Shown here: positions 1 to 64,000 of the stretch, in pieces | How the letters are laid out: each line of letters begins with the position of its first letter | Numbering within the stretch: position 1 is the stretch's first letter | Assembly (NCBI GenBank): GCA_963812015.1 | Contig: CAWETI010000003.1 | Coordinates: 96,001 to 160,000 of the forward strand | Reading direction: 5' to 3' | Source: an uncultured delta proteobacterium | GTDB taxonomy: Bacteria > Desulfobacterota > Desulfobaccia > Desulfobaccales > 0-14-0-80-60-11 | DNA: 64,000 nt | Notes under the pieces: generated by a model | What the model saw: only the letters and a program-made list of their open reading frames with translations | Databases searched by the model: none | Told to the model about the DNA's origin: nothing | Position numbers and translations under genes: made by a program

Positions 1-339
1 GGGGCAGGCCAGGATGGCCTGGACCATGACCATGGCGGTGGGGGTGTAAAGCAGGCCCAGGAACCCCAGGGGTCCGCTCCGGGAGAGGAAGAGGTAGAGA
101 AAGAGCCCGGCCACCACCGGCGGCAGCCCCATGCCGGTGTTCATCAGGCTGATGACCAGGCCCCGGAGGGGCACCCGGCGCCAGGCCAGGGCCGCCCCCA
201 GGGGCAGGCCCAGGAGCGTGGCGATCACCAGGGCCGACCCCGAGACCTGCAAGGACAGGAGAATGATGCGGAAAAGCTCGGGGTTGATGGTGAGGATGAG
301 CTTAAAGGCCCCGATGAACCCGTAGAGGATGGAGTGCAT
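1..339 (-). CDS. tupB: Tungstate ABC transporter permease (5' part; runs off window start)
   Basis: Manual translation from ATG 339 gives MHSILYGFIGAFKLILTINPELFRIILLSLQVSG...NTGMGLPPVVAGLFLYLFLSRSGPLG. This is a TupB-like motif, and the gene lies downstream of tupA. Confidence 0.88.
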   Translation of the reverse strand, partial: MHSILYGFIGAFKLILTINPELFRIILLSLQVSGSALVIATLLGLPLGAALAWRRVPLRGLVISLMNTGMGLPPVVAGLFLYLFLSRSGPLGFLGLLYTPTAMVMVQAILACP

Positions 340-444
340 AAGGATTTGGCGAGCAGGGCACAGGTCACCGCCGTTGACCTGCCCCGGGTTTTTTTATTTT
401 TATAAGAGAGTGTTAAATAGTTATATTCTGAACTGCCGTCGTCG

Positions 445-471
445 GGGCGACTCTTTGGGTCGCCCTTTTTT
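445..471 (+). terminator. GC hairpin with T-tract on the + strand (antisense to the tup genes); may act as an mRNA-stabilising hairpin
   Basis: GGGCGAC-tctttgg-GTCGCCC-TTTTTT. Confidence 0.45.
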
Positions 472-499
472 CCAGGCCATTTATCTCATGCTCGCCCGA

Positions 500-1321
500 T
501 TATTTGGCATTGGGAATGAACAGTTTATTGCCGTTTTTGTCTTGAAAGTTGCCGATGATCGCCTGGCCTTCCGGGGAGATGAGCCAGTTGATGAACACCA
601 TGGCCTCCTTATTCTTGACGTCCTTATGTTTGGCAGGATTGACCGCCATCACGCCGTACTGATTGAACAGGACGGGATCGCCCTCCAGGACCACCACCAT
701 CTCCAGCTTGTCCTTGTCCTTGGTGGCCAGCCAGGTGCCCCGGTCGGTGAGGGTATAAGCCCGCTTTTCGTTAGCGACCCGCTGGGTCTTCTCCATGCCC
801 TGACCCACTTCCATATACCATTTCTGCCCCTTGGGGTCGATCCCCGCCTCTTTCCAGATGGCCAGTTCCTTGGTGTGGGTACCGGATTTATCCCCCCGGG
901 AGACAAACGGGGACGTGCTGCCGGCAATCTTCTTAAAGGCCTCGGTGGCGGACTTCAACCCCTTGAGTTTGGCGGGGTCAGCCGGGGGTCCGATGATGAC
1001 GAAGTCGTTATACATGACGTCGTGGCGGTTCACGAAAAAACCTTCTTCCACCGCCTTTAATTCCTGGTTCTTGGCATGGACCAGGACGACATCGGCGTCC
1101 CCTCTTTTGCCGATTTCAATGGCCGCCCCGGTGCCCACAGCCACCACGTCCACTTTGATGCCGGTCTGCTTTTCAAAGAGCGGCAGCAGATAATCAAATA
1201 AACCCGAATTCTGGGTGCTGGTGGTGGAGGCGCACTTGATCCGGATTTCCGCCGGGGCGGTCCCGGCCGTCAGCGCCACAGCTACGACCACTAATATTCC
1301 TATGCAGAGTCCTTTCACCAT
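500..1321 (-). CDS. tupA: Tungstate-binding periplasmic protein
   Basis: Signal peptide; motifs ASTTSTQNSGL, GTGAA, DVVLVHA, VMYNDFVIIGP, SRGDKSGTH; RBS AAGGAGG. Confidence 0.92.
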   Translation of the reverse strand: MVKGLCIGILVVVAVALTAGTAPAEIRIKCASTTSTQNSGLFDYLLPLFEKQTGIKVDVVAVGTGAAIEIGKRGDADVVLVHAKNQELKAVEEGFFVNRHDVMYNDFVIIGPPADPAKLKGLKSATEAFKKIAGSTSPFVSRGDKSGTHTKELAIWKEAGIDPKGQKWYMEVGQGMEKTQRVANEKRAYTLTDRGTWLATKDKDKLEMVVVLEGDPVLFNQYGVMAVNPAKHKDVKNKEAMVFINWLISPEGQAIIGNFQDKNGNKLFIPNAK

Positions 1322-1419
1322 CTCCGATCCTCCTTAGCCTCAGATTTTGCGGGGTTTCCGATCACCCGGGAGAGGTGAAGAAAAATTCTTCCCCTCCGGG
1401 AGTTCTCCGCACGGCGGGG

Positions 1420-3525
1420 CTATTTATCCACAATTTTGGTCACCGTGACAAAATGCTCCTGCAAGGCCATGGCGCCGCCGGCCGGATCCCACCTGCCCAG
1501 GCCCCCGGACATGAAGGCTTGGTCGGCCACCCCTTTGCCCAGGGCCCGGCTCTCCACCGGGAGGGTATGCCCGAAGCCGTGGACCATGAAGACCGCGTCG
1601 GGATGGATCAGGTCGGTCACCTTGGCTTTCATCCTGCCCCGGTGGCCGTTGCTGGCGACTTCCACCTCTTCCCCGTCGCTGATCATCAATGCCTCCGCTT
1701 TTTGCCGGTTGATCCACAGGACGTTTTCCGGCATCATCTCCGCCAGGAGAATATTATTGACGGTGTGCCCCTGGGTGTGCACGGCGCAGCGCCCGAAGGT
1801 CAGGCGGAATTGCCCCGGACCGGGCGCCGCCGGGGATGCATAGGGCAGCAGGGACGGCACCCCGGCGTTTTCCCACCGGTCGTTGATGACCTCAATCTCG
1901 CCGGAAGGGGTCTTGAAGGTGAGGTCCTCCCGGGAGCGGTACTTCGGCTCCTCGGCCAACGGCACCATGCCCGTAGCCTGAAAATCCGCCATGGTGACCC
2001 CGGTGCCCTGGAGCTGATACTTCCAGATATCTTCAATGGCGTCGAAGGCCAGGGGTGCGAGGTCCAGGCGGCGCGCCAGCCCCCCGAGAATCTCCCAATC
2101 CGCCCGGGTGTCGAACGCCGGGTTCACGGCCCGCTGGCGCAGAAAAAAGTAAGGCTTGAGGCCATTTTTGCAGGCCAGGATACTCTCCCGCTCCAGGTAG
2201 GGGGACAGGGGCAGAACCACATCGGAGTACCAGGCCGTGTCGGACCAACTGAAGGTGACGGACACCAGGAGGTCCAGCCGGTCAAAGATCTTTTTCAGGG
2301 CCTCCGGGTCCGGATAAGCCATGAGAGGATCATGGCGGTAGGCGATGTAAGCCTTGACGGGATACGGGTCCTCCGAGGCGATGGCCTGGAAGGCCAGGTG
2401 CAGCAAACCCGGGCCGCGGTCAAAATGGGGATATCGCCATCCCACGCCGTCGGCACGCTTTTCCGCCAGCTTGGGGAACAGGTCCGCCAGCTTTTTGAGG
2501 CCTTTATGCCCCACGTCGCCGGGCTTATTGGCGATGGGCAGCCCACCTTTGGCCCCGATACTGCCCAGCAGGGCATTGATCAGGTAGGCGGTCCGGGATT
2601 GGTAAAAGGAGTTCCGGTACCGGGCGTTCATCCAGCCGGGGTGCCAGATGACCGCGGGGCTGGCCGCGGCCAGGTCCCGGGTGAACCGGCTGATCTCGGC
2701 GGCGTCGATCCCGGTCTCGGCTGCGGCCCACTCCGGAGTGTACGGCTTCACGAACAACGCCAATTTGTCGAGATCCTTGATGCAGCGATGGGCAAATTCT
2801 CCATCATAGAGCTTGTGGGCCAGCAGTTCGTGGATGATCGCCAGGTTCAAGGCATAATCCGTGCCGGGGCGGATAAGAAAGAATCGGTCCGCCTTGGTGG
2901 CCGAAATGTTGGCCCGGATGTCAATGACCGACAGTTTGCACCCTCTGGCCATGCCCTCGATCAGGTCGTTGACCTCTTTAACGTTAATGGCCTCAAAGAT
3001 ATTGCGGGTCTGGAGGACCACGTGCCGGGCATTTTTATAGTCATAGACCACCTCGTTACGCCCGCCCCCTAAGACGGAGAGGGCGGCGTGGTGGACATTG
3101 CGGGCGCACGCCGAATCATGGTTGCAATAATTGGGCGACCCCACCCCCCGGAGGAAGGCCTGGTGCAGATCCCGGAAGGGACCGCCCCGGTCGGAGAAGA
3201 GCACGGTTCTGGCCCCGTACTTGCCCATGGCTTCTTTGAGCCGAGCCGCGGTGTAATCCAGGGCTTCCTCCCAGCCGGCCTGGCGCCACTTGCCTTCGCC
3301 CCTGGCGCCGGTGCGGATCAGGGGATATTGGGGCCGCTCGTTATCTTCGATGAGGGCCGTGCCCGCTCCCCCCCGGGCACAGAGGGCTCCTTCCAGCCCC
3401 GCCGCATGGGGATTCCCCTGGACAAACTTGACGCGGTTGCCCGCCACTTCCACCTGGATGGGGCACCGCACAGTACACATGCCGCAGATGCTGTAGACCT
3501 GCTTGCCGGTCAATTGATTCTCCAC
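1420..3525 (-). CDS. Molybdopterin (Mo/W-bisPGD) oxidoreductase, PsrA/PhsA (thiosulfate/polysulfide reductase)-like catalytic subunit, no Tat signal
   Basis: N-terminal CGMCTVRC...LCARG 4Fe-4S motif, HDSAC putative metal-ligand Cys, SDTAWYSDVVLP, C-terminal molybdopterin-dinucleotide domain (HTQGHT, VFMVHGFG). Confidence 0.85.
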   Translation of the reverse strand: MENQLTGKQVYSICGMCTVRCPIQVEVAGNRVKFVQGNPHAAGLEGALCARGGAGTALIEDNERPQYPLIRTGARGEGKWRQAGWEEALDYTAARLKEAMGKYGARTVLFSDRGGPFRDLHQAFLRGVGSPNYCNHDSACARNVHHAALSVLGGGRNEVVYDYKNARHVVLQTRNIFEAINVKEVNDLIEGMARGCKLSVIDIRANISATKADRFFLIRPGTDYALNLAIIHELLAHKLYDGEFAHRCIKDLDKLALFVKPYTPEWAAAETGIDAAEISRFTRDLAAASPAVIWHPGWMNARYRNSFYQSRTAYLINALLGSIGAKGGLPIANKPGDVGHKGLKKLADLFPKLAEKRADGVGWRYPHFDRGPGLLHLAFQAIASEDPYPVKAYIAYRHDPLMAYPDPEALKKIFDRLDLLVSVTFSWSDTAWYSDVVLPLSPYLERESILACKNGLKPYFFLRQRAVNPAFDTRADWEILGGLARRLDLAPLAFDAIEDIWKYQLQGTGVTMADFQATGMVPLAEEPKYRSREDLTFKTPSGEIEVINDRWENAGVPSLLPYASPAAPGPGQFRLTFGRCAVHTQGHTVNNILLAEMMPENVLWINRQKAEALMISDGEEVEVASNGHRGRMKAKVTDLIHPDAVFMVHGFGHTLPVESRALGKGVADQAFMSGGLGRWDPAGGAMALQEHFVTVTKIVDK

Positions 3526-3588
3526 CTATGGTCTTAAGATAAGATCGGGATAGACGTTCTCGTTTTATCCTTAACGGTTCAGGCCAGG

Positions 3589-4446
3589 TTATTGGTCATA
3601 CTGCCGGGCATAGGCCGCATCATTATAGAGCCCCTCGCCGTACCGATCCCGGCCATAATCCTGGATGATCTTTTGGCCCTGGGGGGAGGCCACAAAGGCG
3701 ATGAACTTGCCCGCCAGCGCCGCCCCGGGGGTGGCCCCGGCCGGCTGGCAGAGGGCGTTGTAAGTATTGACCAGCATCTTATCACCCTGATACAGGATCT
3801 TGAGGTTGGGCGCCGCCTTTTTTTCCGCCACCCAGGTGCTGCTGTCCACCATGAAATAGCCCTTTTCCTGATCGGCCCGTTTTAAGGTGGCGGTCATGAA
3901 ATCCTTGGTGACGATGTACCAGTCTCCTCCGGGTTTGATGCCGGCTTCTTTCCAGATGTGCAGTTCTTTTTTGTGAGTGCCGGAATTGTCCCCCCGGGAA
4001 AAAAACTTGGCCTGGGCGTTGGCGATACGGCGGTAAGCCTCCAGGGCGCTCTTGGCTTCGGCAATCCTGGCCGGATCGCTGGCCGGGCCGACGAGAAAGA
4101 ACTCATTGGAGCCGATGAGGGTGCGGTCGGTGGCCCAGCCCTCCCGCACCGCCTGCTGCTCGGCTGCGGGGGCATGGACCATGATCATGTCCACTTTCTT
4201 ATCCTTGAGCAATTGGAGAGACTCTCCCGAACCGGCTTTAATCCACTGCAGGGTAATCCGCCCCTGCATGGCCTTATCGAACCCTGCCGCCAGGGCCTCC
4301 AGCAGTCCCAACTCCCCCGGGCTGCCGGTGGCCAGGGTAAATTTCTCCTGGCCCTGGCCATACACGCCGTGGTAAGGGGCCGCAGCCGCGGTGAACGACC
4401 CCAGGCAAAACAGCCCCACCACCATTACCAGGATTTTCTTGGTCAT
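3589..4446 (-). CDS. Second TupA-like oxyanion-binding protein (divergent)
   Basis: Signal peptide from ATG 4446 (RBS GGAGG). Shares MVHAP, LVGP..DPA, SRGDNSGTH and NTY with TupA, but has ATGSPGELGL in place of STTSTQNSGL. Confidence 0.8.
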   Translation of the reverse strand: MTKKILVMVVGLFCLGSFTAAAAPYHGVYGQGQEKFTLATGSPGELGLLEALAAGFDKAMQGRITLQWIKAGSGESLQLLKDKKVDMIMVHAPAAEQQAVREGWATDRTLIGSNEFFLVGPASDPARIAEAKSALEAYRRIANAQAKFFSRGDNSGTHKKELHIWKEAGIKPGGDWYIVTKDFMTATLKRADQEKGYFMVDSSTWVAEKKAAPNLKILYQGDKMLVNTYNALCQPAGATPGAALAGKFIAFVASPQGQKIIQDYGRDRYGEGLYNDAAYARQYDQ

Positions 4447-5073
4447 ACCCTTCCTCCAGCTAGCGGAGAATTTTACGGTTTCTCCTGTCGCTATTCTTTT
4501 CAACAAATATCCAGCGGCAAAAAAAATGGTCCTGGCCATAAACCTGCCGGGGCCTTCGCCACTCCCGGAAGGGGCCCATCAGGCGCTAAAACCGGGCCAG
4601 GGCCGTGCCCCGGCCATGGTCGATTTTTTCTAGCCATGGCCTTATTTTTTCTAAAAAATAGCCAAAAATTCACCAAAAACCAAGGTTTTTTTCTCCCGGT
4701 TGCCAAACTGAAATTATTGAGATAAATTAAAAATTAATCTCTCCAGATCCCGTCGGCATCTTCTTCTTAACACCTCCAGGACAACCATACTCTTAAACTA
4801 TAGGAAACCGGGTCATGGGGGGCCGTTGCTGCCGGCGCCTCATACGAGCCTCAAGGGCAGGGAAAAGAGGAAGATTTTGCTTGACTTTATTTCGCTTATA
4901 AGCTGATTATATTGAAATATCAAAAGATTTGGGGGGGGAGCCCCGGTCCGGCCAGCATCCTTGGGGGAGGGCAGGCCTACGCGGGCCTGGGCAACATGGA
5001 CGCGCCGCCGCAAGCATTTCTGCAGATTCAACTTTTCCCCTGAACCCCCGATCTATAACGGTAGAGGAAAATT

Positions 5074-7881
5074 TTGCCTCAGCGTCACAAATTCAAATCA
5101 TCCTGTGTCTCATTGATGCGGGGCTTTAGACTGTGCGCCTGGCCCATCCTGGCCATCGCCGTGGTTTTGGCCGTGGCGTCAGTTTACTATACCTATACCC
5201 ATCTGGCGATTCACACCAGCCGCAACGACCTGGTCGCCAGTGACCAGCACCTGGTCCAACAGACCGAAATAATGGACAAGGCCTTTGGCGGCCGTGATGG
5301 GATGGTGGTGGTGGTGGAGAACGGCCATCCTAAGCGGGCCGTCAAGTTCGCCGATGACCTGGCCGCCGAGTTGCGGCGCTATCCGGACTCCTTTCCCGAG
5401 CTTTTCTATCAAATCAACCCGGAGAGATTCAAACCCTCGGCCCTGCTCTATCTGGACCTCAAGGATCTCAACAAGATCAAAACCAGTCTCCTGGCACAGC
5501 ATAACCTGTTGTCGGGCCTGGCCGCCAACCCGCGCCTGACCACCTTTTACCAGTTGGTGAATGACCAGATGGCCCGGGCGATGGTCGGCGAGGTCTTCAC
5601 CGGGTTCCTGGCAGAAACGCCCAAGGAGGAGCTGCCGGACCTCTCCCTGTTGAACGCTTCCCTCCGGGGCCTCTCTGCCAGTCTGGAGGGCAAAAAGCCA
5701 GAGAATTCTCTGTTTAGTGGATTTTTCCCCAAGGAGTTAAGTGACTTAGAGGAAACCGGTTATTTTTTTACTGACAATGACAAGTTCCTCTTGTTCCTGG
5801 TGACGCCGGCCGGCGACGGGTACGCCACCCGCAGCAAAGACCTGGCTCTCCTGCGCCAAGTGGTGGAGCGGGTCAAAACCCGGTACCCCGGACTCCAGGC
5901 GGGGGTGACCGGCCCCGACGCCCTGGAAGCCGACGAAATGAGCAGTTCCATGCAAGACATCACCCTGGCCACCTGGTTGTCCCTGCTGGGCCAGATGGGA
6001 CTGCTGATCCTGTTTTTCCGCAGTCTGAGACGCCCCCTGGTGGAGGGGGCGGTCCTGATTCTGGGTCTGTGTTGGACCTTCGGATTGGTCACCTTGGTGG
6101 TGGGCCACCTCAACCTCCTCTCCCTGATCTTCGCGCCGCTTATGCTGGGCCTCACCATCGACTACGGCGTCCATTGGTTTTGCCGCCTGGAGGAAGAGGA
6201 AGCCGCGGTGGGCCACTGCAGTACCAATGTCTTGGCCAGCACCTTTCGACGCTCGGCCCCGGGGATTGTCTATGCGGGATTGGCCGCCGTGGTTTCCTTT
6301 GTGCCCCTGGCTTTCGTGGGCTTCAAGGGCCTGGCGGAATTGGGTCTGATCCTCGCCATGGGGATCCTGGTAATGCTGGTGGCCACCCTGGTCCTGGTGC
6401 CGGCCCTGGTGAGCATTACGGAAAAATGTCCACCTAGTGAATCTTGCGAGTATCCCCCGCCTCGCCCCAAGCCGTTCCTGCACCTGCATTGGCGCCGGCC
6501 CGGCCTGATGGTGGCGCTGGGGTTGGTGGTCACCGCCCTGGGCGGCCTCAGCCTGTACTACGTGCCCTTCGACTTGAATCCTCTGCATCTGCAGAATCCC
6601 ACCACCGAATCGGTGGTGTGGGAATACAAGCTGATTCAGGATTCCAAATATTCCACCTCCTATGGCGCCCTGGCCACCGCCTCCGTCAAGGAACTGGAGG
6701 CCCGGATCGAGGCCCTGAAAAGCCTGCCCACGGTCTCTCATGTGGAGTCGATCCTCTCTTTTCTCCCCCAACAGGTGGCCGAAAAACGTCAGATCATCCG
6801 GCAGATACTGCCGGAACTGAATGCCCTCACCTTCCCCCGGGCCCCGGCGGGACCCTCTGATCCCCAGAGGCTGGCTACGATCTTGAGCCGGATCAATTTT
6901 AAAATGGCCGAGGCCGCCAAGAATTTCGAAAAAGAGCAGGCGGCCACCAAGGAGCAGGTTGAGGAAACCCACCGGCTCATTAACCAGATCATTCCGCGGC
7001 TCCAGGCCCAGGACCCCCAAACGGCCAGCCGCCTTGAGGATTATAGCCAGTATTTTTTCTCGGATCTCAGAGATACCTGGGACTTGTTTAGGGGTTTTGC
7101 GGAATCGGGGCTGACCGCGCCGCCCCCCACCCTGCCGGATTTGCCCCAATCGGTGCGGCAGCGCTTCATCAGCCCCCAGGACACCTATCTCATCCGGGTT
7201 TTTCCCTCTGAAGACACCTGGAATTTTGTCCCCCTGAAACGGTTTGTCAAGAGCCTCTGGGGTGTCGACCCCAATGCCGTGGGCGACCCGGTGCTCCTCT
7301 ATACCTTTACCCTGGGGTTCCGTAATTCCATCCTTTGGGCGGCGGGCATGGCCCTGTTGGCCATTGCCGTCATGCTGGCGCTCTTATTCCGCAGCCTGAA
7401 AATGGCCATGCTGGCCCTCATCCCCCTAGTGGCGGGCACCGGCCTGACCGTCTGCATGATGTGGTTGCTGAAACTCCCCTTCAATCAGGCCAACGTGCTC
7501 TTCGTGCCATTGGTGCTGGGGGAGGGGATTGAATTCGGGATCATCATTCTGGCCCGATGGCAGCTGGAGGAATCGGCCCGGGCCATTACCCTGCCCGCCA
7601 GCACCGCCAAAGGGGTGGCCCTGGCGGCCTTGACCACCACCCTGGGGTTCGGCAGTTTGATGGTTTCGGGGCACGAGGGCACCTTCAGCCTGGGACTCCT
7701 GGCCACCGTGGGCAGCCTCAGTGTGCTCCTGGCTTCTTTAAGCATCCTGCCGGCCTTCCTCCGCTTGGTGGAAAGAGGCTACAGTCGTCAACCCGCGTTC
7801 CGGCCTTACCCTAGCCTGGGACGATGGGTAAATAATATGATAAGGAAAAAAGCCGATGAAAAAACCGCTCTGGATCATTAG
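5074..7881 (+). CDS. MMPL/RND family transporter, HpnN-like (hopanoid transport)
   Basis: Two RND repeats (GLTIDYGVH, GIEFGIIIL), about 12 TM segments, large periplasmic loops, FDLNPLHLQNP motif; overlaps an MlaC/HpnM-like gene; start uncertain. Confidence 0.75.
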   Translation: MPQRHKFKSSCVSLMRGFRLCAWPILAIAVVLAVASVYYTYTHLAIHTSRNDLVASDQHLVQQTEIMDKAFGGRDGMVVVVENGHPKRAVKFADDLAAELRRYPDSFPELFYQINPERFKPSALLYLDLKDLNKIKTSLLAQHNLLSGLAANPRLTTFYQLVNDQMARAMVGEVFTGFLAETPKEELPDLSLLNASLRGLSASLEGKKPENSLFSGFFPKELSDLEETGYFFTDNDKFLLFLVTPAGDGYATRSKDLALLRQVVERVKTRYPGLQAGVTGPDALEADEMSSSMQDITLATWLSLLGQMGLLILFFRSLRRPLVEGAVLILGLCWTFGLVTLVVGHLNLLSLIFAPLMLGLTIDYGVHWFCRLEEEEAAVGHCSTNVLASTFRRSAPGIVYAGLAAVVSFVPLAFVGFKGLAELGLILAMGILVMLVATLVLVPALVSITEKCPPSESCEYPPPRPKPFLHLHWRRPGLMVALGLVVTALGGLSLYYVPFDLNPLHLQNPTTESVVWEYKLIQDSKYSTSYGALATASVKELEARIEALKSLPTVSHVESILSFLPQQVAEKRQIIRQILPELNALTFPRAPAGPSDPQRLATILSRINFKMAEAAKNFEKEQAATKEQVEETHRLINQIIPRLQAQDPQTASRLEDYSQYFFSDLRDTWDLFRGFAESGLTAPPPTLPDLPQSVRQRFISPQDTYLIRVFPSEDTWNFVPLKRFVKSLWGVDPNAVGDPVLLYTFTLGFRNSILWAAGMALLAIAVMLALLFRSLKMAMLALIPLVAGTGLTVCMMWLLKLPFNQANVLFVPLVLGEGIEFGIIILARWQLEESARAITLPASTAKGVALAALTTTLGFGSLMVSGHEGTFSLGLLATVGSLSVLLASLSILPAFLRLVERGYSRQPAFRPYPSLGRWVNNMIRKKADEKTALDH

Positions 7882-8446
7882 CCTGGCCCTGGCCGCTGGT
7901 TGCATGTGGATCATGCCTGCGGGAGCGGAAACCCCTACGGGTTATATCCGGAGTATCTTGGACAAGGTGATGGCCATCCAAAATGACCCGGCCCTGGCCG
8001 GCCAGGCCCGGGCCCAGGCCGTTCACAAGGTCATTGAGCAGAGCTTCGATTTTACCCTGATGGCCAAAGACTCCCTGGGGGAGACCTATGGTCGCCTTAG
8101 CAATGGCCAACGCCAGGAATTTACCCGCACCTTCAGCTACCTGTTCCAGGATTCCTACACCCGCCTGGTCCTCAACTTCCTGAAAAAGGAAAACATCCAA
8201 TACGGCCAGGAACGCCCGGAAGGCAACGGAACCCGGGTGGACACCACCATCGTCCGCACCAATGAAAACATTCCGGTGGCTTACTTGATGCGCCAGGCTC
8301 CCCAGGGGTGGCTGCTCTTCGACGTCATTGTGGATGGGGTGAGCATCCTCCACAACTACAAGACCCAGTTCGCCCAGGTCATCCAAACCAAGTCATTTGA
8401 TTTTCTCCTCAATAAACTGGAAGAACAGCGCCGGGCCATTCAATAG
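7856..8446 (+). CDS. MlaC/Ttg2D (HpnM-like) periplasmic lipid-shuttle protein
   Basis: Signal peptide; FDFTLMAKDSLG, WLLFDVIVDGVS..NYKTQF. Confidence 0.82.
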   Translation: MKKPLWIISLALAAGCMWIMPAGAETPTGYIRSILDKVMAIQNDPALAGQARAQAVHKVIEQSFDFTLMAKDSLGETYGRLSNGQRQEFTRTFSYLFQDSYTRLVLNFLKKENIQYGQERPEGNGTRVDTTIVRTNENIPVAYLMRQAPQGWLLFDVIVDGVSILHNYKTQFAQVIQTKSFDFLLNKLEEQRRAIQ

Positions 8447-8460
8447 CCGTTGGAAGGCCA

Positions 8461-8514
8461 TAGGGACGTGATGGATCACGCCCCAAAAGGGCGCACACAC
8501 GGGTGCGCCCCTAC
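8461..8514. repeat. REP-like palindrome doublet (GTAG-type)
   Basis: TAGGGACGTGATggATCACGCCCC ... GGGCGCACacacggGTGCGCCCCTAC; similar units elsewhere in the window. Confidence 0.65.
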
Positions 8515-8792
8515 GTTCAATTCCTTCTTTTTTGCATGCAACCCAGGACAAAATGGCTTGTAGTTGCGCTCGAACCGTGACACCTAAAGTCCATCACCCC
8601 CGGCTTACCTAAATTTGCTCAGCAGATTCCATCGGCAGTCCCGGCATCCTCCCGCCTGAGCCCCGCAATCTTAACAATTATTAATTTTAATATAACACAT
8701 GTTAACCAAAGTCGTTAATTGGGTAGACGCGGGAAAAGGGGGCAGAGATATATTACCAAGAAAAACAGTCGGTTTTATGTTGCAGATTAGGC

Positions 8793-8808
8793 TGGCACCT
8801 TTTTTGCT
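8793..8808 (+). promoter_or_regulatory. sigma54 (-24/-12) promoter of the tusA-hdr operon
   Basis: TGGCAC-CTTTT-TTGCT matches TGGCACN5TTGC exactly, about 75 bp before the tusA ATG, with an AT-rich region upstream. Confidence 0.85.
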
Positions 8809-8883
8809 TAACATAAAATGCAGATAAGATCAGCCGCCGGCACGGGGTGGCCGGACCATTCAAGGCTCAAAAGGAGAACCACC

Positions 8884-9138
8884 ATGTCTGACGTCGATCT
8901 GACCACGATCAAAGCCGCCAACGTAGTGGATGCCCGGGGCAGCGCCTGTCCCGGCCCTTTGCTTGAAGCCAAAAAGGGAATCGGCAAGGTGAAAGTGGGC
9001 GAAGTGCTGGAAGTGCTTTCCAATGATGCCGGCACCAAAGAAGACGTTCCCATCTGGGCCAAGAAGGTGGGACACGATTATCTCGGGTTCCTCCCCGCCG
9101 ACGGGTATGACCGGATCTTCGTGGTTCGGAAAAAGTAA
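8884..9138 (+). CDS. tusA: TusA/SirA family sulfur carrier
   Basis: VDARGSACPGP (CPxP motif), GEVLEVLSND; RBS AAGGAG. Confidence 0.88.
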   Translation: MSDVDLTTIKAANVVDARGSACPGPLLEAKKGIGKVKVGEVLEVLSNDAGTKEDVPIWAKKVGHDYLGFLPADGYDRIFVVRKK

Positions 9139-9150
9139 GCCAGAACTGCC

Positions 9151-9585
9151 ATGGCAGCCCAGCAACCTCCAGGGAAAATCTTGATTTTGGCGACGGAAAG
9201 TTGCGCCTATCCCGGGGCTGACGCCGTGGGGCAGGCGCACCAGAGTTATCCGGCCAACGCCTATATCCTCAAGGTCAGAGCCCCGGTGCTTTTCCCGGAG
9301 CAGTTTTATCTGGACTGTTTTGCCAAGGGTATTGCCGGCATCATCATCATGTCCTGCGGTGTGGAGTGTCCCTATGAAGGCGCTTATGACGGCCTGGCCA
9401 AGCGCATCGACCGGGTCTACGTCCTGATGAAAGAACGGGGCCTGGACATCCGCCGCCTCAGGCTTACCTCCATCTGCACGGTGTGCACCCGGGCCTTTAT
9501 CAAAGAAGTCAACCTGATGAACGAAGTGGTGGCGGAATTGGGCCCCCCCGGCGCCGAACGCGCGAGGGCGGCCAACCTGGCCTGA
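9151..9585 (+). CDS. mvhD: MvhD-like 2Fe-2S adaptor (hydrogenase iron-sulfur delta subunit family)
   Basis: CAYPGADAVG, SCGVECPY, SICTVC; directly upstream of hdrA. Confidence 0.8.
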   Translation: MAAQQPPGKILILATESCAYPGADAVGQAHQSYPANAYILKVRAPVLFPEQFYLDCFAKGIAGIIIMSCGVECPYEGAYDGLAKRIDRVYVLMKERGLDIRRLRLTSICTVCTRAFIKEVNLMNEVVAELGPPGAERARAANLA

Positions 9586-9640
9586 GGCCGCGCCCGGCCT
9601 AACGTGTTAGTAAGCACCGCAACCTCCCAGGAGAACAGTA

Positions 9641-10951
9641 ATGGGTCCACAACGTGTGGTTCAAGTTGAGGCGCTGGTCATCGGCGGCGGGATTGCCGGA
9701 TTGGAGGCGGCCCTGAACCTGGCCGAGCAAGATTTTGCCGTCGCCGTGGTGGAAAAGGATGCCTCCATCGGGGGCAAGATGATCCGGCTCTCCAAAGTCT
9801 TCCCCACCCTGGATTGCGCCAGCTGCATTACCACCCCGAAAATGGCGGCCGCGGCCCATCATCCCAATATTACCCTGTTTACCTACTGCGATCTCCACTC
9901 CCTGGAGCGGCAAGGGGACACCCTGGTGGCCGCGATCCGCCAAAAACCCCGGTATGTGGACGAAGGCAAGTGCATCGGCTGCCGGCAGTGCGAGTATGCC
10001 TGCCCAGTTCACGTCCCCGACGCCGACCAGGGGGGCTTTCTGGCCCGCAAGGCCATTTATATCCCTTTTTCCAATGCCATTCCGCCCATCGCCCTCCTGG
10101 ACGTGGAGCATTGCATGCTCTGCGGCCAATGCGAGAGGGTCTGTCCAACCCAAGCCGTCAATTATTTTCAGGAGCCGGAGGATTTTTTCATCACCGCCAA
10201 AACCGCCATCGTGGCCACCGGTTTTGAGCTGACCCCCCTTGCGAACAAGGTCCAGTACGGCCAGGGCAAGATCCCCAACGTGTTGACGGCCCTCCAGATG
10301 GAACGTCACCTGGCCCCCCATGGGCCCTATAACCGGGTGCTCAGGCCCTCTGACGGCAAGGAGCCGGATTCCGTGGCCTTCGTGCAGTGCGCCGGTTCCC
10401 GGGACCAGAGCCTGGGGGTGGCCTACTGTTCCCGGGTGTGCTGCATGTATGCCATCAAACAGGCCATGCTCCTGTCCGGGTCTTTGCCCCTGGCGGATAT
10501 CACCATCTACTACCTGGACATCCGGGCCTTTGGCAAAGGGTACGAGCAGTTCTTTCAGAACGCCCAGGCCATGGGCATTGCTTTCGTGAAGGGGAAAGTG
10601 GCTTTCCTCGACCCCGGCCCCGACGGCTCGGTGCTGCTGCATTACGAATCTCAGGAGGCCGACGGCGGCGTGAGTGTAGCCGAACATGATCTGGTGGTGC
10701 TGTCCCTGGGAATGTTACCGGGCTGGCAGCCGGCAAGTGTTTGCGCCCTGGGGACCGGGCCGGACCACTTCATTAAAACCGTGAAGCCCAAAATCGCCCC
10801 CACCTTAACCGACCTGGAAGGGGTGTTTGTGGCCGGCGCGGCGGCAGGGCCTAAAGATATCGTCGACAGCATTGTGGAAGCCGGGGCCGCGGCGATGGAA
10901 GCTTCCCGCTACCTGACCGGGGCAGGCCCGACCAAACGGGCGGTGGCGTGA
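9641..10951 (+). CDS. hdrA: Heterodisulfide reductase subunit A-like flavoprotein (short form)
   Basis: GGGIAG FAD motif, FPTLDCASC, inserted 2x[4Fe-4S] domain, CAGSR and CSRVCCMYAIK. Confidence 0.88.
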   Translation: MGPQRVVQVEALVIGGGIAGLEAALNLAEQDFAVAVVEKDASIGGKMIRLSKVFPTLDCASCITTPKMAAAAHHPNITLFTYCDLHSLERQGDTLVAAIRQKPRYVDEGKCIGCRQCEYACPVHVPDADQGGFLARKAIYIPFSNAIPPIALLDVEHCMLCGQCERVCPTQAVNYFQEPEDFFITAKTAIVATGFELTPLANKVQYGQGKIPNVLTALQMERHLAPHGPYNRVLRPSDGKEPDSVAFVQCAGSRDQSLGVAYCSRVCCMYAIKQAMLLSGSLPLADITIYYLDIRAFGKGYEQFFQNAQAMGIAFVKGKVAFLDPGPDGSVLLHYESQEADGGVSVAEHDLVVLSLGMLPGWQPASVCALGTGPDHFIKTVKPKIAPTLTDLEGVFVAGAAAGPKDIVDSIVEAGAAAMEASRYLTGAGPTKRAVA

Positions 10952-10973
10952 AGCCATGAGGGGAGATGCAGGC

Positions 10974-12914
10974 ATGGCGGCAGAAAAGCACCACTCCGCA
11001 ACCGCTCCGATTGCCAAAGTCGGGGTTTACGTCTGTTATTGCGGCGGCAACATCGGTGACCAGGTGGACGTGGAAAAAGTTTGTGAGCGGGTCCGAACCA
11101 TTCCCGGCGTGGTCGTGGCCCGATCCAACCAGTTCATGTGCTCCGATCCCGGCCAGGAACTGATTATGGAGGACCTCAAAAGCGGTCGGGTGGATCGGGT
11201 GGTGGTGGCGTCCTGCTCCCCCAGCCTGCATGAGGACACCTTCCGCCATACTCTGGCCCGGGCCGGCGCCAATCCCTATGTGTATGAGCATGCCAATCTG
11301 CGGGAACAGGTGAGTTGGGTGCATCACGGCGCGGCAGCCACCGACAAAGCCACCCGACTGGTGGCGGCGGCGGTGGGCAAGGCCAGAATGCTCCAGCCCC
11401 TGGAGCCGATCCGGGTGGAGGCCCGGCGGCACGCCACCGTTATCGGGGGAGGCGTGGCCGGCCTCAGAAATGCTCTGGATCTGGCGGAGCGCGGCATCCC
11501 GGTGGCTCTCCTGGAAAAAACCCCGTTTTTGGGAGGGCAAGCCGCCCAACTGGACCGGCTCGCCCCCTACGGCGCACGCGCCGCCGACCTGGTGAGCGAG
11601 CTTACCGCCGCGGTCCTGGGTCATCCCGACATCAGCGTGTATCATTGCGCCCAGGTGGAGGCTTTCGAGGGCTACATCGGCAATTTCACCCTCAGTGTGG
11701 TCCGCACCCCGCCCACCGCCCCGGCCGAGGCGGAAAGCCTGGCAAAGGTCAGCCTCTCCGGGAAAGGCCCGGGGGAGTTCATCCCCTTTGTGGGGGTGCT
11801 CCCGGCAGCCATTCCCCAAACCACCGAGGAGTTCGCCCTCAACACCGGCGTCATTGTCCTGGCCACCGGCTTCAAGACCTACCGGCCCCGCCGGGGTGAA
11901 TACGGTTTCGGGGACTTTCCGGAAGTGGTCACCCTGCCGGACCTCATCAGACTACTGGCCGAAGATGCCAAGCCCGGCGAGACCCTGGTTATTAACGGCC
12001 GCCCCATCAAACAGGTGGCGATGATCCACTGCGTCGGGAGCCGCCAGATTCCCGGCATCCACGAAGAGAATGAAGGCGGCTACCTGAACGAATATTGCTC
12101 CCGGGTCTGTTGCAGCGCCACGCTCCAGGCCGCCAATCTTATCCGGGAGACCTATCCCCGGACCAGGATATTCGACTTTTACCGGGATATCAGGACGTAT
12201 GGCCGGGGGCAAGAGGAGCTTTATACCCGGGCCGCCCAAAACAAGGTGCTGTTCTTCCGCTTTGAGGCTGATGCGCCTCCCCAGGTCAGGTCCACGGCCC
12301 AGGCCGCCGACCATCCCCTGGTGGTCAGCGTCCAAGACTCCTTGACCTTCGGCGAGGCAGTGGACGTGCCGGTGGATCTGGTGGTGCTGGCGGTGGGGAT
12401 GGAACCCAATGAGATCACCGACCTGGTGGGGCTGATGAAACTGCCGGTGGGGGCGGACCGTTTCCTCCAGGAAGTCCACCCGAAGTTGAGGCCGGTGGAG
12501 ATGTCCGTGGCCGGGATTTTGCTGGCCGGCACCTGTCAGGCCCCCTTTGACATCGGGGAGTCCTGTGCCGCCGCGTCCGGCGCCGCGGTCAAAGCCGCGG
12601 CGATCTTGACCCGGGGTCATGTGGAACTGGACCCCTTTGTGGCGGAAGTTGATCTGGACAGGTGCCGGGGGACCGGCGCTTGTGTTGCGGCCTGCCTGTC
12701 GGAAGGGGCTTTGTCCCTGGCCGAAATTGACGTGGACGGCCAAAAGGTGCAACGGGCCCAGGTCAATCCGGCCCTCTGTCTGGGTTGCGGCGCCTGTGTG
12801 GCGGTCTGTCCCGAAAATGCCATCAATATCAAAGGCTGGACCCTGAAGCAGTACGAGGCCATGGTGGACATGATCGTCTCGGATGCCTATTTCGGCGAAG
12901 CTGAGGCGGGATAA
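10974..12914 (+). CDS. hdrA: Heterodisulfide reductase subunit A-like flavoprotein (long form)
   Basis: N-terminal VYVCYCGGN/FMCS/SCSP domain, GGGVAG, CVGSR...CSRVCC, HPKLRPVE, C-terminal ferredoxin; start at 10974 (RBS GGGAG) or 10956. Confidence 0.88.
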   Translation: MAAEKHHSATAPIAKVGVYVCYCGGNIGDQVDVEKVCERVRTIPGVVVARSNQFMCSDPGQELIMEDLKSGRVDRVVVASCSPSLHEDTFRHTLARAGANPYVYEHANLREQVSWVHHGAAATDKATRLVAAAVGKARMLQPLEPIRVEARRHATVIGGGVAGLRNALDLAERGIPVALLEKTPFLGGQAAQLDRLAPYGARAADLVSELTAAVLGHPDISVYHCAQVEAFEGYIGNFTLSVVRTPPTAPAEAESLAKVSLSGKGPGEFIPFVGVLPAAIPQTTEEFALNTGVIVLATGFKTYRPRRGEYGFGDFPEVVTLPDLIRLLAEDAKPGETLVINGRPIKQVAMIHCVGSRQIPGIHEENEGGYLNEYCSRVCCSATLQAANLIRETYPRTRIFDFYRDIRTYGRGQEELYTRAAQNKVLFFRFEADAPPQVRSTAQAADHPLVVSVQDSLTFGEAVDVPVDLVVLAVGMEPNEITDLVGLMKLPVGADRFLQEVHPKLRPVEMSVAGILLAGTCQAPFDIGESCAAASGAAVKAAAILTRGHVELDPFVAEVDLDRCRGTGACVAACLSEGALSLAEIDVDGQKVQRAQVNPALCLGCGACVAVCPENAINIKGWTLKQYEAMVDMIVSDAYFGEAEAG

Positions 12915-12982
12915 GGCCATGGCCCGGGAAAACCGTTCCCGGGTCAAAATTAAGAAACTGACGGACCCCTAACCCTTGAGGT

Positions 12983-13321
12983 TTGATGATGCGTGACGCC
13001 CCGACTGATCAAGAGGATAGAAAAGCGGCGCTGAAGCAGCTCCGGGAGGCTCGCCGGGAAACCATCGCCGCAGCCACCCGCCGGGTTAAGGAGCAGAAAA
13101 AGGCCATCAGGGCCATCAAAGCCCAGTTATCCGGAGGCGATCTGACGGTGCCCGAACTGGCCGCGGCCACCGGCATGCCGATGTCCGAGGTGATGTGGTT
13201 CGTGGCCTCTCTAAAAAAATATGGAGCAGTCCTGGAGGGTCCCAAGGACGGGAGTTACTTTCGGTATCAGCTGGCCGATAGCGCCTCGGAAGAGGTGGAG
13301 CCGGCCAGCCCCGAATCGTGA
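12983..13321 (+). CDS. Coiled-coil plus winged-helix small protein
   Basis: Helical N-terminus followed by LTVPELAAATGMPMSEVMWFVASLKKYG wHTH; ATG alternatives at 12986/12989. Confidence 0.65.
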   Translation: MMMRDAPTDQEDRKAALKQLREARRETIAAATRRVKEQKKAIRAIKAQLSGGDLTVPELAAATGMPMSEVMWFVASLKKYGAVLEGPKDGSYFRYQLADSASEEVEPASPES

Positions 13322-13369
13322 CCTGGCCCGCCGCCGGCAACCCTGATCCGCCGATACCGAGGAGGCAGC

Positions 13370-13681
13370 ATGGCTTCCGTTGATCCACAATTTGCCGAAG
13401 AACTTGAGTTGTATGGGGTCGATACGGCTCTGGACTGCTTCAACTGCGGCACCTGTGCCGCGATCTGTCCCCTGCAATACGAGCATTTCCCCAGGAAAAT
13501 CATTCGCTACGTTCAACTGGGGGCCCGGGAGAAACTTCTCCAAAATGCCGAGGAACTCTGGCGCTGCCTGCATTGCGGGCTCTGCACCCAGACCTGTCCC
13601 CGGCAAGCCAATCCCGGCGAGCTGCTTTTGGGATTGCGCCGCTTTATGGTGGCCACTTGGAGGAGGACTGAAGATGTATAA
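13370..13681 (+). CDS. hdrC: HdrC-like 4Fe-4S dicluster protein
   Basis: CFNCGTCAAICP and LWRCLHCGLCTQTCP; RBS GGAGG. Confidence 0.85.
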   Translation: MASVDPQFAEELELYGVDTALDCFNCGTCAAICPLQYEHFPRKIIRYVQLGAREKLLQNAEELWRCLHCGLCTQTCPRQANPGELLLGLRRFMVATWRRTEDV

Positions 13682-14615
13682 CCCCCGGCACATCATCGAC
13701 CTGATTGCCATCAACGTCCGGAAAACCGGCAATCCTTTCGGGGTCCCGGCCGCCATGATTAACCAATGGTGGAAAGGCGTGCCCCAGGGGACCCGGCGGG
13801 AGGGCGACGCCCTGCTGTTTACCGGGCTGATGTACCAATCCATCCCTTATATTGAAAACACCACCCGCTATCTGGAGCGCTTTGAAGGGACGCCCTGGGC
13901 CGGTTATCTGAAATTCAGCAAGTATACCCGTTATGTGCCCAATTGGCTGGTGGGCTGGGCCTTTGTCTGCCTGACCTCCAGGGCCGAGCGCCGGAAATAT
14001 AACGGCATCGTGCAGGGTATTTACCGAATTTTGAAAAAGGCCCAGGTGGATTTCTTCTATCGGCCGGAACTCGATGGTTACAGCGGCATATTGCTCTACG
14101 ACCTGGGGGATCATCAGGGCTTTATCCGGCATGCCCGGGCAATGGCCAAGAACTTGAAGCTCCATGGGGTCAAGAAGATCATCACGGTGGACCCCCACAC
14201 CACCTATGCCTTGAAGGTGCTCTATCCCAAGTATGCGGGGGCAAGCTTTGAAGTGCAGACCTACTTTGAGTTAATTGACTTCAAGGCCGGCAACGGCCAT
14301 CCCCCCGTGGCGGTCCATGACCCGTGTTTCTACGGCCGCTATCTCGATTTGTCCGAAGTGCCCCTCAAGGTGCTCCATAACCTGGGGGTGGGCTGTGTGG
14401 AAGTTCGCCGGAGCGGCAATTTTACCCATTGCTGCGGCGGTCCGGCCGAGTCGGTGTCGCCGGCCCTCACCCGGGAGATCCTTGGGCACCGGGTCGAAGA
14501 ACTCAAGGCGACTGGGGCGCCCGTGGTGACTATGTGCCCTATTTGCCTGGCCAATCTCACCAAAGCCGGGGTCGAGGTGGAAGATCTTTCCAGTCTGATC
14601 GCCCGCTGCGCCTAA
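13674..14615 (+). CDS. HdrB/GlcF-type CCG-domain Fe-S protein (one intact CCG domain)
   Basis: TGNPFG, HDPCFYGR, CCGG, MCPICLANL; ATG 13674 after GGAGG overlaps the hdrC stop. Confidence 0.8.
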   Translation: MYNPRHIIDLIAINVRKTGNPFGVPAAMINQWWKGVPQGTRREGDALLFTGLMYQSIPYIENTTRYLERFEGTPWAGYLKFSKYTRYVPNWLVGWAFVCLTSRAERRKYNGIVQGIYRILKKAQVDFFYRPELDGYSGILLYDLGDHQGFIRHARAMAKNLKLHGVKKIITVDPHTTYALKVLYPKYAGASFEVQTYFELIDFKAGNGHPPVAVHDPCFYGRYLDLSEVPLKVLHNLGVGCVEVRRSGNFTHCCGGPAESVSPALTREILGHRVEELKATGAPVVTMCPICLANLTKAGVEVEDLSSLIARCA

Positions 14616-14722
14616 GCAGGTAAGTTATAAGGGGCCTCAACCGGCGAGAGCCCCCGGCTCCCTGAGGTTGCAGGCTTGATAGCTAAAGGCGCCACATCAT
14701 TTACCCTAAAAAGGAGAACAAC

Positions 14723-15091
14723 ATGGCAGACACGGAAAAAATCGTTTTGATTCTGACCCACGGCCCCGAAGACCCGGACCGGGCCACCATCCCCTTTGCT
14801 ATGGCCAATGCGGCCCTGGCTATGGAGGTGGAAGTAGTGGTAGCCCTGCAAGGCTCCGCAGTGCTGCTGGCCCAAAAGGGGAGCGCGGAACACATTTTTG
14901 CCCCCAATTTCCCGCCCCTGAAAGAATTGATCGAGAGTTTTTTCTCTCAAGGCGGCCAACTTTTAGTCTGCGTTCCCTGCCTCAAGGCCCGTAAGCTCGA
15001 GGAGTCGGACCTTATTGCGGGAGCCCAGGCCACCGCCGCGGGCCGGCTGATTAAAGAGATCTTGGAAGCCAAATCGACCCTGAACTACTAA
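14723..15091 (+). CDS. DsrE family sulfurtransferase/peroxiredoxin-like protein
   Basis: LTHGPEDPDRATIPF, LVCVPC; RBS AAGGAG. Confidence 0.8.
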   Translation: MADTEKIVLILTHGPEDPDRATIPFAMANAALAMEVEVVVALQGSAVLLAQKGSAEHIFAPNFPPLKELIESFFSQGGQLLVCVPCLKARKLEESDLIAGAQATAAGRLIKEILEAKSTLNY

Positions 15092-15122
15092 TGCCAGGTC
15101 GCCAACCAAAGACGATTTGCTT

Positions 15123-15182
15123 GTCGGGGCGGACCCATGGGTCCGCCCTGGATTGAGGGCGCACAGGCGGGTGCGCCCCTAC
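15123..15182. repeat. REP-like palindrome doublet
   Basis: GTCGGGGCGGACCCATGGGTCCGCCC ... GGGCGCACaggcggGTGCGCCCCTAC. Confidence 0.7.
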
Positions 15183-15251
15183 AATTCCACATTTTTCGAT
15201 TGCGACTTGGGATAAGAGGCGGCCAGGACGTAATCCGCTGGATCGCACCAG

Positions 15252-15384
15252 AGAAGCTATTTTAAAACCGGGGTATTGTGTCACCCTGAGCGCTCACGAA
15301 TGGCCTAGGTTATTGGAAAGAATAGATTCTTCGCTTCGCTCAGAATGACAAACTGGCGCAAAAAGATGTTTTGAAATAGGTTCT
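15252..15384. mobile_element. Putative MITE with 17-bp terminal inverted repeats enclosing a palindromic repeat
   Basis: AGAAGCTATTTTAAAAC versus revcomp AGAACCTATTTCAAAAC (15/17); internal TGTCACCCTGAGCG...CGCTCAGAATGACA; half-copy at 17011-17036. Confidence 0.5.
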
Positions 15385-15437
15385 AAACTTCTCGCTGGCA
15401 GGGACGGCGGCGCCCACAAGAAAGGGCTCGGTCCCCA

Positions 15438-16832
15438 TCAAACGGCGATTAACTTCTTCACGTCGATGCCGTATTTTTTCATGCGGTGCCACACGGTGAT
15501 CCGACTCACCCCGAGGAGGACCGCGGCCCTGGATTGATTGCCGCCGGTCTGGCGGAGAGCCGCGACCAGGGCCGTCTTTTCATCCGTTCCGGCGCTCCCC
15601 CGGCCCTCCTCCGGGATCTTTTGGAAGGATGCCGGGACGTTTACCGTGGGCGGGAGGTGTTCGGGATGGATGAGGCCTTTTTCCGCCAGGACGAAAGCAT
15701 ATTCCAGGACCCCTTTCAGTTCCCGGACATTGCCCGGCCAGGGGTGGTCCATGATGAGCCGCATGGCGCCGGGGGTTAAACCGGTTATGGGCTTGCCGCT
15801 CTTCTCCCGGAGCCGTCGGATAAAATGATTCACCAGCAGCGGCACGTCCTCCATGCGGTCCCGCAAGGGGGGCAGATGGATGGGGATGGCATTGATGCGG
15901 AAAAACAAGTCCTCCCGGAACTTCCCCCGGGACACCAGCGACTCCAGGTCTTGGTTGGTGGCCGAGATGATGCGCACATCCACCCTGATGGACCGCACAT
16001 CTCCCACCCGCTCGAACTGTTTGGTTTCCAAAACCCTGAGCAGTTTGACCTGGGTGGACAGGGGAATATCGCCGATTTCATCCAGAAAGATATCCCCGCG
16101 GTTCGCCGCCTCAAATCTTCCCTGGCGATGGCTGTAGGCCCCGGTAAAGGCCCCCTTGACGTGGCCGAAAAGCTCGCTCTCCAACAAGGCTTCATTCAGA
16201 GCCGCACAATTGAACTGGATGAAAGGTCCATCCCGCCGCTTGCCCAATTCATGGATGGCCAAAGCCACCAATTCTTTCCCGGTGCCGCTTTCGCCATAGA
16301 TGATTATGGGAGCGTCACTCTGGGCGGCTTTTTCGGTTAGTTCAAAAACTCGCCGCATAACGGCGGATTTTCCCACGATGCCATAAAATTCGTCCTCGTC
16401 CTCCAACAGCCGGGAGAGCTGCTGGATTTTCTGGTCCCGCTTGGTAATTTCCGAGATATCCGTGAGGGTTTCCACCGCCCCTAACACCTCGCCGGCCGCG
16501 TTCCGTAAAATGGAGGCGTTTTTCAAGACGTGCACATACGAGCCATCTTTGCGGATTAGCAGGCAAGGTTTCCGGGTGGCGGAACCCAAATCGAACAGGT
16601 CGCACCAGTGTCCCTTCCCCTCGGCCCGGGCGATTTCACAGGCATCGCAATGAATAAAACCGCAGGAGGCGCCGATGAGTTCGTCCCGGCTGTAGCCGAT
16701 CATTTCCTCGAAAGCCCGGTTGACCATCATGATGGTGCCGTCCGGGGCCACCACCACCAGACCATCATTCATGGTATTGATGATCTCTCGGCAATACCGA
16801 TACATCCCTTGTTCATCACATCCCTGGTTCAT
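15438..16832 (-). CDS. PAS-domain sigma54-dependent transcriptional activator (Fis-HTH)
   Basis: PAS with Cys cluster, GESGTGKE, GAFTGA, LFFRIN, WPGNVREL, C-terminal HTH. Confidence 0.93.
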   Translation of the reverse strand: MNQGCDEQGMYRYCREIINTMNDGLVVVAPDGTIMMVNRAFEEMIGYSRDELIGASCGFIHCDACEIARAEGKGHWCDLFDLGSATRKPCLLIRKDGSYVHVLKNASILRNAAGEVLGAVETLTDISEITKRDQKIQQLSRLLEDEDEFYGIVGKSAVMRRVFELTEKAAQSDAPIIIYGESGTGKELVALAIHELGKRRDGPFIQFNCAALNEALLESELFGHVKGAFTGAYSHRQGRFEAANRGDIFLDEIGDIPLSTQVKLLRVLETKQFERVGDVRSIRVDVRIISATNQDLESLVSRGKFREDLFFRINAIPIHLPPLRDRMEDVPLLVNHFIRRLREKSGKPITGLTPGAMRLIMDHPWPGNVRELKGVLEYAFVLAEKGLIHPEHLPPTVNVPASFQKIPEEGRGSAGTDEKTALVAALRQTGGNQSRAAVLLGVSRITVWHRMKKYGIDVKKLIAV

Positions 16833-17126
16833 CCTGGCCTACCCCGGTGACTGTTTTAATAACTGTTTTAACATAAATCATAAGCCACCCCAGGCCCGAT
16901 TGCCAGCGAATATTCCCTCTTGGAGGGGAATATCAGGGGAAGTTACCCTACCACTTGCTCAATGAAAACTGCTTAGGAGGCCCAGGATCGCAACTCATTG
17001 AACATACAAGGTGCTTCGTTTTGCTCAGGATGACATTTTAGGGGCAATTGAGGTTTTGAGAGTGCGGCTGGGAAAAATTAGACGGGAAAATGTCCCGACT
17101 CTCGGACTGCATCACCGGAGCGGGAG

Positions 17127-17158
17127 AAAATTAAAGGGCGGAGTGATATACTCCGCCC
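17127..17158 (-). terminator. Intrinsic terminator downstream of the aldo/keto reductase
   Basis: Minus strand GGGCGGAGT-atatc-ACTCCGCCC-TTTAATTTT. Confidence 0.55.
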
Positions 17159-17301
17159 ATACCCTGCTTACCGAAAGCAAAATACCTCGGTCCCCGAACC
17201 TGGGGTCCCCATCTCTCCGGTCCAACCGCCCTTTTATAAAAGTTATAAAAGGGGGAATTTAAAACCCCGCCGAAAATATCGCTCAGTTACGCCACCACGT
17301 A

Positions 17302-18534
17302 CTAAGCCAACATCTCCGCGGCCTGGCGCATGAGCGCGGCGATGGCCAGCTTTTGGGGGCAGGCCCGCTCAGCCTGGGAGTAGTCCACCTCGGCCAACCG
17401 CTGCCGAATCGCCTCGGGCAGTCCGGCGAAGGTCAGTTTGGCCAGCTCCGGCTCGCCATAGTACCGATGGTACATGAGGCAGCGCATGACCTCGTTCACG
17501 GGCACGGCCCCGCCCACGGCCTCCTGGCAAAGGTTGCCGCAGCCGGCGCAGTAGTCGGCCTGGGTCTCCAGGGCATACTGGCGCAGGGATTCGAACTCTT
17601 CCCGGGCCAGTTTGGCCTGGTCCCGGGCCGCAGCCACGTTGGCCATGAGGATGGTCAAGTTGGGCATCTGGGAGCAGAGGCTGGCGATTTGGGGGTTTTC
17701 CCAGACCACCTTGAGCTTGGCCTGCTTGTCCGTGAAGCCCCGTTTCAGGAAGCGCTCGGCCATCTCCAGCTTGGCCTCGCTGGCGATCTTGGGCGCGCCC
17801 GGCCCGCCGGCCTGGCTCTTCATGGCCACCAACCCAACCCCGGCCTTCTCGCAAGCGTTCATAGCTTCTTTCAACTTGGGGTCCTGCATGACCCGGAAGT
17901 TGTAGCTGAACATCACTGCGTCGATCCAGCCCAGCTTGGCCGCGCCTGAGAGGCAATCCGCCATGTTGGTGTGGGTGCTGAAGCCGAAGAATTTGAACTT
18001 GCCCGCCTTCTTCATCTCCGCGCCCCAATCCTTGATGGCCGGGGTCATTTGGTCGATGCCGGTGAGGCTGTGGATGAAGAACAGGTCCACGTGGTCCGTC
18101 TGCAGCCTTTTCAGACACTTATCCAGGCGTTCGGTGAGGTTGCCGCCCTTGGCCTGGAGCTTGGTGACCAGGAAGATTTCCTTGCGGGCTTCGGGGTTGC
18201 GGGCGAAGAAGCGGCCATAGCCATCTTCGCTCAGGCCGTTGCCGTAAGACTCGGCCATGTCCCAGTAGGTGACCCCCCATTTCATCGCCTGCTTGAGGAG
18301 CAGTTGGTTGTTGATGGTGTCGAACATGCCCCCCAGGCAGAGGCTGGACACCTCCACCCCGGTCTTGCCCAGCTTCCGTTTGGGCGTGGTCCCGGCCGGG
18401 GCGGGGCCGGCCGGCTGCTCCGGCGCGGCGATGGCCCCGGTGGCGCCGGCCCCCGCCACCGCGAGGCTGGCCAGTCCGACGGTCTTGACGAAATCCCTGC
18501 GGGTAACGCCTGTATCGTTGCTCTTCCGGCTCAT
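17302..18534 (-). CDS. Aldo/keto reductase with Tat signal and C-terminal Fe-S motif
   Basis: TRRDFVK Tat motif; RKLGKTG, DMAESY, VTK, LFFIH; CAGCGNLC...RC...ACP. Confidence 0.85.
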   Translation of the reverse strand: MSRKSNDTGVTRRDFVKTVGLASLAVAGAGATGAIAAPEQPAGPAPAGTTPKRKLGKTGVEVSSLCLGGMFDTINNQLLLKQAMKWGVTYWDMAESYGNGLSEDGYGRFFARNPEARKEIFLVTKLQAKGGNLTERLDKCLKRLQTDHVDLFFIHSLTGIDQMTPAIKDWGAEMKKAGKFKFFGFSTHTNMADCLSGAAKLGWIDAVMFSYNFRVMQDPKLKEAMNACEKAGVGLVAMKSQAGGPGAPKIASEAKLEMAERFLKRGFTDKQAKLKVVWENPQIASLCSQMPNLTILMANVAAARDQAKLAREEFESLRQYALETQADYCAGCGNLCQEAVGGAVPVNEVMRCLMYHRYYGEPELAKLTFAGLPEAIRQRLAEVDYSQAERACPQKLAIAALMRQAAEMLA

Positions 18535-18689
18535 GGTAGTTACCTCATAGTCTGATGATTAATGGATGGTTTAATACAAATTGAACGCGTTTATAAGTCC
18601 TAATTTCTTCAAGATGGATTGAGGGGAATTATGAAGGCTCAGGTGATCCTCCCGAATAGCCCCCCACACCCAGGGCCCGCTTCACTGCT

Positions 18690-20423
18690 CTAAATGAGCA
18701 TGCGCCCCGGACCTGAACGGGATTCGTTTTCACTGTATACCCGAATGGCCCGCAGGCCCGATACCGGGCATTCATGCTCGCACATGCCGCAGCCGATGCA
18801 CCTGGCAGGGTCCATGAAAGGACGCTGCAATCTCACCACAATATCCACCCGTACTCCGGCTGCCGGGGGGCTGTCTCCGGCCAGGGGGCGCTCTATGGTC
18901 AGCCGGGTTCCCGCCAAGCCGGTAATGCGCCTAAGCGCGGCCTCGGGCTGCCCGGTGGCCCGCAGGTAGTAGTCGCCGCTGGCCAGGTTCACCGCGGTGG
19001 GGATAGCCGCATCCAGGATCACCCCTGGTCCCTGAACCTTGGCCGGTACGGCCTGGCCGTCCCGGATGGTTTCAAATGTCGTCCGGGTGAAGATGGCCTT
19101 GGGGCTCACGGGGCACAATTCATGACAGACCAGACAGGGCCGGTCCATGGCCCAGGGCAGGCAGCGGGTGCGGTCCACGAAGGCGGTGCCCATGCGGATC
19201 GGCCCCTGGGCGGCGAACTCGCCGGCGCCTTGCTTTTCCTCGAGGCTTAAGGGGCGGATGGCCGCGGTGGGGCAGACCTGGCCGCAGGCGATGCAGTTGG
19301 GCTGGCAGCCGCTGCGGCCGATGCGGTAGTTGACCGCCGGGGTCCACAAGCCCTGCACCCCGGCTTCGAGCACGGCGGGTTGGATGATGTTGCCGGGGCA
19401 GATACGCATGCATTGGCCGCAACGGATGCAGCGGGCCAGGAAACGCTCCTCATCCAGGGCCCCGGGTGGACGGATGAGGTTGGGGTTACGGTTGGTCCCG
19501 GCCAGTCCGCCGACTTCCCACATGGATACCAGGAGCAGCCCCGACCCGGCCACGATAAACCCGCGCCTGGACAAGTCCGGCAACCCCACCTCACCGGCCG
19601 CCGAGGGTTTGTCGGCAAAGGTGATCCGGCCGGCGGGGCAACGGTGCAGGCAGTTCATGCACAGCACGCACTCGCCGCCAATGATGGTTCCCGAGGGACG
19701 GCAGGCGCCTTCGCAGTATTCCTCACAGATGCGGCAATCGCCGCAGCGATCCGAAGTCTTGCCGATGCGCCAGGGGGTGAAACGGCTCAAGAGGCCGAAG
19801 AGGGCTCCCAGCGGGCAGATGAACCGGCAGAAGAACCGGGGCAAGACCAGGTTCAAGCCCACCACTCCCAGGAACACGACCCCGAACAGCCAGGTCGAGG
19901 CGTAAAAGCGCGGCGCGTCGCTGAGTAGGCCCAGGCGGTTATCGGCCAAGGGGGCCAGGGCCAGGTTGACGCTGCGGTGCAGCAGGGGCAGCGGGTCAAA
20001 AATCCCAGTCTGCACCGACCCCATGAGAGCCAGGGCCAGCAGAAAGGCCAGGAGATAGTATTTTAAGGCCTGGGCCCGGCGGTGGCGATTGGCCTCCACC
20101 CTGCCACCCATGCCTTGACCCCGCCGCCCCAGCCAACCGGTGAATTGGTTGATCGTGCCCAGGGGGCAGGCGAAGCCGCAGAAAAACCGGCCTAGGAACA
20201 GGGTCAGCCCGATGGTGACCAGGGCCCAGGCCAGGGGTGCAGAGAAGGTGTGGGTGGACAAAACCGTGCTGATCGCGGTGAGGGGGTCCAGTTCCAAAAT
20301 CCAGTTGATGGGCCAACCGCGCAACTGCCACCAAGCCGCCCCGAGGGTGGCCGTGATGCAAAACCACAGGAAAACCGCCAGGAAGAAGATTTGGCTGATG
20401 CGACGGACGGTGACGATGCGCAT
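18690..20423 (-). CDS. Membrane polyferredoxin (NapH/MauN-like fused to NapG/MauM-like)
   Basis: GRFFCGFACPLG, RFFCRFICPLG, internal SRRGFI, RPPGA..CIRCGQC, several CxxCxxCxxxCP motifs. Confidence 0.85.
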   Translation of the reverse strand: MRIVTVRRISQIFFLAVFLWFCITATLGAAWWQLRGWPINWILELDPLTAISTVLSTHTFSAPLAWALVTIGLTLFLGRFFCGFACPLGTINQFTGWLGRRGQGMGGRVEANRHRRAQALKYYLLAFLLALALMGSVQTGIFDPLPLLHRSVNLALAPLADNRLGLLSDAPRFYASTWLFGVVFLGVVGLNLVLPRFFCRFICPLGALFGLLSRFTPWRIGKTSDRCGDCRICEEYCEGACRPSGTIIGGECVLCMNCLHRCPAGRITFADKPSAAGEVGLPDLSRRGFIVAGSGLLLVSMWEVGGLAGTNRNPNLIRPPGALDEERFLARCIRCGQCMRICPGNIIQPAVLEAGVQGLWTPAVNYRIGRSGCQPNCIACGQVCPTAAIRPLSLEEKQGAGEFAAQGPIRMGTAFVDRTRCLPWAMDRPCLVCHELCPVSPKAIFTRTTFETIRDGQAVPAKVQGPGVILDAAIPTAVNLASGDYYLRATGQPEAALRRITGLAGTRLTIERPLAGDSPPAAGVRVDIVVRLQRPFMDPARCIGCGMCEHECPVSGLRAIRVYSENESRSGPGRMLI

Positions 20424-20440
20424 GGTGTGTTGTCCGAGAA

Positions 20441-21463
20441 TTAAGCGCTAGTATTAAGGAGCAGCGGGTTGAGCCGGCGATAGTCGGCGATGCCCGCGCC
20501 GGCTTTCTCAGCCATGAGAATATAGGGCACGTCGGCCAGGGTACGCCCCAAAAGTTCCACGCCCACGGCGTCAGCAGCCACGGGGTCGGTGGAGACGACC
20601 AGGGTGCCGGTGTCCTTCAGGTCGGACAGGGACCCGCCGGTGGGGCCGTTGGTCATCATGCTCACCGTGCCGTCCAGGACGCACAGGGTGGGCTTGAGCA
20701 ACTGCGACAGCTCGGTGATGATGCCGTTGATGTCCTGGTGGAAGACGTTGCGCCGCCCCCCCAGGAAGCCGTAGAAATTCTTGAGGGTCATGGAGGCCCC
20801 GGCGCGCTGGTGGTCTTTGACTGGACTCACCACGATGACCTTGGTCACTCCCGGGAAGACCCCGGCCATGACCGGCCAGTTTTCCAGGAGCTTGCCCCCG
20901 GGGAGGCTGACGGGAGCAAAGAGGGTGGCCCGGGGCGTTATGAGCCTGGCCCCGGACTTCAGAGCGGCATTGGCCAGTCCGGTGATCTCGAAGCAGCTAT
21001 CGGGATTGTTGATGGGGTTGTCCGTTACCAGCACCTGGGCCGCTCCGGCTTTGAAACAGAGGCTGGCCACCGCGGTGAGCACCTCCGGGTTCGTGGTGGC
21101 CCCCAGGGAAGGCGGAGTGGCGAACGCGGCGTTGACCTTGATGAGCACCCGGTCGCCCTTGCCGATGAAGGACTCCATGCCTCCCAGGGCTTGAATCCCC
21201 CGCTGGACCATCACCGCCCGGTCCGTGCCCCGGACGATGGCCATTTTCGCCTGTCCCGGGGTCAGGGTGCGCAGGCTATAATCCCCCAACCCGGTCAGCG
21301 CCTTCTGGCCCTCGGAAGGGCCCGGGCCTTTCGGGTCATACAGGGCCAGGCCAAGGCCGCAGGCCCCCAGGGCCACGGCCGAGGCGTACCCCAGCCGCTT
21401 GAGAAAATCCCGGCGGTTCAACTCGCCGGCTATGATCTGTTCTGCCTCACTGGGTTTCTTCAC
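20441..21463 (-). CDS. DUF362 domain protein with Tat motif
   Basis: NRRDFLK; GDRVLIKVN, ATTNPE, MTLKN, DPVAAD. Confidence 0.82.
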   Translation of the reverse strand: MKKPSEAEQIIAGELNRRDFLKRLGYASAVALGACGLGLALYDPKGPGPSEGQKALTGLGDYSLRTLTPGQAKMAIVRGTDRAVMVQRGIQALGGMESFIGKGDRVLIKVNAAFATPPSLGATTNPEVLTAVASLCFKAGAAQVLVTDNPINNPDSCFEITGLANAALKSGARLITPRATLFAPVSLPGGKLLENWPVMAGVFPGVTKVIVVSPVKDHQRAGASMTLKNFYGFLGGRRNVFHQDINGIITELSQLLKPTLCVLDGTVSMMTNGPTGGSLSDLKDTGTLVVSTDPVAADAVGVELLGRTLADVPYILMAEKAGAGIADYRRLNPLLLNTSA

Positions 21464-22476
21464 GGCTTCCCCTTGAGCGCCTTCCTCAAGTTGGCGGCGA
21501 GCTCCAGAGCGACTGCGGCTGAAGACGCGTCATGGACTCCGGCCAGTGTCCCCCCCTCGACAAAGACTATTTCAAACGAGTTATCCAGGACGAGGACCGG
21601 GATGTCCCCCGGCTGGCCCGGGGTCTGGACCTTCTGGTAACCGTTGGCGGCCAGAAAATCCAGGTAACGCCGCGCCTCCGCCTGGGCCTGCTCCGGGGTG
21701 TCTCGCGGCGCCATAAATGCCGTGGCCTTGCCGTTCTTCAGGCTGTATTCTCCGGTGAGCACGTTGTTCAAACCCTCCAGGCAGAAGGTGTCGGTGGCGC
21801 ACAGGCGCACGGTATCCAGGGCCAGGCCTTCTTTGGGAAAGAGGGCGGCCTCATCCTTCGCTTCCCCCTGGGAGGGAATTTTGGCCAGGAGTGCGGTGGC
21901 ATAGGCCTGAAGGGAACTTTTCAGCGCCTCCGAAGCCCGGTCAGCCACGATCTCCACATAAAACTGCCCCTGAGTGAAGAACAAAGCATTGGCCGTGACA
22001 TAGGCATTGGCGGTCAGGGGAATACTGGGGGAGCCCGGGCGGCGTTGGCCGCTGAACACGGCAAAGGCATTTTGGGCTGAGCCCATATCGTAGAGATAGA
22101 CGTCCACATGCGCCCCGCCCGCCGCGCCCAGATTGAAGCTGCGGCAGGACATTTCCTTGAAGCCCGCGGACAGGTAGAGCTCGGCCTTGCCGTCGATCTT
22201 ATCGGAAAGATTATCCGGGTTGTAGCTCTCGATGGGGGTAAGGGGAGTGAACCCAGAGACCTCGGGGAGGAACGCCGCCGTGGCGGCCGGGGCCTGGCCG
22301 GAAACGGCCTGGACCCGGCCCTTAAGCTCGGGGGCGCGCATGGCCACGATCACCGCGGGATTGAAGCGGGACTGGGCGACCAGAAGCCAGACCGCGATCA
22401 AGCCCAACACGGCGAGAATACCGTAACCGGTCCACTGCTGGGCCACGCCCACCTTTGCCTTTCTCGGTGCCATCAT
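21460..22476 (-). CDS. Membrane-anchored periplasmic protein (DUF6599-like)
   Basis: N-terminal TM; NLSDKIDGKAELYL..GF, YDMGS..NAFAVFS. Confidence 0.6.
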   Translation of the reverse strand: MMAPRKAKVGVAQQWTGYGILAVLGLIAVWLLVAQSRFNPAVIVAMRAPELKGRVQAVSGQAPAATAAFLPEVSGFTPLTPIESYNPDNLSDKIDGKAELYLSAGFKEMSCRSFNLGAAGGAHVDVYLYDMGSAQNAFAVFSGQRRPGSPSIPLTANAYVTANALFFTQGQFYVEIVADRASEALKSSLQAYATALLAKIPSQGEAKDEAALFPKEGLALDTVRLCATDTFCLEGLNNVLTGEYSLKNGKATAFMAPRDTPEQAQAEARRYLDFLAANGYQKVQTPGQPGDIPVLVLDNSFEIVFVEGGTLAGVHDASSAAVALELAANLRKALKGKP

Positions 22477-22494
22477 CCTTCCGAATAGGCCAGC

Positions 22495-23106
22495 TTATGG
22501 AGAAATTTTCTTCTGCTGGCTCAGATCGTAGATCGGGGCAAATTTAAGCTCCTGGCGCAGAACCTCTTCCGGAGATTTGGTCAGGAGTTCCCCATTCTTT
22601 TGGATAAAACGCAGTTCGGCGCCGACCCCGCACCCCGCGGTGCAGGCCTGTTCCAGCTTGGATCTGGCCGCGTCGAACTCCTCTCCCGCCTTGCTCTTGT
22701 GGAATTTTTCCCGCCATTCGATCCATTGCCGGGGGGTCAAGCCGCTCTGGTCGATGAAGACATAGTAGACTACCTTGTCCGGGCAGTCCTCTTCCAGGTA
22801 GAGGGTGTACTCCGCCAGCGTGTCCGGGTTGCCTGGCCCGGCCGGGCGATCTTTATCAGTCGCCTCCATGAGCCAGGCCGTCGGGCATTTGCGGGAGGCG
22901 GCAAAGGCCTTCACCGTACCGAAAATGAACCCCGGGTTCATCTCGTCAGCCACGAAATTGCCGGCCAGGAACTTCTCGGGTGGGGTGAAAGCGGTCAGCC
23001 CGTTGGCTTGCCGCAGGGCCGTGGCCTTGGCGCTCGCCGCCCAGGCGGTGGCGCCATTGCCAACCAAGAGGAAAAACCCCAGGAATATCGGCAGTAAACG
23101 CATCAT
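22495..23106 (-). CDS. Secreted hypothetical protein (4 Cys)
   Basis: Signal peptide ending AWA-A; RBS GGAGG; first gene of the cluster. Confidence 0.65.
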   Translation of the reverse strand: MMRLLPIFLGFFLLVGNGATAWAASAKATALRQANGLTAFTPPEKFLAGNFVADEMNPGFIFGTVKAFAASRKCPTAWLMEATDKDRPAGPGNPDTLAEYTLYLEEDCPDKVVYYVFIDQSGLTPRQWIEWREKFHKSKAGEEFDAARSKLEQACTAGCGVGAELRFIQKNGELLTKSPEEVLRQELKFAPIYDLSQQKKISP

Positions 23107-23347
23107 ACCCCCTCCTCCCTTACTGCGAAAAGTGAAATGTCGAGATTGCGGTCCTTCGGAAAGGTGTTCAGATCACTGGCAGCCGCGTGGGCCCAGTGGA
23201 GTGAGGTTGCGACCACCTGGGATAAATCAGCCATGGATAAAATCCTTTGGATATAATTTTAGCTACACTATGCTCAATTGCAAGTGCTCCATAAGGATCA
23301 AAATTATTTTTTGTATAGCAATTGCCAAAAGTTCTTTCCTTTTATTA

Positions 23348-23382
23348 CCCTCTCCCTTTGCGGGAGAGGATCAGGGTGAGGG
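23348..23382. repeat. CCCTCTCCC...GGGAGAGG..AGGGTGAGGG palindromic repeat
   Basis: Matches a widespread proteobacterial intergenic palindrome pattern; single copy in this window. Confidence 0.4.
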
Positions 23383-23422
23383 TGAATAAGAAAGAACTTT
23401 TGGCAATGAGTATAAGGCCGGG

Positions 23423-24904
23423 TTATCCGCCTCCGCCCCGCATTGCTGCTCCAGCCTGCCGTCGGTCCAGCCGGGCGACGCATTCGATGTGGGCCGTATG
23501 GGGGAAGAGATCGAAGGGTTGGACGGTCAGGATATCGTAGCGATCCTGGAGGAGGCCCAGGTCCCGGGCCAGGGTGGCGGGGTTGCAGGAAACATACATG
23601 ATCCGCCGGGGGGCAATCTCCCGGAGGGTTTGCACCACCTGGGGGTGCAGGCCGGCCCGGGGCGGGTCGGTGATCACCACATCGGGGCGAGGCTGGTTAC
23701 GGGGGCCGGCTCTGAGGGCCTCCCGGATACGCTCTTTCAAATCTCCCGCCAGGAACTGGCAATTTTCCAGGCCGTTGAGCCGGCTGTTGATGTAAGCATC
23801 GTTTACGGCTGCCGCCACCAGTTCAAATCCCACCACCCGGCGCACTTTTCCGGCCAAAGTCAGGGCGATGCTGCCGGCCCCGCCATAGAGATCCCAGACG
23901 GTCTCTTCGCCGGTGAACTCGCCCAGCCGGCCGATGGCGTCATATAAACCTTCGGCGGCCGCGGTATTGGTCTGGAAGAAAGAGTTGGCCGTGATCCGCA
24001 GGCGCAGATCGCCGAGGTGCTCTTCAATGTATCCCGGGCCCCACACGGTGCGGCTGTCTTCGCCACTGGCCACCTGGGCTTTGGTCCGGCTGCGGGAATG
24101 CAGCACGGTGGTGATGGCCGGGAAGCGGGCCACCAGATGGGCGGCCAGGGCCTCCACCGCGGCGGGGTCGCCCTGGTCGGTGGTGATGAGGTGCACCAGC
24201 GTCTGGTCGGTGCGCTTGCCCTCGCGCAGCACCAGAAACCGCCAGAAGCCCCGATGGGTGTGGGTATTATAGGCGGACCGGCCGCTTTGGCCGCACCAGC
24301 GGCGCACCTCCTGGACGATGGCCGTGGACTGGGTTGATTGCAGAAAGCAGTGCTCCAGATTAAAAACCTGGTCGGGGGAGACCCCCACATGCAACCCCAG
24401 GGCGCAGCCGCCGCTTAAAGCGCGGTTTGCCGCAGCGGGGTCGCCAGCGGGCAGCCAGGGCCGGGGGGCAAAGGCAAACTCCATTTTGTTGCGATAATAC
24501 TGCTGGTGCGGTGAGGCCACCGGCGGCAGGATATCCCCGGGCGTCAGCCCCGCCAGATGCTGGAGACATTCCTGGACGTGGAGCCTCTTCCAGTGCAACT
24601 GCTCCTCATAGGCGAGATCCTGCCACTGGCAGCCGCCGCAGACCCCAAAATGGGGGCAGAAGGGTGGGGCATACGCCGGGGATTGGGTCAGGAGCTGCAC
24701 CACCCGGGCTTCGGCGAACCGGGATTTTTTCCGGGTAATCCGCACCCGCACCCTTTGGCCGGGGACGGCGTGTCCCACGAAGACCACGCACCCATCCACC
24801 CTTCCCAGGGCTTTCCCGCCAAAGGCCAGCTTGTCGATGAGAAGATCGACCTCCGCGCCCTTGGACAGCACGGGGGCAGCGGCCTTGGGGTTCGCCGGGG
24901 GCAT
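23423..24904 (-). CDS. rlmD: 23S rRNA (uracil-1939-C5)-methyltransferase
   Basis: TRAM domain, CPHFGVCGGC, YRNKMEF, SFFQTN, DPPRAG, YVSCNPATLARD, DLFPHTAHIE. Confidence 0.92.
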   Translation of the reverse strand: MPPANPKAAAPVLSKGAEVDLLIDKLAFGGKALGRVDGCVVFVGHAVPGQRVRVRITRKKSRFAEARVVQLLTQSPAYAPPFCPHFGVCGGCQWQDLAYEEQLHWKRLHVQECLQHLAGLTPGDILPPVASPHQQYYRNKMEFAFAPRPWLPAGDPAAANRALSGGCALGLHVGVSPDQVFNLEHCFLQSTQSTAIVQEVRRWCGQSGRSAYNTHTHRGFWRFLVLREGKRTDQTLVHLITTDQGDPAAVEALAAHLVARFPAITTVLHSRSRTKAQVASGEDSRTVWGPGYIEEHLGDLRLRITANSFFQTNTAAAEGLYDAIGRLGEFTGEETVWDLYGGAGSIALTLAGKVRRVVGFELVAAAVNDAYINSRLNGLENCQFLAGDLKERIREALRAGPRNQPRPDVVITDPPRAGLHPQVVQTLREIAPRRIMYVSCNPATLARDLGLLQDRYDILTVQPFDLFPHTAHIECVARLDRRQAGAAMRGGGG

Positions 24905-25201
24905 GTCAAGAGACCTGCAGAGAACGGGGCAGGAGGGGAGAAAACGGCACCACGTTTATGGTTGCCAAAACTCTAGCGGATTGTCTCAATTCTGGTCCGA
25001 ATCATCAAGGGAACGTATGAGGTTCGGTTCCCCGTTGAGATCAAGATAGCAAGATTTGAGCCGCAAAGCAAAAGATGGAGATCGGATCGGCAAATATTTT
25101 ATATTATTTGCAATTTCCTGATATTGGCAAGTAACTATGATGCAAAGGAAAGCTCTGTCTGCCCTATCGGTTGGTGGTATCCGGGGATTCCAGGCTCCGC
25201 C

Positions 25202-25660
25202 TCATTTGGTGGCCTTAGCGGCTCCGCGGTTTTCTTCGTGCCACTTTTTTAATGCCAGGAGATACTTGGCCTGCTGCAAAGGAGTCAGCAAGGTCATCTC
25301 CTCTTGACGCTGCGCTTTGAAAGATTCGAAGAGCTGGTTATGGTCGGCGATAACCACCGGCACCAACTCTTTGATTTTGACCTCATCCGGCTTTGGGCCG
25401 GCGACGGCTTTTTCCAGGTCAGTTTCATTTTTCTTCAATTTCTCAATGAGGCTCTCTCGGGTTTGTGAGTATTTAGCCCCTATCGCCTGAAGTTCCGCGG
25501 CGTTCTCAGGGGTCAAGTTGAGCTCCTTTACTAGCTTTTCCCATTCCAACTTGTAGTGGCTGTCCGCGGGTTCCGACTGCGCCTGACAATTACCCGGTGT
25601 CAGGAGCATGGCCGCCATCAGCAACACCAAGGCCATGTGCCAGAAGTCATTGCTTTTCAT
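25202..25660 (-). CDS. Spy/CpxP-like periplasmic helical protein
   Basis: Signal peptide; LNLTPE and LLTPLQQ (LTxxQ) motifs; RBS AAGGAG. Confidence 0.75.
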   Translation of the reverse strand: MKSNDFWHMALVLLMAAMLLTPGNCQAQSEPADSHYKLEWEKLVKELNLTPENAAELQAIGAKYSQTRESLIEKLKKNETDLEKAVAGPKPDEVKIKELVPVVIADHNQLFESFKAQRQEEMTLLTPLQQAKYLLALKKWHEENRGAAKATK

Positions 25661-26020
25661 ATTTAATTCTCCTTATATCGAGCCGTGGATAAATCCGGTT
25701 CCGACATTCTTTTGGTCCAATAATTTTAATTTAAGACGCACCCTTATCCAAGGCAAGCCTTTCCTCTGAAAAAGGTCACGGTACGTTGCCTGGCCGCAGT
25801 TATAGGCACCTCCGGCCTGGCTGGTGCATTTTGAAAGGCTTACAATTCTTCCAGGAAGACGGCCGTCTTGAAAATCGCCAGAATGATCTTAACTTAATAA
25901 TTAAATTATAGACTCTTATATAATCGCCGCCGCCCTGATGAACTGCAAAACACTGAAGCCAGGGGGTCGGCCAGATTCTGGTGGTGTATCTCCCCGGTAG
26001 AATGGCGTAAGGTGATGATA

Positions 26021-26302
26021 ATGCTGCCCTATAAGCTACTCCCGATGTGCATATTGTTTGCTTTAGTCGCCTGCGTGCCCTATGCAGGCAATGGGGTATA
26101 CTATCCTTTTGAAAATTATTATGGATACGAATACCCCGCAGCATATTATTACTATCCCTATTACTCTCGTCCGTATGGCTACTATTACTATCCGCACTCT
26201 CAAATACATGTGGAGCAGAAAGGATACATGGGCGTTGGACACCGGGGAGCTGAGGGGCAATTTGAAGGCCACGGTGGTCACGGCCACGGGCGAGGGAAAT
26301 AA
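26021..26302 (+). CDS. Small Tyr-rich putative lipoprotein with Gly/His tail
   Basis: LVAC lipobox, YYYYPYY repeats, GHGGHGHG tail; start uncertain (26012/26021/26045). Confidence 0.5.
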   Translation: MLPYKLLPMCILFALVACVPYAGNGVYYPFENYYGYEYPAAYYYYPYYSRPYGYYYYPHSQIHVEQKGYMGVGHRGAEGQFEGHGGHGHGRGK

Positions 26303-26507
26303 TGGTCTCTTCCGATATGAGGATCATATCCGCAACTTTTTGCAATTTCTGAGAAGTTTCATTGGTGGCAAGGTATCAACTATTCCTACTGTTCAGTCGG
26401 ACACAAAAAGGGCAGAGCCATGGCTGACCCTGCCTGTTTATCGCTAAAAGAGAAGGGAAAATGCTTTCATTTGCATTAGTTAAGCAATTAAACTATAAAT
26501 CTTTAAA

Positions 26508-26927
26508 CTAAGGGCCCGTCCGCTGATAGGCAGTGCGGTAAATAAATCCATCAGGATTTATCCAGAACATCTCGTAACTGATATGAGATATCTTTCCGCC
26601 CCGGGAAGAACCACCGCCACCGTCCCCTCCACCTCGAGAAGAACCACCTCCGCTATGTCGGCCCATGCCGCCGCCGTAACCTCCTCCATGAGAGGAGCCA
26701 CCACCGCTACCCGAATCAGGGGATAATTCAGATGACGAATATAAGAAAATTTTGCCACCCTGACCGTCATCCATTTTATCACTCGGAGGTCCCTTGGCAG
26801 CAATTAGGTCGTTAAAGTTTTTGCCCTTCCACTCTTCTTCTAACTTCTGGGCCTTATCATTGGTAACAGTGGCGCAACCTGCGATGAGCAGACCCCCAAG
26901 GATTAAGAGCATAATTTTAGTTTTCAT
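26508..26927 (-). CDS. Putative lipoprotein with Gly/Ser-rich insert
   Basis: MKTKIMLLILGGLLIAGC lipobox; LIAAKGPP; GGGSS(H/R)GG repeats. Confidence 0.7.
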   Translation of the reverse strand: MKTKIMLLILGGLLIAGCATVTNDKAQKLEEEWKGKNFNDLIAAKGPPSDKMDDGQGGKIFLYSSSELSPDSGSGGGSSHGGGYGGGMGRHSGGGSSRGGGDGGGGSSRGGKISHISYEMFWINPDGFIYRTAYQRTGP

Positions 26928-27106
26928 ATCCAACCCCATACGAAGTTTTGAAGAGGCCTGGCAGAAGATCCCACCTCCATTCACCCCTTCAATAATTAAC
27001 ACAAAAAAGAGGAGAATTCGGCTTGACCCTTAATATTTTAGGAAGGTTGGAAAGATGAGACTGGGAGAATGGGCATAGGAAACATTAATAATTTAAAAAG
27101 AGAGCG

Positions 27107-27157
27107 TGATCTGCCCCCCAAAAACTGACCTACAAGTTATGTTAGAGTGGCAGATCA
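27107..27157 (+). mobile_element. IS3-family-like left end remnant
   Basis: TGATCTGCCCCCCAAAAACTG resembles IS3-family IRL; followed by GGAGG and no intact transposase ORF; TGATCTGCC...GGCAGATCA inverted repeat. Confidence 0.45.
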
Positions 27158-27498
27158 AAGGGAGGCAGGTGGTTGCAGTCGAAACAGAAAATAGCTGCTC
27201 TATATGCGCGGTTTAAATTAAAATAATCAGTATGTTATATGATTAGCCTATCAGTAATTGAGAGATAGCTTGTATTTAAGGTTTTTGCCCTGTGGTCAGG
27301 TCTCATCCGACACCCCCGGCCATCCTGGTCTGCCGAATAACCCCTCACCGGACTGGGCCTCCCCAGGGCCTGGCGATATATCCCGGGCTTCCGCCTGACT
27401 CTCAAGACTTTTCGTCATATTTAATTAGCCTGGGGGAGGATTTCTGTGATAAATTTTATTTTTTAAGGAACAAAGGAACCTGCATTCAGGAGTGTTGC

Positions 27499-30021
27499 AT
27501 GGCCCCTCGTTACGAACCCCGCCCCCTGGAAGCCAAGTGGCAGCAGCTCTGGGAGGAGCGGGGGCTGTTTAACGCCAAGGAAGACCCCGCCCGGCCCAAG
27601 TACTACGTGCTGGAGATGTTCCCGTACCCTTCCGGGCGCATCCACATGGGCCACGTGCGCAACTATACCATCGGGGACGTGGTGGCCCGGTACAAGCGGA
27701 TGCGGGGCTTCAACGTGCTCCATCCCATGGGCTGGGACGCCTTCGGCCTGCCGGCGGAGAACGCCGCCATGGCCCGGGGGCTCCACCCCGCCGCCTGGAC
27801 CTACGACAATATCGCCTACATGCGCCGCCAGCTTAAGGAACTGGGCTACAGCTACGACTGGCCCCGGGAGCTGGCCACCTGCGATCCGGACTACTACCGC
27901 TGGGAGCAACTGGTCTTCATCGAGATGTTCCGCCGGGGGCTGGCCTACAAGAAAGAAGCCCCGGTCAACTGGTGCCCCACCTGCCAGACGGTGCTGGCCA
28001 ACGAGCAGGTGGAAGACGGCCTCTGCTGGCGCTGCGATTCCCCGGTGCACTTAAAAGAGCTCAACCAGTGGTTTTTTAAGATCACCGCCTATGCCGAGGA
28101 ACTGCTGGCCGACCTGGACCTGATGACCCACTGGCCGGAGCGGGTCCTCACCATGCAACGCCACTGGATCGGCAAGTCCCCGGGGGCGGAGATCTATTTT
28201 CCTCCTACGCAAGTGACGCAAGTGACGCAAGGGACCCAGGGGGGCGAGGGGAGCGAGTCCCTGACGGTGTTCACCACCCGGGCCGACACCCTGTTCGGGG
28301 CCACCTTCATGAGCCTGGCCCCGGAGCACCCTTTGGCCCTGGCCCTGGCCCAAGGCACCGGCCAGGAAGAGGCGGTGAGGAAGTTTGTCGAGTACTGGCG
28401 GGCCCAAAACCGCAGCCGGGGCGTCCTGGAGGAGGTCACCAAGGAGGGGGTGTTCACCGGCAGCTACTGCGTCAACCCCGTCACCGGCTCCAAGATGCCC
28501 ATTTATGTCGCCAATTTCGTGCTCATGGAGTACGGCACCGGCGCGGTGATGGCGGTGCCGGCCCACGACCAGCGGGATTTCGAGTTCGCCAAAAAGTATG
28601 ATTTGCCCATTAAAGTGGTGGTCCAACCGCCCGGGGAGGAACTCCAGGCCGCAAACCTCACTGCCGCTTACGAGGACGAGGGCGTCCTGGTGGACTCCGG
28701 CCAGTTCACCGGCATGGCCAGCGCCGGGGCCAAGGAGGCCATCGCCGCCTGGCTGGAAGAAAAAGGCCAGGGCAAGGCCGCGGTGCATTTTCGCCTGAGG
28801 GACTGGCTCATCTCCCGGCAGCGCTACTGGGGGGCGCCCATCCCCATCATCTACTGCGAGACCTGCGGCCTGGCGCCGGTGCCGGAGAAAGACCTGCCGG
28901 TGGTCCTGCCCCTCTCCGTTGCCATCACCGGGGAGGGCGGCTCCCCCCTGGCCCAGTTGCCGTCGTTTTATGAGGTGAATTGTCCCACCTGCGGCGGCCC
29001 GGCCCGGCGGGAAGTGGACACCATGGACACCTTCGTGGAGTCCTCCTGGTACTTTTTGCGCTACGCCAGCGCCGACTACACCGAAGGCGTCCTGGACCCG
29101 CCCCGGGTGAACTACTGGCTCCCCGTGGACCAGTATATCGGCGGCATCGAACACGCGGTGCTGCACCTGCTCTACGCCCGCTTTTTCACCAAGGTCCTGC
29201 GGGACCTGGGGATGGTCAAGATCGACGAGCCCTTTCAACGCCTCCTCACCCAGGGCATGGTCTTGAAAGACGGGGCCAAGATGGCCAAATCCAAGGGCAA
29301 CGTGGTGGACCCGGAGTACATGATTAAGGAATACGGCACCGACACCACCCGCCTGTTCCTGCTGTTTGCGGCGCCGCCGGAGAAAGATCTGGAGTGGAGC
29401 GACCAGGGGGTGGCCGGGTCGGCCCGTTTCCTTCACCGCCTCTGGAACTTGGTGCAGGACCTTTTGCCCACACTGCGACAAGTTTCGCCGTATCAGGGTC
29501 CCGGCACGGAATTGTCCCCGGAACTCTCGGATTTCCGCCGCAAGGTGCACCAGACCATCAAGAAGGTGACCGAGGACATCGAGGATTCCTTCCACTTCAA
29601 TACTGCCATCGCCGCGGTGATGGAGTTGGTGAACGCCTTCTATCTGGCCGCGGAGCACCCGCCCCAAGACGAGGCCACCGCCAGGGTCTTCCGGGAGGCG
29701 GTGGAGGCCATCCTGCTCCTGGTCAGTCCCATGGTGCCTCACATCGCCGAGGAGCTGTGGCAGGCGTTGGGACATAGCACCCTGCTGCTGGACGTTCCCT
29801 GGCCCCGGCCCCAGCCTGAGGCCCTGACGGTGTCCACCCTGACGGTGGTGGTCCAGGTCAACGGCAAGGTGCGGAGCCGCCTGGAAGTGCCGGCCACGGC
29901 TACGGATGCCGAGATTAGCCATCTGGCCCTGGCCGACCCGGCCATTGCCAAATGGCTCCAGGGCAAGCCGCCCAAAAAAGTTATCCTGGCCCGGCGCAAG
30001 CTGGTCAATATCGTCGTCTGA
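27499..30021 (+). CDS. leuS: Leucyl-tRNA synthetase
   Basis: [13 protein letters not shown] (HIGH), editing domain [35 protein letters not shown]. Confidence 0.97.
28207..28242 (+). repeat. In-frame 9-bp tandem repeat inside leuS
   Basis: ACGCAAGTG ACGCAAGTG ACGCAAGGG ACCCAGGGG encodes [12 protein letters not shown]. Confidence 0.85.
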
Positions 30022-30033
30022 GGGAGTGAAGCC

Positions 30034-30549
30034 ATGGCCGTCTGCCGCCTCGGAGTGCTTGCCTTACTCTTGGTCAACCTGTGGGGCTGCGGTTATCGCC
30101 CGTTAGGGGCGGCGCCGCCCGATCCCCAGGTCCGGCCGACCCTGGCCATCCCCCTGTTCGCCAACCGCTCCACCGAAGTGGGCCTGGAGGCCGTCTTTGC
30201 AAACGCCCTGATCAACGCCTTCGCCCAGACCGGGGCGGTCAAGGTCGTCCCCGGGGACGGGAATGCGGAGTTGGTGCTGGAAGGCCAGGTGCGGTCGGTG
30301 GATAATGCCTCGGTGGCCTTCGACTCCGTCACCAAGTCCACGGTGCGCCGCTTGACCTTGCGGGTGGAGTTGACCCTGCGCCGGAAGAAGGGCGACAAGG
30401 TCCTCTGGAAGGATACCCAAATCTTGCAAGAAGATTACGTGGTGGACCCCTATTACCACTTGGGGGAGGCCACCCGGACCGAGGGCGTGCGGCGGGCTGC
30501 GGTCAACATGGCCCGGCGGGTGCTGGACAAGGTGCTGCTGGTGATTTAG
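30034..30549 (+). CDS. lptE: LPS assembly lipoprotein LptE
   Basis: LWGCGY lipobox; conserved leuS-lptE-holA order. Confidence 0.85.
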   Translation: MAVCRLGVLALLLVNLWGCGYRPLGAAPPDPQVRPTLAIPLFANRSTEVGLEAVFANALINAFAQTGAVKVVPGDGNAELVLEGQVRSVDNASVAFDSVTKSTVRRLTLRVELTLRRKKGDKVLWKDTQILQEDYVVDPYYHLGEATRTEGVRRAAVNMARRVLDKVLLVI

Positions 30550-30552
30550 GTA

Positions 30553-30629
30553 GGGAAGGGGGCCAGGGGCTTTTTTGTAAGTGGCTCCTGCCCTCTTCCC
30601 CGGACCCCACTCCCCAACCCCCATTAAGG
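30553..30629. repeat. G/C-tract hairpin repeat family, copy A
   Basis: GGGAAGGGGGCCAGGGGC...GCTCCTGCCCTCTTCCC followed by a C-rich tail; related copies at 37272, 40279, 44787, 49927, 53086, 63793. Confidence 0.7.
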
Positions 30630-30718
30630 TAGAGATTATCTCATGGGGTAAGGTGCGATTACAGGGAAGGAGGATGTTTGGCTGACTGCTGATAGCTGAA
30701 AGCTGACCGCTCATACCT

Positions 30719-31717
30719 ATGTCCCATCCCATCCTGGAACGCCATCTGGAACGTGGCACCGTGAAGCCTCTCTATCTCTTTTATGGGGATGAGGAGTTCC
30801 TCATGAACCGGGCCCTGGCGCGCCTGGAGGCGGGACTGACGGACCGGGCCGGGGAGCCCCCCACCAAAGTGGTCCGGGAGGCCAATGAGGTGGGGCTGCC
30901 GGAGTTTTTGGCGGAGTCCCGGGTGGCCACACTGTGGGGACCGGGGCAGTTGCTCATCCTGCGCCGGGTGGATCTCTACCCCGGGGACCAGCTTAAAGTC
31001 CTCACCGCCTATCTGGACCACCCCGCGCCCCGGGTCTGGATGGTGTTCCTGGCCGAAGGCTTGAAGGCTCGGGAGGTGGAGAAGCATGCGGTATGGGGGC
31101 GGCTGGCCCGGGAGGAGGCGGCCCTGGGGTTTTATCGCCTCCGGGAAGGGGAGCTGTACCAGTGGCTGACTCGGGAGGCCCGTAGCCGGGGGAAGAACCT
31201 GGCGTTGGCGGCGGCCCAGCGGCTGGTGGAGATGGTGGGCGACAATCTGGCGGAATTGAGCCAGGAGTTGGAAAAACTGGTCCTCTTTGCCGGGTCGGAA
31301 AACACCCTCACCCCCGCCCTGGTAACCCAGTTGGCCAGCCACAGCCGTACCTACAACATCTTTGCCCTGGTGGACGCCCTGGGGGTGCCCGGTTTCCACC
31401 AGCGCCTGGCGTCCCTGGGTCACCTGTTGGACCTGGGTGAGCCCCCGGCCAAAATATTGGGGATGCTGGCCCGGCAGGTGCGGATGCTTATCCGGGTGAA
31501 GGAAGGCTCGGGGGACAACCCGGCGGAGCTGGCCCGGAGCCTCAATCTGCCCCAGGGGGTGGTCAAGCGTTTGGCGCAGCAGGCGGCCCGCTTCAGCGAC
31601 GAGGCCCTCAAAACCCACCTGACCGTGCTGCACCAGGTGGACTTTCATCTCAAGACCAGCACCGGCAATCCCCGGCTCTGGCTGGAGTGGGCTCTTGTCA
31701 AGATGGGCCCGGGATAA
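30719..31717 (+). CDS. holA: DNA polymerase III subunit delta
   Basis: PLYLFYGDEEF, ELEKL, NIFALVDA; position after lptE. Confidence 0.9.
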   Translation: MSHPILERHLERGTVKPLYLFYGDEEFLMNRALARLEAGLTDRAGEPPTKVVREANEVGLPEFLAESRVATLWGPGQLLILRRVDLYPGDQLKVLTAYLDHPAPRVWMVFLAEGLKAREVEKHAVWGRLAREEAALGFYRLREGELYQWLTREARSRGKNLALAAAQRLVEMVGDNLAELSQELEKLVLFAGSENTLTPALVTQLASHSRTYNIFALVDALGVPGFHQRLASLGHLLDLGEPPAKILGMLARQVRMLIRVKEGSGDNPAELARSLNLPQGVVKRLAQQAARFSDEALKTHLTVLHQVDFHLKTSTGNPRLWLEWALVKMGPG

Positions 31718-31876
31718 GATGCAAGACCTCTCTGGGGGGCGCACCCGGCACTCGGGTGTCGTCCGTAATACCTAATCACCATCGGACCGGTGGCATGGGC
31801 GTCCCGCCTTTGCCCGGGCAAGATAAAGCCCGACGTCGAACATAATGAAAAAGGAGGAAGACTATATTTCCAAAAT

Positions 31877-33061
31877 TTACGGTTTCCTGGTTGTCTTTTG
31901 AATCAATAATTGCTGTAAAAGAGGTTTTAATTTATCTTTAATAAATTCTGCTGCTTTTATTGATCCTACATTGTTGTAATGAATCACATCGTAGATATAT
32001 TGTTTGTCTGGCGGGATTGCTGAGGCTAAATCTATTAATAATATATCATTCTCAACCGCTTTTTTGCGAATACTGTCATTAAATAAATCAAAAAAATGTT
32101 TATATTCCTGATAGCTAACCACAACGTTTTTAAAGCGATCGATGATGGCTTTGTCTGGGTTTTCCGTAAACCTGCTCGCCATGGTCATTAATACGGGAGT
32201 GATTTTTCTAATTTTGCAAATAGTTATAAATGTCTGCAGATTCATCTCGAACTGTTCGACCATCTCCGAGGTATTATAGTTTACTTTGGTGTTTCGCATT
32301 TTGGCGAATTCGTCATTGCTTTTATCTACACCCTTGGGTCTCAATAAAGTTCTGATCCTTCCCCCGGCCAACCGGAGTTCTCGAGAAATATTAGGAATAA
32401 ATTTATCTCGCTCTATTTTAAAGAAATTGGTCAAGATATACTCATTCACATCAAAAATTAAACATCGAGTTGGACTATTATTCCAATAGCCTTTTTCGTA
32501 AAGCATTATCGCGACATCATTGTTATTATGCATCATTATGGCGATATCTGGTTTTATTGGGATGATTTTATTTAATAAAACATCCAGGGTATTCAACGTA
32601 TTGTTTGCAGTCCTGCTAGCGTTAAAAGAATCAACCTTAATCCCTAGCTCTTTTTCGAGAAGCATTCCAGAAAGGTAAGCAAACCTTTTTTCTTCGTCCA
32701 CTAATAATTCTGCCGTTACGGAATCTCCTAAAAACACTAACGTCATATCCGGGTTAGAATATTTCTCTGATGGCATGATAAAGCCATTCTTATCAACTCG
32801 CAATAAATAATTCTTTTTCTCGATCGTGTCATATGGTGCATCTTCTTTTACTGGATGATTATATTCCTTTAGTAATGGGCGAAATTCCCTCAGCGCAATG
32901 GCTCTCTCCTTAAGAGCAAAATTATAACCGATACCATTATTATTATAAGCCAATAATTTCTCCATACAATAGATGCCTGCGGTTAATATCAACAATATCA
33001 TAAAAGCAATAGTCTTTTTTGGGTTTCGTTCGAACCAGCTATTTTCTTTTTTCGTTACCAT
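31877..33061 (-). CDS. SGNH/GDSL hydrolase family protein, low GC
   Basis: N-terminal TM; LGDSVT, NND, DVIH catalytic blocks; visibly AT-rich. Confidence 0.8.
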   Translation of the reverse strand: MVTKKENSWFERNPKKTIAFMILLILTAGIYCMEKLLAYNNNGIGYNFALKERAIALREFRPLLKEYNHPVKEDAPYDTIEKKNYLLRVDKNGFIMPSEKYSNPDMTLVFLGDSVTAELLVDEEKRFAYLSGMLLEKELGIKVDSFNASRTANNTLNTLDVLLNKIIPIKPDIAIMMHNNNDVAIMLYEKGYWNNSPTRCLIFDVNEYILTNFFKIERDKFIPNISRELRLAGGRIRTLLRPKGVDKSNDEFAKMRNTKVNYNTSEMVEQFEMNLQTFITICKIRKITPVLMTMASRFTENPDKAIIDRFKNVVVSYQEYKHFFDLFNDSIRKKAVENDILLIDLASAIPPDKQYIYDVIHYNNVGSIKAAEFIKDKLKPLLQQLLIQKTTRKP

Positions 33062-33541
33062 AAGTCAGTATCTCCTCAGGTCGGAAGGAAAACCAATGGT
33101 ACACGTGCTTAGAAGGTTCTTCAGGTTCAGAATTAAAATTAATATCTATTATTTTCTAAATGATAAATATTAGCCAACGGTAAATTGGCGCCAATTCTCC
33201 CAACAACCCTTCATGGGGCCCATTATGTCGAAACGCTCATCTACCTCCGGCAAAAGTATGGCGGCGGCGTCGGAAGAGATTTGTGCCGCCCTTGCAATCG
33301 ATCCTGATGGCACGGTTGCAATCTGCCTGGATCACTCCTTCCCGGCTTTATCCAATAGCGAGCATCTCAGGACGCCCTTTACACTAAAAGTGATTAATTA
33401 TATCAAATGGTTAGGATAGTTGCCATCGAAAATGCGGCATAATCCGGGGAAGAAGAGCAACTCTGTATAAAAGGGCAAACACGCAGGTCTGCCCCTAGAA
33501 CAGGGGTCACTATTCGCAAGGGGAAGGGTATAAAAAGATTA

Positions 33542-33578
33542 ACAAAATGAGGGCGGGGTAAGACCGCCCTCATTTTGT
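33542..33578 (-). terminator. Intrinsic terminator after rpsT
   Basis: 15-bp perfect stem ACAAAATGAGGGCGG/CCGCCCTCATTTTGT. Confidence 0.8.
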
Positions 33579-33595
33579 CTTAATCCCAAGTCAAC

Positions 33596-33868
33596 TCATG
33601 CAGGGGTCGAGAGGGCGTTGACCTGCCGGGTGAGGCGGGAAATCTTGCGAGCCGCGGCCCGCCAGTGCAGGGTGCCTTTGCCGGCCACCCGGGCGATCAC
33701 CGGGACCGCGGCCTGCAAGGCCGTCTGGGCCTCTTCCACGCTCTTTTGGGCCACCGCCTGGCGCACCAAGCGCACCACGTTCTTGACCCGGGTTTTGCGG
33801 CTCTGATTGCGCAGCCGCCGTTTTTCGTTCTGTCGTGCCCGCTTCAGGGCGGATATATGCTTTGCCAA
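33596..33868 (-). CDS. rpsT: 30S ribosomal protein S20
   Basis: AKHISALKRARQNEKRRLRN...KGTLH..AARKISRL; TTG start, RBS GGAGG. Confidence 0.96.
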   Translation of the reverse strand: MAKHISALKRARQNEKRRLRNQSRKTRVKNVVRLVRQAVAQKSVEEAQTALQAAVPVIARVAGKGTLHWRAAARKISRLTRQVNALSTPA

Positions 33869-33921
33869 AGTCTTCCTCCGATAGTAGTGCTCTATAACTG
33901 TGTCTTAAGCGAACGCTTTTG

Positions 33922-34494
33922 TCAAGGGAGCAGGCTTTCCGGATACTCCCGGAAAAACGTCCAAAAATAACTCACCCCAGAGACCACCGTGGCAATGAGG
34001 GCCAGCCATAACAGGCCCATGCCCAGTTCTTCAAAATCAACCCCGACATACGGATAGTGTAAAATTAAGGCCGTGAGGGCCGCCATCTGCAGCAGCGTCT
34101 TGGCCTTAGCCCAGCGGTCGGGGGCCAGGATAATGCCTTCCGCCGCGGCCAGGCCCCGGAGGCCGGTGACCGCCAACTCCCGCCCGACGATGACAAAGGC
34201 CATCCAGGCCGGCACCCGCTCCAGGGGGATCAACATAATCAGGGCGGCTGAAACCAGCAGCTTGTCGGCCAGGGGGTCCATGAATTTCCCCAGCTGGCTC
34301 ACCAGGCGGTGGCGCCGGGCCAAAAACCCATCCAGGAAATCGGTGGCTCCCGCCAGCATAAAAACAAGGGCCCCAAAAAAACTGGCCCAGGGACCGGAGA
34401 AACACAGCAGCAGCACCACCACGGGAACCGCGGCAATCCGGGCACCGGTGAGGAGGTTCGGGGTACCCCAGTTATTGAGGTCGACCTGACGCAT
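33922..34494 (-). CDS. pgsA: CDP-diacylglycerol--glycerol-3-phosphate 3-phosphatidyltransferase
   Basis: PNLLT..RI, TDFLDGFLAR...GKFMDPLADK. Confidence 0.93.
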   Translation of the reverse strand: MRQVDLNNWGTPNLLTGARIAAVPVVVLLLCFSGPWASFFGALVFMLAGATDFLDGFLARRHRLVSQLGKFMDPLADKLLVSAALIMLIPLERVPAWMAFVIVGRELAVTGLRGLAAAEGIILAPDRWAKAKTLLQMAALTALILHYPYVGVDFEELGMGLLWLALIATVVSGVSYFWTFFREYPESLLP

Positions 34495-34495
34495 T

Positions 34496-35155
34496 TTAGG
34501 ACTTACGGGCCCGCTGCCAATCTGCCAAGAATTTTTGTAAGCCGATATCCGTCAAAGGATGCTGCATGAGCTGCATCATCACCCCGTAAGGGATGGTGGC
34601 GATATCGGCCCCGGCCAGGGCGCCCTCCAGGACGTGCAGGGGGTGGCGCACCGAAGCGACAATGATTTCCGTATCAAACCCGTAATTCTCAAAAATGGTG
34701 ATGATCTGCTCGACGATTTCCATGCCCCGGTGATTGATGTCATCCAGGCGGCCGATAAACGGGCTGACGTACGCCGCGCCCGCCTTGGCGGCCAGCAGGG
34801 CCTGGAGCGGCTGGAAGATCAGGGTGACGTTGACCCTGATGTTCTCTTCCGCCAAAATCCGGGTGGCTTTGAGGCCGTCCGGGGTCATGGGGACCTTGAC
34901 CGCCACCCATTCATGGATTTGGGCCAGTTCCCGGGCCTCCGCCACCATGGCGTTGACCTCGGTGGCCACAACTTCGGCGCTCACCGGACCCTGCACCAAC
35001 TCGCAGATGGTGCGAATGTGCTCTTTGAACTGCTCTTTGGTGCCGATGCCGATCTTGGCGCACAGGCTGGGGTTGGTGGTAACGCCGTCCACCAGGCCCA
35101 GGCTGTGGGCCTCCCGAATCTCATCCAGTTTGGCGGTGTCGATAAAGAATTTCAT
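34496..35155 (-). CDS. tal: Transaldolase / fructose-6-phosphate aldolase family
   Basis: [30 protein letters not shown]. Confidence 0.9.
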
Positions 35156-35180
35156 AAAAGACCTCTCACTATATCATAAG

Positions 35181-35441
35181 TCAATTTTTGCCACCACTCA
35201 GGAAGCGCTTCAAACAGCCTTCGGAGCAGAAAAAATACGTTTTGCCGTCCTTGGTGGTTTTGAGGGCTTCGCGCCGGGGGATGAAGGTCTCGCACACGGG
35301 GTCCTGGACCAGGACATCCGGTTCCCGCTCTCTTTCCAAAGGCTTGGGGGCCTGGGGCCAAAGGCCCAGCGAGCCGGCCACCTTTTTAATGGCCCAATAA
35401 CCCAGATATCCCAAGCCTAAACCAAAAAGTAGACGAAACAT
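35181..35441 (-). CDS. YHS/TRASH domain membrane-anchored protein
   Basis: TM, then VQDPVC...YFFCSEGC. Confidence 0.8.
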   Translation of the reverse strand: MFRLLFGLGLGYLGYWAIKKVAGSLGLWPQAPKPLEREREPDVLVQDPVCETFIPRREALKTTKDGKTYFFCSEGCLKRFLSGGKN

Positions 35442-35986
35442 CAGGTCGTGTCCTCAATCGCAAGCATAGGTTGCAATGCCGCCCGGTCGGCGGGGTCCAG
35501 TTCATCCAGGAGTTCCTCGGCGCTCTTCTGCAGCACCGGGTGCCAGGCCCGGGGAGCGATCTCCGCCAGGGGGGCCAGCACGAAGCCCCGCCGGTGCATC
35601 TCCGGATGGGGCACCATGAGGTCGGGGGCAAAGATCACTTCCCCATTATACAATAACATATCCAGATCGATGACCCGGGGGCCCCACCGCTCCCCCCGCA
35701 CTCTTCCCATAGCCGTTTCCACCTGCTGCAACAGCCGCAGCAGCTCCTCCGGCCCCAGGCGGGTGCGCACCCGGGCCGCGGCATTGACATACCAGGGCTG
35801 ATTTTCCGGCCCCAGGGGCGGGTTCCGGTAGAAGGAGGAAACCCTGGTCACTTCCACTTCTTCCGCGGCGTTCAGGCGCTCCAAAGCGTCCGTCAACTGC
35901 CGCTGGGGATCGCCCAGGTTGGCCCCCAACCCCAGGTAAGCGATAACCGGAGTCCGTTCGGTGATGGCGGCGAATCCCAAAGGCAT
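35441..35986 (-). CDS. folK: 2-amino-4-hydroxy-6-hydroxymethyldihydropteridine pyrophosphokinase
   Basis: YLGLGANLG, RWGPRVIDLD, PHP..HRRGFVL.PL. Confidence 0.94.
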   Translation of the reverse strand: MPLGFAAITERTPVIAYLGLGANLGDPQRQLTDALERLNAAEEVEVTRVSSFYRNPPLGPENQPWYVNAAARVRTRLGPEELLRLLQQVETAMGRVRGERWGPRVIDLDMLLYNGEVIFAPDLMVPHPEMHRRGFVLAPLAEIAPRAWHPVLQKSAEELLDELDPADRAALQPMLAIEDTT

Positions 35987-36000
35987 ATTTTAATACTATC

Positions 36001-37197
36001 TTATTTCGTGTGACCGGATAAAGGGTTTTTCGCCAGGCGCGTGATGACCGGGGTTAAATCGGCCGCAATGCGAGACGCCACCAACCTGGAGCCCTGGTCA
36101 TTGAAGTGGGCCACGTCACAGATATTTTCTCTCACCGGGGGAATCTCTTGGGCCAGGTCGATCACCAGCACCTGGTTTTTGGCCCCCACCTCCCGGATGG
36201 TTTGGTTGAGCCGGTCAAAGGCGCTTTTAAATTCCCCATAAGTAATCCCCTGGCTGATTTCCAGTTGATGCATGATCTTTTGAACCGGGGGATCGGGGTG
36301 GTCTGTCAGCCGGCTGGCCTGGGTCATGAGCACCGGGATAATGCCTCGGGCCCGGCAAATATTGATGAAGGTCTGCAAGTTCAAGGAAAATTCCCGGACC
36401 AGGAGGTTCTGGTCGATGGTGATTTTCTTACCTCTGACCTCCTTAAACTCGTCCCCTTTGGATTTGCGTTCGGAATGGAACAGCTTCTTCAATTCCCGGG
36501 AGAGGTTGGGAAAGGTCAGGTCCCTGACCAAATAGAACATTTCCCGCAGGTCTTGGCCCACGGTCTTGAAAGTCGGCGGTTTCTCCAGAATGGGGGACCG
36601 GGAGGGATTGGTATTCCAATAGGTCTTTTCGTACATCAGGATAGCCAGGTCGTTGATGTTTTCCATCAGGACCACGATGTCGGGTTTGAGATTTACGACT
36701 TTGTTGAGCAGAATATTGAGGCAATGCAGGGTGTTGCTGCCGCTACGGCCGGCGTTGTAGGAGTTCACCTTGAGGCGGGTCTGTTGTTCGATAAGGCGTC
36801 CCGCCAGGAAGGGAAACCGCTGGTCCTCGTCCACGTAAGTGCACTCGGTGGTGGAACCGCCCAAAAAGGCGAGGGTCAGGTCGGGGTGGTCGTGGACCCT
36901 GGAGGGCATGATGAAACCCTGGCGGTCCACCCGCAGTACGAATTTTTTGGCCTCGAGGCTGTCGCACTTCCGCAGATAGTCGGGGTCGGGCACCAGGATG
37001 TCCCGATATAACGGGTTGAATTCTCTCAGCTTAATGTAGCGTTGGATGCCGAGGGGGTTTATCAGGTTATGGGTGCGGCCGGCCAGGATCTTTTCGGTCA
37101 CGAATGCCAGGCAGCCCATGGCCAGGAGCACAATGACCCCGATGACCTTCTTGGGATTTCTTTCCAGCCAGTTTTTGCGGGTCGGTCCATTATCCAT
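36001..37197 (-). CDS. SGNH/GDSL hydrolase family protein (paralogue of 31877-33061)
   Basis: LGGSTT, NAGRSG, NIND, DVAH. Confidence 0.8.
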   Translation of the reverse strand: MDNGPTRKNWLERNPKKVIGVIVLLAMGCLAFVTEKILAGRTHNLINPLGIQRYIKLREFNPLYRDILVPDPDYLRKCDSLEAKKFVLRVDRQGFIMPSRVHDHPDLTLAFLGGSTTECTYVDEDQRFPFLAGRLIEQQTRLKVNSYNAGRSGSNTLHCLNILLNKVVNLKPDIVVLMENINDLAILMYEKTYWNTNPSRSPILEKPPTFKTVGQDLREMFYLVRDLTFPNLSRELKKLFHSERKSKGDEFKEVRGKKITIDQNLLVREFSLNLQTFINICRARGIIPVLMTQASRLTDHPDPPVQKIMHQLEISQGITYGEFKSAFDRLNQTIREVGAKNQVLVIDLAQEIPPVRENICDVAHFNDQGSRLVASRIAADLTPVITRLAKNPLSGHTK

Positions 37198-37271
37198 TGG
37201 CTATGAGGGGTAGGCAGGCTGCACGGCAAAGAGAACGGAACCGGTCAATAGTTCTGGTCCATTTTCCTGAA

Positions 37272-37346
37272 AGGGTTTGGGCTGGGGGTCTGGGAGAATT
37301 TTTTGTAAGGAGAGGTGCCCCTTACAAACACCCCCGGCCCCTTTGC
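37272..37346. repeat. G/C-tract hairpin repeat family, copy B
   Basis: GGGTTTGGGCTGGGGGTCTGGG plus TTTGTAAGG...CCTTACAAA hairpin. Confidence 0.55.
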
Positions 37347-37347
37347 C

Positions 37348-38517
37348 TCAGCCCAGCCGCTGCAGGCGGGACAGGGCTTCTTCGAGGCGTTCTTTGGGCA
37401 CCGTCAGGGCCAGGCGGACATAACCTTCTCCGGGCTGCCCTAGGCCGTTGCCGGGGATGGTGACGATCCCGGCCTTTTCCAGCAACTGGGTGGTGAAAGC
37501 CATGGAGGTGAGGCCCGGGGGCACCGTCAGCCAGACGTAGAAGGTGGCTTGGGGGGGCTCCGCGTCGTAGCCCAGTTTTTTTAGGCCGCTCACCAGCAGG
37601 TCCCGGCGTTCCTGGAGAATGGCGCAATTTTCCCGGACGCAGCTCTGGTCCGAATCCAGGGCGGCGATACCGGCAATCTGAATGGCATTGAACACTCCGG
37701 AGTCGATGTTGCTCTTGATCTTGCCCAGGGCGCTCAAAACCTCCCGGTTCCCCACCGCCATGCCCAGGCGCCAACCCGTCATGTTGTAGGTCTTGGAGAG
37801 GGAATGAAACTCGATGCCGATCTCTTTGGCCCCAGGGACCTCCAGAAAACTGGGGGGCTTGAAGCCGTCGTAGGCCAATTCGGTGTAGGCGGCGTCGTGA
37901 ACCGCCACAATGTTATATTCCCGGCAATAGTCCACCACCCGGGCAAAGAAATCTTTATCCGCCACCGCCGCGGTGGGGTTATTGGGATAGTTGAAAAAGA
38001 AGGCCTTGGCGTCCCGGGCCACCAGCGGCGGAATGGCCTTCAGGTCCGGCAGGAAGCGGTTCTCCCGGGTCAGGGGGAGAAAGTGGCAGTAGCCCCCGGC
38101 AAACAGGGTGCCCATCTGGTAAACCGGGTAGCCGGGGCTGGTCATGAGATTGATGTCCTCGGGGTTGTTGATCCCCAGGGGCAGGTGGGCGATGCCCTCC
38201 TTGGAGCCGATGAGGGTGAGGACTTCGCTCTCCGGGTCCAGGTCCACCCCAAACCGCCCCTGATACCAGCGAGCCACCGCTTCCCGGAAGAGGTTCATGC
38301 CGGAATAGGCCGGGTAGTGGTGGGTTTTCATATCATGGATCGCCTCTGCCATCTTCTGGACGATGAACAGAGGGGTGGGAAGATCCGGGTCTCCGACGCC
38401 CAGGTCGATGATATCCACCCCCCGGGCCTTGACCTCGGCCTTCTTATCGTCAATCTCTTTAAAGAGATACGGGGGAATCAACCCCAGGCGCGCCGCCGGT
38501 TCAAAAAACTGCGTCAT
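37348..38517 (-). CDS. dapL: LL-diaminopimelate aminotransferase
   Basis: PPYLF, LGVGDPD, GSKEG, NYPNNPT, SLSKTYNMTGWR; lies in the dap cluster. Confidence 0.88.
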   Translation of the reverse strand: MTQFFEPAARLGLIPPYLFKEIDDKKAEVKARGVDIIDLGVGDPDLPTPLFIVQKMAEAIHDMKTHHYPAYSGMNLFREAVARWYQGRFGVDLDPESEVLTLIGSKEGIAHLPLGINNPEDINLMTSPGYPVYQMGTLFAGGYCHFLPLTRENRFLPDLKAIPPLVARDAKAFFFNYPNNPTAAVADKDFFARVVDYCREYNIVAVHDAAYTELAYDGFKPPSFLEVPGAKEIGIEFHSLSKTYNMTGWRLGMAVGNREVLSALGKIKSNIDSGVFNAIQIAGIAALDSDQSCVRENCAILQERRDLLVSGLKKLGYDAEPPQATFYVWLTVPPGLTSMAFTTQLLEKAGIVTIPGNGLGQPGEGYVRLALTVPKERLEEALSRLQRLG

Positions 38518-39294
38518 TTAAGATGCCCTTTCTGCAATGAGACGATTTCGCAGGGTGCCGATACCCTCCACCTTAATCTCCACCAGGTCGCCGGGGGCCA
38601 TGGGACCGATCCCCGAGGGGGTGCCGGTGGCGATGACGTCCCCGGGTAGAAGGGTCATGATTCGGGAGATAAACGCCACCTGCGCGGCTACTCCGAAGAT
38701 CATGTTCCGGGTGTTGGAGTGCTGCCGGCGCTCCCCGTTCAGGTAAGCCTCCACCGTGAGGTTGTCCGGGTCGGGAATCTCGGTTTCGATCCAGGGACCC
38801 AGGGGGGCGAAGGTGTCGAAACTCTTGGACCGGGTGAACTGGCCGTCTTTTTTTTGTAAATCCCGGGCGGTGACGTCGTTGATGCAGGTAAACCCCAGGG
38901 CGTAGTCCCGGAAGTCCTGTTCCTTGATGTGGCGGCAGGTCCGCCCGATCACCACGGCCAGCTCGGCCTCGTAGTCCACCCGCCGGGACATGGCCGGATA
39001 CCTGATGTCCTCATCCGGGCCGATCACCGCGGTAGAGGGTTTAAGGAAGATTAACGGCTCCTCCGGGATGGGGTGTCCGAACTCGACGGCGTGGTCCCGG
39101 TAGTTCAGCCCCAGGGCCACGATCTTGCTGGGCTCACAGGGCGCCAACAGGGTGACCTCGGGCAGGGACACAACCTCTCCGGTGGTATTTGCCAAACCAC
39201 CGTCATAGGGAGTGCTCCATAAGACGGAGATTTTCTCCCCTTCCAGGATGCCGTAACCGGTCCGGCCCATCAATTCAAAACGTACGATTCGCAT
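38518..39294 (-). CDS. Fumarylacetoacetate hydrolase family protein
   Basis: KIVALGLNY, VDYEAELA, NDVTARD, KSFDTF, TGTP. Confidence 0.9.
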   Translation of the reverse strand: MRIVRFELMGRTGYGILEGEKISVLWSTPYDGGLANTTGEVVSLPEVTLLAPCEPSKIVALGLNYRDHAVEFGHPIPEEPLIFLKPSTAVIGPDEDIRYPAMSRRVDYEAELAVVIGRTCRHIKEQDFRDYALGFTCINDVTARDLQKKDGQFTRSKSFDTFAPLGPWIETEIPDPDNLTVEAYLNGERRQHSNTRNMIFGVAAQVAFISRIMTLLPGDVIATGTPSGIGPMAPGDLVEIKVEGIGTLRNRLIAERAS

Positions 39295-39332
39295 AATTTT
39301 CCCTAATTGATAATCTGAATCCCGTAAAAGCA

Positions 39333-39409
39333 TATCCCCCCTGCCCCCCTTTTTCAAAGGGGGGTAAAGGAAAGTCCCCCTTTAGCAAAGGGGGATTTAG
39401 GGGGATTTT
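39333..39409. repeat. CCCCC-TTT..AAAGGGGG palindromic repeat
   Basis: ATCCCCCC...AAAGGGGG...CCCCCTTTAGCAAAGGGGGATTTAGGGGGATTT; related copies at 42158-42205 and 17228-17268. Confidence 0.65.
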
Positions 39410-39453
39410 TGATTAACCATATTGATTTAACTATATTTTCAATGAGTTAGACG

Positions 39454-40257
39454 CTATTTCAGCCCCAACACATCCTGCATGTCGTACAGGCCCGGCGGCT
39501 GGGACACCACCCAGAGAGCCGCCCGGACCGCGCCCCGGGCGAAATTGTCCCGGCTGTGGGCCCGGTGGATGATCTCCAGCCGCTCCCCCATGCCGCCGAA
39601 CAGCACCGTGTGCTCCCCGACGATGTCCCCGGCCCTCACCGTCTGGATGCCGATCTCTTTCGCGGTCCGCGCCCCGATGATGCCGTGGCGGGCATACACC
39701 CCGGTCTTTTCCAAATCCCGGTCCAGGGCGTGGGCGATGACCTGCCCCAACTTGATGGCGGTGCCGCTGGGGGCGTCTTTCTTCAAGCGGTGGTGGGCCT
39801 CGACGATCTCCACGTCGTAGCCGTCCCCCAGCACCCGGGCGATGTCCGCCACCACTTTGAACATCAAGTTGACCCCGACGCTCATGTTGGGGGCGAATAC
39901 CAGATGAGCCCGTGAAGCCAGGGCGTGAATCTCGGCGATCTGGGGCGGGGAAAACCCCGTGGTCCCCAGCACCATGGCTTTATTGGCGTCGGCCACTTGC
40001 TTGAGATGGGCCAAGGACGGCTCGGGATGGGTGAACTCAATGACCACCTCCCCCTCGGGCAACACCTGGCCCAAGGAGTCCACCACCGTGACCCCCTTGG
40101 CGGGCAACCCCACGACCTCGCCTACATCTTTGCCCACCGCAGCATGCCCCGGCGACTCCACTGCCCCCACCAACCGGATGCCCGCCGCCGCCTCCATCAT
40201 GTGCACGATGCGGCCGCCCATGCGGCCGGCCACGCCGGTAACAATGGCTTTAACCAT
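39454..40257 (-). CDS. dapB: 4-hydroxy-tetrahydrodipicolinate reductase
   Basis: GVAGRMG, GTTG, PNMSVG, EAHHRLKKDAPSGTA. Confidence 0.95.
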   Translation of the reverse strand: MVKAIVTGVAGRMGGRIVHMMEAAAGIRLVGAVESPGHAAVGKDVGEVVGLPAKGVTVVDSLGQVLPEGEVVIEFTHPEPSLAHLKQVADANKAMVLGTTGFSPPQIAEIHALASRAHLVFAPNMSVGVNLMFKVVADIARVLGDGYDVEIVEAHHRLKKDAPSGTAIKLGQVIAHALDRDLEKTGVYARHGIIGARTAKEIGIQTVRAGDIVGEHTVLFGGMGERLEIIHRAHSRDNFARGAVRAALWVVSQPPGLYDMQDVLGLK

Positions 40258-40278
40258 AAAAGTCTCCGTTAGTTGGCC

Positions 40279-40397
40279 GGGGGAGGAGGCTAAGGGCTTT
40301 TTCATAAGTACCCTTACCCCCTCCCCCGGACCCCCTCCCCCAATCCCTTACAGGGGGCTGGGAGGGGAGTTTGAGGGGAGGGCGGGGGACTCGTCGT
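40279..40397. repeat. G/C-tract hairpin repeat family, copy C (inverted doublet)
   Basis: Hairpin, C-tail, G-tail, hairpin. Confidence 0.7.
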
Positions 40398-40419
40398 CCC
40401 CCGGCCCTCCCCTCAAGTC

Positions 40420-41292
40420 TTAAATCAGCCCGTATTTCTGCATCACCTGGCGCAGTTTGTCCTCGTTGGCCGCGGACATGGGGCACAAAGGCTGCCGCAC
40501 TTCGCCGGTGATTTTCCCCATCAGTTTCAGGGCGGTCTTGACCGGGGTGGGGTTGGTCTCGTAGAACATGGCTTCCGTCAGGGGCCACATCTTGTAATGG
40601 AGCGCCCTGGCTTTGGCCAGGTCCCCGGCGAAAAAGGCGTTGCACATGCCGGCCATGTCGGCGGGGACCGCGTTGGAGACCACGGAGATTACCCCCATAC
40701 CGCCCACGCACAGCAGCGGCAAAGTGGTGAAATCGTCGCCGGAGAGCACGATGATCTTGTCGCCGCACAGCTCCAGGGTCTTGGACCCCTGCTTCAGGTC
40801 GCCGGTGGCGTCCTTGAGGCCCACGATATTGGGAATCCCGGCCAGGCGGGCCATGGTTTCGGGCAGCAGGTTGAGGCTGGTGCGTCCCGGCACGTTATAG
40901 ACCACGATGGGAATCTTGGTCTGGGACGCCACGGTCTTATAGTGCTGATAGAGGCCTTCCTGGGTGGGCTTGTTGTAGTAAGGAGTGATCATCAGGGCCG
41001 CATCCGCGCCCGCCGCCTGGGCGTGCTGAGTCAGCTCCACGGCTTCGGCGGTATTGTTGGAGCCGGACCCGGCGATCACCACCACCCGTTTTTTCACCTG
41101 GTCGATGCAGGTTTCCACCACCCGCTTGTGCTCGGCGTGGGACAGGGTGGGAGATTCGCCGGTGGTGCCGCAGGGCACGATGCCGTGGATGCCTCCCTGA
41201 ATCTGGAACTCGATGAGTTCCCGGTAGGCGGCTTCGTCAAGCTGGCCGTTCTTGAAGGGAGTAACAATGGCGGTGATGGCTCCCTTGAACAT
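40420..41292 (-). CDS. dapA: 4-hydroxy-tetrahydrodipicolinate synthase
   Basis: GTTGE, PYYNKP, YNVPGRT, GLKDA. Confidence 0.96.
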   Translation of the reverse strand: MFKGAITAIVTPFKNGQLDEAAYRELIEFQIQGGIHGIVPCGTTGESPTLSHAEHKRVVETCIDQVKKRVVVIAGSGSNNTAEAVELTQHAQAAGADAALMITPYYNKPTQEGLYQHYKTVASQTKIPIVVYNVPGRTSLNLLPETMARLAGIPNIVGLKDATGDLKQGSKTLELCGDKIIVLSGDDFTTLPLLCVGGMGVISVVSNAVPADMAGMCNAFFAGDLAKARALHYKMWPLTEAMFYETNPTPVKTALKLMGKITGEVRQPLCPMSAANEDKLRQVMQKYGLI

Positions 41293-41304
41293 GATGCTAC
41301 CTCC

Positions 41305-42144
41305 TTACTTAAGTTCGTCGACCCACAGTTCTCCCTGGTAGGCCACCAGGGCGTCGCCTTCCAGGAAGACCTCGGTAAAGGCCTCCCCTTGGGGCGTGAA
41401 ATACACGGTCAGGGCCTCGCCGCCCCGGGTGTGGACGGTCACCGGGGAGACCACTTGCCCCAGGCGGGCGGCGATGAGGGACGAAGCCACCGCGCCGGTG
41501 CCGCAGGCCAGGGTTTCGTCCTCCACCCCCCGCTCATAGGTGCGAATCCTGAGGGCCTGGGGGCCTTCAACCCGGATGAAATTGACGTTGGTGCCCGCCG
41601 GGGCAAACAAAGCATGGAAGCGGACCGCCCGGCCCCAGCCGGTGACGGGCGCGGCCTCCAGGTCAGCCACCGGCACGGCCACGTGGGGCACGCCCACCTT
41701 CAGGAAATGGCCCAGAAGGGTTGTTTCCTCCAGAGGAATGTCTTGCCCCAGGATGCAATTACCCACCCCGGCCATGAGCAGCTTGACCCGGCGGTCCCGG
41801 ACTTCGGCCTTAATGGTGCCGGCCAGAGTTTCAAAGGACAGGTCGGCCGGGGCGATGCCCTTCAGGACCGCGAAGCGGGCGGCGCAGCGCCCGCCGTTGC
41901 CGCACATCTCGGGCTCGGAGCCGTCGGCGTTATAAAAGCGCCAGCGAAAATTCGCGGTGGGCGAGGCCTCGATGAGGATGAGGCCGTCGGCCCCCGCGCC
42001 CAACTGGCGATGGCAGACCCGGCGGGCAAATTGCGGCTGTTCGGCCTCGGGGATGAAGCCCTCCCGGTGGTCGATGAGCACGAAATCGTTGCCGCCGCCG
42101 TGCATCTTATAAAAGGGTATTCGTTGTCTGGTGTCCGTAGTCAT
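41305..42144 (-). CDS. dapF: Diaminopimelate epimerase
   Basis: KMHGGGNDF, EMCGNG, ERGVEDETLACGTG. Confidence 0.95.
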   Translation of the reverse strand: MTTDTRQRIPFYKMHGGGNDFVLIDHREGFIPEAEQPQFARRVCHRQLGAGADGLILIEASPTANFRWRFYNADGSEPEMCGNGGRCAARFAVLKGIAPADLSFETLAGTIKAEVRDRRVKLLMAGVGNCILGQDIPLEETTLLGHFLKVGVPHVAVPVADLEAAPVTGWGRAVRFHALFAPAGTNVNFIRVEGPQALRIRTYERGVEDETLACGTGAVASSLIAARLGQVVSPVTVHTRGGEALTVYFTPQGEAFTEVFLEGDALVAYQGELWVDELK

Positions 42145-42286
42145 AAGGCCAGGCTTAAAAATCCCCCCTGATCCCCCTTTGGTAAAGGGGGATTTAGGGG
42201 GATTATTGTTCTGTTTAATAACCTTAAACTGGTTCCCAAGCTCTTGCTTGGGAACGAAAATTTTAGTCCAAGCTCTGCTTGGACAC

Positions 42287-43543
42287 CTATTTCAAGAAAT
42301 CCGGGATGGACTCCCCCCAGGTAAGCTGGCGGTAAGTCTCCCGTTTTCTGATAACATAAAAATCCTGATCCTGCACCAAGATTTCGGCCACCCGGGGCCG
42401 GGCGTTATAGTTGGAACTCATGGAAAAGCCGTAGGCCCCGGCGCTCATCACCGCCACCATCTCCCCGGGCTGAAATGCGGGCATGAGGCGATCCTTGGCC
42501 AGGAAATCCCCGGTCTCACAGATGGGGCCCACGATGGAGGCCTTCACTTGGGGATGGGTCCCCTCCACCACCGGCCAGAGGCCGTGATACGAGCCATAGA
42601 GGCTGGGGCGGGCCAGGTCGTTCATGCCGGCGTCCACGATGATGAAATGCTTGGTGTCGCCGGCCTTGGTATAGAGCACCTTGGTCACCAGGATACCAGC
42701 GTTGCCCACCAGCACCCGCCCGGGCTCCAGGATGAGGGTGCATTTAAGGCCCTTGAGGTGGGCCAGGATTTGCTGACCATATTCATCCGGGTGCGGCGGC
42801 GCTTCCTGATCGTATTGAATCCCCAGGCCGCCGCCCAGGTCCAGGTAGCGGATCTGAATGTTCAGGGCCCGGAGGCGGTCGATCAACTCTTTCAGGCGCT
42901 CCAGGGCGTCCACAAAGGGCGACACCTGGGTGATCTGGGAGCCGATGTGGCAGGCCACCCCCACCACTTCCAGATGCGGCAGGTCCCGGGCCCGGCGATA
43001 GTCCTCCAGGGCCTGCTCGAGGTCGATGCCGAACTTGTTCTTTTTGAGCCCGGTGGAGATGTAAGGATGGGTTTGGGCATCGATGTCCGGGTTGATCCGT
43101 AAAGCCACCCTGGCTTTGAGCTTCAGGTGGCCGGCGATGCGGTTGACGGCCTCCAGCTCCTGGGAGGACTCCAGGTTGAACAGCAGGATGTTCGCCTTGA
43201 GGGCCGCTTTGATCTCTTCCGGCTTTTTCCCCACCCCGGAATAGACGATCTGGCCCGGGTCCACCCCGGCCTGCAAGGTCCGGTAAAGTTCGCCCCCGGA
43301 AACGATGTCGGCCCCGGCCCCCAGCCGGGCAAAGAGCCTCAAAATGGCCAGGTTGGCGTTGGCTTTCACCGCGAAACAGACGATATGGGGAAAGTCGGCG
43401 AAGGCGGCGTTAAAGACCCCGTAGTGATGGGTCAGGGTCCCGGCGCTATACAGGTAAAACGGTGTGCCCACCTTTTTGGCAATCCGGCGCACCGGCACGT
43501 TTTCGCAGTAGAGTTCACCTGCCTGGTAATGGAAGTGATGCAT
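42287..43543 (-). CDS. lysA: Diaminopimelate decarboxylase
   Basis: FAVKAN, HIGSQ, EPGR, GPICETGD, GAYG. Confidence 0.96.
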   Translation of the reverse strand: MHHFHYQAGELYCENVPVRRIAKKVGTPFYLYSAGTLTHHYGVFNAAFADFPHIVCFAVKANANLAILRLFARLGAGADIVSGGELYRTLQAGVDPGQIVYSGVGKKPEEIKAALKANILLFNLESSQELEAVNRIAGHLKLKARVALRINPDIDAQTHPYISTGLKKNKFGIDLEQALEDYRRARDLPHLEVVGVACHIGSQITQVSPFVDALERLKELIDRLRALNIQIRYLDLGGGLGIQYDQEAPPHPDEYGQQILAHLKGLKCTLILEPGRVLVGNAGILVTKVLYTKAGDTKHFIIVDAGMNDLARPSLYGSYHGLWPVVEGTHPQVKASIVGPICETGDFLAKDRLMPAFQPGEMVAVMSAGAYGFSMSSNYNARPRVAEILVQDQDFYVIRKRETYRQLTWGESIPDFLK

Positions 43544-43700
43544 TGACTCCAGCCTTTCGAGAATGAGCTATCAGCGTTCAGCTTATTTCCTTATTGCCAA
43601 GCTCCTGCCCTGCAAAGTTATTGCGGCGTGCAGCTTACGCACCGTTTCATCTCGCCCCCCAGTTTGGCTTGGAAACCGGGAGAAAATAAGTTACCCGGCC

Positions 43701-43728
43701 GTAGGGGCGGTGCGCTCACCGGCCCTAC
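43701..43728. repeat. REP-like palindrome
   Basis: GTAGGGGCGGTG-cgct-CACCGGCCCTAC; others at 33473, 49871, 54662, 55260, 63866. Confidence 0.6.
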
Positions 43729-43744
43729 CGGAGCAACGCGGCAA

Positions 43745-44918
43745 TCAGTAAGTTACTGGCATCGTCTCCGACGGCATACTTTCGTTGGCCCGGGGGGAGT
43801 CGTCCACCGCAGTCACATAGTAATGGTACGTCTGGCCCCGGTTCACCTGGGCGTCCACGAAATAGGGCTTGGTGATCAACTCCTGGGTGAGCCGGGTGTA
43901 TTTCTCTTCCCCGGTGGTCCGCCGGTAGACCCGGTAGCCGGCCACATCCGGGGCCGGGCTGGGCTCCCACCGGACTTCCACTCCCTGGGAGGTGGCCACC
44001 GCCAGGACGTTCAGCACCGGGGGCGGCGGGGTCCGTTTCTCGGGCATGGCCATCTGGGTGGGGGAATCCTGGCTGGTCAGCAAATCCTCTCCTAAGAGCC
44101 GCACCGCCACCACTTTATAAGTATATTCCACATCGTTAAGCACCGCCACGTCCTCAAAACTATTCTGGGGTATGGTCGAGGGCGTGACGCGAATCCAGCG
44201 CCCCGTCCCGGAGAGGCGGTAGATGACATACCCCGCCAGGTCCCGGACGGGGGAGCCGTCTTGCAAGGCGGTCACCGGACTCCAGGAGAGGGACACGATC
44301 TTGTCCCCGGGGACGGCCTTGAGTTGCCCCGGGGCCCGGGGCAGCCAGCCCCAGGCTTGGCTCAGGGTCTTGGACCAGCCCCCCAGGTAGCCGCCCTGGT
44401 CGTAGGCCGCCACCCGGTAGTAATAGCGGTGGTCCGGCACCAGCTCCCGGTCCCGGAACAGCATGGCTTCGCCCTTCACCTCCCCCCGCTGGGGGTAGGC
44501 CAGGTCGATGTCGGCATATAAGACATAATCAGAAGGCATAAGGGCCTCCGGCGACAGCCCCCGGACCGCGGCCCGGTAGACCCGGCAGCCCTGGACCTGG
44601 GTCAAGGGCTGGCCCAGGAGGTTGACCCGGGGCAACAGCCAGCTCACCACCAGACTGTCCCCTTCCTGGGTCAAGCGAAACTCCCGCACCGGCGCCGGTA
44701 ATACTCGATCCGGGGCATACGGCGTCAACTTCTTGCCGCAGGCGGCCGCCAGGAGCAAGAGGCAGAGGAGAAGAGGAAGCAGGATGTGGGGGAGGGCCAG
44801 GGAGGGCAACTCCCTGCCCTCCCCCACGCCCCCTCCCAACCCGGTAAGGGGTTGGGGATGGGGGGTTGGGGTAAGGGGTAAGGGCTTGCCGCCCTTAGCC
44901 CCCTCCCCCAAGTAATCT

Positions 44919-44935
<17 letters not shown>
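43745..44935 (-). CDS. Fibronectin type III repeat lipoprotein
   Basis: LAAAC lipobox, three FN3-like modules (W..P, GYRVYR, YYYRV.A); start uncertain (ATG 44935 or GTG 44827). Confidence 0.78.
44787..44910. repeat. G/C-tract hairpin repeat family, copy D (doublet, inside a CDS 5' end)
   Basis: Same architecture as copy C; open in frame with the FN3 lipoprotein. Confidence 0.7.
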
Positions 44936-46319
<1,384 letters not shown>

Positions 46320-46376
46320 AGGTTCTTCCTTGCTAACTGGTTAGCGACTGCGGTCTAAATAGTATGCCCCGGACCT

Positions 46377-47027
46377 TCAGGGCTTAAAGGATTGTAATTC
46401 AAAGGTCCGGCTTTCCGAGGATATGGTCCCCTCTTTGGATTTTGTCTTGATGATGACCGTGCTCTTGACTACGCCTACCTTGGGGGCAGACCATTCGTTC
46501 CCCAGCACGGCAACGCCGGCATCATTTTCGCCCACCTGTCGAATCTTCAAGCAATCCTTGAAGGTGCCGGCCGGCACCTTAACCTCATCTGATACACTGT
46601 CAATGGTAAGGTTGACGTTTACAGAGGTATTGCCCACTTTGGTGGTCATATTCCAGCTATCTCGTCCGGTGATGGGAAACTTAAGATGGCATTCTTTGGG
46701 GGTAACAACCGTTGGCGGCGAATTTTCGGCGGGCTGCTCCGCAAAGCGGTAGATCCCGGTATCAGTCTTTTCCATGAACTCAATAAAGGTCCGCCCGCCA
46801 GTCTCCCATTTCCGTGGCGTTACTTCCACTCCATTCACTTTGCGTGGGGCAAGATTGGTAATGATTAATTTTTGCGGTTGGCTGTGGTCCGTGGTCACAT
46901 TATACTCCCACCGCATGCCTTCTTTGAGGGGATAATAGGACTCGCTCAGTTCGTCGCACCGGGCATTGCCCGGCATGAAAAGAGCACTGGCGAAGATCAA
47001 CGCAACAACGATACCTGTAGTTCTCAT
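46377..47027 (-). CDS. Secreted hypothetical protein
   Basis: Signal peptide; YYPLKEGMRWEY, VKVPAGTFKDC, W.APKVGVVK. Confidence 0.7.
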   Translation of the reverse strand: MRTTGIVVALIFASALFMPGNARCDELSESYYPLKEGMRWEYNVTTDHSQPQKLIITNLAPRKVNGVEVTPRKWETGGRTFIEFMEKTDTGIYRFAEQPAENSPPTVVTPKECHLKFPITGRDSWNMTTKVGNTSVNVNLTIDSVSDEVKVPAGTFKDCLKIRQVGENDAGVAVLGNEWSAPKVGVVKSTVIIKTKSKEGTISSESRTFELQSFKP

Positions 47028-47049
47028 GGCTACCTCATGTAATCAATGG

Positions 47050-47532
47050 TCAGTCGTTCTTAGCCCATGGCGGCCAGGATGCCCTGAGCCCCACCCGGCG
47101 CACCGGCAGTTTGGCGCCGCAGGCCGTACAGGCGCCTTGGGCCAGGTCGGCGTGGCTGGCCAGTTTTTGGAGATGGCCGCAGTGGGCGCAACGCACCACC
47201 GGGCGGTAATTGATCCAGCCGTGATCCTTCCAGAAGCGCCAGGTGCCGTATTTCCAGCGGTAAAGGATCACCGTGTACAGGCAGCTCAGCCCCACCAGGT
47301 GCGCGGCGGAGATATAAAAGGCCCGCCAGGAAATCAGCACCGTGATGCCCATGACCATGAGGAGGCGGGACGCCAGGCGCCATGATTTGTTCCAGATGTA
47401 GGGGTCCGCCAGGGTCCAGGGCAGCCGCACCCCGAACCAGAGGTTGGGACCGGGCCGCCAGAACACCATGAGCAGACCCATGGCCCAACACAATCCCGAA
47501 ACCAGGTAGCGCAGTGAACCGGACCTCCACAC
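47050..47532 (-). CDS. SdpI-family membrane protein with C-terminal zinc ribbon
   Basis: PNLWFGVRLPWTL.D..IW; CAHC...CTAC; start uncertain. Confidence 0.7.
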   Translation of the reverse strand: MWRSGSLRYLVSGLCWAMGLLMVFWRPGPNLWFGVRLPWTLADPYIWNKSWRLASRLLMVMGITVLISWRAFYISAAHLVGLSCLYTVILYRWKYGTWRFWKDHGWINYRPVVRCAHCGHLQKLASHADLAQGACTACGAKLPVRRVGLRASWPPWAKND

Positions 47533-47696
47533 CGTTCCCGCCCCCCACCCGGCGGTGGGGGACGGAAACTCCGAGTTGCCTTACGAGACGCCGGCGGTTA
47601 ACCGGCGCCTGCCCGCCTGCCAAGCTCTCGGCCAGCACCGGCGGCAAGCCGGCGTCCAGCTTTTTATCAGGGGCGGGGCGGGCCCGGCCCACCCTC

Positions 47697-48146
47697 CTAA
47701 AACTGTCCCTCAATCGTTTGGCTTCGGCAGACCTGGCCGCAAGCCTCGCAGATGGCCGCCGGCAAGTGCGTGTCGTCCGGAAGCTTCTGAATATGGCCAC
47801 AGTGGAGGCAACGCACCACGGGATGGTAAGCGATCCAGCCGATATCCTTCCAGACCTGCAAGGTGCCATATTTTTGCCAATAAAGATAGAGGGGATACAC
47901 CATGCTGATAATGAAGAACAGCGCCAAAAAAATAATGAAAGCTATCGTAGAAATCAGCACCGCCACGGCTATTACCAGACAGAACAGCCCGGCAATCACC
48001 CAGGAGGTTTCCCAAATCTCCCGGTCGGCGAAGGTCCAGGGCAGCCGCACCCCGATCCACCATCTCGGGCCGGGCCGCCAGAGCAGGAGCAGGCAACTCA
48101 ATATCCCGAAAACCGCCGCCAGGAAATAGGTGAGACTTGGCGTCAT
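47697..48146 (-). CDS. SdpI-family membrane protein with C-terminal zinc ribbon (tandem paralogue)
   Basis: WIGVRLPWTFADREIW; CLHC...CEAC. Confidence 0.7.
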   Translation of the reverse strand: MTPSLTYFLAAVFGILSCLLLLWRPGPRWWIGVRLPWTFADREIWETSWVIAGLFCLVIAVAVLISTIAFIIFLALFFIISMVYPLYLYWQKYGTLQVWKDIGWIAYHPVVRCLHCGHIQKLPDDTHLPAAICEACGQVCRSQTIEGQF

Positions 48147-48231
48147 AGCTTTTCCCCTCCAGACCCCTTGGATTTGGCTGCCTGTGGTGATGCGGCCCCT
48201 GCTCCTTTACCCTGGGGAGCGGGGTCGTTCC

Positions 48232-49434
<1,203 letters not shown>

Positions 49435-49491
49435 GTTATGCCATCCTGAATTGATCGAGTTATGGTCGCAAGGGCGGGGATCATCCCCCTC

Positions 49492-49854
49492 TTAGTCAAA
49501 CATTAGGGTTCTTTTATAGTGTAGCGTTAGATTGCCGCATTGCGGACAGGGAATTTGGGTAATTTGGGAGCCGTCATAAATTGGCCGGATCGGTTCCTTA
49601 GATCCCGGGCAATAATGGGTTTTCCGGTAATCGTCCCAGCTTTTGAGTTCTATGCGGACAAATTGCTTGGTGGATCGGCAGTAGCCCGTCAGCGAGGGTG
49701 ATTTCATACCGCCGCCTATGGTCAGGTCTTGTTGATAACCGCAGCCGGGGGTGGCGCAGGAAACCGTCCCTTTTTCTCCTGCCGCCGCCGTGGCAACCCA
49801 GAGTACCAGACCCAAAAATATGGAGAGAATAACTAACTTGCTGGCAGTTTTCAT
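49492..49854 (-). CDS. Secreted Cys-rich small protein
   Basis: Signal peptide; six Cys including CPQC. Confidence 0.6.
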   Translation of the reverse strand: MKTASKLVILSIFLGLVLWVATAAAGEKGTVSCATPGCGYQQDLTIGGGMKSPSLTGYCRSTKQFVRIELKSWDDYRKTHYCPGSKEPIRPIYDGSQITQIPCPQCGNLTLHYKRTLMFD

Positions 49855-49926
49855 CAGCGCCTTATTTTACGGCGGGTAGTGCCCGCCCTACATTTGGCAC
49901 AGGCGGGACGCCTGTGCCACCACAAT

Positions 49927-49994
49927 CTTATGGGATTGGGGATGGGGGTTTGGGGGAAGGGGTAAGGGCGTCCGCCCTTAGCCCCTTCCCCCAA
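49927..49994. repeat. G/C-tract hairpin repeat family, copy E
   Basis: GGGATTGGGGATGGGGGTTTGGGGGAAGGGGTAAGGGCG-tc-CGCCCTTAGCCCCTTCCCCCAA; adjacent REP units at 49871-49921. Confidence 0.75.
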
Positions 49995-50007
49995 AATTCC
50001 TCTCACC

Positions 50008-50912
<905 letters not shown>

Positions 50913-50916
<4 letters not shown>

Positions 50917-52109
50917 GGAAACACTTCCTTAAAGGCGTCCCCCAGGATGGCCAGGGCCGCGTCGAGCTCCCGGGGGGTAACGACCAGGGGCGGCAGCAGC
51001 CGGATGATGTTGCCCTGGGTGCAGTTGAGCAAAAGGCCCCGCTCCCGGCAGGCCGCCACCACCGGTGTCCCCTCCTGGGTCAACTCCAGGCCCCACATGA
51101 GGCCCAGGCCGCGCACCTCGCGAATGACCGAAAAACGGCGCTGGAAATCGCTCAGCTTTTCCCGGAGCCAGACGCCCCGCTCCCGGACTCCGGCCAGAAA
51201 CTCCGGCCGGCTCAAAAGGCTCAGGGCGGTTTTGGCCGCGACGGCCACCACCGGCCCGGCCCCGAAGGTGCTGGCATGGGTCCCGGGGACAAACGCCCCG
51301 GCCACGTCTTCGGTGGCCAGGAGCGCGCCCATGGGGAGACCGTTGGCCAACCCTTTGGCCAGGGTCATGACATCCGGGGTGATGCCGAAGTTTTCGTGGG
51401 CGAAGAGGGTGCCGGTGCGGCCCAGGCCGGTCTGGATTTCGTCCAGGATCAGCAACAGGCCCTTCTCATGGCACAACTGCCGCAACCCCGTGAAATAATC
51501 CGGCGACGGCAGGTTGACCCCGCCTTCTCCCTGGATGGGCTCCAGCATCACGGCGCAGACGGTGTCGTCCACGGCGTTGGCCACCGCCGCCAGGTCGTTA
51601 AAGGGCACAAACGTAAACCCCGGCAGCAGGGGGTCGAACCCCTGCCAGAACTTGGATTGGCCCGTGGCGGAAAGCGCCCCCAGGGTGCGGCCGTGGAAGG
51701 AGTTCTCCATGCAGATGATCCGATGCCGCCCTGCCCCGAACCGTTCCCGGGAGTAGCGCCGGACCAGCTTGATGGCCCCTTCGTTGACTTCGGCGCCGCT
51801 GTTGGCGAAAAAGACCCGGTCGGCAAAGGACAGGCGCACCAGGGCCTCGGCCAGCTCCACCATGGGGGTGGTGTAGTAGATGTTGGAGACGTGGACCAAC
51901 CGGGTCAGTTGGGCCGCAGCGGCCTTGGCGATATCCGGATGCGCATGCCCCAGATTGCACACCGCCAACCCGGCCACGAAGTCCAGATATTCCTTGCCGG
52001 CGTCATCCCAGACCCGGCAGCCCTCGCCTTTGACCAACACCAGCGGCTGCCGGCCATAGGTGTTCATCACGACTTTATCGGCGCGTTCCTTCCAATTTTG
52101 GTTAAGCAA
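50913..52109 (-). CDS. argD: Acetylornithine aminotransferase
   Basis: NSGAE, SFHGRT, DEIQTG, LAKGL; TTG start at 52109 after GGAGAGG. Confidence 0.93.
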
Positions 52110-52125
52110 GGTTCCTCTCCGTGTC

Positions 52126-52186
52126 AGTTCAAGGTTCAAAGTTAAAAACTAAGGCCTGAGAACCTTGAACCTTGAACTTTGAACTA
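52126..52186. repeat. Inverted heptamer tandem repeats (TTGAACY)
   Basis: AGTTCAAGGTTCAAAGTT ... AACCTTGAACCTTGAACTTTGAACT. Confidence 0.65.
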
Positions 52187-53065
52187 TCCAACAATCTCTG
52201 TGCCGACGCCGGTGTCGGTGAAAATCTCCAGGAGCACCGCGTGGAGGGCGCGGCCGTCCAGGATGTGGGCCTTGGCCACCCCTTCATCCAAAGCCTCCAG
52301 GCAGCACTTGATCTTGGGCAGCATGCCGCCGATCACCACCCCTTCCTCCATCAGGGTCACCGCCTGGCGGCGGGTGAGGCTGGAAACCAGGCGGCCCTCC
52401 CGGTCCAGGACCCCCGGGACATCGGTGAGCAAAATGAGCTTGGCCGCGCCCAGGGCCGCGGCCACCGCTCCGGCTACCAGGTCGGCGTTAATATTGTAGG
52501 TTTCGCCGGCTTCTCCCACCCCCACCGGGGCGATCACCGGGATGAAATGCTGGGCTTGCAAGGTGCGGATGAGGTGCGTGTTCACCGCGGTCACCTCCCC
52601 CACCAGGCCGATGTCGATGATCTCCGGGGGCTCGTCCTCCCGGGGCCGGTAGAACTCCATTTTCTGGGCTTTGAGCAGCAGGCCGTCTTTACCGCTGAGG
52701 CCCACCGCCGCGCCCCCGGCGGCATTGATCAGGCTGACGATCTCCTTGTTGACCTTGCCTGCCAGGACCATCTCCACCACGTCCATGGTGCTCTCGTCGG
52801 TGACCCTAAGGCCGTCCACGAACCGGGTGGGAATCTCCATCTTGGCCAGGACCTGGCCGATCTGGGGCCCGCCGCCGTGGACCACCACCGGGTGAATCCC
52901 CAAATATTGCAGCAGGGTGATGTCCTGGGCGAAGGCGCGCTTCAGCTCCGGCTCGGTCATGGCGGCGCCGCCGTACTTGATCACCAGGGTCTGCCCCTGG
53001 AAGGCGCGCATGTAGGGCAGGGCCTCCAGGAGGGTTTCGGCTTTTTTGATGTATTCAGTGGTCAT
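52184..53065 (-). CDS. argB: Acetylglutamate kinase
   Basis: [31 protein letters not shown]. Confidence 0.96.
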
Positions 53066-53085
53066 AGTTTAGTGCCACCCATCCT

Positions 53086-53168
53086 TAACCTCCTTATGGG
53101 GGTTGGGGGAGAGGGTTTGGGAGAGGGGGCAGGGGCACTTACCAAAAGTCCCTGGCCCCCTCTCCCAA
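53086..53168. repeat. G/C-tract hairpin repeat family, copy F
   Basis: GGGGGTTGGGGGAGAGGGTTTGGGAGAGGGGGCAGGGG...CCCTGGCCCCCTCTCCCAA. Confidence 0.7.
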
Positions 53169-53177
53169 GCATCTTTT

Positions 53178-54608
<1,431 letters not shown>

Positions 54609-54697
54609 GGTTCCCTGCCTTTAGAAGAAGCTGTCAGCTATCAGCAAATGAAAAGAAATATGTAGGGTGGGCCTGGCCCACCATTTCATTACATTAA

Positions 54698-55243
54698 TCA
54701 CAATTCCTCGATCACTATCTCACTATTGGTATACACGCATAGCGACGCGGCGATTTTCATGGCCGCCTTGCAGATCTGCTTGGCGCTCATATCCGTATGG
54801 GCCAGGAGGGCCCGGGCCGCGGCCAGGGCATAGGGGGAGCCGGAGCCGATGGCCATCACCCCTTCGTCGGGCTCGATGACGTCGCCGGTGCCGGAGATCA
54901 AGAGCGCCCCGGTTTCGTCCACCGCCAGGAGCAACGCTTCCAGACGCCGGAGAATCTTGTCGGTGCGCCAGTCCTTGGCCAGCTCCACCACCGACCGGGT
55001 GAGGTTCCCTTGGTGTTTCTCCAGCTTGGCCTCCAGACGCTCGAACAGGGTGAGGGCGTCGGCCGCGGAGCCGGCGAAACCCACGATGATCTTGCCGTGA
55101 TAGAGCCTCCGGACCTTTTTGGCATGGTGCTTCATCACCATGTCGCCCAGGGTGACCTGGCCGTCGCCGGCCACCGCCACCTTATCGCCCCGGCGCACCA
55201 TTAAAATCGTGGTGCTGCGGAATTTTGTATCGCTATGGTTCAT
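54698..55243 (-). CDS. hslV: ATP-dependent protease peptidase subunit
   Basis: TTI catalytic Thr after a short propeptide, GDGQVT, GFAG, IGSG. Confidence 0.96.
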
Positions 55244-55341
55244 GCTATCCTTCTATTTGTGGCGGGCAGTGCCCACCCTACATTTGGGCTTGTGGTCGTC
55301 GCTTTTTATCTTTCGCTGAAAGCTGACCGCTGACAGTTGTG

Positions 55342-56250
55342 TTATTTACTCCTGGGATGGGCCTTATCGTACTCCTCCATCAGGTAATCCAGGTTGAGGT
55401 GCAGGTACCGCCCCGTGGTGGAGATGGAGGCATGGCCCAGCAGCTCCTGGACGGCCCGGAGATCGGCCCGGCCCTCCAAGAGATGCGTAGCAAAGCTGTG
55501 GCGCAGGCCGTGGGGCGTCAGGCCCGGGGAGAGTCCCGCCAGCCTGACCCACTTGGCCACCACCCGGGCGACCCCCCGGGTGGACAGGCGGCGTCCCCGG
55601 GAATTGATAAACAGGGCGGTCTCGTCCCCGGTCCCCTGCTGGGCCATGAACCGCTGCCGCCGGGGGAGATAGGAGGTCAGGGCACCTTGAGCCGGCTCCC
55701 CCAGGAAGGCCAGGCGTTCCTTGCTGCCTTTGCCCCAGACCCTCAGGACCCCCGACCCCAGGTCTACATCTCCCAGGTTGAGTCCGGCCAACTCCGCGAG
55801 GCGGAGCCCGCCGCCGTAAAACACCTCCAGGATGGCTTTATCCCGGCAGACCCCGAAATCATCGCCTTGGGGCTCGCCCAACAGATGGAAGGCCTCGTCC
55901 ACGGACAGGTAGTTCGGCAGGACCTTTTCCAGCTTGGGGCTGGGGGCCAGTTTAGCCGGGTTCTGGGACATAACCCCCAGGCGCTGCAAGTATTTAAAAA
56001 AGGTGCGCAGGGTGGAGAGCTTGCGGGCCACCGTGGTCTTGCGGTTTTTCTTCAGGGCCGTAGCCAGAAAGGCCCGCAGGTCCTGGTAGGTCACCTTTTC
56101 CAGGGGAAGGTCTTGCCGGTGCTGGGAGCAGAACTCCAGGAACTGGGTGAGGTCCAGGCGGTAGTTTCTCAACGTGTGGGGCGACATCTGCCGCTCCACC
56201 TTCAGGTACTGCAGAAAACCTTCCAGATGCCCCCAGCCGCTCATAACCAT
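55342..56250 (-). CDS. xerC: Tyrosine recombinase XerC
   Basis: R (GLRLAEL), GKGSKER, HGLRHSFATH, LGH...Y; xerC-hslVU order. Confidence 0.88.
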   Translation of the reverse strand: MVMSGWGHLEGFLQYLKVERQMSPHTLRNYRLDLTQFLEFCSQHRQDLPLEKVTYQDLRAFLATALKKNRKTTVARKLSTLRTFFKYLQRLGVMSQNPAKLAPSPKLEKVLPNYLSVDEAFHLLGEPQGDDFGVCRDKAILEVFYGGGLRLAELAGLNLGDVDLGSGVLRVWGKGSKERLAFLGEPAQGALTSYLPRRQRFMAQQGTGDETALFINSRGRRLSTRGVARVVAKWVRLAGLSPGLTPHGLRHSFATHLLEGRADLRAVQELLGHASISTTGRYLHLNLDYLMEEYDKAHPRSK

Positions 56251-56523
56251 GGCATTCCCGGGCAAGGCTGCCCCACTGCTTCCGTTTAACTCATTTAAAA
56301 AAAAGATATTATCATGAAGTTGCCGCAATGCCAAAAATTATCGGCGGGCGGGGGCCGAGATCCCCGGTGAAGTAAGCGGCTTCGGGGGCTTTTGCAGCTC
56401 CGGCATCCCGGGGCTAAAAAAAATTTCCATTTCCTGGTTGCCGATGCCGATAAGGGGAATGAGGGATCATATCCGCCAAGAAAGGTGGTATGAGCCCCAA
56501 AAGAACTGCGGAGGGAGAGAGGC

Positions 56524-56949
56524 ATGAAGATCATGGAGGTGTTGCAGAAATTGGGGATTTTTCGTTATGGGGTCAAAAGCGGGGGCTATACCGGTATGCA
56601 GGACCGGCCGGCGGAGTTATTCATGGAGGGCGTCTTTAATGCCGACAAGGACCTGACCACCAAAGGAGACTGGCACCGTGTCGCGGCAGCAGCAAAATCT
56701 CTGGGGGGCCGCAAGGCCTTTTGCTGGATAAGCCTGGTCCTGGGCGCCTTCGCCCTGTTGTTTTTGGCCACCGCCAGCGGACTCACGGCCTGGTTTTTCG
56801 CCGACTTGATCTTGTGGGGGGCCTTTATCGCCCTCCTGCGCCAGTTTGCCTTTGCGGGCCGCTACTCCTTCAAGGCGATGATTATCCTTCTGGTTGTCCT
56901 GGTTGTTGTCTCATTAATGTTTTTGGGGGCCACGGTGCCTTCAGATTAA
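56524..56949 (+). CDS. Hypothetical membrane protein (3 TM)
   Basis: RBS GAGG; soluble N-terminus then three hydrophobic segments. Confidence 0.65.
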   Translation: MKIMEVLQKLGIFRYGVKSGGYTGMQDRPAELFMEGVFNADKDLTTKGDWHRVAAAAKSLGGRKAFCWISLVLGAFALLFLATASGLTAWFFADLILWGAFIALLRQFAFAGRYSFKAMIILLVVLVVVSLMFLGATVPSD

Positions 56950-56999
56950 CCATAACCAAGCCGACCCGGGCCGGCGGCCGACTCTCCCGGGAGTGCAAG

Positions 57000-57134
57000 G
57001 GGGAGGGTCAGATAAGGCGCCTCAGGTAACGACACGCCCAATTTCTTGGCAACCTGAACCTGGTTCGTCTCAGATGAACACTGATTAGAAAACTCCACGA
57101 CTTTTGCGTGAGAGACGCCATCCTTACCCTCCCC
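57000..57134 (-). ncRNA. Candidate structured non-coding RNA (unassigned)
   Basis: Closing stem GGGGAGGGT/ACCCTCCCC plus GGCGTC/GGCGCC enclosing three hairpins, one with a GAAA loop. Confidence 0.35.
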
Positions 57135-57177
57135 GCCAGGCAGAAGAGCGGGTCCTGGGGTTTCCGGGCCGGCAACT

Positions 57178-57459
57178 TTAATTGGTCAAAACCCGGGTGC
57201 GGGTGGGGGATTCCAGAAAACTGTCGATTTCGGCGCTCAATTTCTGCCGCTCCGGGTTGTTGAACCAGTCCTGCCACTGTCCCAGGGATTCCCAGGCGCT
57301 GATCACCAGGTAATAGTTGGGGTCATCCACCCCGTGCAGGGTCTCGCCGCTGATATAGCCGGGCTGCTGCATGGCCAAAACCCGGAGTTGGCGTAACAGG
57401 CGCACGATTTGCCCCACGTGCTGTCCGCTAATCGTCCTTTCCATCAAGACCTTGACCAT
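57178..57459 (-). CDS. Antibiotic biosynthesis monooxygenase (ABM) family protein
   Basis: QPGYISGETL...YLVISAWES...W; RBS AAGGAG. Confidence 0.82.
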   Translation of the reverse strand: MVKVLMERTISGQHVGQIVRLLRQLRVLAMQQPGYISGETLHGVDDPNYYLVISAWESLGQWQDWFNNPERQKLSAEIDSFLESPTRTRVLTN

Positions 57460-57578
57460 GTGCCTCTCCTTTTGGGTAATGGGGTTGAAGAACCTGCCGG
57501 GCTCCCGCCGGCGCCCCTGGCTTCGGGCCGGGTCCGGGAAGGGGGTCTTATACGGTTATCGGTTAAAATAAATTAAAA

Positions 57579-57591
57579 TATCAATAAGTTA
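57579..57591 (+). promoter_or_regulatory. IHF-binding consensus
   Basis: TATCAATAAGTTA matches WATCAANNNNTTR, in an AT-rich divergent intergenic region. Confidence 0.4.
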
Positions 57592-57708
57592 AATGTTTGG
57601 TGGGTAACATTTGCAAGGGAAACTAATCTTGTGCCGCCCGAGCCGCGTTCTGCTTTAAAATATACCAGATACCCCCCGGAGTTCAACGATCAATAAAGGG
57701 ATACGCTC

Positions 57709-57737
57709 TTGAGCCTGCCCGGGCTCTGTGGTATGAT
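57709..57737 (+). promoter_or_regulatory. sigma70-type promoter
   Basis: TTGAGC-N17-TATGAT with extended -10 TG. Confidence 0.55.
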
Positions 57738-57759
57738 AACCCGGGGGAAGTGGGTACGC

Positions 57760-58923
57760 ATGGTCAAGTTAGCCGAATTACGGCAATTCCTGGACAAGCA
57801 GGAGGATGCCGAACTCTCTGCCTATGCCACCAGAAGCGTTCAGGCTATCCGGCGATGCTATGAAGAGCGCATTGCCGAGGGCCACCGCCAGAACTTCGCG
57901 GTGGACGCCGACCGCATCCTCCACTCCCGGGCGTACACCCGCTACATCGACAAAACCCAGGTCTTTTACCTCATTCAGCACGAACATATCAGCCACCGGG
58001 TGTTGCACGTCCAGCTTCTGTCCAAGATCGCCCGCACCATCGGCAAGTTTCTCCGCCTGAACGAGGACCTCCTGGAGGCCATCGCCCTGGGCCACGACAT
58101 CGGCCACCCCCCCTTCGGCCACGACGGGGAGCGCATCCTCTCGGGTCTCTGTGAGGCTCACGGCATCGGCCCCTTTCTCCACAGCATCCAGGGCGTGTGG
58201 TTCCTCGACCGGCTGGAAAAACAGGGACGGGGACTCAACCTCTCACTCCAGGTCCTGGACGGCATCCTCTGCCACGACGGGGAAACCCACCTGGAACGCC
58301 TCTCCCCCCAGGGGGACAAGACCTTTGCCCACCTGGAGGCAGAGATCCGCACTAAGCTGGGGGACCCGAAAATGTCCCTGAAGCCCATGACCCTGGAAGG
58401 GTGCGTCGTCCGCCTGGCGGATACCATCAGTTATATCGGCCGGGACCTGGAAGATGCCATCACCCTGAAGCTGGTGCGCCGGGAAGAGCTGCCGCCGGAG
58501 GTCGCCCAACCTCTGGGCCGGACCAATGGCGCCATCGTCTACAGCCTGGTGACTGACCTCATCACTCACAGCTACGATAAGAACTACGTGGGCTACAGCC
58601 CCGAAGTCGGCGGGCTCTTAAAAAAGCTTAAGGAGTTCAATTACCGGCGCATCTACGACAATCCCCGCATCAAGGGAGAGACCATCAAGATCGAAGGACT
58701 GTTTCAGCGTCTGTTTGAGCGGTTGCTGGCGGATGTGGAGACGGGCCGGGAAGATTCGCCGATCTGGACCGATTTTCTGGCCACCATGGACCCCGGTTAC
58801 CGGGACTCCCACCGGCCGGCGGAAATCGTCCGGGATTTTTTGGCCTCCATGACCGACGCCTATTTTTTGCGGACCTCCCAGGAACTGTTCTTCCCGCAAC
58901 CGTTGCGGGTGGATTTTGCTTGA
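57760..58923 (+). CDS. dgt: HD-domain deoxyguanosinetriphosphate triphosphohydrolase-like protein
   Basis: DRILHS, KTQVF, LGHDIGHPPFGHDGE, ADTISY, DFLASMTD. Confidence 0.85.
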   Translation: MVKLAELRQFLDKQEDAELSAYATRSVQAIRRCYEERIAEGHRQNFAVDADRILHSRAYTRYIDKTQVFYLIQHEHISHRVLHVQLLSKIARTIGKFLRLNEDLLEAIALGHDIGHPPFGHDGERILSGLCEAHGIGPFLHSIQGVWFLDRLEKQGRGLNLSLQVLDGILCHDGETHLERLSPQGDKTFAHLEAEIRTKLGDPKMSLKPMTLEGCVVRLADTISYIGRDLEDAITLKLVRREELPPEVAQPLGRTNGAIVYSLVTDLITHSYDKNYVGYSPEVGGLLKKLKEFNYRRIYDNPRIKGETIKIEGLFQRLFERLLADVETGREDSPIWTDFLATMDPGYRDSHRPAEIVRDFLASMTDAYFLRTSQELFFPQPLRVDFA

Positions 58924-59693
58924 GGGTACTCATGCGCCTCATGACCTTTAATCTCAGGTTTGCCACTCCCATTGACGGCCCCAATGAATGGGAGTTTCGC
59001 AAGGAGCTGGTGGTTGAGATCATCCACAACCATCGGCCGGACCTGTTGGGCACTCAGGAAGGGACCGTGCCCCAACTCGGTTACCTGGAGGAGCATCTGG
59101 CCGGCTATCTGCCGTTAACGGCGCATCGGCAGGTGGATCCCACCTGCCAGTACCCCACCATTTTCTATCGCGCCGACCGCGTTCACGTCCAAGAGAGCGA
59201 TGAATTCTGGCTGTCCGAGACCCCCCGGGTACACCGCAGCCTGAGCTGGGGCTCAGCCTTTCCCCGCATGGTCACCTACGGACTCTTTCGGGAAACGGGC
59301 CGCAACACCAGCTTTTACTTCATCGACACCCACCTGGACCATATCTCGGCGGCGGCCCGGCGTGAGGGCGCCCGGATGATCCGGGAATTTTTCTTTCCCC
59401 TGAACCAGCCCTTGGTACTGGTGGGGGATTTCAATGAGCCGCCGGACGAGTCGGTGTATCGGGAATTAATCCGGGCGGACGGCCCCCTCCGGGATACCTG
59501 GAGATGGGAGCAGCCGCCGGGCGCAGAGGCCCCCAGCCAGCACGGGTTTGATGGCCAGCCCCGGGGCAGCCGCATCGACTGGATTCTGGCGGCCCCGGGC
59601 TTTAAGGTCCGGCGGGTGGCCATGGTCACGGATAATCAGAATGGTCGCTACCCTTCTGATCACTATCCTTATGAAGCAGAGGTGGAATATTGA
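58920..59693 (+). CDS. Endonuclease/exonuclease/phosphatase family protein
   Basis: MTFNLR, GTQE, THLDH, GDFN, IDWI, SDH. Confidence 0.9.
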   Translation: MRVLMRLMTFNLRFATPIDGPNEWEFRKELVVEIIHNHRPDLLGTQEGTVPQLGYLEEHLAGYLPLTAHRQVDPTCQYPTIFYRADRVHVQESDEFWLSETPRVHRSLSWGSAFPRMVTYGLFRETGRNTSFYFIDTHLDHISAAARREGARMIREFFFPLNQPLVLVGDFNEPPDESVYRELIRADGPLRDTWRWEQPPGAEAPSQHGFDGQPRGSRIDWILAAPGFKVRRVAMVTDNQNGRYPSDHYPYEAEVEY

Positions 59694-59694
59694 G

Positions 59695-60654
59695 ATGGCT
59701 GTAAGAGTGTGGCTGATCCTAGTAGTCCTACTGTCGGGAGCCCGGCTGGCCGGCGCCGCTTCGGCTCCGCCCCTCTACACCCAGGTGGCAGGGGGTGAGG
59801 AAGAACTTGAAGTGGCGAAACCCATGAGTGTGAACCGCATCGCCCTGGAGAAGGGGCTGCGGTGGGAAGTGCTGGTCCGGCAGAATGGCCTGAAAAAGCC
59901 CTATAAGCTCACGCCCGGCATGGTGGTCAAGGTCAACAATACCCATATCGTCCCTGGGGAACTGAAAGACGGTCTGGTCATCAATCTGCCGGAGCTGAAT
60001 CTCTACCGTTTTCAGCGCGGGGCCTATCTGCGGCGTTATGCCCTGGCCGTGGGGAAGCCCAGCTGGCCCACCCCCACCGGGACTTATGAGATCTACGAAA
60101 AGCGCAAGAACCCCATCTGGAACGTGCCGCCGTCTATCCAGGAGGAGATGGAGGAAATGGGCCAAGACGTGGTGGAGAAAGTGCCCCCCGGCCCCAAGAA
60201 CCCCCTGGGCAAGTTCTGGCTGGGGACCACCGCCGCCGGGGTGGGCATTCATGCCACCAATCGCCCCTGGAGCGTGGGTTACTCAGTATCCCACGGCTGC
60301 ATCCGCATGCTCCCGGGGGAGATCGAGCAACTCTACCCCGAAGTAGAGGTGGGCACGCCGGTGAAGATCATTTACCGACCCATCAAACTGGCCCTCACGC
60401 CCCAGGGAAGGGTATATCTGGAGGCCAATCCCAATATCTACCAGTGGGAGTTGAATTCCCTGGAATGGGTCCAGGACATGGCCGAGTATTACCATATTAC
60501 CGATCGCATCGATTGGGATAAGGTCCGCCCCATCCTCAAAGCCCGGAATGGCGTCGCCAAGGATATCACCAAAGACCCCGGGGTTCCGGCCGCCGGCGCG
60601 GCGAAAGAGGTCCGGCTTTTGCCTTTACATGGGAAGGAGGCCAAGTTAGAATAG
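59695..60654 (+). CDS. L,D-transpeptidase (YkuD) with LysM-like domain
   Basis: Signal peptide; INLPE, PGPKNPLG, GIHAT...SHGCIRM. Confidence 0.9.
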   Translation: MAVRVWLILVVLLSGARLAGAASAPPLYTQVAGGEEELEVAKPMSVNRIALEKGLRWEVLVRQNGLKKPYKLTPGMVVKVNNTHIVPGELKDGLVINLPELNLYRFQRGAYLRRYALAVGKPSWPTPTGTYEIYEKRKNPIWNVPPSIQEEMEEMGQDVVEKVPPGPKNPLGKFWLGTTAAGVGIHATNRPWSVGYSVSHGCIRMLPGEIEQLYPEVEVGTPVKIIYRPIKLALTPQGRVYLEANPNIYQWELNSLEWVQDMAEYYHITDRIDWDKVRPILKARNGVAKDITKDPGVPAAGAAKEVRLLPLHGKEAKLE

Positions 60655-60804
60655 ATTCCGTCCGGTGACCCCCAGGGGGACCGATGGACCGGGGGGGCAA
60701 GGGCAGCGAGGCATCCGCCTCCCCGCACGTGACCTCATCTACCGACCCCGGTTGCCGCGGGCCATCACGGAAACTTTTCAGCTGCATTGACAAAGGACGC
60801 CTTT

Positions 60805-61329
60805 ATGATTCGATTGCATTGTGTGCCAATGGTTTTGGGAGTTTTTTTGGTGATGGCCCTTTCAGGTTCGGCCCTGGCCCAGCCACAGCCGGCCAAGTGT
60901 GGCCCCGACCACGCCATCCTCTACAATCGGGCCGTGAAGCTGTTGGATAACGCCGAAAAGAAGTTGACGGCGGGCTATACCGCGGAAGCCAAGTCCCTGG
61001 TGAAAGAGGCCAATTCTCTGTTCACCATCCTGCAAAAAGAGTGCGGCCCCGCCCAGGCGGAGCGACCCCTGACGGATCAAGAGACCCAGCAGGAGGCCAT
61101 CAACCAGAAGCTGGCCGCGGATGAATTGGCCCAGGCGGAACGCCTGATGAAGTCGGCGGACGAAAAAGGCAAGAAGGCTTCCACGCTGGAGACGACCCAG
61201 CCGGATGTCTATGTGAAGTATCAGCGGGAGGCCAAGGGAGAGTACGAACAGGCCCACAAGCGCTCCATCAAATCGGAAATTTACGCCCTGCGCAACCAGC
61301 AGATGGTCTTCAAGTTTCTGGTCAAGTGA
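60805..61329 (+). CDS. Secreted alpha-helical hypothetical protein
   Basis: Signal peptide ending ALA-Q; two Cys; Ala/Glu/Lys-rich. Confidence 0.65.
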   Translation: MIRLHCVPMVLGVFLVMALSGSALAQPQPAKCGPDHAILYNRAVKLLDNAEKKLTAGYTAEAKSLVKEANSLFTILQKECGPAQAERPLTDQETQQEAINQKLAADELAQAERLMKSADEKGKKASTLETTQPDVYVKYQREAKGEYEQAHKRSIKSEIYALRNQQMVFKFLVK

Positions 61330-61463
61330 CCGGCTCGCCGGGGTGGCTTGAGAGATAAACCGAGTTGCAGGCCAAAAAACCTACTTGATAAAAAGATGCC
61401 GGGACGCACCTTCTGGCGTCCAAGGGCGTGAGGCCTCACGCCCCCCCACCAGCCCTCACTTTT

Positions 61464-62135
61464 ATGACGGTACTCCGGGATAAGGCAGAGCGTCTCACGA
61501 TCACCGCGGCGGCGACCGGACCCCTCCAGGTGATCTCTTATCTGGTGGCCTGCCCGGAAACGGGCGAAGCCCTCCTCATCGACCCCGGCGGTCCCTCACC
61601 CGAGTTGTCGGCCAAACTCCGGCAGGAAGGCTGGCGATTGCGCTGGCTGGTCAACACCCACGGACATGCCGATCATACCGCCGGTAACGAGGCGTGGGCG
61701 GCGGCGACCGGCGCCCGGATCGTCATCCACCGCTTGGACTGGGAATTCTTCCGGACGCCTGAGATGCAGGCCGCGGTCCGGGCCGAGGGTTTTCCCCCCC
61801 TGATGCGGGCGGATGTGCTGGTGGAGGATGGCCACCGTCTGCCCCTGGGCCCGGGCGAGGCCCTGGTCCTCCATACCCCGGGCCATACCCCGGGGGGCGT
61901 GTGCCTCTCCTTCCCCGGCCATCTGTTCACCGGGGACACCCTCTTTGTGGGCGCGGCCGGACGCACCGACCTGCCGGGAGGGTCCCTGACTCAACTCATC
62001 GCCTCCCTGGAAGAGAAGATCATGCCATTGCCGGACGAGACCCGCATCTGGCCCGGCCATGACTATGGCGAGACGCCGACCTCCACCCTGGGCGAAGAAA
62101 AGCTCAACAATCCCTACCTCACCGATTTTTTCTAA
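61464..62135 (+). CDS. MBL-fold metallo-hydrolase (glyoxalase II-like)
   Basis: THGHADH, HTPGHT, FTGDTLF, PGH; start uncertain. Confidence 0.88.
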   Translation: MTVLRDKAERLTITAAATGPLQVISYLVACPETGEALLIDPGGPSPELSAKLRQEGWRLRWLVNTHGHADHTAGNEAWAAATGARIVIHRLDWEFFRTPEMQAAVRAEGFPPLMRADVLVEDGHRLPLGPGEALVLHTPGHTPGGVCLSFPGHLFTGDTLFVGAAGRTDLPGGSLTQLIASLEEKIMPLPDETRIWPGHDYGETPTSTLGEEKLNNPYLTDFF

Positions 62136-62314
62136 AAAAACCCTTGAAAGACTATCCTGCCGCTATACTATTACCGATATAAGAAAAATCCCCGGGCCGT
62201 CCTGCCCTGGGCGTGGAGGCGGGGGCTGGTGGGGCAAGGGGGGATAAAAACCGTGGTTCTCAAGGTCGTATACATTATGAAGCGCTACCCGAGAGTTTAT
62301 CTGAAGAGTTGCAC

Positions 62315-63790
62315 ATGACCTCCTCCCAGACACCTCGGACCTTGATACGCAAGCCGCCGGAGGGGCTTTTTGCCCGCCTCCTGGACAGCCTCTCCGATAT
62401 GTATGCCCTGGTCCTGGACGAGGATCTCCGCATCACCTATGCTAATGTCTCGTTCCTGAAGCACTTCGGGCTCAAGTGGGAAAAAATCATCGGCACTCCT
62501 TGTCAGGATTTGGGAACGCCTTTTCTGGGCACCGACGCCCTGAAGGTGGGTTTCTGCCCCGAGGAGATGAGCCCCTGGTATCCGTCCCGAACTCTTCTGA
62601 CCCGGGAAGCCCAGGACAAGGTTTATGTCTATGAGTGCACCCTGTACCACCTGGCAGGCAGCCGCGGGGCCACTTGGAACCTGTGGTCTCTCCGGGATGT
62701 CACCGACCGCTTCCGGCTGGAATCCCGGGTCCGGCAGATGGGCGAACTGGAACGCAACCTGGTCCAGGCCTCCATGGATGGGATCATCGTCAATGACATG
62801 CTGGGAAACGTCCTGATCTTCAACGACGGCGCCGGTAAAATCCTGGGGTATGCTCCGGAAGAGGTCATCGGCAAGATCAAGGTCTACCGATTCTATCCGG
62901 ATAAAACCGCCCATGAAATTAAACGGTTGATTTACGACCCGGCCCAAGGGGGCGTGGGCATTCTGGAAAATTATGAAACCCAGGCCCTCCATAAGGACGG
63001 TTCCCCAGTGCCCATCTGGCTGTCGGCCCGCCTCTTGCACGAAGACGGCCGGGAGGTCGGCATCGTCGGCTATTTCAGGGACCTCCGGGAACGGCAGCGG
63101 CTGGAAACGGAACTCCTGCGGAACGAACGGCTGGCCACCCTGGGCAAGATGGTGGCCCGCATCAGTCACGAGATCAAGAATCCCCTGGTTACCATCGGCG
63201 GGTTTGCCGGTCAGTTGGGTCGCATGGCGGGCCTGCCCGAAGACGCCCGGCGCAAATTGACCCTCATTTATCAGGAGGTGCAGCGCCTGGAGAAGTTCCT
63301 CAGCGACATGAGCACCTTCACCCGGGGCGCCCCGCCGCAAAAGACCCAGGGGGACCTCCCGGCCCTGATCCGGGAAGTGGCGGAACTCATGGACAACAGC
63401 TTCAAGGAGCAGTCCGTGGTCTTCCACCTGCACACCCGGTCCCAGATCCCCACGTTGGCCTTTGATCCCGGACAGATTCGCCAGGTGCTGATCAATCTGT
63501 TCAAGAACGCCCTGGAGGCCATGCCCAAGGGCGGCGATTTAACCGTGACCGTCGAGGTTCAGGATGACTTTCTGGTTGTCGCCATCACCGACACCGGCAG
63601 CGGTATCACCCCGGAGGATCTGCAGAACCTGTTTACGCCGTTTTTCACCACCAAGCAGGGGGGCACCGGTTTGGGCCTGACCATCGTCCGGGGCCTCATC
63701 TCCCAACATCAGGGTGACATCAGCATCGCCAGCGAAGTGGGCCGGGGCACCACCTGCACCATTCGCCTGCCGATGGTTTCGGCCTCATAA
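62315..63790 (+). CDS. Cytoplasmic PAS-PAS sensor histidine kinase
   Basis: Two PAS domains, HEIKNPL, N box, DTGSG, FFTTK, GTGLGL; start uncertain. Confidence 0.9.
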   Translation: MTSSQTPRTLIRKPPEGLFARLLDSLSDMYALVLDEDLRITYANVSFLKHFGLKWEKIIGTPCQDLGTPFLGTDALKVGFCPEEMSPWYPSRTLLTREAQDKVYVYECTLYHLAGSRGATWNLWSLRDVTDRFRLESRVRQMGELERNLVQASMDGIIVNDMLGNVLIFNDGAGKILGYAPEEVIGKIKVYRFYPDKTAHEIKRLIYDPAQGGVGILENYETQALHKDGSPVPIWLSARLLHEDGREVGIVGYFRDLRERQRLETELLRNERLATLGKMVARISHEIKNPLVTIGGFAGQLGRMAGLPEDARRKLTLIYQEVQRLEKFLSDMSTFTRGAPPQKTQGDLPALIREVAELMDNSFKEQSVVFHLHTRSQIPTLAFDPGQIRQVLINLFKNALEAMPKGGDLTVTVEVQDDFLVVAITDTGSGITPEDLQNLFTPFFTTKQGGTGLGLTIVRGLISQHQGDISIASEVGRGTTCTIRLPMVSAS

Positions 63791-63792
63791 TC

Positions 63793-63891
63793 GAGGGGAG
63801 GGCCGGGGGATTTTTCGTATGTCAAATCCCCCACCCTCCCCTCGAACTCCCCTCCCCGTCCCCTTGGAGGGGCGGACCTGCGTGTCCGCCC
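63793..63891. repeat. G/C-tract hairpin repeat copy G fused to a REP-like unit
   Basis: GAGGGGAGGG...CCCTCCCCTC, C-tail, then GGGCGGAC..GTCCGCCC. Confidence 0.65.
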
Positions 63892-63903
63892 GAGGACGCT
63901 CCC

Positions 63904-64000
63904 TCAGGTTACGCCTAACCCCAAATCCTCCGGTAACAGGACCACTTCCCGTTCCAGGGCCACCCCCAGGGTCTGCCAGACTTTTTCCTGAATCGCGGCG
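63904..64000 (-). CDS. murB: 3' end of probable UDP-N-acetylmuramate dehydrogenase
   Basis: Manual translation AAIQEKVWQTLGVALEREVVLL...* resembles the MurB C-terminal G..LE.EV motif. Confidence 0.6.
   Translation of the reverse strand, partial: AAIQEKVWQTLGVALEREVVLLPEDLGLGVT

Follow-up and report, generated by a model that had tools for sequence, protein, structure and literature searches.

A conserved tusA-mvhD-hdrA operon of anaerobic bacteria and archaea, tentatively assigned to a Qmo-like complex for TusA-bound sulfur

The operon described here was found in the window, which is the whole 64-kb stretch of DNA that was analyzed. It spans positions 8793..15091 and consists of eight open reading frames, all on the plus strand, with intergenic gaps from tusA to dsrE of 12, 55, 22, 74, 48, -8, and 107 bp, in that order. 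In Pfam and NCBIfam, the first and last genes match TusA and DsrE, and the second matches FlpD/MvhD. Genes 3 and 4 encode HdrA-type flavoproteins, gene 5 gives a weak HTH match, gene 6 encodes a 2x[4Fe-4S] protein, and gene 7 has a single CCG domain. The features are the following:

8793..8807, plus strand: predicted sigma54 -24/-12 promoter element, TGGCAC-N5-TTGC (motif match)
8884..9138, plus strand: TusA-family sulfur carrier, 84 aa, CPGP motif with Cys22 (PF01206, 1.6e-19)
9151..9585, plus strand: MvhD*, an MvhD fold with rewired cysteines (PF02662)
9641..10951, plus strand: HdrA1, 436 aa, FAD core with an inserted 2x[4Fe-4S] domain (profile matches)
10974..12914 (longest ORF from 10956), plus strand: HdrA2, about 646 aa (profile matches)
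12989..13321, plus strand: coiled-coil and winged-helix (wHTH) protein, about 110 aa (weak HTH match, 0.002)
13370..13681, plus strand: 2x[4Fe-4S] protein ("hdrC"), 103 aa (NF038018, 1.1e-22)
13674..14615, plus strand: CCG protein, 313 aa (one CCG domain by profile matches)
14723..15091, plus strand: DsrE-family protein, 122 aa, C83xxC86 (PF02635, 2e-20)
15438..16832, minus strand: PAS-AAA-HTH sigma54 activator, 464 aa, convergent with the operon (profile matches)

A preliminary description of this DNA had reported a sigma54 site ahead of eight co-oriented genes, with a TusA CPxP motif and a DsrE CxxC motif flanking an Hdr core. The ORF coordinates and the motif at 8793-8807 confirm this arrangement, and the two motifs read CPGP and CVPC, respectively. 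The reported absence of mvhAG, fdh, flx, and apr genes agrees with the profile matches, which also show no lipoate-binding gene within the operon. The gene list itself required correction, since the convergent activator gene had been overlooked and the protein called "hdrC" fits the QmoC N-terminus better than HdrC (1e-22 versus 2e-13).

The promoter element is the sole sigma54 match in the window, and 17 of 100 shuffled sequences yield at least one match anywhere in 64 kb. Taken alone, the motif is weak evidence. The predicted promoter gains support because the motif is conserved upstream of tusA in relatives: in the window's subgroup, 31 of 49 loci have a looser form within 500 bp upstream of tusA (on the opposite strand in 3 cases), against a genome background of 0.023 per 500 bp, whereas none of the 28 loci in other subgroups has one. 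The gene for the PAS-sigma54 activator adjoins the operon in 39 of the 49 subgroup loci versus 0 of the 28 others, and cysteines 57, 62, 65, 77, and 90 of its PAS domain are invariant (36 of 36 rows). This activator is likely the cognate regulator of the operon. OrpR of Desulfovibrio vulgaris is likewise a PAS-domain sigma54 activator with conserved cysteines, which are reported to bind an Fe-S cluster (PMC8359166), but these are located at positions 52, 61, and 65. The palindromes at 8489-8510 and near 15155-15180 were rejected as activator sites; they are part of a dispersed repeat with 180 copies of a 9-mer core. Scans for sigma70 promoters and terminators gave results at chance level (5 versus 3.3 and 12 versus 11.1, respectively).

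Small shares of the operon (0.05-0.13) are contained in 24 RNA runs. In four RNA runs aligned at 85% likeness, the contigs of relatives span the operon plus both flanks. With the flanks covered as well, in a comparison confined to RNA runs, these contigs provide no evidence for expression or for a single transcript. Two RNA contigs that end at 8819, the predicted +1, were discounted as a transcript start; both have unaligned remainders.

The operon is real, and its family is conserved in many anaerobic bacteria and archaea, with carriers making up 43 of the 401 Desulfobacterota and 22 of the 96 Archaeoglobi genomes searched. The fixed core of the family is tusA-mvhD*-hdrA1-hdrA2-wHTH. Regardless of the terminal module, tusA lies immediately upstream of mvhD* at all 42 Desulfobacterota loci sampled and at 22 of the 23 in Archaeoglobi. 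The conservation of tusA and dsrE beside hdr genes that had been proposed as a check was found across phyla. The wHTH gene occurs at 39 of the 42 and 20 of the 23 loci, respectively, with every miss at a contig end. The Atlas neighbors of its product belong to unnamed or ArsR-like clusters, and the protein is probably a subunit or adaptor of the core rather than a regulator.

Cys22 of TusA is invariant (22 of 22). The predicted model of MvhD* matches MvhD chains in Foldseek with TM scores of 0.83-0.84 and E values of about 1e-12, and its Atlas neighbors are FlpD only. The ligands of the [2Fe-2S] cluster in canonical MvhD we take to be cysteines 13, 42, 67, and 72; in the MvhD* of the window, the first two of these are replaced by Thr15 and Ala44. 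The pair C109xxC112 was found in 90 of 90 family rows versus 0 of 17 aligned canonical MvhD rows. The other cysteines (C18, C69, and C73) are variable. On these residue patterns, MvhD* with its invariant CxxC is a better candidate for a sulfur port than the CCG protein. The CxxC may merely ligate a relocated Fe-S cluster, since MvhD* always keeps 3-5 cysteines.

The HdrA1 proteins of relatives reach about 700-900 aa by way of an NfnB/GltD-like NAD(P)H insert. HdrA1 from the window retains the Glu/Lys pair (E221/K273), and a pair of this kind beside the HdrA flavin is presumably linked to bifurcation. An acid (E or D) together with the Lys is kept in 26 of 26 HdrA1 rows, whereas the Lys is found in 1 of 26 HdrA2 rows. 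HdrA2 has an N-terminal Fe-S domain, an FAD core without the Glu/Lys pair, and a C-terminal ferredoxin domain, which amounts to a QmoB-like architecture minus MvhD. The phylogeny against HdrA and Qmo proteins suggested earlier was built as a quick tree with no bootstrap from 108 rows, the operon rows being thinned to 26 loci plus the window. In this tree, HdrA1 and HdrA2 fall into separate clades that exclude the canonical QmoA/QmoB and HdrL rows (SH-aLRT 99).

The terminal module is variable. Among the 43 Desulfobacterota carriers it is HdrC plus CCG in 24, QmoC-like in 12, HdrD-like in 5, and cut off in 2, and a QmoC-like membrane subunit was found in 14 of the 23 Archaeoglobi sister loci. 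At least 11 changes of module (minimum 2) are placed on the core tree, a quick tree with no bootstrap from which five loci were dropped for missing genes. For the QmoC-like proteins of the family, 4-6 membrane helices are predicted, and three His residues are conserved. The "hdrC" of the window corresponds to the soluble N-terminal domain of this subunit; it is an Fe-S domain only, with no membrane helix, and is 40-56% identical to 24 QmoC-like proteins of the operon family versus 38% to the QmoC of its own genome.

The CCG protein retains an intact five-cysteine site (C218, C253, C254, C288, and C291), invariant in 39 of 39 sequences. Its N-terminal site is dead and reads TGL/YSG/DPHT (D173-P-H175). 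Asp173 is present in 39 of 39 sequences, and Cys occupies this position in 0 of 147 family representatives. The protein has a basic amphipathic insert at residues 76-100 and no transmembrane helix. Its model is nearest to EtfD (Z of 24.8) and then HdrB (18.8), and the invariant His175 aligns with His583 of EtfD, which is reported to render the EtfD cluster noncatalytic (PMC13083937). This His cap alone was rejected as proof that the CCG protein is noncatalytic, since the catalytic DsrK has a His there too. Most likely, the hdrC plus CCG end is an electron outlet and not a disulfide reductase; it is predicted to be an outlet because it is replaced by a QmoC-like cytochrome or an HdrD-like protein in relatives. 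The earlier proposal that a CCG/HdrB-like site acts on a TusA/DsrE persulfide is probably wrong, given the same interchangeability with QmoC and the missing second cluster and DsrK-type Cys.

The closest known system in build is QmoABC. It, too, combines a pair of unequal HdrA-type subunits with an MvhD domain and an Fe-S domain of the QmoC type, and sister operons encode the full QmoC-like membrane subunit. QmoABC differs from the operon, which has no aprAB linkage, HdrA subunits outside the canonical clades, a free MvhD with the new CxxC, obligatory tusA and wHTH genes, and a CCG protein replacing the heme domain. The genome of the window carries sat-aprBA-qmoABC and dsrMKJOP at other loci; unlike type I QmoABC, the operon lacks a membrane heme b subunit, and the aprBA of this genome has its own qmoABC. 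The preliminary statement that no Qmo gene is present in the operon is misleading, since the architecture is Qmo-like and the HdrA2 of a relative is labeled QmoB in a published table. MvhD* from Desulfacinum hydrothermale (WP_084058080.1) is next in number to WP_084058078.1 and WP_084058079.1, which are entered in Supplementary Table 1 of Neukirchen et al. 2023 (PMC10504309) as QmoB and HdrA, an orphan "QmoB+HdrA" pair. From these adjacent accessions, the HdrA pair seems to have been catalogued already. A type II Qmo, typified by proteins of V. moutnovskia and A. degensii, is also distinguished in that study, and the pair may belong to it. In the literature searched, at the level of passages, no paper describing the operon as a unit was found.

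HdrA1 scores 298-387 bits against the HdrA chains of 5ODC, 8RVU, and 7BKB from the HdrABC-MvhAGD and Fdh-Hdr complexes, with which the operon shares the Glu/Lys pair and the MvhD fold. In contrast to the full-length homodimeric HdrA of methanogens, the HdrA of the operon is split into an asymmetric pair, and there is no hydrogenase, Fdh, or two-cluster HdrB, and the canonical MvhD cysteines are partly lost. The sHdr-LbpA system is reported to be always accompanied by TusA and DsrE (PMC11094781), and genes for both carriers also accompany the operon. The operon differs in having neither the C1-B1-A-H-C2-B2 nor the type II gene order, no LbpA (five GCV_H matches were found in the genome and none in the window), an HdrA1 whose score against 6TJR is 120 bits, far below those against the methanogen HdrA chains, and hosts that are anaerobes, mostly with dsrA. 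There is no flx gene among the eight that would indicate HdrABC-FlxABCD, and the earlier exclusion of both sHdr and HdrABC-Flx holds.

The CCG protein resembles DsrK, HmcF, and TmcB in its ferredoxin domain, its single C-terminal CCG cluster, and the His at the equivalent position, but their conserved T/GECGH cysteine is Asp in the operon; the genome's own DsrK reads GECGH at this position. Its best structural match lies among the EtfD/FadF/DgcB and LutA-GlcF-type relays, whose His-capped C-terminal cluster it may share, and FadF and DgcB are also reported to lack the cysteines of the first cluster (PMC13083937). Where these relays partner ETF or a lactate/glycolate dehydrogenase, the CCG protein goes with a pair of HdrA subunits, and it has no transmembrane helix. 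TusA and DsrE-type carriers also occur in the YTD cluster and DsrEFH type II of sulfate reducers and disproportionators, as described in PMC13293266, but the genome of the window (99.9% complete) has no match to YeeE/YedE (PF04143), and the operon has no DsrF or DsrH gene. Archaeal dsrEFH type II genes are reported in the same paper beside "QmoAB" genes, which may be operons of this family. The role in thiosulfate use or disproportionation suggested earlier is conjectural.

Our preferred reading, which we hold tentatively and at somewhat less than even confidence, is that the operon encodes a Qmo-like, possibly bifurcating complex that couples TusA-bound sulfur to quinone and to ferredoxin or NADP(H). 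The proposed assembly would be a membrane-attached HdrA-type flavin/Fe-S complex with three ports. At the sulfur port, the MvhD position, normally the dock for a hydrogenase or formate dehydrogenase, would have been retooled, and TusA, loaded or unloaded by DsrE, would exchange sulfane sulfur and electrons at or near C109xxC112. At the high-potential port, electrons would run through HdrC and the lone, putatively His-capped cluster of the CCG protein to a carrier in the membrane, as they would through QmoC in sister operons. This carrier is probably menaquinone, genes for which are present in the genome. The low-potential port would be the inserted ferredoxin domain of HdrA1, which would use ferredoxin in the window's operon and, in relatives, NADP(H). 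Bifurcation or confurcation at the flavin of HdrA1 would join these ports, that of HdrA2 being presumably degenerate; electrons could flow in either direction, and the PAS-sigma54 activator would turn the operon on. Points against this reading are that some CCG-type carriers gave no match to quinone markers, although these markers may miss genomes, that DsrK is catalytic despite the same His, that TusA has multiple roles, and that this genome has no YeeE/YedE match. A bolder proposal is an electron-bifurcating sulfane-sulfur oxidoreductase whose MvhD has given up Fe-S docking and instead offers TusA a dithiol port; it is possible but doubtful.

In an alternative that we consider rather unlikely, TusA and DsrE would serve in maturation or sensing (Fe-S assembly or persulfide signaling), and the complex would be a general ferredoxin/NADP(H)-quinone module in which MvhD* holds a relocated Fe-S cluster and docks an input enzyme encoded elsewhere. 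The retained MvhD fold and cysteines fit such a role, as do the many anabolic roles of TusA proteins, which in Escherichia coli include Fe-S, Moco, and tRNA pathways (PMC11094781), the carriers without dsrA, aprA, and dsrC, and the many further HdrA/MvhD, Moco, and Fdh-type genes in the genome. However, the other HdrA/MvhD loci of this genome have no tusA, and the only two PF01206 matches are the operon tusA and YedF. In relatives, the Cys83 codon of dsrE is an in-frame TGA in 10 of 34 rows, with a conserved hairpin downstream, and this TGA probably encodes selenocysteine. Different DsrE types, a second TusA-like protein, and the probable Sec versions have been recruited repeatedly, which fits sulfur flux better than one-off maturation.

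We consider it improbable that the CCG subunit itself is catalytic, with its single noncubane cluster cleaving or forming a TusA/DsrE persulfide and the absent cysteine supplied in trans by DsrE (Cys or Sec) or TusA. The invariant C-terminal cysteines would allow this, and DsrK is reported to reduce a protein-bound trisulfide with one such cluster (PMC10861901). The dsrE gene is located downstream of the CCG gene in most loci, and no match over cutoff to PF02621, MqnC, or MenB was found in five CCG-type carriers of unstated completeness (G062 and G064-G067), although G251 and G415, two genomes with dsrA and aprA, gave no match to these quinone markers either. Against catalysis, the cysteine described as "probably essential" in passages of PMC10861901 on DsrK/HmcF/TmcB is Asp173 here. 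The same CCG family, with relatives 42-47% identical, is also found in LUD and GlcD-type dehydrogenase loci, where no sulfur carriers were detected in 5 of 7 loci, with 3 of 27 in a second sample, and dsrE also lies downstream of QmoC-type ends that have no CCG.

It is very improbable that the complex is an additional Qmo serving APS reductase, or a reductase of DsrC, that comes into play only in certain conditions. The Qmo-like architecture, the tabulated "QmoB", the occurrence of dsrA (57 of 64 carriers) and aprA (56 of 72), and a dsrC that adjoins one archaeal operon would suit such a role, but dsrA, aprA, and dsrC have no match in carriers G093 and G114 (both 100% complete) or, with 72 kb of each outside the search, in G249 (100%) and G323 (99%), the 39 loci screened for neighboring apr genes gave none, and the subunits fall outside the canonical QmoA/QmoB clades.

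The potential of sulfane sulfur is about -270 mV. That of menaquinol is -75 mV (PMC3333476), and menaquinol alone therefore cannot reduce sulfane sulfur. This gap could be bridged by a complex with access at once to a sulfur carrier, the quinone pool, and a carrier of low potential. The mechanisms for cytoplasmic reduction and disproportionation of zero-valent sulfur in anaerobes are described as incomplete, with no proposed marker being unambiguous (PMC12998232). If MvhD* is a dithiol port, menaquinol and ferredoxin together would reduce protein-bound sulfur, or the oxidation of sulfide to persulfide would drive the reduction of NADP+ or ferredoxin, and the complex would fill the missing cytoplasmic step independently of Dsr and Apr. 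The exchange of QmoC for HdrC plus CCG means that a CCG gene beside hdrA need not denote a heterodisulfide reductase, which bears on the annotation of orphan "Hdr" and "Qmo" genes.

Syntrophobacter fumaroxidans is absent among the 120 MvhD* homologues listed. A proteome study of this organism reportedly mentions a "second qmo" and may include expression data on a sister operon. The signature subunit of the family is carried by cultured Desulfacinum infernum, D. hydrothermale, and Desulfosoma caldarium, and these strains make the family testable now.

The operon is a real, widespread, and uncharacterised Hdr/Qmo variant bound up with TusA, and all of its parts fall in known families. As the preliminary description had it, a consensus sigma54 site stands ahead of eight co-oriented genes:

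8793-8807, + strand, sigma54 element, the sole match within the window
8884-15091, + strand, eight-gene operon, all genes co-oriented, with short intergenic gaps
15438-16832, - strand, PAS-sigma54 activator gene, accompanying the operon in 39/49 subgroup loci

Family profiles assigned the operon products to TusA, an MvhD-like protein (MvhD*), two HdrA-type proteins, a winged-helix protein (wHTH), a small ferredoxin, a CCG protein, and DsrE. The sigma54 match is weak by itself, since 17 of 100 shuffles also yield one, and is backed by its conservation in 31/49 subgroup loci versus 0/28 other loci (background of 0.023 per 500 bp). Five cysteines of the activator's PAS domain are invariant in 36/36 relatives; their spacing is unlike that of OrpR, and the domain is a candidate for a new Fe-S or persulfide sensor. 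The operon has on either side (8489-8515 and about 15120-15185) a palindromic repeat of dispersed type, whose 9-base core occurs 180 times genome-wide.

The distribution was determined in 401 evenly drawn Desulfobacterota genomes, searched with the CCG family and then with MvhD*. The CCG family was found in 28, and 27 of these loci were fetched (22 with the full gene order, 2 partial, and 3 next to GlcD-type genes). MvhD* returned 43 carriers from the same genomes, and is present in 22/96 Archaeoglobi genomes at 23 places. A CCG-protein search gave 38 named loci, of which 31 have an Hdr context and span Desulfobacterota, Chloroflexota, Acidobacteriota, Desulfurellales, Archaeoglobaceae, and Nitrososphaeria; the other 7 are all archaeal, and LUD-domain genes adjoin the CCG gene in 5. 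The nearest named relatives are Desulfobaccales MAGs. The operon is accessory: a strong CCG match is given by 12 of 17 same-genus genomes.

The proposed link of the Hdr genes to sulfur carriers was borne out: tusA lies immediately 5' of mvhD* in 42/42 Desulfobacterota and 22/23 Archaeoglobi loci. No hydrogenase or Fdh gene follows mvhD*; tusA is its fixed neighbour. The wHTH gene is found in 39/42 and 20/23 loci, every miss falling at a contig end, and a DsrE-like gene lies inside the fetched stretch in 40/42 and 17/23. The terminal module is exchangeable. Of the 43 Desulfobacterota carriers, 24 end in HdrC+CCG, 12 in a QmoC-like membrane protein, and 5 in an HdrD-like fusion, and in the other 2 the module is cut off; the 23 archaeal places have 2, 14 (two incomplete), 3, and 4, respectively. 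A quick core tree of TusA+MvhD*+HdrA2 (82 rows, after removal of 5 loci) needs at least 11 changes of label where as few as 2 would be possible, and the label changes even inside the window's own family. Since they are swapped so often, the three ends most likely do the same job. HdrC of the window shares 40-56% identity with the soluble domain of the operon QmoC-like proteins, and in Qmo the subunit that faces the quinone is QmoC (PMC3333476, PMC13490349; excerpts). In the parts of the literature searched, no description was found of the tusA-mvhD*-hdrA-hdrA-wHTH unit, the new CxxC of MvhD*, or the QmoC/CCG swap.

Some loci are rearranged. At L157:3039-7645 the hdrA2-wHTH-qmoC half runs in the opposite orientation to tusA-mvhD*-hdrA1 and dsrC lies upstream, and at L128:7387-9327 about 2.2 kb without a recognisable family, possibly an insertion, separates wHTH from qmoC. 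The archaeal loci L119:387-6614 and L120:2991-10313 combine a split HdrA pair, canonical MvhD, and MvhG/MvhA hydrogenase, with a QmoC-like gene in one; judged by gene content, they are a separate hydrogenase-fed Qmo-like module.

HdrA1 (FAD core and inserted ferredoxin domain) and HdrA2 (N- and C-terminal Fe-S domains) jointly make up one set of HdrA modules. The acid+Lys pair linked to flavin bifurcation is present in 26/26 HdrA1 rows, and the Lys in 1/26 HdrA2 rows. The long form of HdrA1 (~900 aa) carries an NfnB/GltD-like NAD(P)H module within the ferredoxin domain, which is eroded in the middle form (~700-750 aa) and absent from the short form (436 aa). Predicted-structure comparison gives MvhD* the MvhD fold, with the canonical cysteines lost in part; C18, C44, C69, and C73 vary among family rows. 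The new C109xxC112 occurs in 90/90 family rows versus 0/17 aligned canonical rows, a pattern that would suit either a dithiol with redox activity or a cluster that has moved.

Laying the known wiring of HdrA onto this anatomy, we tentatively favor a three-port enzyme that would couple TusA-bound sulfur to quinone and ferredoxin/NADP(H). Port 1 would be MvhD* together with TusA; port 2, HdrC-CCG or QmoC, would face the membrane; and port 3, the inserted ferredoxin domain, would lead toward ferredoxin or NADP(H). Approximate potentials place sulfane sulfur at -270 mV, NADPH at -370 mV, and ferredoxin at -500 mV. For menaquinone, -75 mV is given (PMC3333476, excerpt). By our estimate, persulfide reduction would be roughly balanced by quinol plus ferredoxin, and the oxidative direction would be favoured in NADP(H) versions.

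It is rather unlikely that TusA and DsrE are instead maturation or sensing factors. TusA Cys22 is invariant, and the codon for DsrE Cys83 is TGA in 10/34 rows (both CxxC cysteines in one). A conserved hairpin lies 3' of the TGA (third-position conservation of 0.96 vs 0.83 upstream; 9 distinct close kin), and selenocysteine is usually the sign of a catalytic thiol. At L017:8058-8411, TGA encodes both CxxC cysteines of a DsrE, and at L018:10416-10763 it encodes the second cysteine in another type of DsrE; both products are probable selenoproteins. Many relatives have, 3' of dsrE, a gene for a cysteine-rich ~235-aa protein without a Pfam match that is absent from the window (L004:8448-9200, L013:8444-9148, L056:9627-10331, L125:3551-4255, and others), three times in tandem in L004. 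A TusA-like protein without the CPxP cysteine adjoins the operon or activator at many loci (L007:1155-1439, L049:3244-3480, L002:9403-9666). A small divergent gene pair adjoins 10/23 Archaeoglobi operons (L151:1667-2374, L158:1547-2212, and others); it looks like DsrE/DsrF type II by eye, with no Pfam match at 1e-4. Archaeal dsrEFH type II next to 'QmoAB' genes has been described (PMC13293266, excerpt).

The preliminary description had placed the persulfide chemistry at the CCG subunit, which is probably wrong. The subunit's one intact five-cysteine site is the C-terminal one; the first is likewise absent from FadF and DgcB (PMC13083937, excerpt). The predicted structure (pLDDT 87) best matches EtfD (Z 24.8, rmsd 2.6, 257 aligned), followed by HdrB (Z 18.8, rmsd 2.4, 214 aligned). 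The invariant His175 aligns with EtfD His583, the residue that in EtfD completes the C-terminal cluster and renders it non-catalytic (PMC13083937, excerpt). DsrK, with a single cluster and the same His, is catalytic but keeps a probably essential cysteine (PMC10861901, excerpt). The genome's own DsrK reads GECGH there, whereas the CCG family has Asp in 39/39 and Cys in 0/147 representatives, and catalysis at this subunit is quite unlikely. The HdrD-like modules have Ser at this position. Residues 76-100 are basic and amphipathic, then hydrophobic (moment 0.67, net charge +2.4), the profile that an in-plane membrane anchor should have. Five carriers give no menaquinone markers, which speaks against a quinone role, although the same markers also miss two carriers having dsrA and aprA. 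Elsewhere in the genome, the same 443-aa Fe-S/CCG protein is found with identical scores on two small contigs (C4:4528-5859 and C5:6100-7431), a duplication or assembly redundancy.

A second Qmo is very improbable; on a quick tree, HdrA1 and HdrA2 each form their own clade (SH-aLRT 99), away from the QmoA/B and HdrL rows. The window's genome has dsrA, sat-aprBA-qmoABC, and dsrMKJOP, all outside the operon, and dsrA and aprA were found in 57/64 and 56/72 carriers. AprAB and DsrC are not obligatory to the operon, because four near-complete carriers, all QmoC-type, gave no dsrA, aprA, or dsrC matches (72 kb unsearched in two), and five CCG-type MAGs of unstated completeness gave none for dsrA and aprA. 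Also in the window, on the - strand, are a 701-aa molybdopterin oxidoreductase flanked by two tungstate/molybdate-binding-protein genes (500-4539) and a single run of twin-arginine aldo/keto reductase, polyferredoxin membrane protein, DUF362, and DUF6599 genes (17302-22476).
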